Notes under the pieces: generated by a model
Databases searched by the model: none
What the model saw: only the letters and a program-made list of their open reading frames with translations
Told to the model about the DNA's origin: nothing
Source: a virus
IMG/VR virus record: IMGVR_UViG_3300010403_000001
Coordinates: 15,712-79,711 of that record
Reading direction: 5' to 3' (one strand)
Length of the DNA: 64,000 nucleotides
Part shown: positions 1 to 64,000 of the stretch, in pieces
Numbering within the stretch: the first letter of the stretch is position 1
Layout: every line of letters begins with the position of its first letter
Translations under genes and position numbers: made by a program

Positions 1-745
1 CATTGTAATCGAGAAGCTCACCTTCTTTGAATACTGGAAGTTCTTGTGGTGGTTCATCTACTGACGTTGGTTGATGTAATTTTTTTTTATCCGAAAATTG
101 GATCAGGTCATCCAGTATCACCGTAAATTCACCAATGGTCTTACCCTTCATACCACGGAACGGCCAAACCTTATTGCTGCGGAGTAACTTTACCTTCTGG
201 GCTAAATTACTTGCGGCGAGGGTGCCATATGGTGGAACCAAGGCTTTGAATCGTTTACCTCTTTCAAGCGGCGATGTTAGACCGGGTGGAAGCGCAAGAA
301 ATCCTGCCCTGGAAATATCGTGGTATTTAGTCACAGGTGCATGGTGTAACCATTTCGCAGTCCTGAATGCGATCTTAGCACCTCGATTAGGATTGTTGGC
401 GAACTCAATCAGGTCATCCAATATGGCGATCAATTCTTTCTCGAACACCCTGGCACGAACGGTCTTTTCACCTTTTTCTTTCTTAGCAACGATCCGGTGG
501 TTCCCGTCCTCCACGAAATATTTTCCACCAATTTTGTGAAGCATTGGTAAATCACGGCCGGGCTTCTTCTTATATTCCTCTACGATATGCCGCTTTACCG
601 CATTCTGGTGTGAGACAATTTTACTAATGGGAATCTTCTGAACCTTGGACTTTACATCCTCTGGATATAGAGGGTTGTCCTCCCATTTGACCGTCTTGAA
701 CTGGATTAGATTATCCAGCAGATTAGTAATCTGGGTGATCGCCAT
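1..745 (-). CDS. Modular protein with ParB/sulfiredoxin-like domain and three L-D-x-L-I-[QE]-F motifs (runs off the window edge)
   Basis: Manual translation from ATG at 745: MAITQITNLLDNLIQFK...IPISKIVSHQ...KYFVEDGNHRIVA...ILDDLIEFA...ILDDLIQFS; open to position 1, so absent from the ORF track. Confidence 0.8.
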   Translation of the reverse strand, partial: MAITQITNLLDNLIQFKTVKWEDNPLYPEDVKSKVQKIPISKIVSHQNAVKRHIVEEYKKKPGRDLPMLHKIGGKYFVEDGNHRIVAKKEKGEKTVRARVFEKELIAILDDLIEFANNPNRGAKIAFRTAKWLHHAPVTKYHDISRAGFLALPPGLTSPLERGKRFKALVPPYGTLAASNLAQKVKLLRSNKVWPFRGMKGKTIGEFTVILDDLIQFSDKKKLHQPTSVDEPPQELPVFKEGELLDYN

Positions 746-746
746 A

Positions 747-1337
747 TCATATCTTCTTGCCTACTTTTTTCACCCATTTCTGAAGCCTTTTCCCGGACCT
801 CATCAGCAGCGATCGAGTAGCAAGGCTGCCGGTAGCAATGCCGGCTCCAGTCAGAGCTCCTCCACCAATCAATGCTGCGGCTTTAGGAAAACTAGATTTC
901 CCACGGCCGGTTAATTCATCGTACTCTTCTGGAGTAAGACGAATCTCGAAATTAATAATAGCATCCAGCTTGGCAGATAGCTGAACCAGTTTGGCATCAG
1001 AGCTCAATGACTTTCCCGCCAATCCCTTACCTATTCCTTTCACATGTCTCCAGATACGAGGACCAATGGAACCGATATCCTTACCAGTTCTTATCGTTCC
1101 AGTACGAAGAGCACTAGCGATATCATATGATTTACGACCTTTGATTTGTCCCCATGCGGCTCCAGGAACTTGCTTCCATGGAACACCTCCTGCATGCACA
1201 CCCCTGGCATACAGGTATCCCGGGACCCCAACAGCTGCTCCCCCAATCGCTAGATTCCGCTTCTCGCGTCCGCTCAATAAGGGTTCACGATCCGGCTCGG
1301 GTTCGGGATATGCAATAGGATAAGAAGGTCTAGCCAT
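747..1337 (-). CDS. Basic protein with two Gly/Ala-rich helices separated by LSAKLDAIINF (putative virion cargo)
   Basis: Stop 1 nt from the next ATG; LAIGGAAVGVPG and AAALIGGGALTGAGIATG segments. Confidence 0.7.
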   Translation of the reverse strand: MARPSYPIAYPEPEPDREPLLSGREKRNLAIGGAAVGVPGYLYARGVHAGGVPWKQVPGAAWGQIKGRKSYDIASALRTGTIRTGKDIGSIGPRIWRHVKGIGKGLAGKSLSSDAKLVQLSAKLDAIINFEIRLTPEEYDELTGRGKSSFPKAAALIGGGALTGAGIATGSLATRSLLMRSGKRLQKWVKKVGKKI

Positions 1338-1370
1338 CAATTTTTGCCTAGAATGTCAACGGACCAACCC

Positions 1371-1844
1371 ATGTCGCCAATCAATAAAAAACTATTCCAG
1401 GATTCCTTGCGTCATGTGCGCAGGGAACTTAAAACAATGAAATTCGGAAAAAAGAAAATAATGGAGACCAAAGTCTCACGGACGCTCATGCCGAGTATCA
1501 TAAAGAAAGGTTACTTCACCGATGAGGGAGAGATCTTCGTCCCGATCCTTCAATCTAAAATGGGGGTGAGGGATATACTCCGGCATGAATATGGCCATGC
1601 TCTCTTGTTTCAGTATCCGAGCATCAAACAGAAAGAGGGCTTTGATCTCTTTGGATATAGCACAAATACAGATGATTACGCATCAGATTATGCCATGGTG
1701 AATCCGGAAGAAGATTTCTGTGAAACCTTTATGGTGTACATGAAGACAAAGGGAAAGTTCCCATGGAATGAAGGCTCTCCACGTCTGAAAAAGAAATGGC
1801 AGTTTATTACCGCACTGAAACGCGGTTTCGGTCCTTCCTTGTAG
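1371..1844 (+). CDS. Zinc metallopeptidase (gluzincin-like)
   Basis: HEYGH (HExxH) plus downstream YAMVNPEEDFCETF; ATG 1371 preferred to TTG 1344. Confidence 0.75.
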   Translation: MSPINKKLFQDSLRHVRRELKTMKFGKKKIMETKVSRTLMPSIIKKGYFTDEGEIFVPILQSKMGVRDILRHEYGHALLFQYPSIKQKEGFDLFGYSTNTDDYASDYAMVNPEEDFCETFMVYMKTKGKFPWNEGSPRLKKKWQFITALKRGFGPSL

Positions 1845-4800
1845 TAGCAGCTACAGCCGCACCGGCAGTTGCTGGAACTGCAGCTAATCCAGTAGTTACC
1901 TTCTGATAGTTTTTGACCGGATTTCCTTTATATGCAATCAAGCGTCTGAAATAATTTGAATGCAGCGGTTCCTTGGTGGCCTCACGCAATGCTTCTCTTT
2001 CATTATATCCCCTGAATCGTAAATCCTGGAGATGAGCACTGAGGACCTTTTGTCCCTTCTTGAGTTCTTTTACCACTTCAGGATTCTTTCTGCCGCGCCA
2101 TTCACTAACAGCTTCCTTATGCCAGGAATCCAATGCCGAAGCGGGCGAATGCCTGAAAGCCGAATAATGCTCCAGGACGTGAGGATGTATACCTGATTTA
2201 GGACTTCCAACATCCCAGATCTTTGGGGATTTACCAATAAGCCATTTGACGGGAGCGGATTCAGGATGACGCAATGCCGAACCGGTAAGCTTCCCAGTAA
2301 TACCTTGGTTAAGAATATGTTGAGACGCTTCCAGATAATCAGCGACCTGCTTCCCATAGTTCGTTGGATTACCGGCTAATTTATCGATACGCGATCGAAG
2401 TCCGATCCTGGCAAATTTACCAGCTCCTCTATACAAAGGAATCCCAGCTGCAGCTACTGCTAAACCCGCAGCCACATTGTGTTTTCTCTTAGGTTCCTGG
2501 AATCGAATCTCTTCCAATCTGGAACTTAATTCTTCCTTAGAGATTTTACCCTGAGCAACCTTTTTAAAGAAATCCTTTTCCTTCGCCTCGCCTACTTCCT
2601 TTTCTATCTGGGCCGGAGTCTTCATCTTACCAGTCACAGGATTGAATTTACTGTGTTCGTACTTAGGTGGAGTTGTCAGAGGCTTATCACGCCACCTGGA
2701 CAATTCTTCTCTGGCACCATGGAAGAACCCGCCAACTTTACCCAGCCCTGGAACATCCTTAGCATATGATCCACGCTTAAAACCTTCCATGAGTTGCCCA
2801 ATACGGCTTTGAGGATGTGCTTGCTTGGCCCAGTTAATAACTCCTCTACCACCCTTGATTGTGGCTATCAGTCCAGCAGTAGTGAGGGCTCCGGCCACCC
2901 ATGGCTTTTCCCATTCGTTCTTTCGTGGACGACCGCGTGGATCAATGTTGGGTAGACCCTGACGCTTGAGATTAACATCCCTGAGCAATCGATGTGTTCG
3001 GCCGGCATACTTTTTGACTTTCTGGGCCTGTCCGATAGTGCTGTAAGTTCTTCCGTACAGTTTCTTATGCGCCCATTCCTGCAGCCAATCTGGACCCAGG
3101 TCGTCTGGGTCATCTGGCCTGACATCGAATTTCACCAGTTTAATCCGTGAGAGAAATGCATGTTTGGCTAGCTTCTTAAGTCCGTATCCAGCTAGAATAG
3201 TACCGCCAATAACTTCCGGAGCGAGCTCAACTCGTTTACCTCGCCAACTTCGTTCACCGAATTGATCTCTTGTAGTTTTGCCATACAGCCGAGCAGCCTT
3301 CTGGGTTGCTAAACCGATACCAGCACCAGCCAAAGTAGATTTAATTAATTTGGATGGTTTTCTTGCTGCCAGGGCACCGATACCAGCTCCGATTAATGTC
3401 GTGTGCCCATACAATCGGTCGGCTCGATCGATATCTCGTTCATGAATCTGCTTCATGTATCGATCACGAGCCACTATTTGGCGCTGACTCTGGAATTGAG
3501 TTAATTGCGATTCAGGAAGTAAGCCCTTCTGTTCAGCTTCCATTTCTTCTCGCTTTCTACGTTTGTTCTTTCTATGAGTGTATATCTTCTCGTATATCAA
3601 TGGCAATGCAGCAACTCCACCGGCAACCGCCAGATCAGACTTAAGCCCAAACTGGATCAGTCTTTGCCTGGATGACATTTGTTGTTTCCTTCTTTTTTTC
3701 AGTTGTGCCAGAGTGAGTCCGACCAGGCCAGTCGCCGCACCTCCAACAAGACCGCCCACGGCGATTTTACGACCTATGCCGCTACCCTTAGGGGCAAACT
3801 TCTTAAAAAGAAGCTCACTGGCTGGATATGCTAATCCTCCTTCAATCGCTCCAATAGCAATGTCATGCGCTGTGTGATCCTGTGTTGTGCCAGCCAACTG
3901 AGCACGGACTTTATCCAGGGCACTGAACTGCACGTTTTGCCGACGGCCGTTATGCGGAGTAATGCCAATAGTTATGGTAGCGCGTTGCTCTCTGGGTTCT
4001 CTTGGTTTGGGTTGTCGAGGTTTATAGAGATTGAGGATCTCCCTGGCTTCATGCCGTTGATGCGCCCGTTTGTCGTAACGACCCAATGCATATCCACCAA
4101 CTGCACCACCAGCTAAAGTTCCGGCAGCGATCAATTTGAGTCTGCCGGCACGCCTGGCGCTCTCCTGCCCCAATCTTTCAGTCAGCTCACCAGTCTGCCT
4201 TTCGTAGGTTGATTTTGCAGCAGTAACCCCTTCTTCACGTCCGAGTGTGTGACCCTTTTTGAATGCTTCCCCATGCTTAGCTGCATGTTCTGCACCAAGC
4301 TTTTCGGCCTGAGCTTTTAATGCTTCTTCTCCAAGATGTTCCCTGGTTTTTGCTTGCTCCCGTAGAGTTTTTATCACTCCAAGGTTCTTTGTATGGGTTT
4401 CTTGTAACGCTCGAAGCGCCCTCATGTCCATCGGCTTAATATCCTGGACTTTGCTACCACCAGCAGCCCTGATAAATTTCGTCCATTTCTGTCGAGCTAT
4501 TTGAAATGTGGAAAATGGTTTAGCCTTTTTCCCAGCGAGTTTTTCGCTCTCAAGCCAGGTTCCAGGAATAGCTGTGGTGGATTTCGACACACCTGTTTTC
4601 CCAGCCTGTCTGAAAACTTCCAAAGCTTCTTGCGCTTCACGCGGAATTGGAAACTTGGCAAACTGGATCTCTTTTAAGCGTGATTTCATCTGCTGTGTTC
4701 GGCTGCGTTTGCGAGCTGCATGAATAGCCAAAGCGCCGCCGGCCAGTACTCCAGCGGCCCCGATACCAATCCCGAGTTTCCCAAGATGAGGGAAACCGGT

Positions 4801-6054
4801 TGCAGCTTCTGCTATCGGAGTTGTGAAAATCTTTCGTTCTTTCAAAATCTTCTGCTTAACCCCACTAAGTCCTGCAAACTTGCTGCGCTCGTACGTTGTA
4901 TCCATGTGCCGCTTCAATTTCCGGATACGTCCAGGCGTAATTGGTTTGGTGGTTCTGCTGCCTTTTTGTAAAATATCCTGAATGCTGCTGACGCTAACCT
5001 CAGATAGCGGTGTGCCGCCATATTCATATGGTTTATCAGTGATTAATCCCATAGCTCCACGAGCCTGGGTTTTAATGTCTTCCGGACTTTTCCGAATCAG
5101 GAAATGCTGATGGATTTGTTTTTGGACTTCATGCTCTTCCTCTGGAGAGGCAGCAGATTTGAGTTGCTTATGTAATTTAGAAAGTTTGGATTGCCAATCT
5201 CCCTGGTGTTCTTCAGCTATTTGGGTCATTCCTCTTGTGGCGATCCGGCTTAAACGTTCACCGGCATGAGTCCTGGCGGCCGTGGATGCCTCTTGTCGTT
5301 GTTTGGCGAGGCCCGATAGCCGCTTCTTGTATTCAACCATCCGTTCAGGATGAGCTCTGGCAGATTCAAGGCTGGCATTTTTGGCTCTGATTATAGCCAG
5401 GCTTTCCCTTGCTTCCCCTGCCATGTAATCACGATGTAGCTTCATCTGACCCTGAATATGCTGCACTGTCTTTGAGCGTAATTCTCTGGGTCCAACCCTT
5501 TCTCCAGCATATTGCTCCTGAACTTCTTGCCTATGTCTCCCCCACACTTCACTTGTGGGAATTTTCTCTATCTCCGATTGGGCTCGAACGTACTTCTTCC
5601 AATTCATCCGCTGCCGCTCGTAGACAGGAACGTCTTTAAATGTCTCGCCGGGCTTTATATCGGCTTCTTTAACCGTAGCCCACTGTTTACCCTTGGGGGC
5701 GGAATATGGTTGAGCTTGCCCAGCAGCGAGAGGCCTTAACGCCTTAAGACGGGTCGCAGGTTTACCGAGTGGTTCTCCAGCTACCGGTTCCTTGAACCCA
5801 CCTTCTACCTTCTGCCATCGGACAGGACGCCCAATGGTGTAGACCTGTTCAGGGTCCATCTTTTGGGATACTGCTTCTTTAATCTTTCGACCGCTTACTG
5901 AAATGTTGTATTTGCTTTCCGGGGCATAAGCTGTGTGGCGTTCGCCGGCAGCGAATTTGATTTCGACGTTCAGCTTCCTGGCCAATCGCTTCAAAGCTGC
6001 AAGCGGGCGCACTTTACCTTCTGCGCGAGGCACTGATTCTGTGGTGTTGAACAC
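1807..6054 (-). CDS. 1415-aa basic modular protein, putative polyprotein/internal virion protein
   Basis: Long ORF; repeated Gly/Ala hydrophobic helices followed by K/R clusters and (M/L)xSR..IxF motifs; lies downstream of the portal. Confidence 0.75.
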   Translation of the reverse strand: MFNTTESVPRAEGKVRPLAALKRLARKLNVEIKFAAGERHTAYAPESKYNISVSGRKIKEAVSQKMDPEQVYTIGRPVRWQKVEGGFKEPVAGEPLGKPATRLKALRPLAAGQAQPYSAPKGKQWATVKEADIKPGETFKDVPVYERQRMNWKKYVRAQSEIEKIPTSEVWGRHRQEVQEQYAGERVGPRELRSKTVQHIQGQMKLHRDYMAGEARESLAIIRAKNASLESARAHPERMVEYKKRLSGLAKQRQEASTAARTHAGERLSRIATRGMTQIAEEHQGDWQSKLSKLHKQLKSAASPEEEHEVQKQIHQHFLIRKSPEDIKTQARGAMGLITDKPYEYGGTPLSEVSVSSIQDILQKGSRTTKPITPGRIRKLKRHMDTTYERSKFAGLSGVKQKILKERKIFTTPIAEAATGFPHLGKLGIGIGAAGVLAGGALAIHAARKRSRTQQMKSRLKEIQFAKFPIPREAQEALEVFRQAGKTGVSKSTTAIPGTWLESEKLAGKKAKPFSTFQIARQKWTKFIRAAGGSKVQDIKPMDMRALRALQETHTKNLGVIKTLREQAKTREHLGEEALKAQAEKLGAEHAAKHGEAFKKGHTLGREEGVTAAKSTYERQTGELTERLGQESARRAGRLKLIAAGTLAGGAVGGYALGRYDKRAHQRHEAREILNLYKPRQPKPREPREQRATITIGITPHNGRRQNVQFSALDKVRAQLAGTTQDHTAHDIAIGAIEGGLAYPASELLFKKFAPKGSGIGRKIAVGGLVGGAATGLVGLTLAQLKKRRKQQMSSRQRLIQFGLKSDLAVAGGVAALPLIYEKIYTHRKNKRRKREEMEAEQKGLLPESQLTQFQSQRQIVARDRYMKQIHERDIDRADRLYGHTTLIGAGIGALAARKPSKLIKSTLAGAGIGLATQKAARLYGKTTRDQFGERSWRGKRVELAPEVIGGTILAGYGLKKLAKHAFLSRIKLVKFDVRPDDPDDLGPDWLQEWAHKKLYGRTYSTIGQAQKVKKYAGRTHRLLRDVNLKRQGLPNIDPRGRPRKNEWEKPWVAGALTTAGLIATIKGGRGVINWAKQAHPQSRIGQLMEGFKRGSYAKDVPGLGKVGGFFHGAREELSRWRDKPLTTPPKYEHSKFNPVTGKMKTPAQIEKEVGEAKEKDFFKKVAQGKISKEELSSRLEEIRFQEPKRKHNVAAGLAVAAAGIPLYRGAGKFARIGLRSRIDKLAGNPTNYGKQVADYLEASQHILNQGITGKLTGSALRHPESAPVKWLIGKSPKIWDVGSPKSGIHPHVLEHYSAFRHSPASALDSWHKEAVSEWRGRKNPEVVKELKKGQKVLSAHLQDLRFRGYNEREALREATKEPLHSNYFRRLIAYKGNPVKNYQKVTTGLAAVPATAGAAVAATTRKDRNRVSVR

Positions 6055-7363
6055 GCCTCACCTAGGCATGTCAATCTGCCACCAAAAATGAAAAATAACG
6101 GGATGTTCCCAAAACGAGGCTAAAAGAAAAAAATAGTATAAGAAAATCCTCGATTCAGAATGTCTGGCGATACTGTGTATTTTTAATGGAGTACACCAAT
6201 CGCTGGTCAGCAAACCAACGAGAGTCGCAGACTCCATTCTGCAAACATGAAAGATAAAATGAGAAAGATGAAAGGTAATAACAATAAAGAAAAGGGCGAA
6301 GGCCACAAAGCACGATTTGCTGTTGTGGGGACATTCACAACCGTGATAGATGGAGAGAAATCCGAATTCAATCTGAATTGGGATGTTACCCTTTCCATGG
6401 AAAACCTCGATTACGCCGTACGCGATATCGCGGGCAGCATTGCGCAAGTTGCCGGCAAGATCGCCAAGGATGGGATCAAGGGTGACGACGGCGTCAGGCA
6501 AAAGGTAGCGGTTAGCTAAACAACAAACCCCGCTGGCAGACCGGGTAATGTCTGCCAAACTTAAACCTGAAAACTGAAAGGAAAAAACCATGACTGAAAC
6601 AGCAAGGAAAAACAGAAGACTAAAACGAATCAAAACAACACCGTACCCAACGGAACATTTCGCAATTCGAGACTCGGCAGATCCCGATCCAACTCCAGCT
6701 CAGCAAATGATGGATCGAGACGACGATTATCAATATCGAAATGGCGCTTGGATCAACGATGTAAGTGACCGTTACGGAAGAACGTGTGACGAATTCTAAC
6801 CTGAAAGAAAAACATGGAAACTGAAACAAATAAGTATCACAAACAATTGAGCGATAAGAAATTACCGCTCACTGCAGAGGAGCTTCTTCATATCATGCGT
6901 CCAGAGGTAGAAGAGATTCTACAAAGGCATGGATGGACAGAACCTCCCAGCCAATCACATCGGGCAGTCAAAGCTATAACCGAATGGGAGAATCCGCTCG
7001 GGAAGGATATGGCAGTGCTCCTGGATTTCCTGAAAGTGCATCGCACAGTTTGGATACTGGAAGGGAAACCAATATGAACATACAGAACATAGAGGACATA
7101 ATAAAACAAGCATTCAAGATTGAACAGGATAAGAAGTTGAGGTACCCGGCCGGTACAATTATCGCTCATCAAAGCGATCGTATGGCTTACGAGCTACTTC
7201 GTTATGAAGGTGATGAAGCGGTGGTGAGTCACAATAATATTGAGAAACGGTTCCCGGCACAAGAGATCGTAAACATAAACACCGTGAAGGATATCGTTTG
7301 CGAGATCTATACCTGCGGAAGTTATGCCCCTGATAGGCACATCATGGTCAAACTATAGGTTAT

Positions 7364-7627
7364 ATGCCATCACTGGAAATGCACTGCCAGGACTGCGTAG
7401 AAAAGCTTGGCGAACCGTTCACATACGTCCATCAGTGGCTGGATCAGCTCTGGCCAGTCCTTGGACCGCAACATCGTGCCGTTCGGCACAATGATACAGG
7501 CGTAGATTACATCCGGCTAAAATGGGGCGACAGGGCAGCCCAGGCGGCCGTGTTACACATCAAACTAGACGAGGATTTCGTCTACCAAAACGGTATTTGG
7601 GTTAGGGCCAAAATGGACGCATTTTGA
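7364..7627 (+). CDS. His-rich small protein (DUF6915-like)
   Basis: HCQDC..VHQWLD..HRAVRH..A.LHI..D pattern. Confidence 0.5.
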   Translation: MPSLEMHCQDCVEKLGEPFTYVHQWLDQLWPVLGPQHRAVRHNDTGVDYIRLKWGDRAAQAAVLHIKLDEDFVYQNGIWVRAKMDAF

Positions 7628-7640
7628 TCATACCCTTACC

Positions 7641-7694
7641 TAGCGTAGAGGGTCCGGAAAAGGGTTAATATTACCCCTTTTCCGGACTACGCTA
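7641..7694. repeat. Long palindrome, copy 1 (GTCCGGAAAAGGGTTAATATTACCCCTTTTCCGGAC)
   Basis: 36-bp inverted repeat 7652-7687 with one mismatch; outer TAGCGTAG/CTACGCTA arms. Confidence 0.9.
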
Positions 7695-9052
7695 AACCAA
7701 TAAAAACAACCACAAACAATATGGAAACAATCACAGAAGGATTCAAAAAATTCATGAAGGAGGTCTGGCCAGCAATAAGTGCAGAATCTCGACAATATAA
7801 GGTGTGCAGAAACGTGTTTTTTGCCAGTGTGCTATGGACATTGGGGACATTAAGCGAGTCGATTAAATCCGGTGAGAAACAACCAGTAGATGTATTACGG
7901 AAACAGCTCGAAGACTTTCTAAAACAATTAGACGCAGAGAAAGCGATCCGTGAAGACATACTCAAAGCATGGATGGGGGAATAATGGTAGAAATCAAAAT
8001 CACCATTACCGAGGAGTCAGACGGCTGTATTCAAACTCACGTGAGTGCACATAGTATCGGCACACTCAGGGAAAGCATGATGGGGCAGGCAATGGCTAGA
8101 ACCTGTGCTCATGTCGCTGAATGGATTGCGAAAAGAGTAGGTCAACCGGAGGGAGTTATCGTGGAGGACAAAATAGAAATCATTCCACTGGAGGACAAGA
8201 AATAAATGCCACTAATAATAGCAAAACCTAATCGTGGCCGCAGGGATATAATGATTATCCTTGGGCCAGAAAATGTAGAGCGTATGCAGCAAAAAGATCC
8301 GTTCGAACTAATAGTTCCGCAATTGCCATTCGATGAACCAATTGGGACTATTAGAGTCAGTATTGCTACCGAGGATGAACTTAAAGAATTCGAACAGCTC
8401 GGTAAACAAGGCAAGACCGACGAGGCCATAGAGAAGGCTACTGCTGGATGGAAATTCCGGCCAGAATTAGGGGACCACGATCGTGGACCTGAAATTTTAT
8501 TCAGGAAAGACAAAAACCAACAACAATGAAAACAAAACTACCAAAAAGAATAAAAGTGAAGTTCACAGAAGAAGACCGGATCAGTGCGGGAAGATACACT
8601 GATTCAGCAAACTGTCTGATGGCCACCGCTCTAAAGCGCATGGGATATAATACTAACCGAAAGATTGGTGTATATCCAGGCATCGTCCATATCGGACCAG
8701 GCAGGTACAGGGGCGAGGTCTATGCCCACACAGTGAAACGAAACGATATGGACTCAAAGCCGTACTACGAGGAATCCGTAGTCGGCACAACCATCACACT
8801 GACTCGTGAACACGCCAGACGATAAGCTCAAGGATCGTATCGGTAAATGCCGGTGCGGTCATTCCGGGGATGCCTCGCCTAGTGATCATGTGGATCTGAC
8901 CACTCTGGGGTTCGTCCAGCGAGGTCATGGGCATTGCACCAAATGCACATGTAAACAATTCACGTGGGTGGGACTTATGGAGAAGTAAGGAGGTGATACC
9001 ACATGTTCGGAATACCCATCAATCCGACACATAGGTAATGCCGAGCTTAAGT

Positions 9053-9268
9053 TCAATCCTGAAAGCTCGGCACTTCATAAACCCGCTTGCTTCCATCAGG
9101 ATATGTAATCAATCCCTCACCATTGCTGCGGGTAAGGGTGGTCCAGGTCATTTGGACCAATGGATGCCAGTGGCGCTGTTCCCAGAAGAACTTCTGCCTG
9201 TCAGGCGAGAGGGTTTCGAGTTTGCTGAGGTTTTTAAGGTATTGCTCGGTGAACGAGACGATACTCAT
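9053..9268 (-). CDS. Small hypothetical protein coupled to the portal gene
   Basis: ATGA overlap with the portal stop. Confidence 0.6.
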   Translation of the reverse strand: MSIVSFTEQYLKNLSKLETLSPDRQKFFWEQRHWHPLVQMTWTTLTRSNGEGLITYPDGSKRVYEVPSFQD

Positions 9269-11100
9269 TTACGTGCTGGTTTCTTCTTAGATACGGATTT
9301 CGATTTTGCTCCGGACGGCCGGCTGCCGTTTCCTGGTGCTGCTGGTTTGGGATGTAGGGCTTTGATGATTCCGAGATCTGGTTCTGGGACCATTTGTTCG
9401 GCCATGGCTTCAGGGATTCCGAACACTTTCTTTAATGTATTCTTAGCGCTGTCTGGGTCAAGTTTACCATCACCGACAGCCTTCAAGATATCGACAAGTT
9501 GCTTCACGCCCTTGTCACCGATTGCTTCAATTGTCCCGGGTTTCGGTGGTGGCACTGGTCCTGTGACCATTGCAGCCTTCTGTGTGGTGATGTCCGGATA
9601 CAGCATTCTGGCGAATACCTCCACCGGTACGTCGGTCTCCGCTCCGATCTGAATTGCTTCATTGGCAGTGGTTGCATTGGAAAGGAACACCTCACGTGGG
9701 CTCTTGCCGTATTTCCCGGTTATGTCACTGACTGGAATAAGCCCGGCGCTTACGGCTGCGATATCGGCATCCATCTCATAACCCACATCGGTTTGGATGG
9801 ATAGACCGAAATGCCATTCGCATTTTCTCCAAAGAGGATGCGGAGGAAGGACACCCAGAGCAATGCCTTGAGCGATTACCTTTTGGCGGATACGGTTTAA
9901 CACCTTATGCTCAAGTAGCTGCTGCCAGTATTCGATCCTCCGCAAAGCTTGCTGAACTTCAATACGGGCAGTCACTCCACCCAGGGTTGCTAGATCCCAT
10001 AGGAACCCAAATGGTAAATCCAATGACACTGCCATTTTACGAATCAGGATTTGGACAAACTCCATGAATGCACCACTGGGACGAGCAGGCGGAGCAAGCA
10101 TGTTGAAGACTTCGCCTTCTGCCATCCTCATGATCTTTCCCCATTCGGCCGGTTGGGTTGGTGTTCCATCTGCAGTCTTGTCCTTCCAAGCAGTAGCACC
10201 TTGGTTAGCAAATGGATCTTTGATCCCAATCAGTGCGGCCCATTGACTCTGGGTTTTGCCGGCAATCTTTTCCGATTCAATCCATTCCCTGATGTCCCTT
10301 GCGTCATTTAGTAAGCGGAGTAGTTTGGTTCGTCCGCGATATTCATCAGGGCGTTCAGGATCATGAAGGTGGATAAATGAACCAAACTCAATCTCTTGAG
10401 GCTTCAAGTACTGATTCGTTCGAGTTCTTTGAAAAATTCTATAGAACTGAATTCGACCGGTTTCTGGATCGAGCCCTACGCCTCCCACGTAATTCTCCTG
10501 AACGAGCTGCTCTAACGGTGATCCTATGCGATCTGCTTCAACAGCTTGTACACAAAACTCGCCAGTTGGAGAAAGCTCAGGAGCAATTTCAATCCAGCCA
10601 TGATCCCCATCAATCAGGAAGCCCATAAATCCCATCTGGACCATCTTGAGCCATCGGCTGCGACCACTGAGATCGCAACGAACTGAACCATCGTCATTGG
10701 GTTCATCTCCGCACCATCCGTGATAGAATGAATCGTATGCGTCGTCTATTTGCTCATCTCCAGTAAGAGATCGTGAATGGATCTTACCGCATACATACAG
10801 GGCGATCCTGGCCATCATTCCGCCAATGAATTCGAACTTTACCAGATCCCTGGCATCCCACATCGCTTTGAGACGGTCGCGGTTACTGCGCCAGGTTTCA
10901 GCAGATGCCTGAGCGAATAAACCGCCACTACCGCTTCGGCGTTCAGGGTTATCGTTGTATCCGTATGAGAATTGATGCTCGATCGTTCGAGCTTTCATCC
11001 GGACCAGTTTCTGGACTGGATCAAAGAATCCAATGACCTTGTCCCAGGCAGTAAGGCGTTGATCTGGCCTTTTGCCGTCCTCTAATTTCTTCAGATCCAT
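9265..11100 (-). CDS. Phage portal protein, lambda gpB family
   Basis: ARDLV, VEADRI, GGV.LD..GR..FY, FIHLHDP.RP.EYRG motifs; follows a gpW-like gene. Confidence 0.9.
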   Translation of the reverse strand: MDLKKLEDGKRPDQRLTAWDKVIGFFDPVQKLVRMKARTIEHQFSYGYNDNPERRSGSGGLFAQASAETWRSNRDRLKAMWDARDLVKFEFIGGMMARIALYVCGKIHSRSLTGDEQIDDAYDSFYHGWCGDEPNDDGSVRCDLSGRSRWLKMVQMGFMGFLIDGDHGWIEIAPELSPTGEFCVQAVEADRIGSPLEQLVQENYVGGVGLDPETGRIQFYRIFQRTRTNQYLKPQEIEFGSFIHLHDPERPDEYRGRTKLLRLLNDARDIREWIESEKIAGKTQSQWAALIGIKDPFANQGATAWKDKTADGTPTQPAEWGKIMRMAEGEVFNMLAPPARPSGAFMEFVQILIRKMAVSLDLPFGFLWDLATLGGVTARIEVQQALRRIEYWQQLLEHKVLNRIRQKVIAQGIALGVLPPHPLWRKCEWHFGLSIQTDVGYEMDADIAAVSAGLIPVSDITGKYGKSPREVFLSNATTANEAIQIGAETDVPVEVFARMLYPDITTQKAAMVTGPVPPPKPGTIEAIGDKGVKQLVDILKAVGDGKLDPDSAKNTLKKVFGIPEAMAEQMVPEPDLGIIKALHPKPAAPGNGSRPSGAKSKSVSKKKPARK

Positions 11101-11396
11101 TAGTAGGTCAGCTGGTCAGTAGTTCCTGCAGGTTGCCCTTGCTGAATACCTGCACCCTGACTAAAGTCAGTCAAAATTGTTCCCTCGTATGGAGTAGTGC
11201 GTTCATTGAGAACAAATACTACAGCGCTTAATTGCGAGGAAAGCTCCCGCAGATCGCGGGTGTATGATTTTCCGCCAACCGTCTGGCTGGTGAATGTTCC
11301 GAGCGCAAGAATAGATGCCTTGAGCTTATCACGCAAAGCTTGCAATTCTTCCGTCGTGTAGCTACGAAAGACAAGAAGCCAATTACCATCCGCCAT
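11100..11396 (-). CDS. Head-tail joining protein, gpW-like
   Basis: TTEELQAL...SQTVGGKSYTRDLREL; immediately upstream of the portal. Confidence 0.7.
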   Translation of the reverse strand: MADGNWLLVFRSYTTEELQALRDKLKASILALGTFTSQTVGGKSYTRDLRELSSQLSAVVFVLNERTTPYEGTILTDFSQGAGIQQGQPAGTTDQLTY

Positions 11397-11607
11397 TTAA
11401 ATTTACCAAAATGTCAACGAAACAGAAAGGATACCAACCATGAAGATAAAGCAGTTCTGGGCGAAGATTCGGTCAGTGCTGCGCAGAAAGCAGAAGAAGG
11501 AGCGAATCGGTATGAGATTTCCTCTCGATCGATTCCTCAAACTGAAAACAGACAGAGAAACCAGACAGAGAAAGTGAATAAACAAACCAACTGAAAGGAA
11601 ATACACA

Positions 11608-12414
11608 ATGTTAAAATGCGCATATTGCATCGTAACAGCAAAAAATGAGGCCGGATTGTCCGCTCACGTAAGGAGAGTTCATCCTGGCCGATGGAGAAAA
11701 ACCCTGAAGGATTCATTACCTCCGGGGTTCAACATGGGAACCCCAGAACGTATAGTCCCGGCAGTAGCCAAAAGGGGACACAAGAAACAACCAATCAAGT
11801 CGGATTGTCCGTGGTGTAAATTCACCTCGACTCATCCGCCGGCATTAGCCAGGCATATTAAGGGCGAACATTTCCAAAGATGGAAAGGTACGCTCCGTGC
11901 AAGTCTGGGGCATAAAGTCACAGAGGATGATAAAGCTGCAGAGATCAAACGTGCCAAACAAAGGGTGTATAACGCCAATATGAGAGCACGGTATGTCGCG
12001 CAGGGGTTAACTGCAACCGGTAAACCACGAAAGCGTGCTCGCAAAAAGGCGTATGTCCCCAAACAACCCGATGTCTCTGAGAGAATTCCCGTAAGGGAAC
12101 TTCCATTGAAATGCCCTATATGCAAACAGTCTTACTCGACCAGGTCGATCCTTGGACAACATACCAGGGGCATACATCACATGTCATTATTCGACCTGCC
12201 ACCGTATAAACCACTTCCCGGTAAGGTTAGTGCCGAGCAGGTCGAGTCGCAATTCGATCGTGGTGAAGAAGTTCTTCATCACTTCGACGTAGAGAAAGCC
12301 GAAGTAGAGTGGCCAGATGATAAAGTGGTTATTACCATCCAGAATGGCACGACCACACTGGCCGGCAAAAACATGGCAGCCATAAGGGAGGCCATGGAAA
12401 AACTGGAGAAATAA
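11608..12414 (+). CDS. Protein with three C2H2-type zinc fingers
   Basis: CAYC-x12-HVRRVH, CPWC-x12-HIKGEH, CPIC-x12-HTRGIH. Confidence 0.75.
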   Translation: MLKCAYCIVTAKNEAGLSAHVRRVHPGRWRKTLKDSLPPGFNMGTPERIVPAVAKRGHKKQPIKSDCPWCKFTSTHPPALARHIKGEHFQRWKGTLRASLGHKVTEDDKAAEIKRAKQRVYNANMRARYVAQGLTATGKPRKRARKKAYVPKQPDVSERIPVRELPLKCPICKQSYSTRSILGQHTRGIHHMSLFDLPPYKPLPGKVSAEQVESQFDRGEEVLHHFDVEKAEVEWPDDKVVITIQNGTTTLAGKNMAAIREAMEKLEK

Positions 12415-12415
12415 A

Positions 12416-12910
12416 ATGGCAAAAAGAAAAAAGTACAAAAGAAAAGCAGGAGGTAGCGCACTCAATGGTCTTCAGGAAGTCTTCCCGAAGGTAATGGAAA
12501 TCGTCGATGCTGACGAACCATTACTTACGGAAGTGACTAACGGGGACGTACGACGGGGAGAGCAAAAAGATCATCGCATCTGCCCGTTGGCCGTTTCGTG
12601 TAAGAGGACCACCCATGCAGATGGCATATGGATTGGCCTATCACGGGCCTACGTCATTAATGGTTCCACTGCTACGAGATACAGGATTACACAAGGGACA
12701 AGGGGTGAAATCGTATCCTTCGATAAGGGAGCCAGGTTTGAGGTGGGATTCTATATGCTGAGTGTGCCAAATAAGGCGTCCGGTCGTGGTGGTAGGATAC
12801 CTGAAACCCGTACCGGTCCCAAGAAGAAAGCCCACAGGCAGTTCAGACACTGGACAACAGGAGTACGAACCGTCTTAGGAAAATACATCCCGCCTCAAGT
12901 ATTCAAATGA
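12416..12910 (+). CDS. Hypothetical protein (CxxA paralog family)
   Basis: EVTNGDVRRG...ICPLAVSCKR resembles 8526, 21614, 21931, 22282. Confidence 0.65.
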   Translation: MAKRKKYKRKAGGSALNGLQEVFPKVMEIVDADEPLLTEVTNGDVRRGEQKDHRICPLAVSCKRTTHADGIWIGLSRAYVINGSTATRYRITQGTRGEIVSFDKGARFEVGFYMLSVPNKASGRGGRIPETRTGPKKKAHRQFRHWTTGVRTVLGKYIPPQVFK

Positions 12911-13248
12911 CGTTCGCGGTTCAACTCACCATGTTCCAGCATGGTGTAGTCCGCTTGGTCACAGTCCCAGACTATGAACTGAACGGCGTATTGAGCCATG
13001 ACCTGGAAAAAATCTTCTACTACGGTCAAAATATTGTGCAGCCTAATGATAAACGGGTTTCGGTTAGCATGGGCGACATTATTTGGAAAGACGGTAGGAG
13101 ATTTCTGATCATGGCTGAAGGATTCGAGGAGATGGGTCCCAAGGACAAGTTACCTGGGACCTTCCCATCTCTTTTACGAAAAGTATTAACAATTAAACCA
13201 TCTTACAATGAGAAAAACCAAACGCAGGAAACAACCCATAGTAGCTAA
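12907..13248 (+). CDS. Hypothetical protein, YodL-like
   Basis: LEKIFYYGQN...SVSMGDII motif; ATGA overlap. Confidence 0.55.
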   Translation: MTFAVQLTMFQHGVVRLVTVPDYELNGVLSHDLEKIFYYGQNIVQPNDKRVSVSMGDIIWKDGRRFLIMAEGFEEMGPKDKLPGTFPSLLRKVLTIKPSYNEKNQTQETTHSS

Positions 13249-13267
13249 AATAAAAAGGAAACCAAAA

Positions 13268-14776
13268 ATGAGTGAAGAAACAGAGACAAAAGACAAGAAG
13301 CTCAAAGAGCCCGAATTCGTCGTCATGCGCGACGGCAAACTATTACTGAAAGCCTCTGGCTGGAAGAAAACCCACGAAGGCTTAACCAACGCAGAGCAGC
13401 AGGAAGAAACCATAGTGGGTCTTCAGTATGATTTCACTGGCTATCCACTGGATGCGTATGTGGCTATCAACAGAGCCCTGGATGAAATCTTCGGTTACAC
13501 CGAGGCGCTCAGAGAGGGATTCTGGGGAGAGAGACCACCGACTCGGATCAGTGTTAAGACTGGTCTCAAGACCGAGATGCAGGTGTATGCCGGGAAACTG
13601 GCACCGCCGGCATGGGAAGGGGGATACATCCAGATGATCGTTAAATCCGATAACCCGATGTCTCTTCTGTTGTATGGACAACTCAAGCGTAAGTTTGAGC
13701 CGTCCATCAATAAGGTAGTGGATCGAGCCAAAGAGCTTATACAGACAGAGAGCATCTATCGCGGAAGGGCGGTAGAACTTGATTTGTCTTATACTCTTCT
13801 GATGAGAGCGGGGGTGGTCCAATTCGATCCTGTAAAACATGCTCCCAAGTTCATCGATGTGAGCAAGCCACCATTACTTATCTTGCCCAGAGATGTACAG
13901 AACCGGATCGATATGCATATCTGGGCTCCGATCCGGAATCCGGATGACTTCCGTGTAAATAGGATCGCAGTGAAAGGGGGATCAGTGCTTAGCGGCCCGC
14001 CAGGGACAGGTAAAACCCTCACGGCGTTGCATACTGGCACTATAGCAGTGCAATCAGGCTGGAGTTACTTCAAACTGTTAACTCCAGATTTCTTCGTGCA
14101 GGCTTACGAGCTGGCTCAGTTCTATGCTCCGTCGGTTCTGGTTGTGGAAGACGTGGAGAAAATCTTCGGTGGCCCTAGGACTCCGGAGATGGACATGATC
14201 CTGGATAGATTGGATGGCATCGCCAGCAAGGGTTCCGAGGTGTTCACAATGTGCACAACTAACTATCCGGAGCAGATCAATCAGGCGGTTCGCAGGTCAG
14301 GCCGAATCGGGCACCACATCCAGTTCAGAGCGATGGATGGAGAAGCTGCCGGTCGATTCATTAACACCATCGCCGGGGACTTCCTGCATCCGGATGTGGA
14401 TCTGGAGCAGGTTGGCCCATCATTCGACGGTTTAGTGGCATCAGATGTCACTGAAGGTGTCAGCCATGCCAAGAAAATAGCGATCGCTGCATGCGGAAGG
14501 GAGATCAAGAAGAAGGTCACCGCCCAAATGCTGATCGATGGCGGAGAGATAGTGCGACGAGATAAAGGGCTGTACGCTGGCCCGAAAATCACCCAGTCAG
14601 AGCTCAACCTTCGTATTGTCCAGGCTGCATTCCATGTCCAGATGGGTCGTGAAATCCCAGTGGAACTCTGGCAGGCCGCTGCAGAATACGCTCGCACAGG
14701 AGAGAATCAGCCCGGGAAAGAGAAGCCGGCAAAAGGTCAGGAGGTTGAGGCTCTCACCGAGGGCAGCGAGGAGTAA
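13268..14776 (+). CDS. AAA+ ATPase
   Basis: Walker A GPPGTGKT, Walker B VLVVEDVE, TTNYPE..AVRRSGR. Confidence 0.9.
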   Translation: MSEETETKDKKLKEPEFVVMRDGKLLLKASGWKKTHEGLTNAEQQEETIVGLQYDFTGYPLDAYVAINRALDEIFGYTEALREGFWGERPPTRISVKTGLKTEMQVYAGKLAPPAWEGGYIQMIVKSDNPMSLLLYGQLKRKFEPSINKVVDRAKELIQTESIYRGRAVELDLSYTLLMRAGVVQFDPVKHAPKFIDVSKPPLLILPRDVQNRIDMHIWAPIRNPDDFRVNRIAVKGGSVLSGPPGTGKTLTALHTGTIAVQSGWSYFKLLTPDFFVQAYELAQFYAPSVLVVEDVEKIFGGPRTPEMDMILDRLDGIASKGSEVFTMCTTNYPEQINQAVRRSGRIGHHIQFRAMDGEAAGRFINTIAGDFLHPDVDLEQVGPSFDGLVASDVTEGVSHAKKIAIAACGREIKKKVTAQMLIDGGEIVRRDKGLYAGPKITQSELNLRIVQAAFHVQMGREIPVELWQAAAEYARTGENQPGKEKPAKGQEVEALTEGSEE

Positions 14777-14833
14777 GGCTGGTTGATATCATGGGCAATC
14801 AAGGGCAGATTGCCTACACTGAAAGGGTAAACT

Positions 14834-15337
14834 ATGAAGCATGAAGTAAAGCTAAATGTCAGCGGTGACAGAGCGATCGCTTTCATGGGAGAGGATATTA
14901 TCAATGACACCACAAAAGACACCAATAAAGCCACCGGCACACGTTGGCATAGACTTCAGGTCTATATAACAGATGTTATTGATCCGGTTACCAGAAAGGT
15001 CATCACACCAGATGGTCTTTACATGATTGGGGTTGGATTCATCACCTGCTGGAAGAAAACAGAACGAGACAAGTATTGGGTAGAAGAAGTTTCCAGGGGA
15101 ACGGTAGCAGCTGATAATGCACGTGAAGTAGTACAGGCATTCCAGAAACATATTCCACCGGGACCTGAACCATCTGATACACCAGAAGAAGCAAAAGCGA
15201 AACAGGAAGTTATAGACGCGTACCTTGATCTGGTTACTTGGATAGGAAACGAACTTCAAACAGACGCAAGGGAAAAGCAAAATGAACCTCCGGGTGAATG
15301 GTCACCTGGAAACAAGACCAGTCTGCGCCCTGCCTAA
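14834..15337 (+). CDS. Hypothetical protein
   Basis: 167-aa ORF with AAGGG upstream. Confidence 0.65.
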   Translation: MKHEVKLNVSGDRAIAFMGEDIINDTTKDTNKATGTRWHRLQVYITDVIDPVTRKVITPDGLYMIGVGFITCWKKTERDKYWVEEVSRGTVAADNAREVVQAFQKHIPPGPEPSDTPEEAKAKQEVIDAYLDLVTWIGNELQTDAREKQNEPPGEWSPGNKTSLRPA

Positions 15338-15659
15338 TACTGGGTTTCTTAACTTACGCTCCATGCAGTGATCTTAGTATTGCTGCATGGAGCGTATTCA
15401 TCTTTGGAGGACATTTATTATGGAAAACGAGGACGCCGGGGCCAAACCCGGTAAACACATCCCACCGAAAAAACCAGGTGGTCAGATTGTAAGGATAAAA
15501 CGCATGGTAAAGAAACAACCCAAACGAAAGGAAAATAATGGCAATGGTGAAGTAATCATACAGCTACTTTCCGCCATTGCCCCGTTAGTCTTCAACTTGG
15601 TTCACAAGTTCATACAAATGAGACAGAAAAAACAACATAAGCGGAAGGGAAAATAAAAA

Positions 15660-16232
15660 ATGAATACAATGCAATTAGTCGAAAAGATACCGATCGATCA
15701 GACGGCTCGTGCAACTCCGCAGGTTAAAAAATACCTACTGGATAGGGTGCGCGAGATCCGTAACAACCGAAACACGATTGAACAGGAAGCCAGACGACAG
15801 AAAAAGGACGAGATCCTCGACGCTTACAAAAAGAGCGTGGGGTATGACAAAATCGAATCCAGGCTGAAGAAGATACGGGCCGAGGAAGAGGAATTGAAAA
15901 TTAAATCCCTGGAGCTTGGGATGAACCCATCTACTGGATGTCTCCTTGATATCTATGAGTCCAATGACAGGGTCTATGTCGACGGCAAATGGATCAAGGT
16001 CACTACCGAAATGAGAGAAAAGATCACACGGGTAGTTGAACTATTGAAGGCAGTAGAGAAATCGGTGGGCACATTCTCTCCAATGGACATCCTGGAAACA
16101 CGGATGATGCTGGCATCAACAGTCGGTGAGGCGATGGCCATAGTCAATGCCGTCGCGGATAAAGACGTGTTCAAGATCGACCTTGGGCAATTACAGCTGG
16201 AAGACAAACAAGGCGATAAAAATAAGAAATGA
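15660..16232 (+). CDS. Hypothetical coiled-coil protein
   Basis: 190-aa ORF; 3' end overlaps the convergent GT9 gene by 42 nt. Confidence 0.65.
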   Translation: MNTMQLVEKIPIDQTARATPQVKKYLLDRVREIRNNRNTIEQEARRQKKDEILDAYKKSVGYDKIESRLKKIRAEEEELKIKSLELGMNPSTGCLLDIYESNDRVYVDGKWIKVTTEMREKITRVVELLKAVEKSVGTFSPMDILETRMMLASTVGEAMAIVNAVADKDVFKIDLGQLQLEDKQGDKNKK

Positions 16233-17309
16233 CATTACGCGGTTAACAATATCATCCACCGGTATGGAATCCAGTGCTACGCATTTTAGTGCCTTGGCGC
16301 ATGGCATCCCTGCCGGAAAATGATTTGGATGATCAGCATGAAAGAAACATGGCGCACAAGCAGCAACGCCGTCAAAAGCGTAAGCCAGAGAAGTGGTCAG
16401 TCGTAGTCGAGAAGGAAAAGGCCCATATAAGCCGATACAGGGAACATTCAAAGCAGAACACAGGTGAACCAAAGCGGAATCCGGCGAAACGCAAACATCG
16501 CACGTTGAAACTAGTGCGGCGGATTGACGGAAACTTAATTTATGACCCATCAAGTTTATGAGATTTGGGACCTCTTGTGTTAGTTCGATTTGACCAGGTT
16601 GGCCAATCAGGAACACCTGCGCTTTCTTGGCTAATGCCAACATTACCGCATCTGTCTTTGGATACGATCGGTATAATCCTGAAGCCAGGAACTGGATACC
16701 AACCCTTGGTAGATCCGTCAGTGGATATGTATCCCAAGCCCATTCCTTCTCTTCTGGCGTGACCCGATAATCGGGTTTTAAGTCTGTGAGGGTGATCCCG
16801 GCCCGGTGAGCAAACAACTGAGGCATACTCAGTTCTCGTGCTCTGGGATCACCCTCGACAGTGTCCTCAAATGCAATCAGGCTGTCGATCCTGGTCTGTT
16901 TATCATAAGGGATCGGCATCTTCTCAACAATTACCCCCAGACCATCAAACACATCATCATACTGCTCTCCGCAAGAGACATGAATCCAGATCTCGGGCCA
17001 GCGTTTCTTGAGCTCGCGGATGAGCGGTGTGAGCATGAGTAAATCACCAAACCCACCACCTCGCATCAGCCAGACATCCTTATTGTTCCAATCTTCAGAT
17101 GGATCGAATTCATCAAACTCTATCGAATAGCTTTTAAGAAGCATCCGTAAAGCCCAGGTCTTGCCATCTATCTGAACTGGACAACGAGAGAGCAGCATCT
17201 GGCCAGTGAAAGCGTTGGTAGTGATGTATTCCTTTCCTGGCTCCAGTGATCGGCCGTTTAGTACAGGAACGGGAGCATCCAGGCCTTCAGGAATTTGTAG
17301 AATCTGCAC
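16191..17309 (-). CDS. Glycosyltransferase family 9 (heptosyltransferase-like, GT-B)
   Basis: RGGGFGDLLMLTP and VSPDSALVHL...P.IGLYGP motifs. Confidence 0.85.
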   Translation of the reverse strand: MQILQIPEGLDAPVPVLNGRSLEPGKEYITTNAFTGQMLLSRCPVQIDGKTWALRMLLKSYSIEFDEFDPSEDWNNKDVWLMRGGGFGDLLMLTPLIRELKKRWPEIWIHVSCGEQYDDVFDGLGVIVEKMPIPYDKQTRIDSLIAFEDTVEGDPRARELSMPQLFAHRAGITLTDLKPDYRVTPEEKEWAWDTYPLTDLPRVGIQFLASGLYRSYPKTDAVMLALAKKAQVFLIGQPGQIELTQEVPNLINLMGHKLSFRQSAALVSTCDVCVSPDSALVHLCSALNVPCIGLYGPFPSRLRLTTSLAYAFDGVAACAPCFFHADHPNHFPAGMPCAKALKCVALDSIPVDDIVNRVMSFLIFIALFVFQL

Positions 17310-17862
17310 GTGAGTAAAGATGCGTCTCGGTAGTCGGTCCTGTTGAAAACCTCAGCTTGTAATTGTGATCTTTAAGCCAGTTGAGGATTTCATCTTTGTA
17401 TGGGTTGCCTTCCCAGATCTCGATGGTCAATAATTCCGGAACACTACGCATCTTGGAAAGAACGGCCCATTCCATACCTTCGCAATCCAGCGCCAGGACA
17501 TCGATTTCCCCATCGTCGACTTCATCAAAGGTAACCACTGGAACTGTATACCTGGCCATTGGAATTCTGTCCCTGGTTGGAGCCCAGGTTCCCTCAAGAT
17601 ACGATGAGCCATTGTTATCCAGTAGGACCTGGCTTCCTTTTGTGAAGTCTATCGCATAAGGAAGGATAGGGACATTAAACTGAGAATTGGCAGTAGCAGC
17701 CAGTTTAGGATGCGGCTCTATCAGAAGCATATGCCGGCATTTACCAATAAAGCCCCCAGCTACACTAATTTCCAATGGACCTACCGCGCATTCACAGAAT
17801 GTCCTGCACGGGAGTAATCCCATTCGGTCAGCAATCCATGATAAATCGATTTTCCAAATCAT
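17287..17862 (-). CDS. FkbM-family SAM methyltransferase
   Basis: LIEPHP; IDVLALDCEGMEWAVL. Confidence 0.75.
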   Translation of the reverse strand: MIWKIDLSWIADRMGLLPCRTFCECAVGPLEISVAGGFIGKCRHMLLIEPHPKLAATANSQFNVPILPYAIDFTKGSQVLLDNNGSSYLEGTWAPTRDRIPMARYTVPVVTFDEVDDGEIDVLALDCEGMEWAVLSKMRSVPELLTIEIWEGNPYKDEILNWLKDHNYKLRFSTGPTTETHLYSRADSTNS

Positions 17863-18176
17863 GTGAATTTTCCATGCTTTTGAATCATATTGTCCAGCAT
17901 TGATTGCAATTCGGGATGGAACGCATACCCGAATCTGTCCGGACCCACGTCATAACAGGACAACTTTCCATTTCGATGCTCTGCTGGTACGAATTGGATG
18001 AATTCTTTCTGCAATATTACGATTGCGTCGGCCCATCCACATAGCATGCTAATCGTGTCCGGGGTATTAGATTGAACGCCGCAGGCCAATGCCTCGTGAT
18101 TATATTTGTAGGTCAGTATGTATTTCAATCCAACTGATCTCACCTGCCCTCCCTGGCAGATTGTTAATACCTTCAT
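17859..18176 (-). CDS. Low-molecular-weight phosphotyrosine phosphatase-like protein
   Basis: N-terminal CQGGQVRS (Cx5RS) and WADAIVIL. Confidence 0.75.
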   Translation of the reverse strand: MKVLTICQGGQVRSVGLKYILTYKYNHEALACGVQSNTPDTISMLCGWADAIVILQKEFIQFVPAEHRNGKLSCYDVGPDRFGYAFHPELQSMLDNMIQKHGKFT

Positions 18177-18535
18177 AGATAGGTAATTTCTACCAGTGTT
18201 TTCTCTTCGTTGAAGTGATCGACGTGCCGTTGCCTTACTTCAAACTCAATGGAGTAAGGGTCGTCATCAGGAATCAGACGCAAATGCTTTATTGCGTCGA
18301 GGAGGGCTTTTGAACCACCTCCAAGGTTGTCCGCGTCACGGGGTCTAACCGTGAAGGCTGTAAAGCACACATGAGCGCGTTCGTAGCCTTTCGCTTTTCC
18401 TTGTAGTGCCTTATCCAGTGGCGTCCCACGAACTCGTTCAGACTCGGGATTTTGTAATCCAGTGTAAGGGTTACTTTCAAGGAAGCTTTTGCTGGCACGG
18501 GGGAATAGCTTCTTTAATTCCTGTGGATCAGCCAT
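18173..18535 (-). CDS. rusA: RusA-like Holliday junction resolvase (catalytic portion)
   Basis: RDADNL..GSKALLDAI...IPDDD...TLVEI. Confidence 0.7.
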   Translation of the reverse strand: MADPQELKKLFPRASKSFLESNPYTGLQNPESERVRGTPLDKALQGKAKGYERAHVCFTAFTVRPRDADNLGGGSKALLDAIKHLRLIPDDDPYSIEFEVRQRHVDHFNEEKTLVEITYL

Positions 18536-18765
18536 GCTGCAGATGCCCTTGCTTGCTTAGCAAACTCGGTAGGATGATTGCACAACAAGAATAACCCATG
18601 ATCCAGATCATCATCTGAATATTCATCGTTCATGTGATTTTTCATTCCGATTTCGCTTAATGTTTGTTTTGATTGTTCCCCATACTGGGCTACCGCCTGC
18701 CTCTTGCTGGGTATTACACCATCCCTTGCGGCAGATAACATACTAAGTGCTTCCCACATCTTCAT
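18514..18765 (-). CDS. Hypothetical protein
   Basis: Fills the operon between the SWIM and RusA genes. Confidence 0.5.
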   Translation of the reverse strand: MKMWEALSMLSAARDGVIPSKRQAVAQYGEQSKQTLSEIGMKNHMNDEYSDDDLDHGLFLLCNHPTEFAKQARASAAWLIHRN

Positions 18766-19051
18766 TGGTTTGATAGTATCCTATGATTTGGTCGAGTACA
18801 TGGTTTCTGACTGCTCTGATATGTCGGCATCGAAAGTGATCGTAATTTGCCTTAACTTTTTTCCAGTCCGGGTAACGTCGGAAGGTAAAATCCTCACAGT
18901 TGCAATTTCCAAGCCCTTTATTTGCAACGAGGTCAATTGAGTAATGAATGGCCGGGCGGCTCCTGGACTGGCACATATAATGACCTCTCCCGACTCTTGT
19001 AATCTTATGGCCACAAAGTGTTCTTTCTTTTACGTCAGGCGTAGTTTGCCT
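18743..19051 (-). CDS. SWIM zinc-finger protein (start uncertain)
   Basis: CNCEDF...CRHI. Confidence 0.65.
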   Translation of the reverse strand, partial: RQTTPDVKERTLCGHKITRVGRGHYMCQSRSRPAIHYSIDLVANKGLGNCNCEDFTFRRYPDWKKVKANYDHFRCRHIRAVRNHVLDQIIGYYQTNEDVGST

Positions 19052-19595
19052 CCAGTTTGATGTTTGCTCCCTGTGACATGCCGGCGGCACGCACCAGGGT
19101 TTCGAATGCTTCAATGAAATTTGGGTCGGAGATGTGGAATTCCAGATATTTCTCGATCGTCAGACTGATCGTCATACTGGTTTCTCCGGTTTCACGTAAT
19201 GAATACGAACCGTACGAACGTAATGTAGAGCCCAGCATCTCTGCAACAAAATTCTCAATCTTTTTTCGGTCCCAGGACTTCTCAAACTTCACCGGCACTG
19301 GCCGGCGGTTCCGGATCGGTTGATCCGGCTCCAGAAGGCGGACGGAATACGAGTATCCGCACAGGGTTAATCCCGCATACCAGAAAATAGTCTGGATTGC
19401 CCAGATTGTCCTCCCTAACTTTCCAATGAAACGCCCCTGATCGTGTGGGTCTACTGCCAGGAGAAATAAAGCAGAGTTTGGCAGGTGATTTATCTCGGGA
19501 TTGGGCGTCTTCTTAGCAATAACCGAAACGATGTGCTCCAGCAATGAGCGTAACTGCAAATATTGCGCAGGTTCGCGCTCTTGTACTGCGATCAT
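19035..19595 (-). CDS. KH-domain RNA-binding protein (KhpA/YlqC-like) with C-terminal extension
   Basis: VDPHDQGRFIGKLGRTIWAIQTI (GxxG KH loop). Confidence 0.75.
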   Translation of the reverse strand: MIAVQEREPAQYLQLRSLLEHIVSVIAKKTPNPEINHLPNSALFLLAVDPHDQGRFIGKLGRTIWAIQTIFWYAGLTLCGYSYSVRLLEPDQPIRNRRPVPVKFEKSWDRKKIENFVAEMLGSTLRSYGSYSLRETGETSMTISLTIEKYLEFHISDPNFIEAFETLVRAAGMSQGANIKLEANYA

Positions 19596-19640
19596 TTCGG
19601 TTCGGGTCGGTAACCAAACCTGAATGTCAATAACACTACA

Positions 19641-20438
19641 ATGAAGAACTACATACCTATATGGCGAAAATTACCACGATCGATCAAGAAGGAATATGAG
19701 AAAGGTTCCACCATTTTTGATCTATCCGTGAAGTATAAAACGGACACGGCTTCGATGCGTACAGCCTTACACGCTTTCGGTACCAAAATGCGGCCGCCGG
19801 GAGGCAGGAGACCAGGTAAGGCCGGCAAACAGAGTAAAATAACAGACGACGATCTTCTCCTGATTTTGCGATGGGATAATGAGAATGTAAGCCACAGTGA
19901 AATAGCACGCAGGATCAGTGACAGAATCCACGGCAGTTTCTCGCGGGAAAGAGTTCGGCAAATCTGTGTCCAGGAGGGGCATGCTACGAGACGAGATCGG
20001 ATTATTCCGAAGATAGAGCAGCTCAGGGCTCAGCGTCTTGTACGCCAACAAGCCAGGGATGATCGAATCCGGTCGATCTCTGATGCTTGGAAATCTGGTG
20101 CATCAATAGAAGAATTATCGGTGGCGATATTCGGTGAAAAAGTGAATGAGAATCGGTCCATCAGTAAGATTTCTATGTTTAGGAAGACTTATGGCGTGGA
20201 GTTATTTCCATACAGAAGACCGATCCATTGGTCCAGGGGAAATATGCGCCAACGGGTTAGGCGTATCCGTGAAATGAGCAGGGTGTGGAACGAGACCGGG
20301 GATTATCATGTCATACAAAGGCAGTTCCATTACAAAACCTACGGTTCAGCCGTTGCTGGAGTAAAAAGATATAGAGACATGTTTCCTCGCATGTTTCCTC
20401 ACAAAGACGACATATTAAGACGAAAATTATCACAATGA
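19641..20438 (+). CDS. Multi-HTH DNA-binding protein with sigma70 region-4-like helix
   Basis: SHSEIARRI...FSRERVRQI; further HTH-like segments (STIFDLSVKY, ASIEELS). Confidence 0.65.
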   Translation: MKNYIPIWRKLPRSIKKEYEKGSTIFDLSVKYKTDTASMRTALHAFGTKMRPPGGRRPGKAGKQSKITDDDLLLILRWDNENVSHSEIARRISDRIHGSFSRERVRQICVQEGHATRRDRIIPKIEQLRAQRLVRQQARDDRIRSISDAWKSGASIEELSVAIFGEKVNENRSISKISMFRKTYGVELFPYRRPIHWSRGNMRQRVRRIREMSRVWNETGDYHVIQRQFHYKTYGSAVAGVKRYRDMFPRMFPHKDDILRRKLSQ

Positions 20439-20661
20439 AGAAGACGAAGAAGAAGAAACCACCATTACCAATGCACATAAGTTTCCGTAACCATAAAGGA
20501 GACACAATCCATATTCCGGCTAGTTCCACAATCGAGGATTTGCTCGGTATGGGTATCAAGGAAATCAGGCTGGAGAGAAAGGGATCTTTCCTGCCTGATG
20601 GCTGGTATAAGAACAATTTCCCCTCAGAACATAAAACAAACAAAACACATAGAAAGGCAAA

Positions 20662-21561
20662 ATGAAGACAGATAACATAGTTGAATCATTGAAGAAATAC
20701 GGACTCAGGGTCGAACCCTACAAGCGTCCACCGATCGGGGACGATGTGTTCGCCATGACGATCGTACCACGCCATCGAGAAGGTGTGGTTCTCATGAATC
20801 ATGGCAATGCCAGGATTCGGGTCCACGGCAGCAAGAAACTCAGGCAAGCAACAATAAGTGTCCACGAAGGTGGAAGGAAAGTTACCAGGCAGTGTAAAGC
20901 CTTCTTTAGCACTTCCATACCTTTAACAAAGCCAAGTCCTGATACCATGGGGCGGCTCCTCAAGAGGGAATTCCGAGTCGTTATGCCCGCGAACTCGGAA
21001 TGGAGTGTTACGGACGTGAAAGACGAACTGGTAATTGATAATCCAGGGTATAAGAAATGGCGTATCACAGGAAACGTGACCGCAGAGGTTAAGGAACCCA
21101 CCACGAATCACTTCCTGATCGGTATGGATGAAACTCGCCACTTCATCTCTCCGATTTCCAGACATGCCAAATCGGTTCGTGGCGCACATCGGCTCCTGCG
21201 GACGAAAGGGGTACCATTTGGTGCACTCAGGCAAGGAGAATGGTTCTTCGTACCGTGTGATCCTGAAACCAGTAGGAGACTGGATACGATCGCTACTAAA
21301 CAATCTGGTCGTATTCAAATCCGTCAGCTTGACTGGACAACACATGTGGCCAAATCCGCCATCGAGGCTTATGCGGACGACGCTGGATTGGAAGCTGGCT
21401 GGATCTACGTCCGTGGATATGTCACGGACAGACGCACCGGCCATCACAGGTCGCTCTTCCTGGAGAAATGGCACAAAGTGGTGAAGAACAAGGAAGCTGA
21501 AATCAAGGTCGCTTCCTTCCAAGAGGAAATAGCCCGTCGTCGGCAGCGGACATGGGACTAA
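20662..21561 (+). CDS. Hypothetical protein
   Basis: 299-aa ORF with RQGEWFFVP motif. Confidence 0.7.
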   Translation: MKTDNIVESLKKYGLRVEPYKRPPIGDDVFAMTIVPRHREGVVLMNHGNARIRVHGSKKLRQATISVHEGGRKVTRQCKAFFSTSIPLTKPSPDTMGRLLKREFRVVMPANSEWSVTDVKDELVIDNPGYKKWRITGNVTAEVKEPTTNHFLIGMDETRHFISPISRHAKSVRGAHRLLRTKGVPFGALRQGEWFFVPCDPETSRRLDTIATKQSGRIQIRQLDWTTHVAKSAIEAYADDAGLEAGWIYVRGYVTDRRTGHHRSLFLEKWHKVVKNKEAEIKVASFQEEIARRRQRTWD

Positions 21562-21613
21562 TCCTGTTCCTCCCAGAACAACTAAACAACGAACAACGAA
21601 CAACAAACAACCA

Positions 21614-22922
21614 ATGAAGAAATTGCCAAATACAATAACAGTGACAATACAGGAAATAGACCGGCAGTGCGCTGGGCACTTCCAGTACGGATCAGGTTGC
21701 CTTATCGCAACAGCACTGAAGAGAATGGGGTATAATCACGATACTCCTATTTCAGTCTGCCTGGACTACGTCGAGATCGGCGGGATACGATATAATCCCA
21801 ACAAATCAATCGGGATACGTGCCCTGCATGCAATAAATGGTCGTGATCAGTCTAACATGCTAGCGGATGGAATCCACTACCGAGAGGGAGTGGTAGGAAA
21901 AGTCATTAAACTACAAAAGGAGGTGAAAGTATGAAGGTAACAATACCAGTAAAAAGAAAACACATCGATGGATGTCAAATGAGATCCGTTAATGATTGCG
22001 TTATGGCGCGTGCCATGACCGATGCATTACCGTTGGCAGCCGAGGTTACTGTTGGAGTATCAGCGGCCCATCTATGGGAGATGAATGGTCGGCTGGAAAC
22101 TATCCGCCTTCCAGAGGAAGTAAGTGCGTTTATCCACAGGATGGTCTTAACCGTTCCTGAAGGCAGGTACGCGATCGAGGAGCGTAGCTTCGAAGTCGAG
22201 ATTCCTGATCAGTTCTGCGCCAAAGAACCAGTCAGGATAGTCCAACCCAAACAGGAGGAAGAGCCAGTACCGGCTTAAAACATGAAAGTAACAATAAACG
22301 TGAGTAAGAAACATATCAGGGAAGGTGATCCACGATACAGTTCTTGCTGTATCGTTCAGAGGGCAATTAGGGATGCCATACCGTTGGCATTAGAAGTTGG
22401 TGTTTCAATAGACCACTACGCACTGAGATCTTTCGATGGCGTTTGGACCCGGCTCTATCTTCCAAGAGAGGTAGAGAAATTCATCTGGAGAACACTTGAT
22501 TGCCATCTTCCATCAAGATTGAGATGGCTTGTATTAAGTCCATTCTCGTTTGAACTGGATGTGCCTGATGAGTTCGTAGCCAAAGAACCAGTCAGGCCCG
22601 CCAAACAGGAGGAGGTGCTTCAATGTGTTACATCGTAGCATCAGGACCTGGTGGAGCTGGGTATGACTTCCCGGTAGGGAAAATCCCTTACAAGTTCGCA
22701 AAGGGTAACTGGATGCAAGTAAACAAAGGAACTTACAAGCTTAAATGCTTACATCCAGATGGGAGATCGGATACCTATCTAGTGGGACCAGGTCAGAGAA
22801 TAGTGGCTGACGAGGAGGCCACATTTGAGATCCTGGAGCGATATCCAGATGAGGTGCCTATGCCGCAACCTCAATCTTCTCCTCCGGAACCGAAATCAGT
22901 CCCAGCTGAATTGCCCGTATAA
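21614..22922 (+). other. Four small genes (21614-21934, 21931-22278, 22282-22638, 22623-22922); the first three are paralogs
   Basis: Shared CxxA/RA motif; 21931 and 22282 share the DNA GCCAAAGAACCAGTCAGG. Confidence 0.7.
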
Positions 22923-24699
22923 CCTGGAATTCCTCGCAATCGAGCAAGTGGTCGTCCTGATGCAGTTCTTTCCAGATCTGCTCCCAGCGACCAGTACGCT
23001 TGCTCTGAACGGCCACCTTCATCCGGCTAGTCATATGTCTCTGGTATTTATCAGAGACATCGATCGAGATATGCCAGATTGGTGGTTGATGGAACCTGAG
23101 GGAAGAAATTAGGTCCATGGCACCGTTGACCGAAAACTTAATGTACCGGACCCGGTCAAGTGTCCTGGACTCCCAAGCCGTTCCCAAATGTGGATCTCGG
23201 AGTTGCACTGTCGAGAAAATCCTCTCGATCCGAGTCCCATTTGGGAAACGGTGCCAGAAACTTTTTGTATCACTGCCCCAGATTCCACGCCAGCCGTGCT
23301 CCAGGATAAGCCGGCCGGTCTGGTTCGGTCTGTGAGCAAGGTCGACCAGGACATTCTCTCCGTCGATCTTGTTCTCCTTTTGCAGTTGTTCCAGATGTTC
23401 GACAGATTCGACCTTATCTGCGAATAGCAACCAGCTTTCGCCATTAGGTCGCTCTTTGGAAGGGGCCATCCAACGCCGTACTACGGCCCAGAAATGGTTT
23501 TCTTGAACGTCTATGGTCAAGATAGCCACGGAAGCCTCCGGCACGTCCTGGAGGCGATATGGCTCTGGCCTGATGTCCTCCTGATCGAACATCCTTTCTG
23601 AATCCCATGTCTCAGCGAGCCATGAATTGATGAAATTCTGGCGTCCAGACAGGATTCCCTTGGCCTTGATCCATTGAGCGGCAATTGCACCCAGTGAGGT
23701 CTTCCGCCCAAGGATCGAATAGAGGCTTGAGAGGTGATATCCATAATCACCAGCCTCTGCCAGAGTGTTGGTGGCATTCCAGACTCCAGCGTTTATTATG
23801 GATGGACGCTCGAAATCCTGGATCTCGCCGCCACACTCCTGGCAGCGGTAATATGCTTGCTGGGATACCTTATTTAAATCCCACTCCCCGTCAGTTTTAG
23901 CCTCGACGTCACTTTCCCTCCACCACCGTAGTCCACATAATCCGTGGGCTTCGGTTTTAACCCTAAACTTGAGCGTAATGCTCTTAGAACACCTCGGACA
24001 TGGAACCCAAAAATAACGTTGATCAGACTTCAGAAACGCAGGCCAAATCATCCGCTCCGCAGTCGTCGGAGTGGATGCTTTTACAACAAGCGGGAACGGA
24101 AACGTTTTTGTGCGTTCCTCGGCTAGATCCAAAGCAGCCGCTTCGTACTTTGACTGATCTCCGTATTTATCGCATTCGTCCATCACCAAGATTCCGCATG
24201 GAAATGAGGCTAAGTTTGCTGGACTGTTTGAACCGACGAATTTCAAAAACATCGTCAGAAAATGCTGCTCCATGAATGCGAACAGATGGCGATCGATCTC
24301 GTTCTTTGTAGTGCGGGGCAGTAGGCTCCGTGCATATTCACAGGCCTGAACAAATTTCATCCATCGGGCTTTACTGAAGGAATTAGCTAATTCCCGGTTT
24401 GGGAAAACCCACATCGTATCCTGGGCGTCCCGAACCAATCGGTAAAGCATACCAATGATGGTGAGAGTGGTTTTCGCGGACTGTGACGCGAAACAGAGGG
24501 TCAGACTCTTCGTCCGACGATCCCCGAAGCGTTCGAGGATCTCCCGACCATATGGAGTCATCTTTAGGTTTAGCCGGCCTCGTATGGCTCCGGTCGGGAC
24601 CTCTACATTCTTTTCAGCCCAGCTGCATACGGATTCCTTAGTCGGCGGCTTTAAGATCCGGAACAGGAAACTCCGGAATAGCGCTTGTGTGTCAGGCAT
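22858..24699 (-). CDS. Terminase large subunit, lambda gpA family
   Basis: TPYGREI, ASQSAKTT, ILVMDECDKY, STPT, SDQRYFWVPCPRC, YRCQECG, TIDVQ, DHLLDCE. Confidence 0.95.
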   Translation of the reverse strand: MPDTQALFRSFLFRILKPPTKESVCSWAEKNVEVPTGAIRGRLNLKMTPYGREILERFGDRRTKSLTLCFASQSAKTTLTIIGMLYRLVRDAQDTMWVFPNRELANSFSKARWMKFVQACEYARSLLPRTTKNEIDRHLFAFMEQHFLTMFLKFVGSNSPANLASFPCGILVMDECDKYGDQSKYEAAALDLAEERTKTFPFPLVVKASTPTTAERMIWPAFLKSDQRYFWVPCPRCSKSITLKFRVKTEAHGLCGLRWWRESDVEAKTDGEWDLNKVSQQAYYRCQECGGEIQDFERPSIINAGVWNATNTLAEAGDYGYHLSSLYSILGRKTSLGAIAAQWIKAKGILSGRQNFINSWLAETWDSERMFDQEDIRPEPYRLQDVPEASVAILTIDVQENHFWAVVRRWMAPSKERPNGESWLLFADKVESVEHLEQLQKENKIDGENVLVDLAHRPNQTGRLILEHGWRGIWGSDTKSFWHRFPNGTRIERIFSTVQLRDPHLGTAWESRTLDRVRYIKFSVNGAMDLISSLRFHQPPIWHISIDVSDKYQRHMTSRMKVAVQSKRTGRWEQIWKELHQDDHLLDCEEFQVIRAIQLGLISVPEEKIEVAA

Positions 24700-25292
24700 C
24701 AGGCAAATGCCTTCTGGGCATCCTCAATGATGGCTGCACATTCTTGCTCCAGGATATCCAGTGCCCAGGCTGGATCTGTAGGGTTGAGTTTAGCGCTTAT
24801 GTTCTGAGGAAGAGCGTTAAGTCGTTGAAGGATAATCTCGTATCCCTTCCTGGCTTCAGCCTGGGCTTCGGTTAATGGGATCAGTACCTTCTGCCTCTCT
24901 TGTTCCTCACGGATCATGGATTCGGCTTTCACATTGGCTTCGACCGATCGTGTGTAAAGCGAAAGCCATGCACCGATCTTTTGTGCTTTCCCCTCAACCA
25001 ATGCTTCTCGTAAAAGTCTCCAGGCTTGCCGAACAGCTTCTTTGGAACCGAGTAGCATATCATCCCCGATGTCCTCAAGGATATGACCATTTGGTCCTGT
25101 TTTGGCAGGTCGTGAATCATCACTGTAATCCCGGGAACCGGGTGGACCTGAATGACTCGAACGCTGTCGACGGGCTTCGCGCCACATCCTGGCGTGCTCC
25201 AGGGAATCTGTTGGGCAGCCCTTCTTTACCTGGGTGTGGACGTACTGAGGCGTGCAGCCCCAGTCACGAGCGATATCGGACTTCTTGACCAT
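24699..25292 (-). CDS. Terminase small subunit (Nu1-like)
   Basis: N-terminal wHTH KSDIARDWGCTPQYV..KKGCP; C-terminal LNALPQ; coupled to gpA. Confidence 0.8.
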   Translation of the reverse strand: MVKKSDIARDWGCTPQYVHTQVKKGCPTDSLEHARMWREARRQRSSHSGPPGSRDYSDDSRPAKTGPNGHILEDIGDDMLLGSKEAVRQAWRLLREALVEGKAQKIGAWLSLYTRSVEANVKAESMIREEQERQKVLIPLTEAQAEARKGYEIILQRLNALPQNISAKLNPTDPAWALDILEQECAAIIEDAQKAFA

Positions 25293-25351
25293 TCGGGTAG
25301 GTTCGGATACCAAGATAGTAAATTGTCAATACAACAACAAGAAAGGAAACT

Positions 25352-25660
25352 ATGAAACCTGAAGCTCAACGAATAGCAATAGCCGAAGCGTGCGGATGGA
25401 AGCGCAGTATTGATGCTGATCTTCCAACCGGACAAATGTTGGCTGATTTCCTAGATGCTACATTTCCCGATTACCTGAACGACCTCAACGCCATGCATGA
25501 AGCAGAGAAGGTGCTAACCGAGGAACAAATAGAAACTTACTGCGTGCTACTGTTCGATGTAACTGGTGGTCCGGCCTGGAAAGTAATACTCTCCACATCC
25601 GCCCAACGGGCAGAAGCCTTCCTGCGAACCTTGGGTCTCTGGGTAGAAGAGACTACATAG
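25352..25660 (+). CDS. Phage ABA-sandwich-like small protein
   Basis: IAEACGW...PDYLNDLNAMHEAEK...AQRAEAFL. Confidence 0.55.
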   Translation: MKPEAQRIAIAEACGWKRSIDADLPTGQMLADFLDATFPDYLNDLNAMHEAEKVLTEEQIETYCVLLFDVTGGPAWKVILSTSAQRAEAFLRTLGLWVEETT

Positions 25661-25888
25661 GCGAAACAACGAGCTTCCCTGCTACTGCACCCAGGCGCAG
25701 GTCGCGTCCACATTTGTAATACAATAGTAAACTGCCGTTGTTTGGACCCGGACGCAATACATGTCGTCCGAGGCAATGTGGGCATGAAATCACATGTCCT
25801 ACTTCAACAACGGGCTCCAGCTGTGGAAGTTCAAGAATGGTTTCCATGGCGGAACATTTACACAACAAACAAGAAAGGTAAAAATGAA

Positions 25889-26173
25889 ATGAATAGAGAA
25901 AATCCGCCGGCATTTCCACGGCCGGCAAGTACATATGAAGTAAACAGGCTCATTGCCTGCCCACCACAGGACGGGATAACCATGCATGATCTCTGTGCTA
26001 TTGCAGCACTACAGGGTATGTGCGCTAATCCAGAACATGATGCCAATTGGCCCGGCACGGCCTATATGGCTTTTAATGCAGCTGACGCCATGATGGATGA
26101 GAGAAACAAGAGAATTCACGAAAAACAAACCAGAAAGGAAAAACAAAATGAAAGTACTAGTACCAGGACATAA
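25889..26173 (+). CDS. Conserved small phage protein
   Basis: PAFP...GITMHD..A.AALQG...ADAM pattern. Confidence 0.6.
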   Translation: MNRENPPAFPRPASTYEVNRLIACPPQDGITMHDLCAIAALQGMCANPEHDANWPGTAYMAFNAADAMMDERNKRIHEKQTRKEKQNESTSTRT

Positions 26174-26444
26174 ATATCAGTTGGACATGATGGAGGGCGG
26201 ATATCTCATCGTCCAGTTCATCCAGAAAGAAGAGAAGGATGGGAAATTCGTAACCGTGCACAACGGCACGACCAATGAGGAAGTGCTGGAGATGCTGATC
26301 GATCGGATAATGTTTCTCGATCAGAAGTTGCCCAGTGAGAATAATATGAGGGCGCTGGAACGATTAATCACAGCTCTTCATTATTTACGGCAAAGAACGC
26401 AAGAGCGAAAAGAACGTGGGGTAGAAGGGACGCCAAAACCATGA
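26148..26444 (+). CDS. tad1: Tad1-like anti-defence nucleotide sponge
   Basis: GHKY..IVQF..NGTTNEEVLEMLIDR..ENNMRAL..AL.YL..RT.ER..RGVEGT. Confidence 0.65.
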   Translation: MKVLVPGHKYQLDMMEGGYLIVQFIQKEEKDGKFVTVHNGTTNEEVLEMLIDRIMFLDQKLPSENNMRALERLITALHYLRQRTQERKERGVEGTPKP

Positions 26445-26642
26445 AGTATCGACTCGTAAGGGAGGAGCACATCAACGGCAATGTTTACTGGCACACAGAG
26501 AGACAGATTCTCTGGATGTGGTGGATCGTTAGCTGGAGCTTGTCTGCTAGATACGAGACAGCTTATAAGACATTCAACGACCTGGTAGCCGGTAGGCTAC
26601 CATCAAGAAAGATATTGGAGGTAAAAACAAGAAAGGATTAAT

Positions 26643-27563
26643 ATGGAAAACAAAACACCACAATGCACTTGTGACACTCATAAGACCTGCCAAATCCACA
26701 ATCCGTTGACTGATAACATGCCATCGCAGACGACAGCTACGGAGGACGAAAAGTATCGCTCAAGCTGTGGATGCCTTGTAACCGATACAAAAGTGGAACT
26801 GTGCGGTCAACATTCCGGCAAGCCGCCAGCTACGGAGCAGGAGTGGACTGACGTTGATAACAAAATCGAAGCACTTTGCGAGAAAACCGACAAGGCGATG
26901 CCTCAATGGTTTCGTAAGAAACTAAAGGACATTTTCAACGCCGCACTCGTCGCCCAAAAGAAATACTATGAGACAGTGCGCTATCGGTCGCTCATTGAGC
27001 ACGAAGCCAAGCTGGCAGATGAACTCGCAACCTTGCGTCAAGAACTCTACGAAACGAGAAAGGAAATCGCGTTTTGGGCAGGGGAAGGTCAATCGGATCG
27101 GCCTGAGATTATCGAGTGGAGAAAGTTAGCAGAAATCAAACGTCCAACCAAGGCTCAAATTAAACGAATGGGAGAGATTGCGAGACAAATTGAGGCTGAA
27201 GATATGGACTTGCCGGAGTTGCAAGCCGCGCTCTCCGCCGAGCGGGAAAAGGTTACGATTCTACTAGATCGTGCAGCTATAGTTGAACAGCAACTCGCCG
27301 CCGAGCGAGAGAATAGCACCGAAGCAAGAGCGCAACGCGATTGGTTGATAAAAGAGTGCGCTCGTATTGGCGTGACAGTCAACGTTGCAATCGGGGCTCC
27401 AAACACAGAAGCATACCGACTGGTCAACGAAGCGCGAAAGCCGCTGGTGGACTTGCTCGCAAGAGTGAAGCCGTTTATCCGAGCGCAATCACTCGATAAG
27501 ATAGACCAAGCGAAGGCGATCATGCGAGAAGTCAACGACGCGCTGGCGAAGGTGAAGCCATGA
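26643..27563 (+). CDS. Mosaic coiled-coil hypothetical protein
   Basis: 306 aa; repeated ATE and LxAERE segments. Confidence 0.6.
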   Translation: MENKTPQCTCDTHKTCQIHNPLTDNMPSQTTATEDEKYRSSCGCLVTDTKVELCGQHSGKPPATEQEWTDVDNKIEALCEKTDKAMPQWFRKKLKDIFNAALVAQKKYYETVRYRSLIEHEAKLADELATLRQELYETRKEIAFWAGEGQSDRPEIIEWRKLAEIKRPTKAQIKRMGEIARQIEAEDMDLPELQAALSAEREKVTILLDRAAIVEQQLAAERENSTEARAQRDWLIKECARIGVTVNVAIGAPNTEAYRLVNEARKPLVDLLARVKPFIRAQSLDKIDQAKAIMREVNDALAKVKP

Positions 27564-27720
27564 AAAACGAACCACAGCGAAAGATATGCAGATGTGGACA
27601 TCACCAACTGGCGCACACGTCCGGAACTCAATGTTGCCATGTCAGAAAGTGCTTTTGCACTAAGTTTCGACCCAAAAGTGGCGCGAAGTCTAATCTCGAT
27701 GCGAAACTAAAGGAAAACAA

Positions 27721-28446
27721 ATGAAAACAGAAACAAAAACCAAAAAAGAAGAAAAACCAAATAAACTAGAGAAACTGGTGCTCGATATCACGGCACCATT
27801 CAAAATGAATCAGGAGATCGAATTACAGCAATTAGCTGTATTCGTTGGCGCTAATAGCTCAGGCAAATCGTTCATGCTCAAAGTGGCTTATGCCCTGGGG
27901 GCTGTTGGCGTGATGCGGACTGCGCCTCCGAGTCCAAATAGTGCGGCTCAATTCGTATTCGATAACACGTTTACTGAGCAAAACTTCAATGGTGTGTTCA
28001 GATCTGTCTACACCAAGGGATACGTAATGGTAGAACTTAAGGACGGGAAGGTGATCAGTAGTGGAGTGGCCGGAGAAATCACACCTGTAACCTACATGTC
28101 GGCTGATATGCGTCTTTTCGACAATATGGTCACCTATCTGCGGTTACGCAAAAAAGCCAGCAAAGAACCATTGGAATTTATGAAGACGATGTTGGAAGCG
28201 TATCGGCTTTATAATTTCTCCTTCATGGAGTCGTTCCTGGTTCGATTGCCGTTAATCATCCCGGATTCAGCTAAAAGCTATCTGGACGGGTTTGACTTTC
28301 CGGACCAGATCGCTTCGATCGAGGTCGATAAAGACAAATGCGAATTCACGGCCGTGCTAAAGGATGGGAAAAAGAAGAATATCTCTACCTACGGCGCTGG
28401 GCACCAGGCGGTGCTCAGTATGCTTATTGGAGGATTGGGGGCATGA
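27721..28446 (+). CDS. ABC/AAA_15-like ATP-binding protein (appears C-terminally short)
   Basis: VFVGANSSGKS; ends just after signature-like YGAGHQ; no Walker B seen. Confidence 0.65.
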   Translation: MKTETKTKKEEKPNKLEKLVLDITAPFKMNQEIELQQLAVFVGANSSGKSFMLKVAYALGAVGVMRTAPPSPNSAAQFVFDNTFTEQNFNGVFRSVYTKGYVMVELKDGKVISSGVAGEITPVTYMSADMRLFDNMVTYLRLRKKASKEPLEFMKTMLEAYRLYNFSFMESFLVRLPLIIPDSAKSYLDGFDFPDQIASIEVDKDKCEFTAVLKDGKKKNISTYGAGHQAVLSMLIGGLGA

Positions 28447-31400
28447 CCCCTAGGGTTTACGGAGAGCCGGATTGGAGCGACAGGAATCCAGGCTGTCACA
28501 CCCACGCCAGTGGATTTGGTTATGTACCTTGGCCTAATCCTGCAGACAAAGAAATCGATAAGATGTGGGCTGAGGAATTGGATCAAGCAAGAATTGCACT
28601 GCTCTCAGTATTAAAACAGAAAAAGGAGGAAACATGTTCACAGTCGAAATTAGAATCAATGGATCGCTGATAATCCATATCTACGGCCGTAATTACGGTA
28701 AATCGCCAAAAGGCGGATCTGAGTACGAATACGGGTATGAGTATTATTCCCCGGAACTTCATAAGGTCGTGAAGGGCATAATCCTGCATGACCGTGAAGC
28801 TGGCATTAATCCACTAATCGGCAAGATATTGGAGGATGCGAAGAAGAAGGAGGCAAAATGAGCGAACAATCTATTACCTGCCCGAAATGCGGGATGACGA
28901 GTCATCACCCACAAGATGTCCTGGAGAAATACTGTGGCAATTGCCATCAGTTCCACTCTGATATGCTGGATGAGGTTGATCCCGTGGTGATGATCCGCAC
29001 GCAGTTCACTCAGTCAGGAAAAGTAGAGAAACATGAAATCAGGGCATCAGATATCAGAAAGGAGGCAAAATGAGCGAAATCATCTATTACAAGCCCGGTC
29101 CCAAGTTTGAACATATCTGCGTTGCGGATGCCGTCATTAATGGCCAGCTGGTAGCCATTCCCGCCCTAAAGATACCGGAAGTGGAGGGATTAACCCTGAT
29201 CAAGGATCTGAATCAGAAAATCAAGATTGCACGGGAGGCATTGGAGTTTTACGCCGATCCTGAGAATTATCACGCAATCCTCATTCTGCCTGATAGGCCG
29301 AGTGGGGCGTTCGCTGATGATTTCTCAGATCACGGACACCCTGATTACGATAGGCAGATGCCCGGGAAGACAGCCCGTGAGGCATTGGAGAAATTAGCAA
29401 AACTTTAAACCTAACATTCTGAGGCATCTACGGACGCTTCAGCTACCCTACGGGAGGGAACCTCAACGCGCTGTGACGCAAAGAGATTCCTTCTCCACCA
29501 CCAGGAAAAGGAGTCTCTTTATTAATATGAAGAACATAATCAAATGGTGCATAGCGCTATGCATTGGTTGGCCATTGGCCATGCTAATGCTGTGGTGTGA
29601 GAGGCGTGCATTACGTAAACAACAACGGGATATCAACTAGATATGAAGATTCAATACCAATACGAGTGCGGTGATAGAGTGCAATACCAGGTGCTTAGTG
29701 ATCATTGGCATGTGGGCACTGTGACCTATGTGGCAGGCTACTATGTGGTCATTGATGATCATATAGTGAGGAATAGTGATGAGATTAAGCCAGTGGAGTA
29801 ATAAAGAACAGGATATCAACTAGATATGACAACAATCGAATGCATCAAATTTGCATTAACCATATGGGGATGGGTGCACTATATCATGGCGGCGTGCTAT
29901 ATCTTCATGTGTCAGCCGTATGAGGGCATAGTGCTCATCTGTGTGGGCTTCATATGGATAATGCTTGGGGCACCATACTGTAAGCTCATTGATTGGGTAT
30001 TTAGACGCATATGAATGCACCAATGCATAGCGAGCAAGGCGCAAGGGATTGGGCCTCGATAGTGTACGGCTGGACATTGCATGAGTGTAGTGGCGTTTGT
30101 CTCTCATCGCTTCCCCCATTGAGATCTGATCACATTGCTCTCAAGCTATGCAAATTCAGGATGAAGCCATATGCCCTATGCTATGGAGGGTGTGGAGGCC
30201 ATGGCATTGGGTATGAGTGGCTTGGGATAAGACTAGAAATCGGTATTAATCAACAATGAACATCAAAATAGATGAGCGTGAGCTTGGAACCATACTGGCA
30301 GGACTTAGATTGTGGCAAGAATACCTGCAATCCAAAGAGTTCAGTCCTGACCATATGGATATCGCTACCAATATTGGAATGTTTGAGCCATTGAGTCCAG
30401 ATGAGATCGATGAGCTCTGTGAAAGAATTAACCAATGAAACACGAAAACTACATCAAATTAGATCAATGCAAAAAGGGCTACCTGTATAGGATCGATAGT
30501 CGTAATCTCAGTATCGGTGCCTATGATGGTAAGGAGGGCTTTGTTGGGATCAGAGAGAAATTCGGTAATCGCTATTTGTTTACTGAATATCACTACGATC
30601 AAGGAGCGCCATTTGGCACAGTCTTTCCATTAGAGGAAATAGGCCCATTACCAGATAACCTTGTGATCTGTGATTGGCTTACTAATCCAGACACAGAAGA
30701 TAAGCTATTAAAGAATACACCACTCTTTGATTATCTGGATGCATGGATGAAACAACACATCAAACAATGAAAGAACCAATATACGGCATGATGCATGATG
30801 GCGTGGTCTGTACATGCACAGAGTGTGCAGAGCGAAGTACTTTTTGGCATGCAAGGATAAGGCTATTAGTCGCGCTGCGCCATCTTATGAGGCGCATAGA
30901 TCAAATGGAAAGCGGAGCATACATATGAAACAACAACGTGAATTCGTCCCAGTCTTATATTGTGATGCCATGCGATATTTCGACTGGGATAAGGAGCGTA
31001 TCAAAAAGGAATATACGGGCAATGAACAACTGTTCATCACAGATGCACCAAATGGACGGCTGGATCTACTGTATCAAAAAACACCAACAACACTTGGATA
31101 TTTAACCACAAAATGAAAGAACTAATAATAGCATCGCTATTTGAAACCCACCCAATACTAGCAGCGCTACTCTTGGGCGCATATGGAGCATTCTGCTTCA
31201 TTATGGGTACGATAGCCAAGCGCAAATAAAAACTATGAAACCAAAACTAGACATATGGACAGTCTACGAGCGGCCTACAGATTACCCTGAAGGATTTGTA
31301 GTCAGGCTGTATGTAGTTTGTGATGGGCAATCAAACCCCACTGATACAGTGTTCTTTGGGCCAACCATTGAGAGCGTTCGTGAGCATATACCAAAGGGGC

Positions 31401-31772
31401 TTTACCGAATGGATCGATGTCCACTCGATGAGCCACAAATTGTGGAGGTATGGCTATGAAACAAGATCCAAATAAACAACAACATCACACATTTGGTAGT
31501 AGCGCTGCCGCTAAAAGGCTTAAGCAAGAAATAGATAATGGAGCAAACTACAGATCGGCAGTTCGAATCCTAAATAAAGGGCAGGCATATATCAATGTGC
31601 TGCTTAGCGCGTTTGTGGATAAGGAAGATGGACGATACTTTCTGCAACTACTGCACAAGGACATCTTAGCTAAGATAGACCAGACAGGGTCTGATGCCAT
31701 TGTGAAAAGTTTATGCAGGAACGTATTTACTGCTAAGTACCGGTTGATGCTGAAACTCAATACGTTTAAACC

Positions 31773-32135
31773 ATGAAAACAATAATAGCAGGCAGTAGAG
31801 ACATCACTGATTACGATAAAGTGGGCACATTGCTCGATATCATCCATTTAACATGGAGGGAACGTGGCATGGAAATTAGTGAGGTGGTTAGTGGATGTGC
31901 ACGTGGTGTCGATACACTGGGCGAGCGATGGGCTAATGAGCTCAAGATACCAATCAAGCAATTCCCTGCTGATTGGAAGAAATACGGGAGAGCGGCCGGA
32001 CCTATACGCAATAAGCAAATGGCTGAGTATGCTGAGGCGCTTATTGCGATTAAGCACAAGGTCAGTGCCGGCACAGATGATATGATCAAACAGGCCAAGG
32101 CAAAGGGCTTAATGATCATTGTGCACATTATATGA
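31773..32135 (+). CDS. SLOG-family (YspA/DUF2493-like) protein
   Basis: IIAGSR, VVSGCARGVD, FPADWKKYGRAAGPIRN.QM, GT.DM. Confidence 0.85.
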   Translation: MKTIIAGSRDITDYDKVGTLLDIIHLTWRERGMEISEVVSGCARGVDTLGERWANELKIPIKQFPADWKKYGRAAGPIRNKQMAEYAEALIAIKHKVSAGTDDMIKQAKAKGLMIIVHII

Positions 32136-33379
32136 AAGATGGCCTTTATCAGGTCACTACACCCTATCTATGTGCAGGGTTTGTGATTGAGAATGGCCGG
32201 GTAACGCAATGTGCACCGATACTGCGCAGGAGAATAGCGTATTGGATGACCATTGCTAAACCAGTAAATCAAACAACAACAGGAAAACAAACCAATGATA
32301 ATCACAACTATGGCGGTATTGGTCCCCACGGCGATATTCGCCTTGGTGATCACAGTAGTAAACTATTACAACACATAAAAGAACAACATGAATAATGAAA
32401 AGACATTTGAAGAGAATGTTGCTGAATTACTAACCAAGGGAATTCAGCAATACAGGGAGTACCTAAAAACTGACGAGCATCCAATCAAGATCACACTGGA
32501 ATTGCACCCATGGGAGGATGGCCTGCAGTGGACTATCCGTGGCCATATTCCGGACGGCTGTAAAACTAATCCATCGATGATCCTATTCACTCAATTCATC
32601 AAAGAACGAATCGTTGAAGCCTGTAAGCCACCACCGGGTCTTTTCCCAGAGCAAGTAGAAATAACACCAACAACAAGAAAGGAAACAGAAACATGAAATG
32701 AAGATAGGAGATAGAGTACAATTAATCAATGAAGACGCACTTAAGAAAATGGGTATTCACCCGTCCAAGTGCGGTCAGTATGGTAAAGTCATTGGTCAAT
32801 CAATACCATACACATCCTGGTGTGTAAGATTAGATAACCTGGAGCAATGGTATGTGACAGAAGACTGTATCAGACTCATTGAAATGAAATCGGGAGATAA
32901 AATCATCCTCATTAACCAGGAACGGTTAAATGAAGTGAATTTGGGTAGATGGGAAGGAATGAGAGGAATGCTGGACATTCCCATGACTTCAGCCCAAATC
33001 GTTGCCTACTCACAAATGAGGGGTGAGAATGGATGGTGGGTGCAGATGGATGGTTGTCGCGGTTATGTCCCGATAAGCTGTATAAAGCTTGTAGAGCCAA
33101 CGACCTGTTCGAATGAGCAGGATTTGCAATCAACAACAACAGTAACAACAATAAAACAGAAAGAACAAAACACAATGTTATACATAGTAAGAGTACTACG
33201 CAAGCCTTCAGTGAAGGCGCAAGAAGCAGGTGAAGTCGAGAGCATCCTAGTACCAGCCACGGAGATTGTGGCCAATGATGGATACGCTGCGGCATTCGCC
33301 GTCGGTGCGGCAAATACCGCCGCTATCAATGGTGTTAAATCACCGGAGCTTAAGGTCATCGTTAAGGAGATCGGCTAAG

Positions 33380-33406
33380 CCGGAAAAGGGGTAATATTAA
33401 CCCTTT
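33380..33406. repeat. Palindrome copy 2
   Basis: CCGGAAAAGGGGTAATATTAACCCTTT is identical over 27 bp to the reverse complement of copy 1. Confidence 0.9.
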
Positions 33407-33489
33407 AATTTGACACAATATTTGGCAATACAGTCCAATCCTGTATTGCCAAACTAATTAAACCTGAACCATTTACAACCATTTTCAAC

Positions 33490-34563
33490 ATGAAGAACAC
33501 ACATTATCTAAAACCAAGATTTGGACAAGAAATCGCCAATAGGCAGAGCTCTAATCACAATGCCTATTGGACGGTATTTAAACGATGGCCCAATGAGATT
33601 AACTGGAAAATCGAAAACCCTAAATATCCGGAATACTTGGATGTCTGTTTAGAGGCTGAGGGTTTCACCGTGGAAGTACGAACGGTGACAAATCCAGGGG
33701 AAAAGATGGACAATCGGTATGAGGATCGTCATACCGATACCTTTATTAACAGGAAAAGGAAAGCATTCATCTCGCAAGCCAGTACCAACGATCTCATGAA
33801 ACTCAATATGCTTTTCCCTGTAGATTCAATGGACTATGCCCTGAGGATGCATAGACGCATTAACGATGCGGTTGGAACCACTGGGCCTGTATCCGGACGC
33901 GTTAATCTACTATCAATGGAATGCGGTGATTTCCTATTGGTTGGCGTAGATATCCCCAAACCCGAGGTGGATCTCGCCCTCAATTACGGACACGCATTTA
34001 TTGAAATAGATAAAGACATTAAGGATTTCATTAAGGGTAGGGAATCCGGTCTAGTACTATTGCATGGCATCAGTGGGTCTGGGAAGTCCACGTACATCTA
34101 TCACCTGATTCACGACTGTCGGCACAAGATGATCTTTATCCCAAACAACATGATCGCATCAATGTCCAATCCTGACTTTATAGCGTTCATGTTGGAAAAC
34201 GCCAAGGATTCAGTTCTCATTGTGGAGGATGCTGAAAAGGTTCTATTGAAGCGTGGAGGACCAGGGGATGCTGGCGTATCCACACTGCTTAATATTACCG
34301 ATGGCATCCTTGGTAAGATTATCAGGTGCAAGGTCATTTGCACATTCAATATCGGGCGATCAGAGCTCGATGATGCATTGTTGCGCAAGGGCCGGCTACG
34401 CACGGAGCATGTGTTCGATAAACTTTCACCATGGGAGGCCAATAGATTATTGGAGCATCTTGGCAAGGAAAAGAGAACACACGAGCCCATGATACTGGCT
34501 GATATTTACAATGAAACAGGCGGTACCGAAATCACCACATCAACAGTAGGATTTAAACCATGA
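33490..34563 (+). CDS. AAA ATPase
   Basis: GISGSGKS, LIVEDAE, LLNITDG, ALLRKGRL. Confidence 0.9.
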   Translation: MKNTHYLKPRFGQEIANRQSSNHNAYWTVFKRWPNEINWKIENPKYPEYLDVCLEAEGFTVEVRTVTNPGEKMDNRYEDRHTDTFINRKRKAFISQASTNDLMKLNMLFPVDSMDYALRMHRRINDAVGTTGPVSGRVNLLSMECGDFLLVGVDIPKPEVDLALNYGHAFIEIDKDIKDFIKGRESGLVLLHGISGSGKSTYIYHLIHDCRHKMIFIPNNMIASMSNPDFIAFMLENAKDSVLIVEDAEKVLLKRGGPGDAGVSTLLNITDGILGKIIRCKVICTFNIGRSELDDALLRKGRLRTEHVFDKLSPWEANRLLEHLGKEKRTHEPMILADIYNETGGTEITTSTVGFKP

Positions 34564-35145
34564 ATAGGAGGAAAAAAGATGAAAAGTAAGAAATACATAA
34601 AACATCGCAGAAGTAAGTATGCCTTCCCGACTAAAATTATCAAAGCATCCAGAGGCTCTGGTGGTCAAAGAAAGGGTGGCGTCATTAAGGGGGCTGATAA
34701 AGCGCTTAAGGATATTGAACACACACTTGGACGTGAACTGGAAGTGCATCACACTGAGCACCGTATAGGTGAGTGGGTATTCGCGGAATTAAAGTCATGA
34801 CATGAGGATGGGTCATTGGATTCTTGATGAAAACAGAATCCCAAGGCAGGTAGATCTTTATACCTGGGCTAAATGGATGGGGAAACTGGATCGCATTGTC
34901 CGCCAGGAATGGGTGGGCAATATCTGGATCTCAACTGTATTCCTGGGTCTGGATTACAACTTCAGTAATACTGGTCCACCCATTCTATGGGAGACCATGA
35001 TGTTCAGTAACCGTAAGAATGTAGATCAAAACTATCAGACTAGATGTGCTGGCTCATGGGAGCAGGCTGAAGCCATGCACGAAACCGCAGTAAGGGAAGC
35101 CTGCAAAATCGAACAAATTAACTATCAACCATTAGAACAAAGACA

Positions 35146-35891
35146 ATGAAAGGAATAATAATACCAAAATTACCACGAAACGAAATGCCTGAAGGATTTA
35201 ATTGGCTCACTGTCCTCAAAGACTTAGCCGACGGAGCACCAATAGACCAACAGTCATATACTAATCTTTGCACGATGTCTGGAAACTGGCCTACGTGCGC
35301 ATGTGGACAAGCATGCTCCGCTTTATTAAAACCGGATGGAGATTGTGAGCCACGTGATGGTGAACTCTTCTCTCTTGGATTGAAGTTCCATGGAAATATT
35401 GAATGCCGTCATTGGTCACAGGCTTTGAAGACATTCCATCAAATTGAGGAGCGATCATTCATACTGCTCAAAGATTTAGGTGCCATCGATATAGAAGAAT
35501 AATAAACCACTAACCAATAGGAGAAAAGATAATGAAAACATTAGTAATACCACCGCTTAAGGTGATGGAGGATGGGTATAATAAGTTGCCGAATGGATTC
35601 AATTGGCTAGCAGTACTCAAAGATCTCGCGGCCGGTGCCGTAATAGACGGGAATTCGTTCGATACCCTGGTAGAGATGGCCAATATGTGGCCTACGTGCG
35701 CATGTGGGCAGTTGTGCTCAGTTCTTCCACGAAAGGAGCCATATAATGAGCCCGTTGATCGAACGCTGTATTCTTTAGGGCTTGATTTCTGTTATGCAAT
35801 TGAAGAGACCCGATGGACAGAAGCGATGGATTTATTCCATCAGATTGAGGCCCGGGCAACGGAACTTATTATAGAGATGGATCACAAATGA
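35146..35891 (+). other. Tandem paralog pair (35146-35502, 35532-35891)
   Basis: Both contain GFNWL.VLKDLA, WPTCACGQ, L.SLGL.F, FHQIE. Confidence 0.85.
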
Positions 35892-36113
35892 AATTCATAG
35901 CATGGTCCATCGTGATCTTTGGATGGATCATTTATGGGCTGATAATTATCGCACCATTCTTCGATCCGCATCCACATGATCCAATGCAAGACTTCTACAT
36001 CTTATTTCATCCCAAGCCAGGTGATTGGATAGCAATACCGTTCATCATTCTAGCCCTAATCGGCTGGTATGCGGCGTGGGACTACCTTAAAGAGGAACGA
36101 AATAAAAAGAAAC

Positions 36114-36440
36114 ATGAAATACAAACTATACAGAGAGGGAACGCAGACAAAACTTGAGTTCATTGATAATGCCAGAGGCATAGGACGAGAGATTACACCT
36201 GAGCGATCGCAGAAGGTTCATAATCATTCACCTGATGGGTTCGAATGGGGATACGGCGGAAGCGGGCCATCACAGACCGCGTTAGCCATCCTATTGGATG
36301 CCATCAATAATGACGAAACAGCTTTCTCTCTACATCAAGCCTTCAAAATGGAATTCATTGCTGGGTTACCAGATGAAGGTGGAGAGATATACCTTGGCGT
36401 TATCCTTGATTGGATAATCCAGCAAACACATGAATACTAA
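36114..36440 (+). CDS. DUF6166-like protein
   Basis: NHSPDGFEWGYGGSGPSQTALAIL. Confidence 0.7.
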   Translation: MKYKLYREGTQTKLEFIDNARGIGREITPERSQKVHNHSPDGFEWGYGGSGPSQTALAILLDAINNDETAFSLHQAFKMEFIAGLPDEGGEIYLGVILDWIIQQTHEY

Positions 36441-36457
36441 AACCGAAAAACAAAACA

Positions 36458-37114
36458 ATGACACCAGAAGAATTAGACCAAAGCAGGATCAGAATCGCGG
36501 GTCCCCCAGTAGGATACGACCCGCATCAGGGTGAGAGATCCAATTTCGATTGGATGGCTTACCAACTCAAAGAGTTAGAAAAAATCCTCGGCAAGGAAGC
36601 CACAGCGGATTGGCTTAACCGTCCGCATAGTCAGCTAATAGATAGTAGTCCTGTAGTCGTGACTGTGGATTATGATGATGATGAGGGATGCCGCATTGTG
36701 GCACAACTCATTGTTGATCTTATCACTGACGCACCGTGCCGGCTAAATAGATGCAAACTGCCGGCACATGTCAGGACTTTTATTAAAAAGATGGAACCAG
36801 AAGCATTGAAATCACGGGTGACCACATCGAAACTCTTAACATTGATGTTCGATAGTGAATTCAGGAAATCAGATGGGCCTTCTGAGGGTTTGGATATTCT
36901 AATGGAATGCATAGCATCAATGTGCAATATCATTCATGATCAGAAATGGGATCTCATGAAAATGGTTATTCATGAGTTAAGGCAGAAACTGCCTGACAGC
37001 AAATCACTTTTGTCTGTATCTGTGGTATTTGATGCTTTAGATTTCCAGAGGAAGACGTTGAGAGAAATGGCATCTTTGCAAGTCGGTGAAACCAAATTCA
37101 TCCCAGTCATGTGA
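36458..37114 (+). CDS. Hypothetical protein
   Basis: 218-aa ORF. Confidence 0.6.
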   Translation: MTPEELDQSRIRIAGPPVGYDPHQGERSNFDWMAYQLKELEKILGKEATADWLNRPHSQLIDSSPVVVTVDYDDDEGCRIVAQLIVDLITDAPCRLNRCKLPAHVRTFIKKMEPEALKSRVTTSKLLTLMFDSEFRKSDGPSEGLDILMECIASMCNIIHDQKWDLMKMVIHELRQKLPDSKSLLSVSVVFDALDFQRKTLREMASLQVGETKFIPVM

Positions 37115-37339
37115 GCAAATGGCAGCGAAACAAACCGGGTCGGCACGGCCAATTTCCGTGCTGACCCAACAACCAGAAAGGAGGAAATATGGCATTATTT
37201 ACTAATGTATTTTTCGATGCTGTAATGATAATTACGATCATTCTGATTCTATCAGAGATCGTGGTTCCGTTATGGCATGAAAAGCCATTTTTCCCATCAA
37301 TCAGAAAACTGAAACAAATAATAAAGGAGACAAAAAACA

Positions 37340-38596
37340 ATGTTAGGAAAAACAATAGCAGTAGGAATAGTACTGATTCTTCTCGCGGTCCTGGTAAACC
37401 TCGGGAAGATCTTTGAGTACAACAAAATCGATTCCATCCTGGTCGTCCAACGGCTGGGAGGTAAGGTACATGTGTATACTGATGCTGGGTATAAACCCCA
37501 GAATTGGGGCACTGTTACCCATTACAAGAAATCAGCTCTACTGGATTTTAATCCAGCAGACAAGGCACCACCCATAAAGGTGAGATTCGCAGATGGCGGG
37601 CATGGAGATGTCGAAGGCAGTTGTCGTTTCGATCTACCATTAGAGGAAGCTAAAATGATTGATATCCATCAAACATTTGGCTCCCAGGAGGCAGTCGAGA
37701 AGCAGCTAGTCAGAACAACGGCGGAACGATCCATGTATATGACTGGGCCATTGATGACTTCTACAGAGTCATTCAGTGTCCGCCGTCAGGATCTGATCAA
37801 TCTGTTTGAAGACCAGGCTGTTCATGGCGTATTTAAAACAATTCAGGTTCCGAAAGAGATAGAAGATCCGACAGTGCCCGGCGGGAAGAAATGGATCACG
37901 TCTCTGGATCTTAAGCGTGACAAAGACGGCAATATTGAGAGACAGGAAGTATCGCCGTTTGTCCGTTTCGGAGTCAACATGTACAACGTGGCGATTGTAG
38001 GAATCGCATACGAAGATATTGTTGAGAAACAGATAGGTCAACAGCAATCAGCCACTATTGCTGTGCAGATCGCCATCGCTAATACCAAAAAGGCAGAACA
38101 GGATGTCAAAACTACGGAAGCAATCGGTAGAGCAGACGCTACTAAATCCAAATGGGCTCAGGAAGTCATAAAAGCTACAGCTGTGACTTTGGCTCAACAA
38201 AATAAAGAGGTAGCCGAGACTGATGCCAATAGGGAGAAAGTCGTAGCAGAAACAGCAGCAAGGAGAGATCTGAACGTAGCGGAATTGAATAAACAAGCGG
38301 CCGAACAGACCAAGCAGAAGTTGATCATGGAAGGTGAAGGTGAATCGACTAAGCGTAAGCTGATCATGGCGGCAGATGGCGCGTTAGCGATCAAGCTGAA
38401 TGCGTGGTTGGAAGCAAACCATGCGTATGCCAACGCATGGAGGGAGTACAAAGGCAATATCGTGCCAGGCGTAGTGTTCGGACAAGGGGCACAAGGTGGC
38501 AATAGTGCTGTCGGTCTGGTTGAACTCTTAACCACGAAACTTGCCAAAGACTTGTCACTTGATATGTCCTTCCAGGGACAACAACCACAACGTTAA
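37340..38596 (+). CDS. SPFH/band-7 membrane protein
   Basis: N-terminal TM helix, VRFADGG, long Ala/Glu coiled coil, VPGVVFG tail. Confidence 0.8.
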   Translation: MLGKTIAVGIVLILLAVLVNLGKIFEYNKIDSILVVQRLGGKVHVYTDAGYKPQNWGTVTHYKKSALLDFNPADKAPPIKVRFADGGHGDVEGSCRFDLPLEEAKMIDIHQTFGSQEAVEKQLVRTTAERSMYMTGPLMTSTESFSVRRQDLINLFEDQAVHGVFKTIQVPKEIEDPTVPGGKKWITSLDLKRDKDGNIERQEVSPFVRFGVNMYNVAIVGIAYEDIVEKQIGQQQSATIAVQIAIANTKKAEQDVKTTEAIGRADATKSKWAQEVIKATAVTLAQQNKEVAETDANREKVVAETAARRDLNVAELNKQAAEQTKQKLIMEGEGESTKRKLIMAADGALAIKLNAWLEANHAYANAWREYKGNIVPGVVFGQGAQGGNSAVGLVELLTTKLAKDLSLDMSFQGQQPQR

Positions 38597-38701
38597 ATGG
38601 TAGACACAATCGTGATTATTGTAATGAGGTTTGCCGCGATTGTGTTCATTTGGTCATTATGTCGAAAGGATTAACAACACACAAAGAAGGAGGTGAGAAA
38701 A

Positions 38702-38980
38702 ATGCGTAACATCATAGGAGTAGTCTTACTAGTCGTGGCAGTCGCACTCGGCACAGGAATTCGGCAAAATCAGGGACCGAAACCAGATGCCCCGTGTAAA
38801 TCATGCGTGGTTCAAGGGCCGAAAACAGAAGTGCCATGCAGGGCATGCGTTGTTCAGGGTCCGAAGCCCAATGGGCCATGCAGAGCGTGTGTCGCTATCA
38901 ATGCGCGTAACCAGGCAATCATAGATGCCGACTTGCGTCGCGGTCACGTCGCCCATGTCGGTGGAGTGCCGGTGAATTGA
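38702..38980 (+). CDS. Secreted/membrane peptide with three QGPKxxxPCxxCV repeats
   Basis: SD AGGAGGT upstream; signal-like N-terminus; direct repeats. Confidence 0.7.
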   Translation: MRNIIGVVLLVVAVALGTGIRQNQGPKPDAPCKSCVVQGPKTEVPCRACVVQGPKPNGPCRACVAINARNQAIIDADLRRGHVAHVGGVPVN

Positions 38981-38987
38981 GGTTTAT

Positions 38988-39024
38988 AAGTCCCATGTGG
39001 GAGTGCAGTCTCCCACTGGGGCTT
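38988..39024. terminator. Hairpin between convergent genes
   Basis: AAGTCCCA-T-GTGGGAG loop CTCCCAC-TGGGGCTT. Confidence 0.6.
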
Positions 39025-39484
39025 AATTCTCTTTCAAGAACTGTATCAGATTCAGAATAATATCTGGTCGTCTGTCTTGAGTTAAAAGCTCACCAAGGAC
39101 GTACTGTGATTTATTAACAACACTGGGATCTGCTCCATTACCTGAAGTAGAGAATGTGCACTTGTGAAACTTATCCTTATTGACCCAGTACTGGCCTTCC
39201 TCGGTCTCAATTATCAAGGCTAGTAATTGGTCTTTATTGGATGAGCACAGTGTAAATACCCTACTCCAGATGGGGCGGAACTTAATGTGCAGTTCATTCT
39301 GAACCATATTGCCATCCCTGAGCAATATGGCCGAGATGATCTTTCTGTCATGGTTGGTCACTGGCCGGATGGCCACAGGCTCCTGCCTGTTGGCCATCAC
39401 GGCTAGGTCCAACAATCTGTCCTTTGCGCCACCCTGGATGGAGAAACCATTCTCCAGTTCAGGGAGCGTGAGGGTTAGTTTCAT
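39023..39484 (-). CDS. Hypothetical protein
   Basis: ATGA-coupled to the upstream gene. Confidence 0.65.
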   Translation of the reverse strand: MKLTLTLPELENGFSIQGGAKDRLLDLAVMANRQEPVAIRPVTNHDRKIISAILLRDGNMVQNELHIKFRPIWSRVFTLCSSNKDQLLALIIETEEGQYWVNKDKFHKCTFSTSGNGADPSVVNKSQYVLGELLTQDRRPDIILNLIQFLKEN

Positions 39485-40191
39485 GCAGCCGGCGCAGTTT
39501 CTACACCAGCTGCAACTGCAGCTTCCTCCATGTTGACGATATGGTTATTAAGCGCGAATCCAAATTCACAGATTGCACTCAGTTCTTCCATAATCTCTAC
39601 CTGGTGATCCATGTCCATTGCTTTAACGCCTTCAAGTCCACCTACTCTGCGTGACCAGATATCAAATTCCTGGCGAATCCCTTGGACAGTGATTACACCA
39701 GTTTTCTGTTGCCTCGCAGCAGCTCTATCTACCACCTCACCTTCAGAGATAGAGAGCCGCAATTGGGTTGGTGTTAGACGTTGCTCTGAGGCTATACGCG
39801 CCCATTTAACTGTCTGTGGTTTACTGAGTTTAGCCTTCGATAGTTCAACATAGTGATCACCATCCAGGTTCTCGAACCTGACATTCCTTGGCACTGAATT
39901 GACGGCTATTGCAGCCTTCACGAATGTTGCTTCGAATTCTAATTGCTCCAGGGCTTCATCAACCTTGGCTGCACCCCATTTAGGTACACCGAAAGCAATA
40001 CAATCAGCTACTGTGATTGCAGCTTTGCGTTTGATGGTTTTGGCCAGCCGAAGGACCTCGCGCCATTGCTCAAAGGATACATCCGGACTGAATTCTATTC
40101 CGCCGGTTTGCGTATTGAGTTTGAATAGGCCTGAGGTTTCTCCGTTGACTACTTGTAGTTCGATTTCTGATCCATTGGTTTGTTCATTCAT
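39481..40191 (-). CDS. LmbU-like putative DNA-binding regulator
   Basis: FEQW...ADCIAFG..KWG...VP..VR..L...HYVEL...LT..QLR pattern. Confidence 0.5.
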   Translation of the reverse strand: MNEQTNGSEIELQVVNGETSGLFKLNTQTGGIEFSPDVSFEQWREVLRLAKTIKRKAAITVADCIAFGVPKWGAAKVDEALEQLEFEATFVKAAIAVNSVPRNVRFENLDGDHYVELSKAKLSKPQTVKWARIASEQRLTPTQLRLSISEGEVVDRAAARQQKTGVITVQGIRQEFDIWSRRVGGLEGVKAMDMDHQVEIMEELSAICEFGFALNNHIVNMEEAAVAAGVETAPAA

Positions 40192-40886
40192 ATGTGTTCT
40201 CCATTAGTTTTTGATTTGAAAGTTTGATTACGCCAATGATTGTCCAGTGCGTTTGCTCGGTATTTTAATTTCGCTTCCTCACTTTTAGTTCCGTTTGCTG
40301 GTCGCTCAAGTTCGAGTAGATCACACCAGCTGTCCCGTTTTCTTCGTAACCATTCCGGAGAAACACCACATACTTTTGCTGAAGCTCGCATAGAAGGAAA
40401 GCCATTTTCCGCTGCCAGACGCGGAATGGAATGAAGTAAAGCATGAACGCGAGCGCGTAAGTTGCCTTTTTCATCCTGAACCAAATAGCATGATACACGA
40501 CCCAGGAGATTAGCCCTGCTACGGATGAGCTCGTCCTCCATTGGTTTCCTAAGCCACGCAGTGGTTTCACGAATGATTTGAGCATACGCATTCCGTTGTT
40601 CCGTGCTCCAGTTATATTTTTTGCCGAGTTCTTCTATAATGTAATCCACGTAATCGTCAATGGCGACCGCCATGTCTGGGGTGTGTGCACTGGTGGAGAA
40701 ATTATCATTGTAATCCAATGCCATCCCATTCTGATCAGGGACATCACAATGCAGTCCAAGCAGTGCAGCTTGTTCTTTGAATTCCGAGGGAGCACTCTCC
40801 CATGCGGCAGCATATTCTCGATCGTGGCGTACCTGGCGATCATTATAGCTGCCGTTGATACCCGTTCCGGGGGTTGAGTCCAACAT
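40188..40886 (-). CDS. Putative transcription regulator with C-terminal HTH
   Basis: SMRASAKVCGVSPEWLRRK. Confidence 0.55.
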   Translation of the reverse strand: MLDSTPGTGINGSYNDRQVRHDREYAAAWESAPSEFKEQAALLGLHCDVPDQNGMALDYNDNFSTSAHTPDMAVAIDDYVDYIIEELGKKYNWSTEQRNAYAQIIRETTAWLRKPMEDELIRSRANLLGRVSCYLVQDEKGNLRARVHALLHSIPRLAAENGFPSMRASAKVCGVSPEWLRRKRDSWCDLLELERPANGTKSEEAKLKYRANALDNHWRNQTFKSKTNGEHI

Positions 40887-41610
40887 GCGTGCTGGGATTC
40901 AGATCTATCATGATTCCAGGGCTACGCAAACTATTTTTAAAAAAGTTGAAAAAAAATCTGGACATGGTGAACCCGTATTTGGTAAAATTCTTTCCGAAGG
41001 AAAGAGGGAAGACTTGAGAGCGAGCGAAGGGATTCACGACGGTCTTCCCTGTTTCCTGAGGAAAGAAGGGTAGCAAATCATTATGTATAGCCCAATGAAA
41101 ATATATCGCGTAACATTAGATAGAAAAAACGGTGATGGTAGCGGAGGTTTCCAGTACTGTCGCACAAAGCGTGAAGCCAAATCTTTCTCAGACTCGGTTT
41201 CTAAGGATAACGAATGCAGAATCGACGTAATCGAGGTGAAAGTAAACGCTGTTGGTATCCTGAGCGCACTAAATAGTTACGGAGGGCACCCCGACAATGG
41301 ATAACCCGTATCACGCTGTTTTACTAAAACATAGGATTTGGTGTGAAGCTGGGTCTCAACATTCAACCTGCTACGAATATGCAGCAAAGGTTTTGAATAT
41401 CAATGGCAGGGAAACTTGTTTGTGCGAGGAACACGCTGACAGAATCGCTTTTGTTAGCAAATCATTATGTATAGACAACCAATATGGCTACCACTCAGAG
41501 CAGAAGGTCGCATCGTGTATGAGTCAAAGGGGGACGAAATAGTTCTATTGAAAGATCCAGCTGATGCTCCGGGGTTCATTGAGAGATTCACCACAGCGTG
41601 GTGTAACAGA

Positions 41611-42429
41611 CTATTGTGTGACGCCGTTGATAATCGAGAAGAGTAATTCTCTGGTTCCACCATCAGCAACAAACTCACGTAGATCTTTTGCTGGTGGTAT
41701 GAATTTCCTGACCTGACATTTCAGTGTGCTGGCCAACTTCTGAGCTCCACGAAGTCCAGGGGTATCGTTATCACAACAGATATAGACTGTCTTTATTTTG
41801 AGGATACCAATCACCTGGCCAACCATATCTTCCTGACCCTGGCAGGCATGCCGGCCGATGGCGTAGAGGCCGAGGCTTAATGCTGCAGCGGTATCTGTGG
41901 GTCCCTCACAGATGAACAGATCGCCGTTGGGTAAACCAACGTGACCGAATGGAATGAATAATCCTGCGTGGCTACCTTTTACCGCCCACTTTTCGCCAGC
42001 ATCATTTCGCAGACGGATACCAACCACTCTACCAGTTGGCAGATACATTGGGAACGCATAAGCCTGATAAGGTTTGGCGTAGACTGTCCCGAGCTCATTG
42101 AGTGCACGTACCCCGAGTTTAAGGTGTTCAGCCAGTGTATGAATGCGGTCAATTGAATTGCTACGCCAACTCTCAAGTAGAGCAACGAAATCCGGTGATG
42201 GTTCATATTGTTTCTTTTGTCGTTTTACAAAAAGTGGTGGGGGGCCAGCGTGGTCGAACGGATGCCACCAGCCGCCGTTGTGCATCTGACGCTGGCTCTC
42301 CACCCGCATACAACACGAGCCACGTTCATTGAAGGTACACCAATCAGCATGATCGCATATCCTGCAATGTTCGTGTCGTGATACTCGTGTCCATTCCTCT
42401 AGCGTAGTATCCCCCTTACCCGCTTCACC
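41611..42429 (-). CDS. Primase (N-terminal zinc finger + TOPRIM); start codon unresolved
   Basis: Open frame WTRVSRHEHCRICDHADWC...CCMRV upstream of ATG 42309; ICEGPTD, CDNDTPG, KDLRE. Confidence 0.85.
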   Translation of the reverse strand, partial: GEAGKGDTTLEEWTRVSRHEHCRICDHADWCTFNERGSCCMRVESQRQMHNGGWWHPFDHAGPPPLFVKRQKKQYEPSPDFVALLESWRSNSIDRIHTLAEHLKLGVRALNELGTVYAKPYQAYAFPMYLPTGRVVGIRLRNDAGEKWAVKGSHAGLFIPFGHVGLPNGDLFICEGPTDTAAALSLGLYAIGRHACQGQEDMVGQVIGILKIKTVYICCDNDTPGLRGAQKLASTLKCQVRKFIPPAKDLREFVADGGTRELLFSIINGVTQ

Positions 42430-42584
42430 TCATCACGAAATAGTCTGGACAACGCATTACCACTGATCAGTTCGTAATTGCTCTCCAGTTTATCAGCCAG
42501 CTGATCTAATGTTTCAGCGAACAGTGGATGTCGCTTACCTTTTGATCCACGGGTGTATTTTGATTTTGTTTTAGTTGTTTTCAT
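42399..42584 (-). CDS. 61-aa ORF overlapping the primase frame
   Basis: ATGA-coupled to the helicase stop. Confidence 0.55.
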   Translation of the reverse strand: MKTTKTKSKYTRGSKGKRHPLFAETLDQLADKLESNYELISGNALSRLFRDEVKRVRGILR

Positions 42585-44233
42585 ACTGCTACTGGTCTCC
42601 TCCAGTGGTTCTTTGCCAACCCATCAAGTAATTGGCTGGCCTCCGCTCTGGTTAAATTCTTCGTGTCATATCCAAATCTACTAAGTGTGGCGCATTGCTT
42701 GTATGAGGCCAGCTTATTCTCCCATCGATAAAACAAACTGTTAATAACCTGCCGCCCTTGGGTGTAGGAGAGCGTGTCTGGGTCTATCCCCTGCTTAAGT
42801 AACAACGCTCGTTGTTTTTCACTTAAGCTTTTGCCCAAATCCCAGCCACGCTCCCTACTAGGCACCATACCAAACGCAGTAAAAGGATCAATCGATCGCG
42901 TAGAGTATTTTACCTTGGCCATTAATCTAGCCCTACGCGCCATGATGCGTTGTTCCTCCAGCTTCTTTTGTGTCCGAATCTCTTCTACCGCTTCTTCCAG
43001 TGCCTCGTCCATCCGCACACGTCCTTCTCGCGCTTTACGGATGGCCAGCTCCACAACCTCGTCACCGACATTCCCCCCAAGGATATCAGCAGAGGTTACC
43101 AACCGGTGCTTACCGGAATTACCAACGAAATCGATTATAAGGGCGCTGGGCTTCGCGCTGCCTTCAATGGCTGTCCGTCTACCATCCTTGTCCGAAATGT
43201 TATCTACGAGCCCAGGTAGAGGCCGCAAGACCCGTCCTGCCATTTGTGCATAAAGACTGCGGCTCTTTGTTGGCCTGGCCATGACTACAATACTGGCAGC
43301 CGGAACATCAACCCCCTCAGTGATCACTCCGACATTACAGATTACCTGCAGATCACCTTTACGAAATCTTTTCATCAACTCACGCCGATCATGTTTCGGT
43401 GTTTTAGCACTAACCCAATCAGCCATTCCATCCTTATGACGATTAAAGATATTGCACGCCAGTTCGGCATGCTTGACGCTTGCCGTAAAGACTATCGTTT
43501 GCTTATCGCCCTCGATAATCTCTATGGTAGCACCGACAACACCTTGGAGGTTTTTTTCCGCCTCCATTATGACCGCAAGATCGGAGTTGTTAAGATCCCC
43601 AGCCGTGGTACGAATATTACTATAGTCCAGGCCTTCGATCTCGACCATCTGCTGATCGATGGGAACAAGCCACCCATCGTGGATGGCATCTAATATTCCG
43701 TAGTCATCTGCTACGGTGTCGAAGATTTGTCCCAACGCTTCCTCATCTGCTCTGTCAGGAGTTGCTGTAACACCCAATATACGAATATCAGGGTTACGTT
43801 TAAAGTAATCAATAATACTGCGATAACTAGCAGCAGTTGAGTGATGACATTCATCGATAATCAAACGTCCAAATTCATGTGGGGAGAAACGATGCATTCG
43901 TCGTTTGTCGCCCTGTCCAGATATGAGGGTCTGCACAGTGGCGACAACGACGGGTGCACCAGCATACTCAGTGGATGCTGAATCCATTTCAGCCATTTCG
44001 ATATCACAGAACAGCCCTGCCTGTTCCTGAACACGTTCCTGGATTTGGAATATCAGCTCTTCCCTGTGAGCCAATACCAGACTACGAAGTGGCTGACTCC
44101 TACTGATGACAGCGGTAAGGGTTGTTGTCTTACCTGTGCCAGTAGGATGGGAGATCAATGTCGATCGGTTGTCTTTCCATTCATTGAAAATGGAATCAAC
44201 CGCCCGAGATTGATAATCCCGTAGAGCAATCAT
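42581..44233 (-). CDS. Superfamily 2 (DExH, ResIII-like) helicase
   Basis: LRDYQ, PTGTGKT, DECHH, TATP, EGVDVP, QMAGRVLR. Confidence 0.95.
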   Translation of the reverse strand: MIALRDYQSRAVDSIFNEWKDNRSTLISHPTGTGKTTTLTAVISRSQPLRSLVLAHREELIFQIQERVQEQAGLFCDIEMAEMDSASTEYAGAPVVVATVQTLISGQGDKRRMHRFSPHEFGRLIIDECHHSTAASYRSIIDYFKRNPDIRILGVTATPDRADEEALGQIFDTVADDYGILDAIHDGWLVPIDQQMVEIEGLDYSNIRTTAGDLNNSDLAVIMEAEKNLQGVVGATIEIIEGDKQTIVFTASVKHAELACNIFNRHKDGMADWVSAKTPKHDRRELMKRFRKGDLQVICNVGVITEGVDVPAASIVVMARPTKSRSLYAQMAGRVLRPLPGLVDNISDKDGRRTAIEGSAKPSALIIDFVGNSGKHRLVTSADILGGNVGDEVVELAIRKAREGRVRMDEALEEAVEEIRTQKKLEEQRIMARRARLMAKVKYSTRSIDPFTAFGMVPSRERGWDLGKSLSEKQRALLLKQGIDPDTLSYTQGRQVINSLFYRWENKLASYKQCATLSRFGYDTKNLTRAEASQLLDGLAKNHWRRPVAV

Positions 44234-45105
44234 TTGTCCAGCTTTTTAACTGCCATTGAACGCATCACTCTGGCTTCCTCAGGAAGTGCATGTTCCCATC
44301 GAAACTCACTAATAACACCACGCCCCTTACAGAGAGTGCAGCTCTCGGGTATCCTACCCTGACATGTTGTGCACACCACGTATGGTATCGCACACTTAAA
44401 GGCCTGATAGAGATTCCCTAATTCTACCCTGGCCCAATTGAGATTCACCTCACAGTACATAGGATCTTTACGAACCTGCAATTCTTCGGCCAGGGTTTTC
44501 AGTTTGGAGAGCTGTTTCAGTATGTCTTTTACTTCATCGGCCCGATTCCAATATGGCAATGCGGGTTCCGGAATGGGATATCCGAGGGCGTCACGAAAAC
44601 CGTTAGGTTTCTCCCGAGCAATTTCTTTCTCTGCCTGCGATATGGTTTTCTTGCCTTCCTCTACTTCTCTGGCTTTCTTTGCAGATCGAGCTAACAGACG
44701 TTTGGCATTCTTAGCTGTAGACTTACTTACCCCTGCAGCCTTCGCTACCTCGGATACGGAGACCGAATTATTACCACCAGATGGACGACCCGGTGGTTTC
44801 CAGCCCATTATGTCTGAGGTTAATTTTGCAACAACCATGGCCCTTTGTGATTGTGTCAGATGCCTGCGACTTACATTCATGCTGACCACAAACAAGAGCG
44901 GGTTTTGATCGCTGTCTAATTCCTTGAATCTCGGTTTAATCTTAAACCGTTTACAAGCCAGGTATCGATTACGACCATCGAGGACCTTCCCCTCGTATGT
45001 CGTGATCGCAATCCTGAGTCCGTTTTCTTTAATGTCCTTCCCTAGCTCATCGAGCTCGTGTCCAGGTAGGATTGGTAGAATCTCTGATAATGGATGGAAT
45101 TTCAT
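44230..45105 (-). CDS. ParB-like N-terminal domain protein with HTH and C-terminal CxxCxG zinc finger
   Basis: DIKENGL..I...VLDGRNRY.AC, N..RRHL, CTTCQG..CTLCKGRG. Confidence 0.85.
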   Translation of the reverse strand: MKFHPLSEILPILPGHELDELGKDIKENGLRIAITTYEGKVLDGRNRYLACKRFKIKPRFKELDSDQNPLLFVVSMNVSRRHLTQSQRAMVVAKLTSDIMGWKPPGRPSGGNNSVSVSEVAKAAGVSKSTAKNAKRLLARSAKKAREVEEGKKTISQAEKEIAREKPNGFRDALGYPIPEPALPYWNRADEVKDILKQLSKLKTLAEELQVRKDPMYCEVNLNWARVELGNLYQAFKCAIPYVVCTTCQGRIPESCTLCKGRGVISEFRWEHALPEEARVMRSMAVKKLDK

Positions 45106-45967
45106 TATATGTTGGTTGTTGAATACCAGGTCGTATTTGCTGACCCTAGGTAGGTTACGGTTGTTGTTGGGAATTGGCCATAGCCAGTGCTTGTCGATAC
45201 CGACTGAAGGGTATTCATTTGCTGCAGTTGTCTCCGCATATAGATCTCTTCATCCGTGGATGATTTGGGTTTTCCTTTCACGGCATCGATGATGGCCTGC
45301 TTAATTTCCTGCGGTGATAGTTTCTTTGCGTATTTGAGTAGGTCTTTGGGTAACATAATTATTTAAATGCGTTTGGTGTAAACACTTCCACTCCCTGTGG
45401 CATGGAATATGACCTTTTCGGGAGATGGTATCTTATCGATTTTCTTGAATCCAATCTTGTCTTTGACGTAAAGACCACCAGTATCATCTACCCAATTCCA
45501 GGTGAATTCGATGGTATCGCCGTTAACAACATTGATTGGATTACTTAAACCGAATCGGCCAATCGGATCTGAATAATCTACTCTGCTGGCAGATACATAT
45601 TCCTTAGTGGCCTCAAGGATACTACGTTCGGCTTCTAACCCATTTATCTGGACGGCGTATTTTAGAATGTCCTTTGGTAGTATCATTGCCATACAGTGGT
45701 CATGGCGTATGTTGAGAAAGAGGTCATTGGCCATGACGTTGCTGACCATGCCGTTGATGTTGAACCTATCATGGTGTTATGCTGCATCCATTGAGATGTA
45801 TTATTTGAGTGGGAGTAAAGGGAATGTTTCTTTACTGCATCCATGACCTGTTTCTCAGCTTCCTCCCCAGAGAACATCCTGGCATGCACCAGAATATCCT
45901 TGGGGAGGAGCTGCCTCTGAGGCTCTTCCTTGGCAAGTCCAACCTTCATAAGCCAAGGATTAGCCAT
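45105..45967 (-). other. Three tandem paralogs with LPKD[IL]L motif
   Basis: MLPKDLLKYA / ILPKDILKYA / LLPKDILVHA followed by [IV].[DE]A.K. Confidence 0.75.
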
Positions 45968-46449
45968 TAACCCTCGTTTTCCTTGAGGATATCTTCAATC
46001 TTAACATCATCGTCCCACTGAGCGATGAAGTACCGGTTTTCGCATCCAGTAATGCGACCCAACAGGATTGGGTCAGGCACAACTGTCACTGACTTTATCG
46101 TGGCCACTTCGAAAGAATCAAAGCAATCCAATGCTTTGGCTTCCCTTAGTTTGCCCAAAGCTTCGGCAGGTGGCACTTCCTGATATTGTTCGATCGGGGT
46201 AAATGCCAGGGTCTGGTAGGTATAAATGGAACCCCATTTGTTCTTACCATCCTGCGTTGTGCTCTTAGCTTTTAGCTCTTCGTTAAACCGAGTGATATGA
46301 TCTGGTGTTATCACCCTGAAATGCTCAAACGCGATTCGCATCTTGCGAGCGAGCTCACGCTTGGCTTTCACGTTGCTGGCTGCTGCTTTAAATCCGAGCT
46401 CTTCCAGCTCACAAGCTCGGACTGTTGGTGTTTCTACTGTTTCCGTCAT
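45967..46449 (-). CDS. Conserved phage protein
   Basis: Y..VPP..AL...DPILLG...YFIAQWD. Confidence 0.7.
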   Translation of the reverse strand: MTETVETPTVRACELEELGFKAAASNVKAKRELARKMRIAFEHFRVITPDHITRFNEELKAKSTTQDGKNKWGSIYTYQTLAFTPIEQYQEVPPAEALGKLREAKALDCFDSFEVATIKSVTVVPDPILLGRITGCENRYFIAQWDDDVKIEDILKENEG

Positions 46450-47195
46450 TTGTTTTTTCCTTTCATTGCTAATTCCAGATTGATCTGGTCTATGTCTGAT
46501 TCTACGGGGACGACACCTGGCGGGGTTGGTACTCCACCATGTTCGGCTAAATCTTGACCATGCAATGCCTCTTTAACTTCCACGGCAGCTGCTTCTCGGG
46601 ATGCTTGTCTGTCCATAATGGATTGCTCGTTGGCTTGCTCCATTTCCTCTGAGGTATACAATCCACTCAGTTCCTGCGGGAAAGCTTTGCGTAGAGCTAG
46701 AGCCTCAGCAACTTTGGCGATCATTACTTCCGGCATCTTACTCCAGAATTCGTTTAGCTTCCCTTCCTTGGTTAGGACAGCATAGCTCTTAAACTTGGCT
46801 ACGCCATATGTTGGCTCTTTGAAATTAATACGCCACACACCGACCCTGGCAGCTATTGGAGGTGCTTCCGGAACCCACACATCTTTCCATATCCCATCAG
46901 ATGCGCACCATTCCGGTGTAGTTTGGCCACCATAGTTACCTGTTCGCTCAGCTACCAACCGGAATCCATCGATCGATACCTGGATGGTTATTGTATACTT
47001 TTTCTGAGCAGTGCTCCAGCGCCTGACTGCATAGATCTGCCGGGTCAATGGGTCGAGGCCAGTGCGCTGGCATTGATAGAGGAACAGCCGCACTTCATCA
47101 TTGGTTACATCCCTCGGGAGTGCCGTTCGGATTAAATCTTTATACTCTTGCGTGAACTCACTTGGGCTTGCTTTTACTGCTTGTTTTTTGGGCAT
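46446..47195 (-). CDS. bet: Bet/RecT-family single-strand annealing protein
   Basis: CQRTGLDPLTRQIYAV, IDGFRLVAERTG.Y.G, W.KMP.VM.AKVAEA.ALRKAFP..SGLY..EEM. Confidence 0.92.
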   Translation of the reverse strand: MPKKQAVKASPSEFTQEYKDLIRTALPRDVTNDEVRLFLYQCQRTGLDPLTRQIYAVRRWSTAQKKYTITIQVSIDGFRLVAERTGNYGGQTTPEWCASDGIWKDVWVPEAPPIAARVGVWRINFKEPTYGVAKFKSYAVLTKEGKLNEFWSKMPEVMIAKVAEALALRKAFPQELSGLYTSEEMEQANEQSIMDRQASREAAAVEVKEALHGQDLAEHGGVPTPPGVVPVESDIDQINLELAMKGKNK

Positions 47196-47218
47196 TGTTA
47201 CGGGTTTTTGGTTTTGGG

Positions 47219-47242
47219 AAAAGGGGTAATATTACCCCTTTT
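47219..47242. repeat. Palindrome copy 3 (perfect 24-bp AAAAGGGGTAATATTACCCCTTTT)
   Basis: Inside ORF 47158-47391, just upstream of bet. Confidence 0.9.
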
Positions 47243-47383
47243 TCTGAGTGGCTCTCCCTAGCTACGAAGGCTTCCAGGGAGTCAAAAATGGTGCACTTTT
47301 TGGCGTCGACTGCTGGGAGGAAACTGCCTGTGTATTCTGGCACTTGTATCCAGCCGTTGGATACTCGCCAGAACTGGATTTTG

Positions 47384-47743
47384 TCAGGCACAGCTAGATA
47401 ATTGGGCCAGAGAAAAACTCAAGTCAATACTTTTTTTCAGGTTTTTTTTCCGCTGCGAAATCATTGCCATGACTTCCGTCTCCATCAGGTCGGCCGGCAG
47501 GCTTTCCAGAATATCATGGCAAGGATTGCAACAGAGCACGACGATTCCGAGCTCATGTGGCTTCAGGAATCGTCGCTTCTTCGCATGGGCAAATCCCAAT
47601 GCGTTATCTCCCCAGCAAGTGCCGGGATACCTTAGTTCGCATGAGGTAATTCCCCAGGATAGGAATTTAACCTTTAGCTTTGCTCGTTCTTTCTCCCACT
47701 GCAGGGTGCGCTTCCCACGTTTTGGCAGTGGGCTACGTTGCAT
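47384..47743 (-). CDS. HNH/NinG-like zinc nuclease
   Basis: SCEL...C...FAH...VLCCNPCHD. Confidence 0.65.
   Translation of the reverse strand: MQRSPLPKRGKRTLQWEKERAKLKVKFLSWGITSCELRYPGTCWGDNALGFAHAKKRRFLKPHELGIVVLCCNPCHDILESLPADLMETEVMAMISQRKKNLKKSIDLSFSLAQLSSCA
47392..47455 (-). promoter_or_regulatory. Sigma70-like promoter for the recombination/replication operon
   Basis: A-tracts, TTGACT-17 nt-CAATTA, then GTG 7 nt later. Confidence 0.45.
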
Positions 47744-47941
47744 CGTTAGCCACCGAATCTATCAGGTGGATATTGGTATCCCGGCGCATGCTGCCGTTCT
47801 TCTTCCTGATTGTCCGCGACCCGCTCCTTCCGGCGCATTTCTCTCGTCCTAGTACCAAATAGACGTAAGATAGATTCGCAGATGTTATCACCCTGTCTGC
47901 CACCAAGCAGATCACGGAAGGTAAACCCAGGCATAAACTAC

Positions 47942-48247
47942 TTAGGGCTGCGGATTGGGAACGATGTCCGCCAATTGCTGCGCTTGTGGTTGAACGGAAG
48001 TCACTTTGTCGTTCAATGCAGTCACAATGGCTTCTTGCTCAGGTGTGAGCGTTGTGTTCTGCAACTGTCCGATGAGATTAATAATCTCGGTGAACGCTTC
48101 GGTGAGTTTCGTTCCGATGTCGTCGAGTTTTGTATTTGCGTCGGTGAGAATCTGGACTGCTTCTTGTAATGTCATAAGGATTTTACTAATTTGAATTAAT
48201 ACTGCGGTGAATGCTACAAGTTGTAGCAGTAAAAGAAAGTTTGTCAT
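47942..48247 (-). CDS. Small coiled-coil protein with possible N-terminal TM
   Basis: Heptad pattern; located in the lysis region. Confidence 0.55.
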   Translation of the reverse strand: MTNFLLLLQLVAFTAVLIQISKILMTLQEAVQILTDANTKLDDIGTKLTEAFTEIINLIGQLQNTTLTPEQEAIVTALNDKVTSVQPQAQQLADIVPNPQP

Positions 48248-48546
48248 CTAAAGAAAAATTAAGCAAATGGATGCCAACAATGTTAGCACGAAGATGAAGG
48301 ATATTACTATATGCTTGTTGCTTCTATTGCGCCGAGCTTCCCTCAGATTATACGGAGACATGAGGTATCTGGCTCTGGTCACTGGTTCTTCTTCAAACAT
48401 GATGCCATAGTCCATTCTTTTTGTAGCCACATTGAAACTTCTCCGCAAACACGCCATATCGGATCTTCGGCCTTGGTTTATTCTTGGAACGATTAAAGAT
48501 GATGACCTTCGATTTGTATTGGTCGTACCGTGCCTGCTTGCTTGCG

Positions 48547-49059
48547 TTAGCCATGGTGACTGCCGAATGACGTAAGCACAAATTGTTTTCCTTCGATTTT
48601 AGCGGCAACTCCAGGCCAGAAACGGTAGTGCACTGACTGGGTATCTATTCCACCAGTATTCGGGTTATCATTAATCCCGAGGCGCTTTGCAAGGCAAGCG
48701 CTCAGCTCTCCAAGCTTATTGTGTGGTCCCACATCAAAGACAACGGCCGGCTCGTGCTTCCCATTGTATTCCACTGAGGCAAAACAACCCAGGACTATTT
48801 CCGGTGTGAGCTTGATAACTTCCGGGGGGAGAACAATCCCTGGGACTATGTCTGAATTTACCGGTTTGCCTTCGAAATGTAATGATGTCTCCGCCTGGCC
48901 ATACGGATCTCGTTGCCAGTTTGGACTGCCATCCACATCTACATCGGCATCCCCAAAGAACCAGAAGGCAGGTTTGCCCTCCAGGAGATCGTCGTCATCC
49001 CTGAAAACGTTGGCGGTATAGAATTCCCCTTTGCTGGTTATAGTGATACAAAGTTTCAT
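48547..49059 (-). CDS. GH75 (chitosanase-like) hydrolase, probable endolysin
   Basis: DVDVDG..DP..Q.ETS..VP.IVLP..LG..V..DVGP..KLGE.S..LA..LG. Confidence 0.75.
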   Translation of the reverse strand: MKLCITITSKGEFYTANVFRDDDDLLEGKPAFWFFGDADVDVDGSPNWQRDPYGQAETSLHFEGKPVNSDIVPGIVLPPEVIKLTPEIVLGCFASVEYNGKHEPAVVFDVGPHNKLGELSACLAKRLGINDNPNTGGIDTQSVHYRFWPGVAAKIEGKQFVLTSFGSHHG

Positions 49060-49264
49060 GCCGCGTCTTCTGGCTTCCACCAATCTGGCGGATTGGCTTC
49101 AAGATTCTGTAGTTCCAGGTTGAATGCCTCTTCCATTTCTTTGCTCCACTGGCCTTTCTGTTGCAGATCGGCTTTAACCTTTTGAATGTAATCCCAGATC
49201 TGTGGGATCGTGGTAGCTGCCTGGAATAGGTACGGTAGGAATTGTAGGATAAGGGCTGCCATAA

Positions 49265-49684
49265 TTAAGGGTTCCGGATTTCGTTAATGTAAGTCTGAGC
49301 TCTATTGGTATTCGTTGTTAACACACTCAGAGCATTAAACAATGCGTTCAGTCCAACATTACTGTGTTTGTAATCATTCTTGAGATTGTTGGCGGTAACC
49401 AGCCATGTCGGTGCATTCTTGCGCAGGTACTCAGCGAATGTATGGATCTGCGGGAATCGTTGTTTAACTAATTCTCGGTTGTCGTATTCGATTTTAAGGA
49501 ACAGATCGAATGTATCCTTGGATATTCGCAGGGTTTTTTCGGCATTAACAACGTACGATTCGTTGGGGGCCAGGGTCCCCGTGGGGGTTCCGGGGGTGGT
49601 GGTTTTACAACCTGATAACAGAAAGGGCGTACTCGGCAGCAAAGCCAAGCCGATGACGATGGTTAAGATTCGTAAATATTTCAT
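49265..49684 (-). CDS. Lipoprotein (spanin-like or lysis accessory)
   Basis: Signal peptide ending in lipobox LLSGC. Confidence 0.65.
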   Translation of the reverse strand: MKYLRILTIVIGLALLPSTPFLLSGCKTTTPGTPTGTLAPNESYVVNAEKTLRISKDTFDLFLKIEYDNRELVKQRFPQIHTFAEYLRKNAPTWLVTANNLKNDYKHSNVGLNALFNALSVLTTNTNRAQTYINEIRNP

Positions 49685-49878
49685 TCTTTTGATTTTGATT
49701 TAATTGAATTGATTGATCTCAAGATAAAAGCTGCAACCAAGCTAATCCCCGCCACCCATGGTTTTGCTGCCGGCGGAATTACTGTAGCCAGATCACCCAA
49801 TGTATACGGAAGAGCAGCCAGCATTGTTACTGCAGCGAAAAATGCGGCACCGAGAGACCGCCAGTTGATTCTACCCAT
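49681..49878 (-). CDS. Two-TM small protein, putative holin
   Basis: NWRS start, two hydrophobic helices, basic tail; upstream of the endolysin. Confidence 0.6.
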   Translation of the reverse strand: MGRINWRSLGAAFFAAVTMLAALPYTLGDLATVIPPAAKPWVAGISLVAAFILRSINSIKSKSKE

Positions 49879-49896
49879 GTGCCATACCGAGGGGTG

Positions 49897-51749
49897 TCAA
49901 TCACGTTCCTCGGCAGCTTCTCGCTCTTTCACAACCAATGGCATTGCAAACAATAGGAATTTAGCACGTCCTCGTTCTTCTTCTGACTGACTCTCGTCCA
50001 GTGTTTTTTCATGTAGCAATACCCTAAGGCGCTCTGTTCCCCATTGGTCAATGGTTAAATTCTCTAGTTGCTCCAGCAATTTATCCATTTCATGGGACTC
50101 AGGATGCGGGTGATGAAGCGATTTAGTTAGCGCGTCCTGGAATACTTTCCAGAACGGGTTGATTAATTTGCGTTGCTGCCGAAGCAACAGCGCCATCCAG
50201 ATGCAAACTCCTACCTGGCCCAGCATGATAAAGCCAATGATATATATGATTGGAATAGGGAAGGGTGTCATACGATCTCCATTAATATACAGGCATAGTT
50301 AATTTAAATCCACCCTGATGATTTTGAGTGTATCCTTATCTTTCCCGATCGTCACGTACAAGTTTCCCTGTCTCGCTACCTTTTCACCTCGTAAGCTTGC
50401 CCCGACTTTCTTCGCAAACTCAGGGTCCATGTGGATATCCAGTTGGGGATTGTTCGCGTCTTTGACTGCGAATCCGAAAATTTTGTATCCCTCTTCAACT
50501 CTCAGTGTTGGTTTAGGGTCGGTGTGCGCCTGTGTAGCGTCAAACCCGATAAACCGAGCTCTGCCGCTGCCAATGATCTTAAGCGCATAAACGACAGCGA
50601 TAGTCTTGCCCACCTTAATTTTGCCAGCAGGTTCAGCTATTCCTGTTATCCTGCCTTTAGTAGATGGGAACACGAATATGTAGGAGTTCCCTACTTTACT
50701 AATGATCACGCCGTCCTGCATCCGCCAGGATTCAGCGTGTAATGGCAGGATCAACGCGAGGAGTATTACGCATATCCTCATAATGCTTGAACACCACGAT
50801 TGGCACTAAGTATTTCCCATTTGCGGACCAAATCCAAGCGTCTTCCGGTATGTGGTAATCCCAGGCCGCTTCCAGCTCCACGTAATTCGCCATCCATTGA
50901 GCATCCACCAATTTGAACCCTTCCGGCACAACGGGTTCCTGCTTTGGTTTCTTTTCTGCCTTTCGTTTGTTCGATGGGTGGGAACGATGTTTGACCTTTT
51001 GAACTACTTTTGGTTTGGATTTCTTTTTGAAAAGATTCCAAAGTGAGTCTGCCCCCATTGAAGTGCTGGAAAACACCAGCCACAGCAATAGGATTAATAC
51101 CCTCATTTTTTACCACTCTTTAACTCCTCAACATCTTTAGTAAGCCGCCTGTTCTCTGATTCCATAACATCGAAGTGCGCTGTCTCCTGCTCCACGCGAC
51201 CAACTCGCGCCATCGCTTCACCAAGTTCTTTCGTGAGTTGGATGGCAGCGCTCTTTGCTGTTGTAGCGCGTTCATCAATTCCCTTTTGGGATGCCTCCAG
51301 AGAGTTAAGACGTTTGTCGTGACCTTCAAATCGCTCTGAGTATTTTCCCCAGCCGAACGCGAATATACACAGCCAGCAGATGAACGCGAATGCTTGTCCG
51401 AGCAAGAATACAAACAGGTTGCTTTTAAGAAAACCATTCCGCTTTACAGCAGTCCCATTAGCTTCATTTGCCATGTCAGCGTCAGTGGGCGGCGCTCATT
51501 TCTTGTTCTCTAATCTGATAACCGCGTCATGGGTTTCTCTGATCTGACGACACTCCGCAACCAGTAAGGCAGGAATGAATCCCGCGATAACAGTTGTAGC
51601 GATCTGTATGATGATTTTAGTCATCTTTGTTCTGGGGTATCGCCATTCTTGTTGAGAATCTTTAATATGTCTTTCTGCGTATTATGTATTCTGCCAAGCA
51701 TTCCCCAGGTCCATACCAGGGCCAAGGCTATGATAATGTATAATGTCAT
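49897..51749 (-). other. Six small membrane/secreted protein genes (49897-50271, 50299-50781, 50732-51106, 51103-51474, 51496-51624, 51621-51749)
   Basis: Each has an N-terminal hydrophobic helix; the two 42-aa ORFs were translated manually. Confidence 0.6.
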
Positions 51750-51757
51750 GTTTCCTC

Positions 51758-54700
51758 CTACGGTTGAATGTTGAAAATATTCCGAATGTCTTTCACCACA
51801 ATCTTGATTGTTGAGGTCACCGACTGTGCAACTATTTCGATTACCTGCTGAACAGATTCGAGACTGATTCGGATAATCGCCGGGAGCCTGGCTGCCAGGA
51901 ATCCTGAGAAATCCAGGGTGGATTCAAGTGTGATAGTAAACGCACTCGGGACAAATGCGGTAAAGTCTCCAATGAAAGAGATAACCCCTTCCAGCAATCG
52001 CTGTGTTGATTTAATGAGTAAACCCTCAAACCCGATAGATGCTGTGAGCATCTTACCAAATACCGATGACATCTGACCAACAAACGAGAGAGACCCCGTT
52101 AAAGCCAGGACCGATCTGCGCAGCAAAGTACCTGTCACTGATAGGATGCCTGCTAGTTCAACCGGTATACGTTTTACTGTGGCTCCTGCAAAGGATACCA
52201 CCGCCGCCATTGATTTACTTATATGTTTAGTGATCGCTCCCGAGAATCCCAACGTGCCGGTGAGCAGTCTTCCGAACACATTCCTGGTGGTGAGTGAACT
52301 AATGAATGAGATGGCAGCCGTGAGCACTCGCGGCAGTCTCTTCAGCATGGTTCCAACGAAACTCAGGGTAGAAGCGAGATGGTAGCTGATATTGCGACTT
52401 AATGTTCCGGAAAAATCCAGGCTGGCGTTTAATGATTGGAAGAAATGTCCGGCCGTTGCCATATCCAGAGCTCCAACGAAGCTCAGGATACTGTTGAGGT
52501 GATACGAGGTGTATTTTGAAATTGCACCGGCAAAGGTTACCGCCCCCGATAGAGCCTTTGCCGGGATCTTGGTCAGCGTGCCGATAAACGATACTGCTGC
52601 CGAGAAAGTCTTAGCGCATTGCTTAAGGAAAGCCCCAACAAATGATAGAGTGCCAGTCTTTGTGGTCGTGGTTCTTTTGGTTTGAGCCCCAATAAAGCTC
52701 AGCGTTGCTGCCAGTGTGGATCGTATCGATCGTATCAGCGTACCGACGTACGACACGCTGGCAGTTAACGCCTTGTTTGTGCTCTTGCTGATTAAACTTA
52801 TGAACGACAACGCTGCGGTCATCGAATGCAAGGTCCGCTTACTCATTGTGCCAGCAAAAGACAGTGTCCCGGTAAGGAGGCTGGCGAAGACCGAACCGGT
52901 GACAATCGATCCGATAAATGATAGAACGGCCGTCATTGTCCGTAGCGTGGATTTGGTTAATACGCCGGAGAATGAGGAACTGGCAGACATCCCGTGGGTC
53001 GAGGATTTGGTTTGCGCTCCAGTGAAGGGCAGGCTTCCAGCGAGAAACTTACCTGCTCGTTTCGTTATTGCCCCGACGAAAGACAGCGTGGCTACCAGAG
53101 TCGTGCGGCCGGCCTTGGATAGCGATCCAATGAACGACAATGTTCCGGTTTTGGTCGTACTGGTTCTTTTTGTGGCGGCCCCAATAAATGACAGTGTTCC
53201 GGTAGCAGAATGACCAATGATTTTGATGAACGAACCGATAAATGAAACCGTTGCACTCAGGTGGTACGACGTGCTTTTAACTATATTCCCGCTGAATGAG
53301 AGAGTGCCGTTTACAGCCTGGAAAAAGAGCTGGCCTACTTTTGTAGGCGTCAGATTCCCGATAAATGATAGCGTTGCGGCTAACGTTCGACTTGTTGTTT
53401 TTAACAATGAACCAACGAAAGATACAACGCCACTGAGGCTTTTTAATGTCTTTTTTATCAACACGGACGTTGAGAAATTGGATAGCGGCAAACCTGCACC
53501 ACTATTGTAGAGTGCAGTGATTTCTGCTGCAGTTGGTTTGTGCTTCCAGAATCCTACTTCATCAATAAGTCCGGTGAAGCCTGCAAAACCATCGCTCCTA
53601 CACCCTATCGCAAAGTTCACCGTAGTCTGCACCAATGATGCGGTCATGCTGCTGACGTAGGTTGTCGCGTCATTGATCCGCATCCGCATTTTCTGATCGG
53701 AGCTGTCGTACCACGCCACGATGTGAGATAATGTACCATTCGGTACTGTCGAGCCTACGGCTACAGCGTAGAGTGTCGGATCATTGACACCGAACACGAA
53801 TCCCGACACGTTGTGGTAATACAATCCGTAGTCGTGGTTAGACGAGCCACCCTCTTTGGCAATGATGTATCCAGAAGCTATAACCTGCTGATCCACACGT
53901 GCCCACACAGAAAAGAAGAAATCGCCTGTGACCTGCAATGAAGCGTTGCTGGCACAGAATACAGCTTGCGGCCCGCCCCCATCGACAATAAGCCCGTTGT
54001 TGATAACTCCCGACGCACTGGTTGGGTTGTTACCAGAAGCGGTAAGATTGTTTGCACCGTAGCTATCTACGCGATCACTGCTGGAAACGGTTTCATCCAG
54101 CTTCCAGTAACTTATCAGGTTGGTAGTGGTGGCATTGGCTATTTCAAGTCTAATAATTCCAGTAAACAATTTCCTTGCCGATTTAGTAAATGCTCCAACA
54201 AAGGATACTGCAGCAGTGCGGATCGTACTGGTACGTTTAATAAGATTGCCAACAAATGACAGAGCTACAGACAGAATAGTGAATGTTTTTTTGCTTTGTG
54301 TTCCAACAAATGATAAAGCTCCAGTAAGCAATTTGGTATTACCCCCAGGAGTGAATACTGTGGATAAATTCCCAATGAACGATAGAGCTGCAGTTAAAGC
54401 CTTTAGTGTTTGGCGAATAAAGGTGATCGGAATGGTATAAATGTAAAACGCAAGGTCATTACCCGACTCGGCAGTCCAGACACTACTAGAAAAATACGAT
54501 AAATTACCGCCATGAGTTGGGGAGGAGTTATCATACCAAACTTCTACGTAATTGCTGGCATCCCCTCCACTATACTCTACCGCTATACAATAGTCCCCAG
54601 GAACCATGGTGTATTGGTTCACTCCGGAGAACGTAAACGTTATTAAACTCGTAGAACCAGAGGGAAGCGTAGTAACATCGACGTTATCGGAAGTAGCAAG

Positions 54701-56128
54701 AGCAGAACCAGTAGGCTTTCCGGTAGTGCCAGAACTACCCGTGATCGCATATAATTTTGCAACCACATTTCCGGTAGGAGATCCTGCTCTATCTAAATAA
54801 AATTTACAACTTGCCAGGACACTGGACACGGCGGTGAACGATTGAGCAACGCTCGTAATACTGCCGGAATATACTTGGTATACCGTGTTGGCGTTAACTT
54901 CAGAATAACTATCTAACAAAGAAGTAGGATTAAATCCCAGAGATGATGACAACGATTGACGTAATACAATAACAATACTATTGACTTTATTTCCCAGTAA
55001 TGTGGTTCCAACTCTCCAACCAACGTAAAATCGTCTCCCAGTTAATGGGGTCCAAGCTTGAAGATTAGCGCTTGTCGCTCCTTCCTGATAGGCTGTGTCT
55101 CCAGAAGTCCAAGTAGTTCCTCCGTCGGTAGACTTAGTATAATAGATCTTGGTGGTTGTGCCCAGAACCTCTGATCCATCTCGTTTGCCGTTATAAGCTA
55201 CGTAGATATCATCAGTAACTGGATTGATAAATACCTGGGGATTGTAATTATCATCGATATTTGTTGTTATATTGGTCTTTGCTGTAATACCAGTAAGACT
55301 TCCAGCATTAACAGCAGTAACCACCCAGCATTGCATATCAGCCGTGGCAGTATCTCTTTCTGAACAAGAAACGAAAACCAAAGCACCGTCGCTATTGCGG
55401 ATCGATCCAGAGAATGGATATTGATAAGCCGTAAGATCAGTTCCAACCGCTGCGATTGTTTGCACGGTTGAGGATTCCACCTGCGCCGCAGCGCTGGAAT
55501 CCCACATTTTCATTGTCAGCGCAGTCGCACTGGAATCATGATAAATTGCCCAAATATCATTATTATCTCCTGTGCCGGTAGCTGGATATAGTATGGCGTG
55601 ATCTGGGTTTGCTTCCCAGAATGTCGCAGAAAGCGCAGCACTCCAATTCGAACCATCATCGGTAGATCTTCCAAAATATTGTTCGTTACTGGCATCGATG
55701 GCGGCGACGATGTATATGTAACCTGACCGTGAATGAGTCAGTGAGCAAAAACAGTTTACTCCAGCGACTGCCGATGTAAGACTCGCAACTCCAATTGCAG
55801 CACCGACAAATGTATTTCCGACCGGATCAAACCTTCTATATAAAATCTGATCGTTCGTGGAATCAAACCAACACAGATCAATTCGCTCTGTTGTAATTCC
55901 AGGAGTCCATGGGAGATACCATACGTCAAACGCGATATTGGTGGTCGCTGATGCGATTGTTACAGCTGCGCCCCAGGTAGCACCACCATCTGTTGTTCTT
56001 GAATAAACAAATGTGCCACCACTATCAATATAGAACCAATATCCTGAAGAGGCAGTATTAAACACCACGGACCTAATACCACGAGCCGTGGATGTGCTGA
56101 TTGAAGCATCAATGCTTACATCAGCCAT
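51758..56128 (-). CDS. Large virion adhesin/fibre: Asp-box propeller + LamG domain + 18-aa repeats
   Basis: RTTDGGATW/RSTDDGSNW/KSTDGGTTW; YWKLDE..GLIDEVGFW; LSF[IV]G repeats; SD GGAGG. Confidence 0.8.
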   Translation of the reverse strand: MADVSIDASISTSTARGIRSVVFNTASSGYWFYIDSGGTFVYSRTTDGGATWGAAVTIASATTNIAFDVWYLPWTPGITTERIDLCWFDSTNDQILYRRFDPVGNTFVGAAIGVASLTSAVAGVNCFCSLTHSRSGYIYIVAAIDASNEQYFGRSTDDGSNWSAALSATFWEANPDHAILYPATGTGDNNDIWAIYHDSSATALTMKMWDSSAAAQVESSTVQTIAAVGTDLTAYQYPFSGSIRNSDGALVFVSCSERDTATADMQCWVVTAVNAGSLTGITAKTNITTNIDDNYNPQVFINPVTDDIYVAYNGKRDGSEVLGTTTKIYYTKSTDGGTTWTSGDTAYQEGATSANLQAWTPLTGRRFYVGWRVGTTLLGNKVNSIVIVLRQSLSSSLGFNPTSLLDSYSEVNANTVYQVYSGSITSVAQSFTAVSSVLASCKFYLDRAGSPTGNVVAKLYAITGSSGTTGKPTGSALATSDNVDVTTLPSGSTSLITFTFSGVNQYTMVPGDYCIAVEYSGGDASNYVEVWYDNSSPTHGGNLSYFSSSVWTAESGNDLAFYIYTIPITFIRQTLKALTAALSFIGNLSTVFTPGGNTKLLTGALSFVGTQSKKTFTILSVALSFVGNLIKRTSTIRTAAVSFVGAFTKSARKLFTGIIRLEIANATTTNLISYWKLDETVSSSDRVDSYGANNLTASGNNPTSASGVINNGLIVDGGGPQAVFCASNASLQVTGDFFFSVWARVDQQVIASGYIIAKEGGSSNHDYGLYYHNVSGFVFGVNDPTLYAVAVGSTVPNGTLSHIVAWYDSSDQKMRMRINDATTYVSSMTASLVQTTVNFAIGCRSDGFAGFTGLIDEVGFWKHKPTAAEITALYNSGAGLPLSNFSTSVLIKKTLKSLSGVVSFVGSLLKTTSRTLAATLSFIGNLTPTKVGQLFFQAVNGTLSFSGNIVKSTSYHLSATVSFIGSFIKIIGHSATGTLSFIGAATKRTSTTKTGTLSFIGSLSKAGRTTLVATLSFVGAITKRAGKFLAGSLPFTGAQTKSSTHGMSASSSFSGVLTKSTLRTMTAVLSFIGSIVTGSVFASLLTGTLSFAGTMSKRTLHSMTAALSFISLISKSTNKALTASVSYVGTLIRSIRSTLAATLSFIGAQTKRTTTTKTGTLSFVGAFLKQCAKTFSAAVSFIGTLTKIPAKALSGAVTFAGAISKYTSYHLNSILSFVGALDMATAGHFFQSLNASLDFSGTLSRNISYHLASTLSFVGTMLKRLPRVLTAAISFISSLTTRNVFGRLLTGTLGFSGAITKHISKSMAAVVSFAGATVKRIPVELAGILSVTGTLLRRSVLALTGSLSFVGQMSSVFGKMLTASIGFEGLLIKSTQRLLEGVISFIGDFTAFVPSAFTITLESTLDFSGFLAARLPAIIRISLESVQQVIEIVAQSVTSTIKIVVKDIRNIFNIQP

Positions 56129-56228
56129 TTATCCTCCTTTATCCCAAGAGGACAGATTGAAATTTGCTGCCCTGGGTCAGCTACAGACCTAATTGTGGTG
56201 AAATATGTGAATCTCGGATACACATATT

Positions 56229-57083
56229 TTATCCACCAGAGCTGACCGTCAACTGATAGGTGAATTGAATTGAATCGCCGTTACCAACGTTGATCGCGGA
56301 GAATACTTTGTGATCCCACATGATGGGTCGAAGCGTATAAGTTTCGGTATTACCAGGGGTCGAGCCGGCAGTATGAGCTGCCACAGTAAACCAGCCGGTC
56401 GAACCGTTGTTGGCCAGGGTTGCAACCGAAGTGGTGTTCGACTGGATATGACCCATCACGGTGGTCGTGCCTGGGATTACAACCTGTTGCTGCAAGCCTT
56501 GAACGGTCGTGGATGAGGCCGTAAATGGCGTGGCGGTTGCAGTAAACGTGGTTGCTGTTGCGGCCGTAAATGGACTTCCTGTCGTAGTCGACATGGTCGC
56601 GTGCGTGAATAGACCCCACTCTGTAACGGCCTCAGTGCCCGTGTACGCGATCGTAGCGACGGTCTGGTACTTGGGCACTGCCATCGTATTAATCCAGCTT
56701 TTAGTGCCAGCTACGGCCGTCTGGCCGCCATTTGTGGAGATGGTCTGGATCTTGTGGTCCAAAGCACTGGCTGCAGTGGCACCCGTTCCGCTAATATGCT
56801 GGTTGGACAAATATAGAACGTGAACCGGGGCAGCACTCACGCCTGCCAATACTACAGCTTCGTTGGCCAGCGCTGTTGCGCCAACGTCAGTGACTAATCC
56901 AGGTCCAAGATCTCTGGTCCCTTGATATTTGCCTTTTTGAAATAGTGATGCGGTTAGATTGGTTCCCCATTGTAATCCTCCAGGGAATCGCATGCCTTCA
57001 TTGTATCGATCGAAGGTGACCGCAATTCGACCAAATGGCCAGATGTTGAATACTTTGTACTTGGGGGTATGAATATTAATCAT
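56229..57083 (-). CDS. Virion structural protein (tail fibre/collar-like)
   Basis: GLVTDVG..., VTEWGLF, VFSAINV..GDSIQFTYQLT. Confidence 0.65.
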   Translation of the reverse strand: MINIHTPKYKVFNIWPFGRIAVTFDRYNEGMRFPGGLQWGTNLTASLFQKGKYQGTRDLGPGLVTDVGATALANEAVVLAGVSAAPVHVLYLSNQHISGTGATAASALDHKIQTISTNGGQTAVAGTKSWINTMAVPKYQTVATIAYTGTEAVTEWGLFTHATMSTTTGSPFTAATATTFTATATPFTASSTTVQGLQQQVVIPGTTTVMGHIQSNTTSVATLANNGSTGWFTVAAHTAGSTPGNTETYTLRPIMWDHKVFSAINVGNGDSIQFTYQLTVSSGG

Positions 57084-57193
57084 TTGATGAACAGGTTAAA
57101 CAGCCGTTTCCACCAGGGCTTATGGTTGGGTCCGCGTATGACGCGGGCTTTCAGCTTCCCACCAAAGCCACAATTAGATATAACGGCTGGCAT
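57080..57193 (-). CDS. 37-aa ORF MPAVISNCGFGGKLKARVIRGPNHKPWWKRLFNLFIK
   Basis: ATG 15 nt after TTGACA; ATGA overlap with the next gene. Confidence 0.5.
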   Translation of the reverse strand: MPAVISNCGFGGKLKARVIRGPNHKPWWKRLFNLFIK

Positions 57194-57218
57194 TAGCCAA
57201 AGCCGCATTGTCAACAGA

Positions 57219-57584
57219 CTATTCCGGCGGAACGCCCTGGGTAATCTTGGATTTGATTATAAAGCTGCCTCGAATGTAGGGACCGTGTCGATCGCCAGTC
57301 GGATCTTCCATGGTGAAGTCCCATTTGTTTTTGCCATCAGTGAGAGTGATGGTGACCTCATCCGCAACTTCAGGAATAGTTACCTCACCGATTACTGCAT
57401 TGGAAATGAACGGGGCGAGGTTCAGAATGAGAGTGTCATCCGGCTGAGCTCTTACTTCGGACCACGGCGTCCATCCAGTGATGTCTTTCGGGATGGTGAG
57501 CTCGTCATCTTCGAAGCAGTAAACCAGGAACGAATCAAATGTAATGCCACGATAAAGGGTGAGGTTATGAACAACAGTGGTCAT
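57219..57584 (-). CDS. Small beta-sandwich tail/baseplate adaptor
   Basis: L.LYRG.TF..DITGWT..SEVR..G.VTI..WD...G.F pattern. Confidence 0.65.
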   Translation of the reverse strand: MTTVVHNLTLYRGITFDSFLVYCFEDDELTIPKDITGWTPWSEVRAQPDDTLILNLAPFISNAVIGEVTIPEVADEVTITLTDGKNKWDFTMEDPTGDRHGPYIRGSFIIKSKITQGVPPE

Positions 57585-58663
57585 TTCTTTGACGGCATTC
57601 TGTCAAGGGTGATCCGGCCGTCATTAGCATTGGAGAATTGTTCGCCGTTGGCTTGCTGATACCAGGGACGGAATTCCATCCTGAGATGTCCGACCGTTTC
57701 AGCATCCTTGGATTCATGATATGCCTGGCAGAGGATGAACTTCCCTTTCTTTTTACGATCCCTGATTACATGATCACATGGGGAATGCGGAATCACATTG
57801 ATTTTAAGTCCATTACGATACCATCTCTTCCAAACGATGTAGAGATCCTCGGTGCCCCCGCCATCGTAGCCATCGAACTGGGCAAGCGATAAGGCGTGCT
57901 TGTTCATCAGCGTGCACCCGAATCCGCACCAGTCAGTTGGAACCACAGCACCGATCCCTATCTCTGGATATGCTGCCTGCATCCATCCACGCCGACGGAA
58001 TTGTTTGGCGTTGCAAAAGAATACATTCCCAATCGGCTTACATTTCTGAACTTCATTTGAGATTGCTTTATGTTCATCCAGCCATTGCTTGGTCGCTCTC
58101 CCGTTTAATTTCTTTAATTGCCCAGTATGTTTATCCATCCGCTTTTTCAAATCATCCGGAATCTCCCGCTCATCATCATAGAAGTCTGGAAGAATTGGTC
58201 TCTCTGGGGTACCTCGTCCACCGAGAAATGCTCCACCGCCCTGACTGGGATACGGGCATGTGGATACTGAATAATATCCATCATCGAATTCCAGCATCTG
58301 CTGCATCACCCGCAGGGCATTAGCCTGGGGAAGCACATCACTATCCAGGCTCCAGCATTGGTTCACCTGTAGTTGCCTGGATCGGTCAAACCCAATCGAG
58401 CGCATTCTGGCAATTGTAAGCTGGGCCGGGTTTTTATAGTTCTGTAATCCATCTTTGAACCTGTCCTGTATCATTTCCACTGACCAGGTTACTGGCAGGA
58501 TCGAGGTGTAGAAATTCTTAGCCCGCAAGATTTCCCCGGAGGCATCGCCAACAAGAATGATAACGCCCTCCGGCTCTCTACCTATACAGGCAACCACCCT
58601 TCTGGCTTGTGCCAGTAAGGCATAGGAATACGATTTAGTGGAGCAAATGACTATTGAGATCAT
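57581..58663 (-). CDS. GT-A fold glycosyltransferase (family 2-like)
   Basis: ISIVI start, LDSDVLP (DxD), WCGFGCTL, TEDLY, CDH. Confidence 0.8.
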   Translation of the reverse strand: MISIVICSTKSYSYALLAQARRVVACIGREPEGVIILVGDASGEILRAKNFYTSILPVTWSVEMIQDRFKDGLQNYKNPAQLTIARMRSIGFDRSRQLQVNQCWSLDSDVLPQANALRVMQQMLEFDDGYYSVSTCPYPSQGGGAFLGGRGTPERPILPDFYDDEREIPDDLKKRMDKHTGQLKKLNGRATKQWLDEHKAISNEVQKCKPIGNVFFCNAKQFRRRGWMQAAYPEIGIGAVVPTDWCGFGCTLMNKHALSLAQFDGYDGGGTEDLYIVWKRWYRNGLKINVIPHSPCDHVIRDRKKKGKFILCQAYHESKDAETVGHLRMEFRPWYQQANGEQFSNANDGRITLDRMPSKK

Positions 58664-60843
58664 ACAGTATTGAAATAGCTTGAGGTGTGCTTATTGAATG
58701 CTTTGGTATATATCCCTTGATTGTCTTGTATGACGTATGGAACGGCTGTCCACAGCTGGTAAATTCCAAAACTCATAAATGCAGCGTGAGCGCTGGTTTC
58801 CACTTCATATGTACTCCCACCAGCGGTGAATGTCGATGAAGTAGTGGTGCCGTCACGAAGTTCAGTATACTCAACTCCACCGAGAAGGTAACTGGAAAAA
58901 TTGCCGCCGGCTCGCGGGGTTCCACCCATCCTCCATCGACCAGAAAAGGATGCTCCTTCGGCATCTCCCGATTGGAAAAAAACAGTCATAACTGTACTAC
59001 CAACATCCCCTCCTCCGAATGCTTCAGCAGTCTGTATGTCTCCAGTACTATTGTAGGCCGTGAACGATGGTTGGCCCATTTCATCCCACACTATACTGTG
59101 ACTGCTTCCTTGAATATATTCATCATTGTATGGACAATGGACTTTACTGCCCAGGCAAACCTCGTGCATTAGTCCACCAGTGGTCGTCACAGCGAATGTG
59201 GACAGCGAAGATATGCTGGGTACGAATGACGAAATCGTGCGAATACTGGTACCGGTAAGGGTGACCGCGAGGTTTGCGTCGATAAACCGATATCTCGGAT
59301 CAGTGTGAGCAATGCGGGGCTGAATCTGGAATCCTTCCCAGTATGTTGGGGTAAACTCAACAAACAGTGGGTTCAATGTTTGCATTTCAAATCTAAGACC
59401 ACCCCTGAACGCTTCAAAGAATGTGTTTGTTTGTCCTTCGTTAAAACTACCATCACTATCAGCTGCTGAATAATACACCGATTTTGGGGTTGTTTGCTCT
59501 ACTGTTTCTGTAGTGAAGTCATTGCCGAACGTAAATGACCAAAGATCCAAACCTGAATTAGAATTACGGAATCTAAAATAGCTGGTATAAGGTATCACAT
59601 TTACCCGCCATGTTTGCGTAAATGTTGATGCAACAAATGGACCGTGCGCTTCTGCTGTATCCATGAATGTATAAAACAAATTGCTCTCACCGAAGGTAGA
59701 ATCCTGCGTAATGTGATAATTAACTGAAACGGTGTAATCCGGAGTCGGTAAAGCAGTATCACTGTATCGCACGGAGACGAAAGACTCGGTGGTGATTGAT
59801 ATGTCGGGGGCTGCTGAAGACGAGTAGCTAAATGCGACCAAACCGAACGTGTTTGTCTCGGATGACCGTGAAGAATTAAATGTTGGATAAGTCTCCACCG
59901 AGAATGGTTCTGGTTGTCCTGGTACAGTGATTGAGTCATCTACTGATGCCCAGAAATCTGAGAATCTGGCAGTGTATCCAGTCCAATCAGAGGCATCGGT
60001 ATAAAATGGTCGAAAGATCCAGAACCAATCTTCTTTGGTACCGTTAGCTTCGGGAATAAAAACAGTGTTATCAGTCTTAAACACGCTCTGTTCAATATAA
60101 GGGGTGCATGAATACGATGCCCTGGTGAACGTAGTGCCATGGGCAGCTGATTGAGTGGTAGTAGAATAACTGTTGTCGGAAAATGTAGTAGTGGTGCTAC
60201 TGTCCGTAGAAGAAATTGTGGTGAACGTCGGAACAGTAATCTGGACTGATGTTGAGGTTGGTACCAATTCATTGATCACTGCATCTAATGTTTTAGTTCC
60301 ACTTATTACCGATGTGGTTCGGGTGGTACTAGTAGTTTCGTTACCGGCAATATGATCAGTGATTACAATCGTGGTATTGGAATAATATACCGGTCCTTCA
60401 CCAGTAGTAAAGTTGGCCTCAAAGGGGTTGATCTGGAAACTGCCACTGTAGCTTGTCGACGTTGAACCAGAGGCTGTGTATACACTAGTTCCTCCCGTAG
60501 ATGAAGAGCTATATGTATTGCTGGCACTTCCGATTACAGTGGAATAAATACTATTCGAATTTACTGACCAGCTCGTCTGACCATAATCATCATCGAAACC
60601 ATCCGCAGCAAAAGTTCCATCAGCTTGGTGGGTAGATCCATATCCATATTCGGATGTAACAGCAAAAGTATAATAACTCACTATATTTACACCCGAATTG
60701 GTGAACGTGTGGGTAAAGTAAAATGATGCTAAAGTCTCGCTCCCAGTTCTACTGTCACCATTACCGAAAGCGTCGCCTGCAGCCGATGTGAAATAGCCAC
60801 CAGTCCACATCGCCACTGGTACAAGTTCTGCATACTCTAACAT
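58660..60843 (-). CDS. Ser/Thr-rich tail-associated protein
   Basis: 727 aa with very high S/T/F/Y content, in the tail operon. Confidence 0.7.
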   Translation of the reverse strand: MLEYAELVPVAMWTGGYFTSAAGDAFGNGDSRTGSETLASFYFTHTFTNSGVNIVSYYTFAVTSEYGYGSTHQADGTFAADGFDDDYGQTSWSVNSNSIYSTVIGSASNTYSSSSTGGTSVYTASGSTSTSYSGSFQINPFEANFTTGEGPVYYSNTTIVITDHIAGNETTSTTRTTSVISGTKTLDAVINELVPTSTSVQITVPTFTTISSTDSSTTTTFSDNSYSTTTQSAAHGTTFTRASYSCTPYIEQSVFKTDNTVFIPEANGTKEDWFWIFRPFYTDASDWTGYTARFSDFWASVDDSITVPGQPEPFSVETYPTFNSSRSSETNTFGLVAFSYSSSAAPDISITTESFVSVRYSDTALPTPDYTVSVNYHITQDSTFGESNLFYTFMDTAEAHGPFVASTFTQTWRVNVIPYTSYFRFRNSNSGLDLWSFTFGNDFTTETVEQTTPKSVYYSAADSDGSFNEGQTNTFFEAFRGGLRFEMQTLNPLFVEFTPTYWEGFQIQPRIAHTDPRYRFIDANLAVTLTGTSIRTISSFVPSISSLSTFAVTTTGGLMHEVCLGSKVHCPYNDEYIQGSSHSIVWDEMGQPSFTAYNSTGDIQTAEAFGGGDVGSTVMTVFFQSGDAEGASFSGRWRMGGTPRAGGNFSSYLLGGVEYTELRDGTTTSSTFTAGGSTYEVETSAHAAFMSFGIYQLWTAVPYVIQDNQGIYTKAFNKHTSSYFNTV

Positions 60844-61467
60844 TTATACGGAAGCAACTCGCCAGGAATAATTAAGGTCATAATAAGGTCTTCCTGGTTC
60901 TGGGGTTTCAGTGAGAGTCTGAATCACTACTATTGGTGTGGCATTGATGTTATAATTCACAACCTGGTATACTAGCCCATATGCTACAATCCCAATAATA
61001 ACGTAGAATTCTTCAGGGGCTACGTTCACCAAATGCCCGGGTGGGTCAGGTGGGGCTGTTCGTGATTCTATCGTGATCCGGGTCGGTGTGTAATTATCCG
61101 TGAACACATGCAGCACAGCATAGGTCGTCGCCCCTATGTCATAAGGCAGTAACGTAAAGATGTTCTCTGGGATGATATCATTAACTGTCCCTGGTGTTAT
61201 CTGGTATTGACCGTTCTCCTGTAATATGATTTCAAATGGACCACGGGTTCCAAATGATCGCGGGGCAGGGCTGGTGGTCAATGCCATTAGCCCCTCTGAT
61301 GATCTCTTTTTGATTACATTTCGATCTGTGACTATGTTATCCCCACGAAGCATGGATTTAATAAGTTCCTGCATCGCATTGATACGATCGCTTCTTGCCA
61401 CAGAACGTACATCATCCCCTTTATTGATGCGTCCGAGCTTACGAAGATGAGTCTGGATATCACTCAT
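60844..61467 (-). CDS. Tail-tip protein (putative)
   Basis: Position after hub-like gene; PF...I.PG.VN motif. Confidence 0.55.
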   Translation of the reverse strand: MSDIQTHLRKLGRINKGDDVRSVARSDRINAMQELIKSMLRGDNIVTDRNVIKKRSSEGLMALTTSPAPRSFGTRGPFEIILQENGQYQITPGTVNDIIPENIFTLLPYDIGATTYAVLHVFTDNYTPTRITIESRTAPPDPPGHLVNVAPEEFYVIIGIVAYGLVYQVVNYNINATPIVVIQTLTETPEPGRPYYDLNYSWRVASV

Positions 61468-62219
61468 GACCGGTAAATCAGTTCATTCCAACCCCTGCGG
61501 CCACTAGCTCGCCATTCCCTTGTAATGAAGAAACAGTTGCCTCTTTGCTCATACGTTACGCCCATGTATAACCAATTCCCACCTGATGGAGGATTGGGTG
61601 CAGGTCCTGCCGGGGATTGAATATGACCTACAACGGTAGTATCGGATGGACGTGATGTAGCGCAATATCTCTCTCTCCAGCACATCTGTGCTGCCTCTAA
61701 ATAAGCGCTGATTCCAGCTAGTGGATTTAATGTACCACTTATCGTTAATTTAAAATGATCAAATACACCGACAGCATCACTCGCTGTTACTCTTCCAGTA
61801 GAAGGATCTATGAATATAGCACCATTCATTGGAGCACTGGGTCTGCCACCAATCTCGCTTATAAAACGTGGATGAGTTTCAATAGGTTCATCTGAGCAAC
61901 CTAAACTCAATTCGTAAATGGGAATTGTGCCACCAGGTATTCCCGCGAACTCTCCAGTGATAATGAGATATCCTGGTGTGATTGATACCCTCCTGCGTTC
62001 CATGTTGAGATATGTGAATACCGGGTGGTATGCGAACATTGGTGGAATCAAATCAGGCCTGTCCTGTGGAGCTTTAAACACTGCTGTGCATGTCTCTAAT
62101 CCATAGATATCAGTGTGAACCTCACCTGGAGACTCAACGATAAGTCCCCCATCGGCACCGTATATGCTTAATACATTTGATGGACCGAGGGTCCAGCTTG
62201 GTAATAGATCTCTAGCCAT
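61464..62219 (-). CDS. Tail hub/distal tail protein (putative)
   Basis: Directly after the tape measure; EPIETHPRF, W..SG..GWN..IY. Confidence 0.6.
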   Translation of the reverse strand: MARDLLPSWTLGPSNVLSIYGADGGLIVESPGEVHTDIYGLETCTAVFKAPQDRPDLIPPMFAYHPVFTYLNMERRRVSITPGYLIITGEFAGIPGGTIPIYELSLGCSDEPIETHPRFISEIGGRPSAPMNGAIFIDPSTGRVTASDAVGVFDHFKLTISGTLNPLAGISAYLEAAQMCWRERYCATSRPSDTTVVGHIQSPAGPAPNPPSGGNWLYMGVTYEQRGNCFFITREWRASGRRGWNELIYRS

Positions 62220-64000
62220 TAGAATGCATCCTGGTCTTTTGTGGAAATAACTTTAAGGTGATCGTTACCTTCAGTACTGGATTTGTGGATATCCTTCAAC
62301 ACACTAACCATATCGTAAGCTGAAGATGGAGTAGGATTAGGCATTGGAGTTGGCATCGGAGCAACTGATACTGATTGTATTCCCGCCATAGCTGGGGTAG
62401 GCGTCGGCATGGGATTTCCGTATGTGGGTGTCGCGGCAAGTTGTTCAAATGTTGTAGTTGGAACAACAGAAGAGGATGGAGTTGGAGCTGCCGATGGTAC
62501 CGCTCCGGCACCTACTGGTGCAGCTATCATTTCTTCATTTGGTGCTGGATTTAGTTGAGCTACTGGGGTGGCAGTCATTTCTTCACCTGGAGCGGGATTT
62601 AGTTGAGTTGGTGCGCCTGTAGCTTCTGGTGTCCCTGGAGCTCCGGGAGGAAGTTCCAATGCGGGATTGGCAGCTCCGCCTCCGGCCTCTGGTGTGCCAG
62701 CTCCCGATACAGCTGCATCAATATGCTTCAGTACATCCAGGGAAGCAGCAGTCAGATCACGTATCCGCTCCTGAACCCTTTGCCTGGGATCACCGGTTGG
62801 ACCAGTGACACCACCACCACCACCGATACGGGTCAGGCTATCAGCAACAGGTCTGATGTCGGTTGGTATTTGCTCCGTTAATTGATTCGACCGTTCTTGG
62901 AGAGCCATCTGCCTGGCCACATCATCTCCATAAGTTTGACGATATTGTTCGAATGATTGAGTGAATGCCCCGATATCCTGGTATGCTTCCCTTTGATTGG
63001 AGTCCCCTCTAACTAAGGCTTGCGCGGCCCCTGTCTGAGCAGCGAGTTCTATATTGCCTACAGCTTGTTCTCTGGTTTGGCCCCTTATGGCTCCACGTTC
63101 CCCGCGAGCTTCCTGTGCTATCTCGGGAATTCGAGTTTCAAAGTCAGCAAGTTCTTTAGCTGTAGCCATAAGATCCTGGATCTGCCGACCTGTATCAGGA
63201 CCAGCTTGAACACCTCCTGCCACTCTGCGTTCTGCTGCTGCTTGACGAAGTTTTTCCTTTTGCTCTTTCTTATTTGTTATACCTTCTGCTTCTTTTTCTA
63301 AGACAACAGCACGTTGAGCAGCATGAAGACGCTGAGCCTGAGCTTCCATTCCAGCGGCAGTACCCTGGCCCATTTGGGCTTGAGTTTCTAATAGCTGACT
63401 CTGTATTACAGATAGTTCATTTTTGGATTGTTTGAGTCTCTGGTTTTCCTCCTTTGTTATATTTCCAGCTTCTTTCTTCTTTTCCAGGCCTGATATTTCC
63501 AGTTGCAGATCAGCCTTCTGTTCGAGTTTACCGCCTTGGGCTTCTGCTATTTTCTGCCTGGTCTCTAGTCCACGCCTGGCATCTGCTGCGCGTTGCTCTA
63601 ATAGTTCAGCTCTTTCCTTACGAAGCTGTGGAGCTTCACCAGGACGTTCGCGCACTGATTCCTCAAAGCGTGATCGCTCCCGCATCTGACGTTCCTCTAA
63701 GCGACTCCCGATTACTGCGCCACGCTCCCGTGATGCCAGTTGCTCAGGACGAGGGAGCTCGTGCATTTTAATCCTGGCTTCTTCAATGGCTCTTGTGATC
63801 TCCTGGATTTTGCCGGCGTCATGTTTCTTCTCTGCCTCCGCTAATTCATTCTGAAGATCTATGATATGCTGAACCGACCGGCCGTATTGCTCCTGTAGGT
63901 CTGTAAGGTCCTGAATGGCTGCAGCGTGTGCATCAATGTTTGCCTGTGCTTCTCTGTGGGTTTTGTTTAATTCCCTGAGCTCACGAGCTGCATCCTTTGA
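62219..64000 (-). CDS. Tape measure protein, C-terminal part (frame open to the window edge)
   Basis: No stop found reading upstream of 63766; coiled-coil A/E/Q/R; VADSLTRIGGGGG motif. Confidence 0.75.
   Translation of the reverse strand, partial: SKDAARELRELNKTHREAQANIDAHAAAIQDLTDLQEQYGRSVQHIIDLQNELAEAEKKHDAGKIQEITRAIEEARIKMHELPRPEQLASRERGAVIGSRLEERQMRERSRFEESVRERPGEAPQLRKERAELLEQRAADARRGLETRQKIAEAQGGKLEQKADLQLEISGLEKKKEAGNITKEENQRLKQSKNELSVIQSQLLETQAQMGQGTAAGMEAQAQRLHAAQRAVVLEKEAEGITNKKEQKEKLRQAAAERRVAGGVQAGPDTGRQIQDLMATAKELADFETRIPEIAQEARGERGAIRGQTREQAVGNIELAAQTGAAQALVRGDSNQREAYQDIGAFTQSFEQYRQTYGDDVARQMALQERSNQLTEQIPTDIRPVADSLTRIGGGGGVTGPTGDPRQRVQERIRDLTAASLDVLKHIDAAVSGAGTPEAGGGAANPALELPPGAPGTPEATGAPTQLNPAPGEEMTATPVAQLNPAPNEEMIAAPVGAGAVPSAAPTPSSSVVPTTTFEQLAATPTYGNPMPTPTPAMAGIQSVSVAPMPTPMPNPTPSSAYDMVSVLKDIHKSSTEGNDHLKVISTKDQDAF

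Follow-up and report, generated by a model that had tools for sequence, protein, structure and literature searches.

A Phenylalanine-Ended Peptide at the Module Borders of Putative Cargo Polyproteins in an Uncultivated Tailed Phage

Results

Gene Order of the Head Block

We analysed a window of 64,000 nucleotides from the genome of an uncultivated tailed phage (79,711 bp, about 80 kb), probably a phage of Verrucomicrobia. Six co-oriented putative cargo genes sit between the portal gene and a 439-aa protease-scaffold gene, which is itself followed directly by the decoration-like and capsid genes (table 1). The gene of a 1415-aa polyprotein is found between the portal and the protease/scaffold/capsid genes in five genomes, this one and the relatives G001 to G004. 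A preliminary description of this DNA had placed the polyprotein genes downstream of the portal; in relatives the two are directly adjacent, whereas here an antisense island of 3.2 kb intervenes. The antisense 166-aa ORF with an H-E-x-x-H signature is a candidate alternative protease or accessory gene. Searches of GenBank phages gave no relative of the polyprotein or of the capsid protein, and a capsid protein search of genome_contigs returned zero matches.

Table 1. Coordinates of genes and junction peptides in the window
Feature	Position	Strand	Remarks
First 248 residues of the 653-aa polyvalent protein	1..745	-	Remainder outside the window
Junction copies of the 653-aa protein	698-730, 401-433, 95-127	-	Phe codons at 698, 401, 95
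Putative 197-aa basic cargo protein	747..1340	-	One 11-mer junction; hydrophobic C-terminal segment
Junction copy to Phe131 of the 197-aa protein	948-980	-	11-mer
Antisense 166-aa ORF, H-E-x-x-H zinc-peptidase signature	1344..1844	+	Same position in relative G001
Putative 1415-aa cargo polyprotein	1807..6054	-	GTG start; pI 10.3; several Gly/Ala-rich hydrophobic segments
Motif-like match to Phe1347, doubtful	2014..2046	-	Matrix match; Phe varies in homologs
Junction copy to Phe1185	2500..2532	-	26 bits
Junction copy to Phe976	3127..3159	-	17 bits
Degenerate junction copy to Phe854	3493..3525	-	Module border; homologs canonical there
Junction copy to Phe802	3649..3681	-	30 bits
Degenerate junction copy to Phe710	3925..3957	-	Homology blocks break; canonical in P0009, P0010
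Junction copy to Phe465	4660..4692	-	Canonical 10-mer, 29 bits
Junction copy to Phe34, end of N-terminal leader	5953..5985	-	Kept in P0002-P0006
First 12 residues of the 1415-aa protein	6019..6054	-	Match first 12 of the major capsid protein
Portal protein, lambda family	9265..11100	-	Upstream anchor of the head block

Modules, Leaders, and the Capsid-Like N-Terminus

The 1415-aa protein divides into about eight modules (residues 1-34, 35-465, 466-710, 711-802, 803-854, 855-976, 977-1185, and 1186-1415), most of them small and basic with hydrophobic segments; very basic segments with Gly/Ala-rich hydrophobic stretches had been described before, and we indeed find a pI of about 10. The whole protein belongs to no Pfam or PHROG family and contains no recognised enzyme domain, none of ten single modules scored above the cut-off against Pfam, and an atlas search with module 977-1185 retrieved just viral clusters without names, all below 0.9. 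The third gene of the preliminary description, listed there at <1-745, is cut by the window edge; the three motif copies given for it are present, and in the genome it is 653 residues long, not 248. Its order is a leader, a ParB/Srx-like module (atlas score 0.96; no significant match of this ParB-like module in the PDB), an unknown module, a LigD-type 3'-phosphoesterase (3p4h, E 4e-13), and an ATP-dependent ligase (4d05, E 1e-6; PF14743, E 1e-9), the last two encoded outside the window. Further junction copies occur just outside the window in ORFs of 282, 205, and 82 residues. Small cargo genes, here and in G001 to G004, begin with an N-terminal leader of 15-66 residues that carries the motif at its end (at residues 15, 16, 34, 48, and 66 in five cargo genes of this phage), which supports the targeting-leader side of the original interpretation.

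At its very N-terminus the 1415-aa protein resembles the major capsid protein: 10 of the first 12 residues are identical and the other two are D/E swaps, with 11 of the 12 codons differing between the two genes. The capsid protein and polyprotein of G001 begin with the same peptide as here. In the relative P0011 an internal copy of the capsid-like N-terminal peptide starts three residues after a junction Phe, an offset equal to that at a true N-terminus.

Form and Distribution of the Junction Peptide

All 11 motif copies of the preliminary description are present at the stated positions, and the system extends beyond the three genes named there, to about 17-18 copies in six genes of the head block. 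The signal proposed there, a bare [IVT]-x-F, was rejected, as its density in the 1415-aa ORF (6.4 per 1000 aa) is not above the background of the whole proteome (7.6). What recurs above chance is an extended peptide in two forms, a 10-mer, [M/L/F]-S-[S/A]-[K/R]-L-[K/R]-x-I-[Q/R]-F, and an 11-mer, L-S-x-K-L-D-x-[L/I/V]-I-x-F, which substitute for each other at equivalent borders, both ahead of the ParB-like module and behind it. A weight matrix made from 60 junction copies and run on the phage proteome gave six matches of at least 8 bits, of which the 1415-aa ORF contains five and the 282-aa ORF the sixth, against about 0.5 in shuffled proteomes. The pattern L-[D/N]-x-hydrophobic-[I/L/V]-x-F had nine matches, eight of them within the head block (about 0.5 in shuffles). 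Outside the block we found one weak match, where shuffles gave about 0.5 per form, and in the complete relative G001 the matrix and 11-mer matches likewise fall almost all inside the head block; the supposed confinement of the motif to head-region genes is thus borne out. The matrix match ending at Phe1347 is probably no junction, because this Phe is not conserved in homologs.

Within the peptide, Ile at -2 and Phe at 0 are the invariant positions, Glu stands at -3 in just 14% of copies, and Met occupies the first position in a third. The peptide itself has a basic, amphipathic character, and a stretch rich in Lys and Arg lies ahead of it; a hydrophobic segment, reported earlier for several copies, does precede 31% of 380 copies against 13% of random positions. 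Linker-like residues follow the Phe (Ala, Asp, Gly, Pro, and acidic ones), with Ala the commonest at 25%. Codon usage differs among the copies (mean nucleotide identity 47%), so that the signal lies at the protein level and a DNA repeat was rejected as its explanation. The capsid protein has no canonical copy. Motif-like sites are also seen at the N-terminus of the portal and near the C-terminus of the protease-scaffold protein.

Module Shuffling among Relatives

Relatives of the polyprotein are mosaics, in which homology blocks break at the motif, module order is permuted, and modules are swapped. Across 19 proteins, 33% of internal homology-block ends are no more than 10 residues away from a motif Phe, where random placement gave 7.8% (1000 trials, maximum 11.8%), and the ends peak 0-4 residues past the Phe. 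The motif thus marks borders of unrelated modules, and both the unrelatedness of the segments between copies and their shuffling at motif boundaries, as first suggested, are confirmed. The family has at least 156 clusters; in 150 representative proteins we counted 380 junction copies, compared with 3 after shuffling. The I-x-F columns are near-invariant in an alignment with a mean column identity of 14%, which points to selection on the peptide itself. Among distant family members many retain just basic-x-x-Phe, and in distant prophages the strict matrix misses most junctions, where a drifted K-[E/Q]-F ending can be recognised by eye. Relatives of the 1415-aa protein contain SNF2, SET, His_Phos_1, R2K ATP-grasp, and LRAT domains.

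A Candidate Head Protease

The 439-aa protein, encoded at L001 8442-9761 on the minus strand, joins an N-terminal protease domain to a scaffold-like coiled coil. Related protease genes occur in the cultured Opitutaceae bacterium TAV1, on a contig of 6.2 Mb, and in assemblies of Chthoniobacter and other Verrucomicrobiota. Its first 175 residues were modelled from 50 sequences (pLDDT 87), a model used instead of an earlier one built from 5 sequences (pLDDT 43). The best structural match is T4 gp21 (5jbl_A, Z 11.4, rmsd 3.0 A, 132 residues); herpesvirus assemblins come next (Z 6-8). On this predicted structure, a prohead protease of the T4 gp21 fold is encoded beside the scaffold and capsid genes. 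By sequence the protease had no match in Pfam, S78 included, in NCBIfam, or in PDB profiles, and a search of the genome with PF04586 gave nothing. His44, His72, and Ser123 are invariant in 50 of 50 homologs; judged by this invariance and by approximate position, His72 and Ser123 are the candidate catalytic pair. The domain ends in an invariant G-L-F, and of 113 homologs 77 have a hydrophobic-x-Phe element at the N-terminus of the protease, where shuffled sequences gave 17. Modelling the protease domain in complex with a junction segment of 50 residues gave a score of 0.00, which is counted neither way.

Discussion

Our results suggest a model in which the genes from portal to protease would encode capsid cargo: internal proteins or ejection proteins from the class of "polyvalent proteins", made as precursors of exchangeable modules. 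The basic, amphipathic, Phe-ended peptide at module borders and leader ends would be recognised and cut by the phage's prohead serine protease, which would make up the N-terminal part of the 439-aa protein. Loading may proceed via the leaders and, for the 1415-aa protein, also via its copy of the capsid N-arm tip, which may bind the scaffold; once inside the procapsid the precursors would be diced to pieces of about 50-430 residues. The products would comprise basic proteins with Gly/Ala-rich hydrophobic segments together with enzymes (the ParB/Srx-like module and the phosphoesterase-ligase), and all pieces would exit the capsid together with the DNA. The junction peptide most likely serves the head protease of this phage as a signal for loading and cutting, and that these proteins are virion cargo polyproteins cut at their junctions by this protease is the account that we favour on balance, with modest confidence. 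From sequence and predicted structure we infer packaging, cleavage, a scissile bond at or next to Phe, and ejection; the motif would then be the consensus site of the phage protease. Against this account stand the end of the motif in Phe, after which no prohead protease of this fold is known to us to cut, the capsid protein, with no canonical copy, and the many distant family members that retain just basic-x-x-Phe. The border repetition may be a relic of fused leader-bearing genes, and internal cutting is therefore not required by the data. The earlier proposal of a capsid-targeting and/or cleavage signal is thus partly supported, the bare motif and the exact portal adjacency excepted. More tentatively, addressing throughout the lineage may have two parts, a capsid-arm copy for a scaffold ride and a Phe-ended leader or joint read by the gp21-fold protease, with products that include C-terminally anchored, membrane-inserting basic proteins and end-healing and sealing enzymes.

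Other readings of the junction peptide have to be weighed. It might be an uncut docking helix onto the inner capsid surface, the scaffold, or DNA, in proteins that stay full-length, as the N4 virion RNA polymerase does, and comparable to the cargo-loading peptide of encapsulins. The basic, amphipathic character of the peptide with a Lys/Arg-rich stretch ahead of it, and its use as an N-terminal tag on small cargo genes, would suit such a role, as would the fact that some known polyvalent proteins are packaged unprocessed (PMC5512222). Yet one tag per polypeptide would suffice for loading, whereas copies stand at nearly every border and survive permutation; the linker-like residues past the Phe and the head protease encoded next door also speak against it, and we regard docking without cleavage as unlikely. 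The junctions might instead be cut by another enzyme, possibly after ejection, be it the antisense H-E-x-x-H protein, peptidase modules embedded in some relatives, or a host protease. Retention of the antisense ORF at the same position in G001, the H-E-x-x-H and papain-like modules of P0011, an LRAT/NlpC-like domain in one relative, the self-processing by metallopeptidase domains proposed by Iyer et al. (PMC5512222), and the F|A cut that 80alpha owes to its host's protease Prp (PMC5744158) are all compatible with this. However, G002 and G003 have the motif but not the antisense ORF, and peptidase modules are lacking in most polyproteins. Prp encoded by the phage was rejected, as a PF04327 search of its genome gave nothing with E values up to 1, and to our knowledge Prp is not typical of Verrucomicrobia; cutting by a different enzyme thus seems to us quite improbable, if somewhat less so than the two readings that follow.

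The motif could also be a mere cassette border, made of leftover leaders of formerly separate genes or of a homology patch that eases exchange, as pre-toxin motifs may do in polymorphic toxins, without a present role in loading or cutting. Met in first place in a third of the copies, like former start codons, and module exchange exactly at the motif fit this. Against it stand the 380 copies with near-invariant Ile and Phe where column identity is otherwise about 14%, and the 47% nucleotide identity between copies, whose differing codons leave little DNA homology for recombination; we consider it highly unlikely. That the 1415-aa protein is a tape measure or other tail protein with structural repeats is barely credible: tape measures share its length and basic charge and may contain Gly-rich hydrophobic stretches, but one would be expected after the tail tube and chaperone genes, as the sole long basic protein of the tail block, and a separate tape-measure gene follows the tail genes (L001 1-1239, phrog_1686, E 6e-12) and the polyprotein gene is in the head block in five genomes, a gene order on which this reading was rejected.

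If the two-part addressing is true, any module placed between two junction peptides would be loaded and released, and phages would thus have a natural plug-in system for delivering proteins. Phage-delivered proteins, which serve anti-defence, DNA protection, and membrane passage among other roles, set the course of an infection in its first minutes, and outside T4 and the giant phages the capsid addressing of dozens of unrelated proteins is poorly known. Here, across at least 150 protein clusters, nearly every module border carries one short peptide; with the motif at the borders, polyvalent proteins become parsable, and their module limits can be read from the sequence and new modules collected in a catalogue. 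A loading handle of 12 residues is suggested by the copied capsid N-terminus, and Verrucomicrobia phages may carry the ParB/Srx-like, phosphoesterase, and ligase set as cargo of their virions. A specificity so far undescribed for the gp21/HK97 protease fold is also indicated, since we know of no prohead protease of gp21-type fold that cuts after Phe. In the literature we found no paper that describes such junction-motif cargo polyproteins.

Among known systems, the polyvalent proteins are giant mosaic multi-domain proteins encoded beside portal-terminase head genes, and their packaging and injection were predicted (Iyer, Burroughs, Anand, de Souza, Aravind 2017; PMC5512222). They share a stock of domains with the present family: DdrB-like ParB, SNF2 helicase, papain-like and zinc peptidases, and ligase and repair enzymes. 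Such proteins are recognised by at least two unrelated enzyme or effector domains, by location among the virion genes of a portal-terminase phage, and by mosaic domain order among orthologs; the 653-aa protein has such domains, the location is that of the genes here and in G001 to G004, and domain order is mosaic. In contrast, most modules of the 1415-aa protein are small, basic, and provided with hydrophobic segments, without an enzyme family. For polyvalent proteins, self-processing by embedded metallopeptidases was proposed, not processing by a prohead protease, and no conserved junction peptide was described, the word "linker" being absent (PMC5512222).

In T4, IPI-III and Alt carry capsid-targeting leaders that are removed by the prohead protease gp21, and multi-site processing of head proteins is found in phiKZ and SPN3US (PMC9026906, PMC9958956, PMC5694885, PMC10052503). 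Common to T4 and the present phage are the protease fold, as predicted here, unrelated cargo with short leaders that end in a shared peptide, and the recurrence of the motif. Cleavage follows L/I-x-E in T4 and Glu in the phiKZ/SPN3US group, whereas the motif here has 10-11 residues and ends in Phe, not in L/I-x-E or x-x-E; it joins many modules inside single giant proteins that shuffle between phages, and the protease, unlike gp21, is fused to a scaffold-like coiled coil. As the T4-type site is not that of this phage, the system would work like that of T4 without being a member by site.

A leader common to non-homologous head proteins is also known from 80alpha, where Prp, a host cysteine protease of Firmicutes, cuts F|A in the leader shared by capsid and scaffolding proteins (PMC5744158). 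The two systems further resemble each other in the frequent Ala after Phe and in a cut after Phe, which we infer here. The leaders of 80alpha are single and N-terminal, whereas junctions within polyproteins occur here too, and this phage, with its likely Verrucomicrobiota hosts, has no Prp homolog. Prp-type F|A processing also extends to ribosomal protein L27. Outside the capsid, the pre-toxin motifs of polymorphic toxins, V-E-N-N in CdiA and D-P-x-G-L in Rhs, are short peptides that mark a border of cassette exchange, the Rhs motif being also a cleavage site. Unlike the peptide described here, they belong to secretion systems of bacteria, have a single junction in each protein, and show no capsid link.

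Distribution of the Junction Motif

The cargo genes downstream of the portal had been proposed, in a preliminary description, to be divided by a recurring [IVT]-x-F motif, and all eleven copies listed there were found in place. The short form as such carries no signal: the 1415-aa ORF has 6.4 occurrences per 1000 residues, the proteome as a whole 7.6. Sixty copies from 14 related proteins give the 10-mer consensus [M/L/F]-S-[S/A]-[K/R]-L-[K/R]-[E/L]-I-[R/Q]-F, whose weight matrix has six matches in this phage's proteome, five of them within the 1415-aa ORF and the sixth within the 282-aa one (about 0.5 in shuffled proteomes); an 11-mer, L-S-x-K-L-D-x-[L/I/V]-I-x-F, gives nine (0.5 after shuffling). 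The suggested confinement to head-region genes holds, nearly without exception, over the whole proteome for these extended forms, with 6/6 and 8/9 matches, respectively, in the cargo block; in the complete relative G001, 5/5 11-mer matches lie inside the head block. The third ORF originally listed does carry its copies; it is cut by the window edge, and its full length is 653 aa. With more copies just beyond the window, in ORFs of 282, 205, and 82 aa, the total reaches ~17-18, spread over six co-oriented genes that lie between portal and 439-aa gene. Since the copies use different codons (mean nucleotide identity 47%), the repeat is kept at the protein level.

Module Borders and Shuffling

Relatives of the 1415-aa protein (1100-3200 residues) match it only piecewise, with 17-86% coverage, and the module shuffling anticipated earlier is seen in re-ordered homology pieces: in homolog P0003, block 977-1185 stands ahead of 710-976. 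Among 670 internal homology-block ends from 19 proteins, 33% have a motif Phe no more than ten residues away, against a random expectation of 7.8% and a best of 11.8% in 1000 random trials, a large effect in block-end pairs that are not independent. The ends accumulate 0-4 residues past the Phe, and the degenerate copies at Phe710 and Phe854 lie at borders where other relatives carry a canonical copy. The two motif forms are equivalent, as a ParB-like module that follows either one shows: in this phage the 653-aa protein opens with an 11-mer leader and then this module, and in homologs P0007-P0010 a 10-mer precedes it within the giant protein, with the same start residue after Phe. Residues 855-1185, searched against 1.84 billion representative proteins, matched 156 clusters, 150 of which hold 380 motif copies (3 after shuffling), up to ten per protein and at a median spacing of 225 residues. 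In these copies Ile occupies position -2 in 88%, Phe is dominant by construction, Lys and Arg abound upstream, and the Phe is followed by Ala, Asp, Gln, or Gly; in more distant members the border is reduced to basic-x-x-Phe or to a drifted form ending K-[E/Q]-F. Drifted copies are under-counted by the strict matrix.

Leaders, Putative Cargo, and Gp21-Like Protease

The first motif copy lies within residues 15-66 in 5/6 cargo genes, and the small cargo genes of relatives G001-G004 start with a short leader that the motif closes. The 1415-aa protein and the major capsid protein agree at ten of their first twelve residues, the other two being Asp/Glu swaps, while 11/12 codons differ between the genes. 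In this genome and G001 the peptide is restricted to the starts of two proteins, the 1415-aa-type protein and the capsid protein, and it heads polyproteins otherwise only about 30% identical. An internal copy in homolog P0011 begins three residues past a junction Phe, the offset found at the true N-terminus, as would be expected if a cut after Phe exposed the peptide. Portals of the phage group contain, at residues about 41-52, a Phe-ended stretch resembling the motif (above threshold in G002), recalling the lambda portal gpB, whose N-terminus is trimmed by the lambda head protease.

The cargo proteins are indeed very basic (pI about 10), and the reported Gly/Ala-rich hydrophobic stretch recurs in many modules, often with a Lys/Arg cluster and then the motif directly behind it; 31% of motif copies have one ahead of them, against 13% of random positions. 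Modules of the 1415-aa protein match no Pfam or PHROG family. The 653-aa protein reads leader, ParB/Srx-like module, unknown module, LigD-type 3'-phosphoesterase, and small ATP-dependent ligase, a fusion within the head block; no Ku gene was noticed, and the phosphoesterase-ligase set may be a virion-carried end-healing and sealing kit. One giant relative also has this pair, 8/24 carry SNF2 helicases, and further domains include R2K ATP-grasp, histidine phosphatase, SET, and LRAT/NlpC-like. The Cys-rich 82-aa ORF, absent from the preliminary list, has a 15-residue leader ending in the motif and is a candidate additional small cargo.

The gene order after the cargo block is the same in 5/5 genomes: first a 420-480-aa gene, next a small decoration-like one, then the capsid gene. 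Sequence searches put no name on the 439-aa protein; the predicted fold of residues 1-175 (pLDDT 87, 50 homologs) best matches the T4 prohead protease gp21 (5jbl_A, Z 11.4, rmsd 3.0 A, 132/165 residues), followed by herpesvirus assemblins (Z 6-8). His44, His72, and Ser123 are invariant in the 50 homologs, and the remainder is coiled-coil-like, as in protease-scaffold fusions. A hydrophobic-x-Phe element in the flexible N-terminus (77/113 homologs versus 17 after shuffling) and the invariant G-L-F ending the protease domain are compatible with, and no proof of, self-processing at Phe.

Genomic Setting

The phage is long-tailed, and its 79,711-bp record, whose termini overlap by ~124 bp, is classed by IMG/VR as direct terminal repeats, 100% complete. 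The window spans bases 15712-79711 of this record. Nothing among GenBank phages resembles its capsid protein or 1415-aa protein. Verrucomicrobia are the likely hosts, because head-protease relatives occur almost only in Verrucomicrobiota: 18/19 loci are in such assemblies, some on contigs of 0.1-2 Mb, and an additional one is in the cultured Opitutaceae strain TAV1. Portal and polyprotein genes are adjacent in G001-G003, so the 3.2-kb island of small ORFs between them here has the look of an accessory insertion; the overlapping 191-aa ORF is probably not a gene. Just upstream of the polyprotein's GTG start codon, a conserved "I-D-M-P" reading comes from translating a TTGACA element that lies about 14 nt before that codon and is conserved in G001. 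The tail block holds two neighboring 118-aa paralogs whose N-termini are alike, perhaps duplicates of a tail tube or Ig-like protein; a 1456-aa ORF in the tail region, without PHROG match and with one chance-level motif match inside, probably encodes a fibre or central tail protein.

Features of the phage and relatives (simple longest-ORF gene calls; genome, complete record L001; L022-L024, relatives' loci)
Feature	Location	Strand	Match or signature
Tape measure	genome 1-1239
118-aa paralogs	genome 2209-2565, 2590-2946	-
Major capsid protein	genome 7044-8021		phrog_1005, E 1e-27
82-aa ORF	genome 10076-10324	-	C-C-x-x-C and C-C clusters
653-aa gene	genome 14495-16456 (window 1-745 and beyond)	-
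ParB/Srx-like module	653-aa protein		D-G-N-H-R; atlas score 0.96 to ParB_N and sulfiredoxin clusters
3'-phosphoesterase	653-aa protein		3p4h, E 4e-13
ATP-dependent ligase	653-aa protein		4d05, E 1e-6; PF14743, E 1e-9; phrog_114, E 1e-23
H-E-x-x-H protein	window 1344-1844	+
H-E-x-x-H protein, G001	L022 11650-12123	-
TTGACA element	window 6055-6080
TTGACA element, G001	L022 about 7390-7418
191-aa ORF	window 6058-6633	-
Island	window 6247-8988	+
Portal (lambda-family)	window 9265-11100
Portal motif-like stretches	window about 10945-11000; L023 2895-3020; L024 2525-2660
Large terminase	window 22858-24699
1456-aa ORF	window 51758-56128	-

Proposed Mechanism and Known Systems

We lean, with slightly better than even confidence, toward these proteins being capsid cargo precursors, loaded, cut at or beside the junction Phe by the gp21-like protease, and ejected with the DNA. 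Every step beyond the marking of borders by the motif is one that we infer. Precursors would enter the procapsid via their leaders, the giant protein also by mimicking the tip of the capsid N-arm, which in other phages is held by the scaffold; protease cleavage at or next to the Phe would follow, releasing small basic proteins with membrane-like segments along with enzymes that leave together with the DNA.

The motif might instead be a docking peptide that stays uncut, an unlikely reading. Rather less likely is cutting by another agent, be it peptidases embedded in the cargo, a host enzyme, or the small H-E-x-x-H protein, whose gene lies antisense between two cargo genes and keeps this position in G001, with weak matches to a zinc metallohydrolase and to the spr1629-type antitoxin family. 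That the motif is a mere cassette border, a role with which the clustering of block ends would agree, seems to us improbable, and a tail function for the 1415-aa protein, contradicted by the separate tape measure, is scarcely credible.

For the favored cargo-precursor reading, T4 is the model for leaders plus protease, and phage 80alpha is the precedent for a Phe-Ala cut in a shared head-protein leader (PMC5744158); the cutter there is the host protease Prp, of which this phage has no homolog. The giant relatives share their domain repertoire with the "polyvalent proteins" described by Iyer et al. (PMC5512222). Neither this class nor the principle that internal proteins are cut by a head protease at a recurring site is new; we found no paper on a conserved junction peptide in polyvalent proteins, most subscription journals lying outside the literature search. 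The present lineage is marked by a Phe-ended site and, in addition, by mimicry of the capsid N-terminus.
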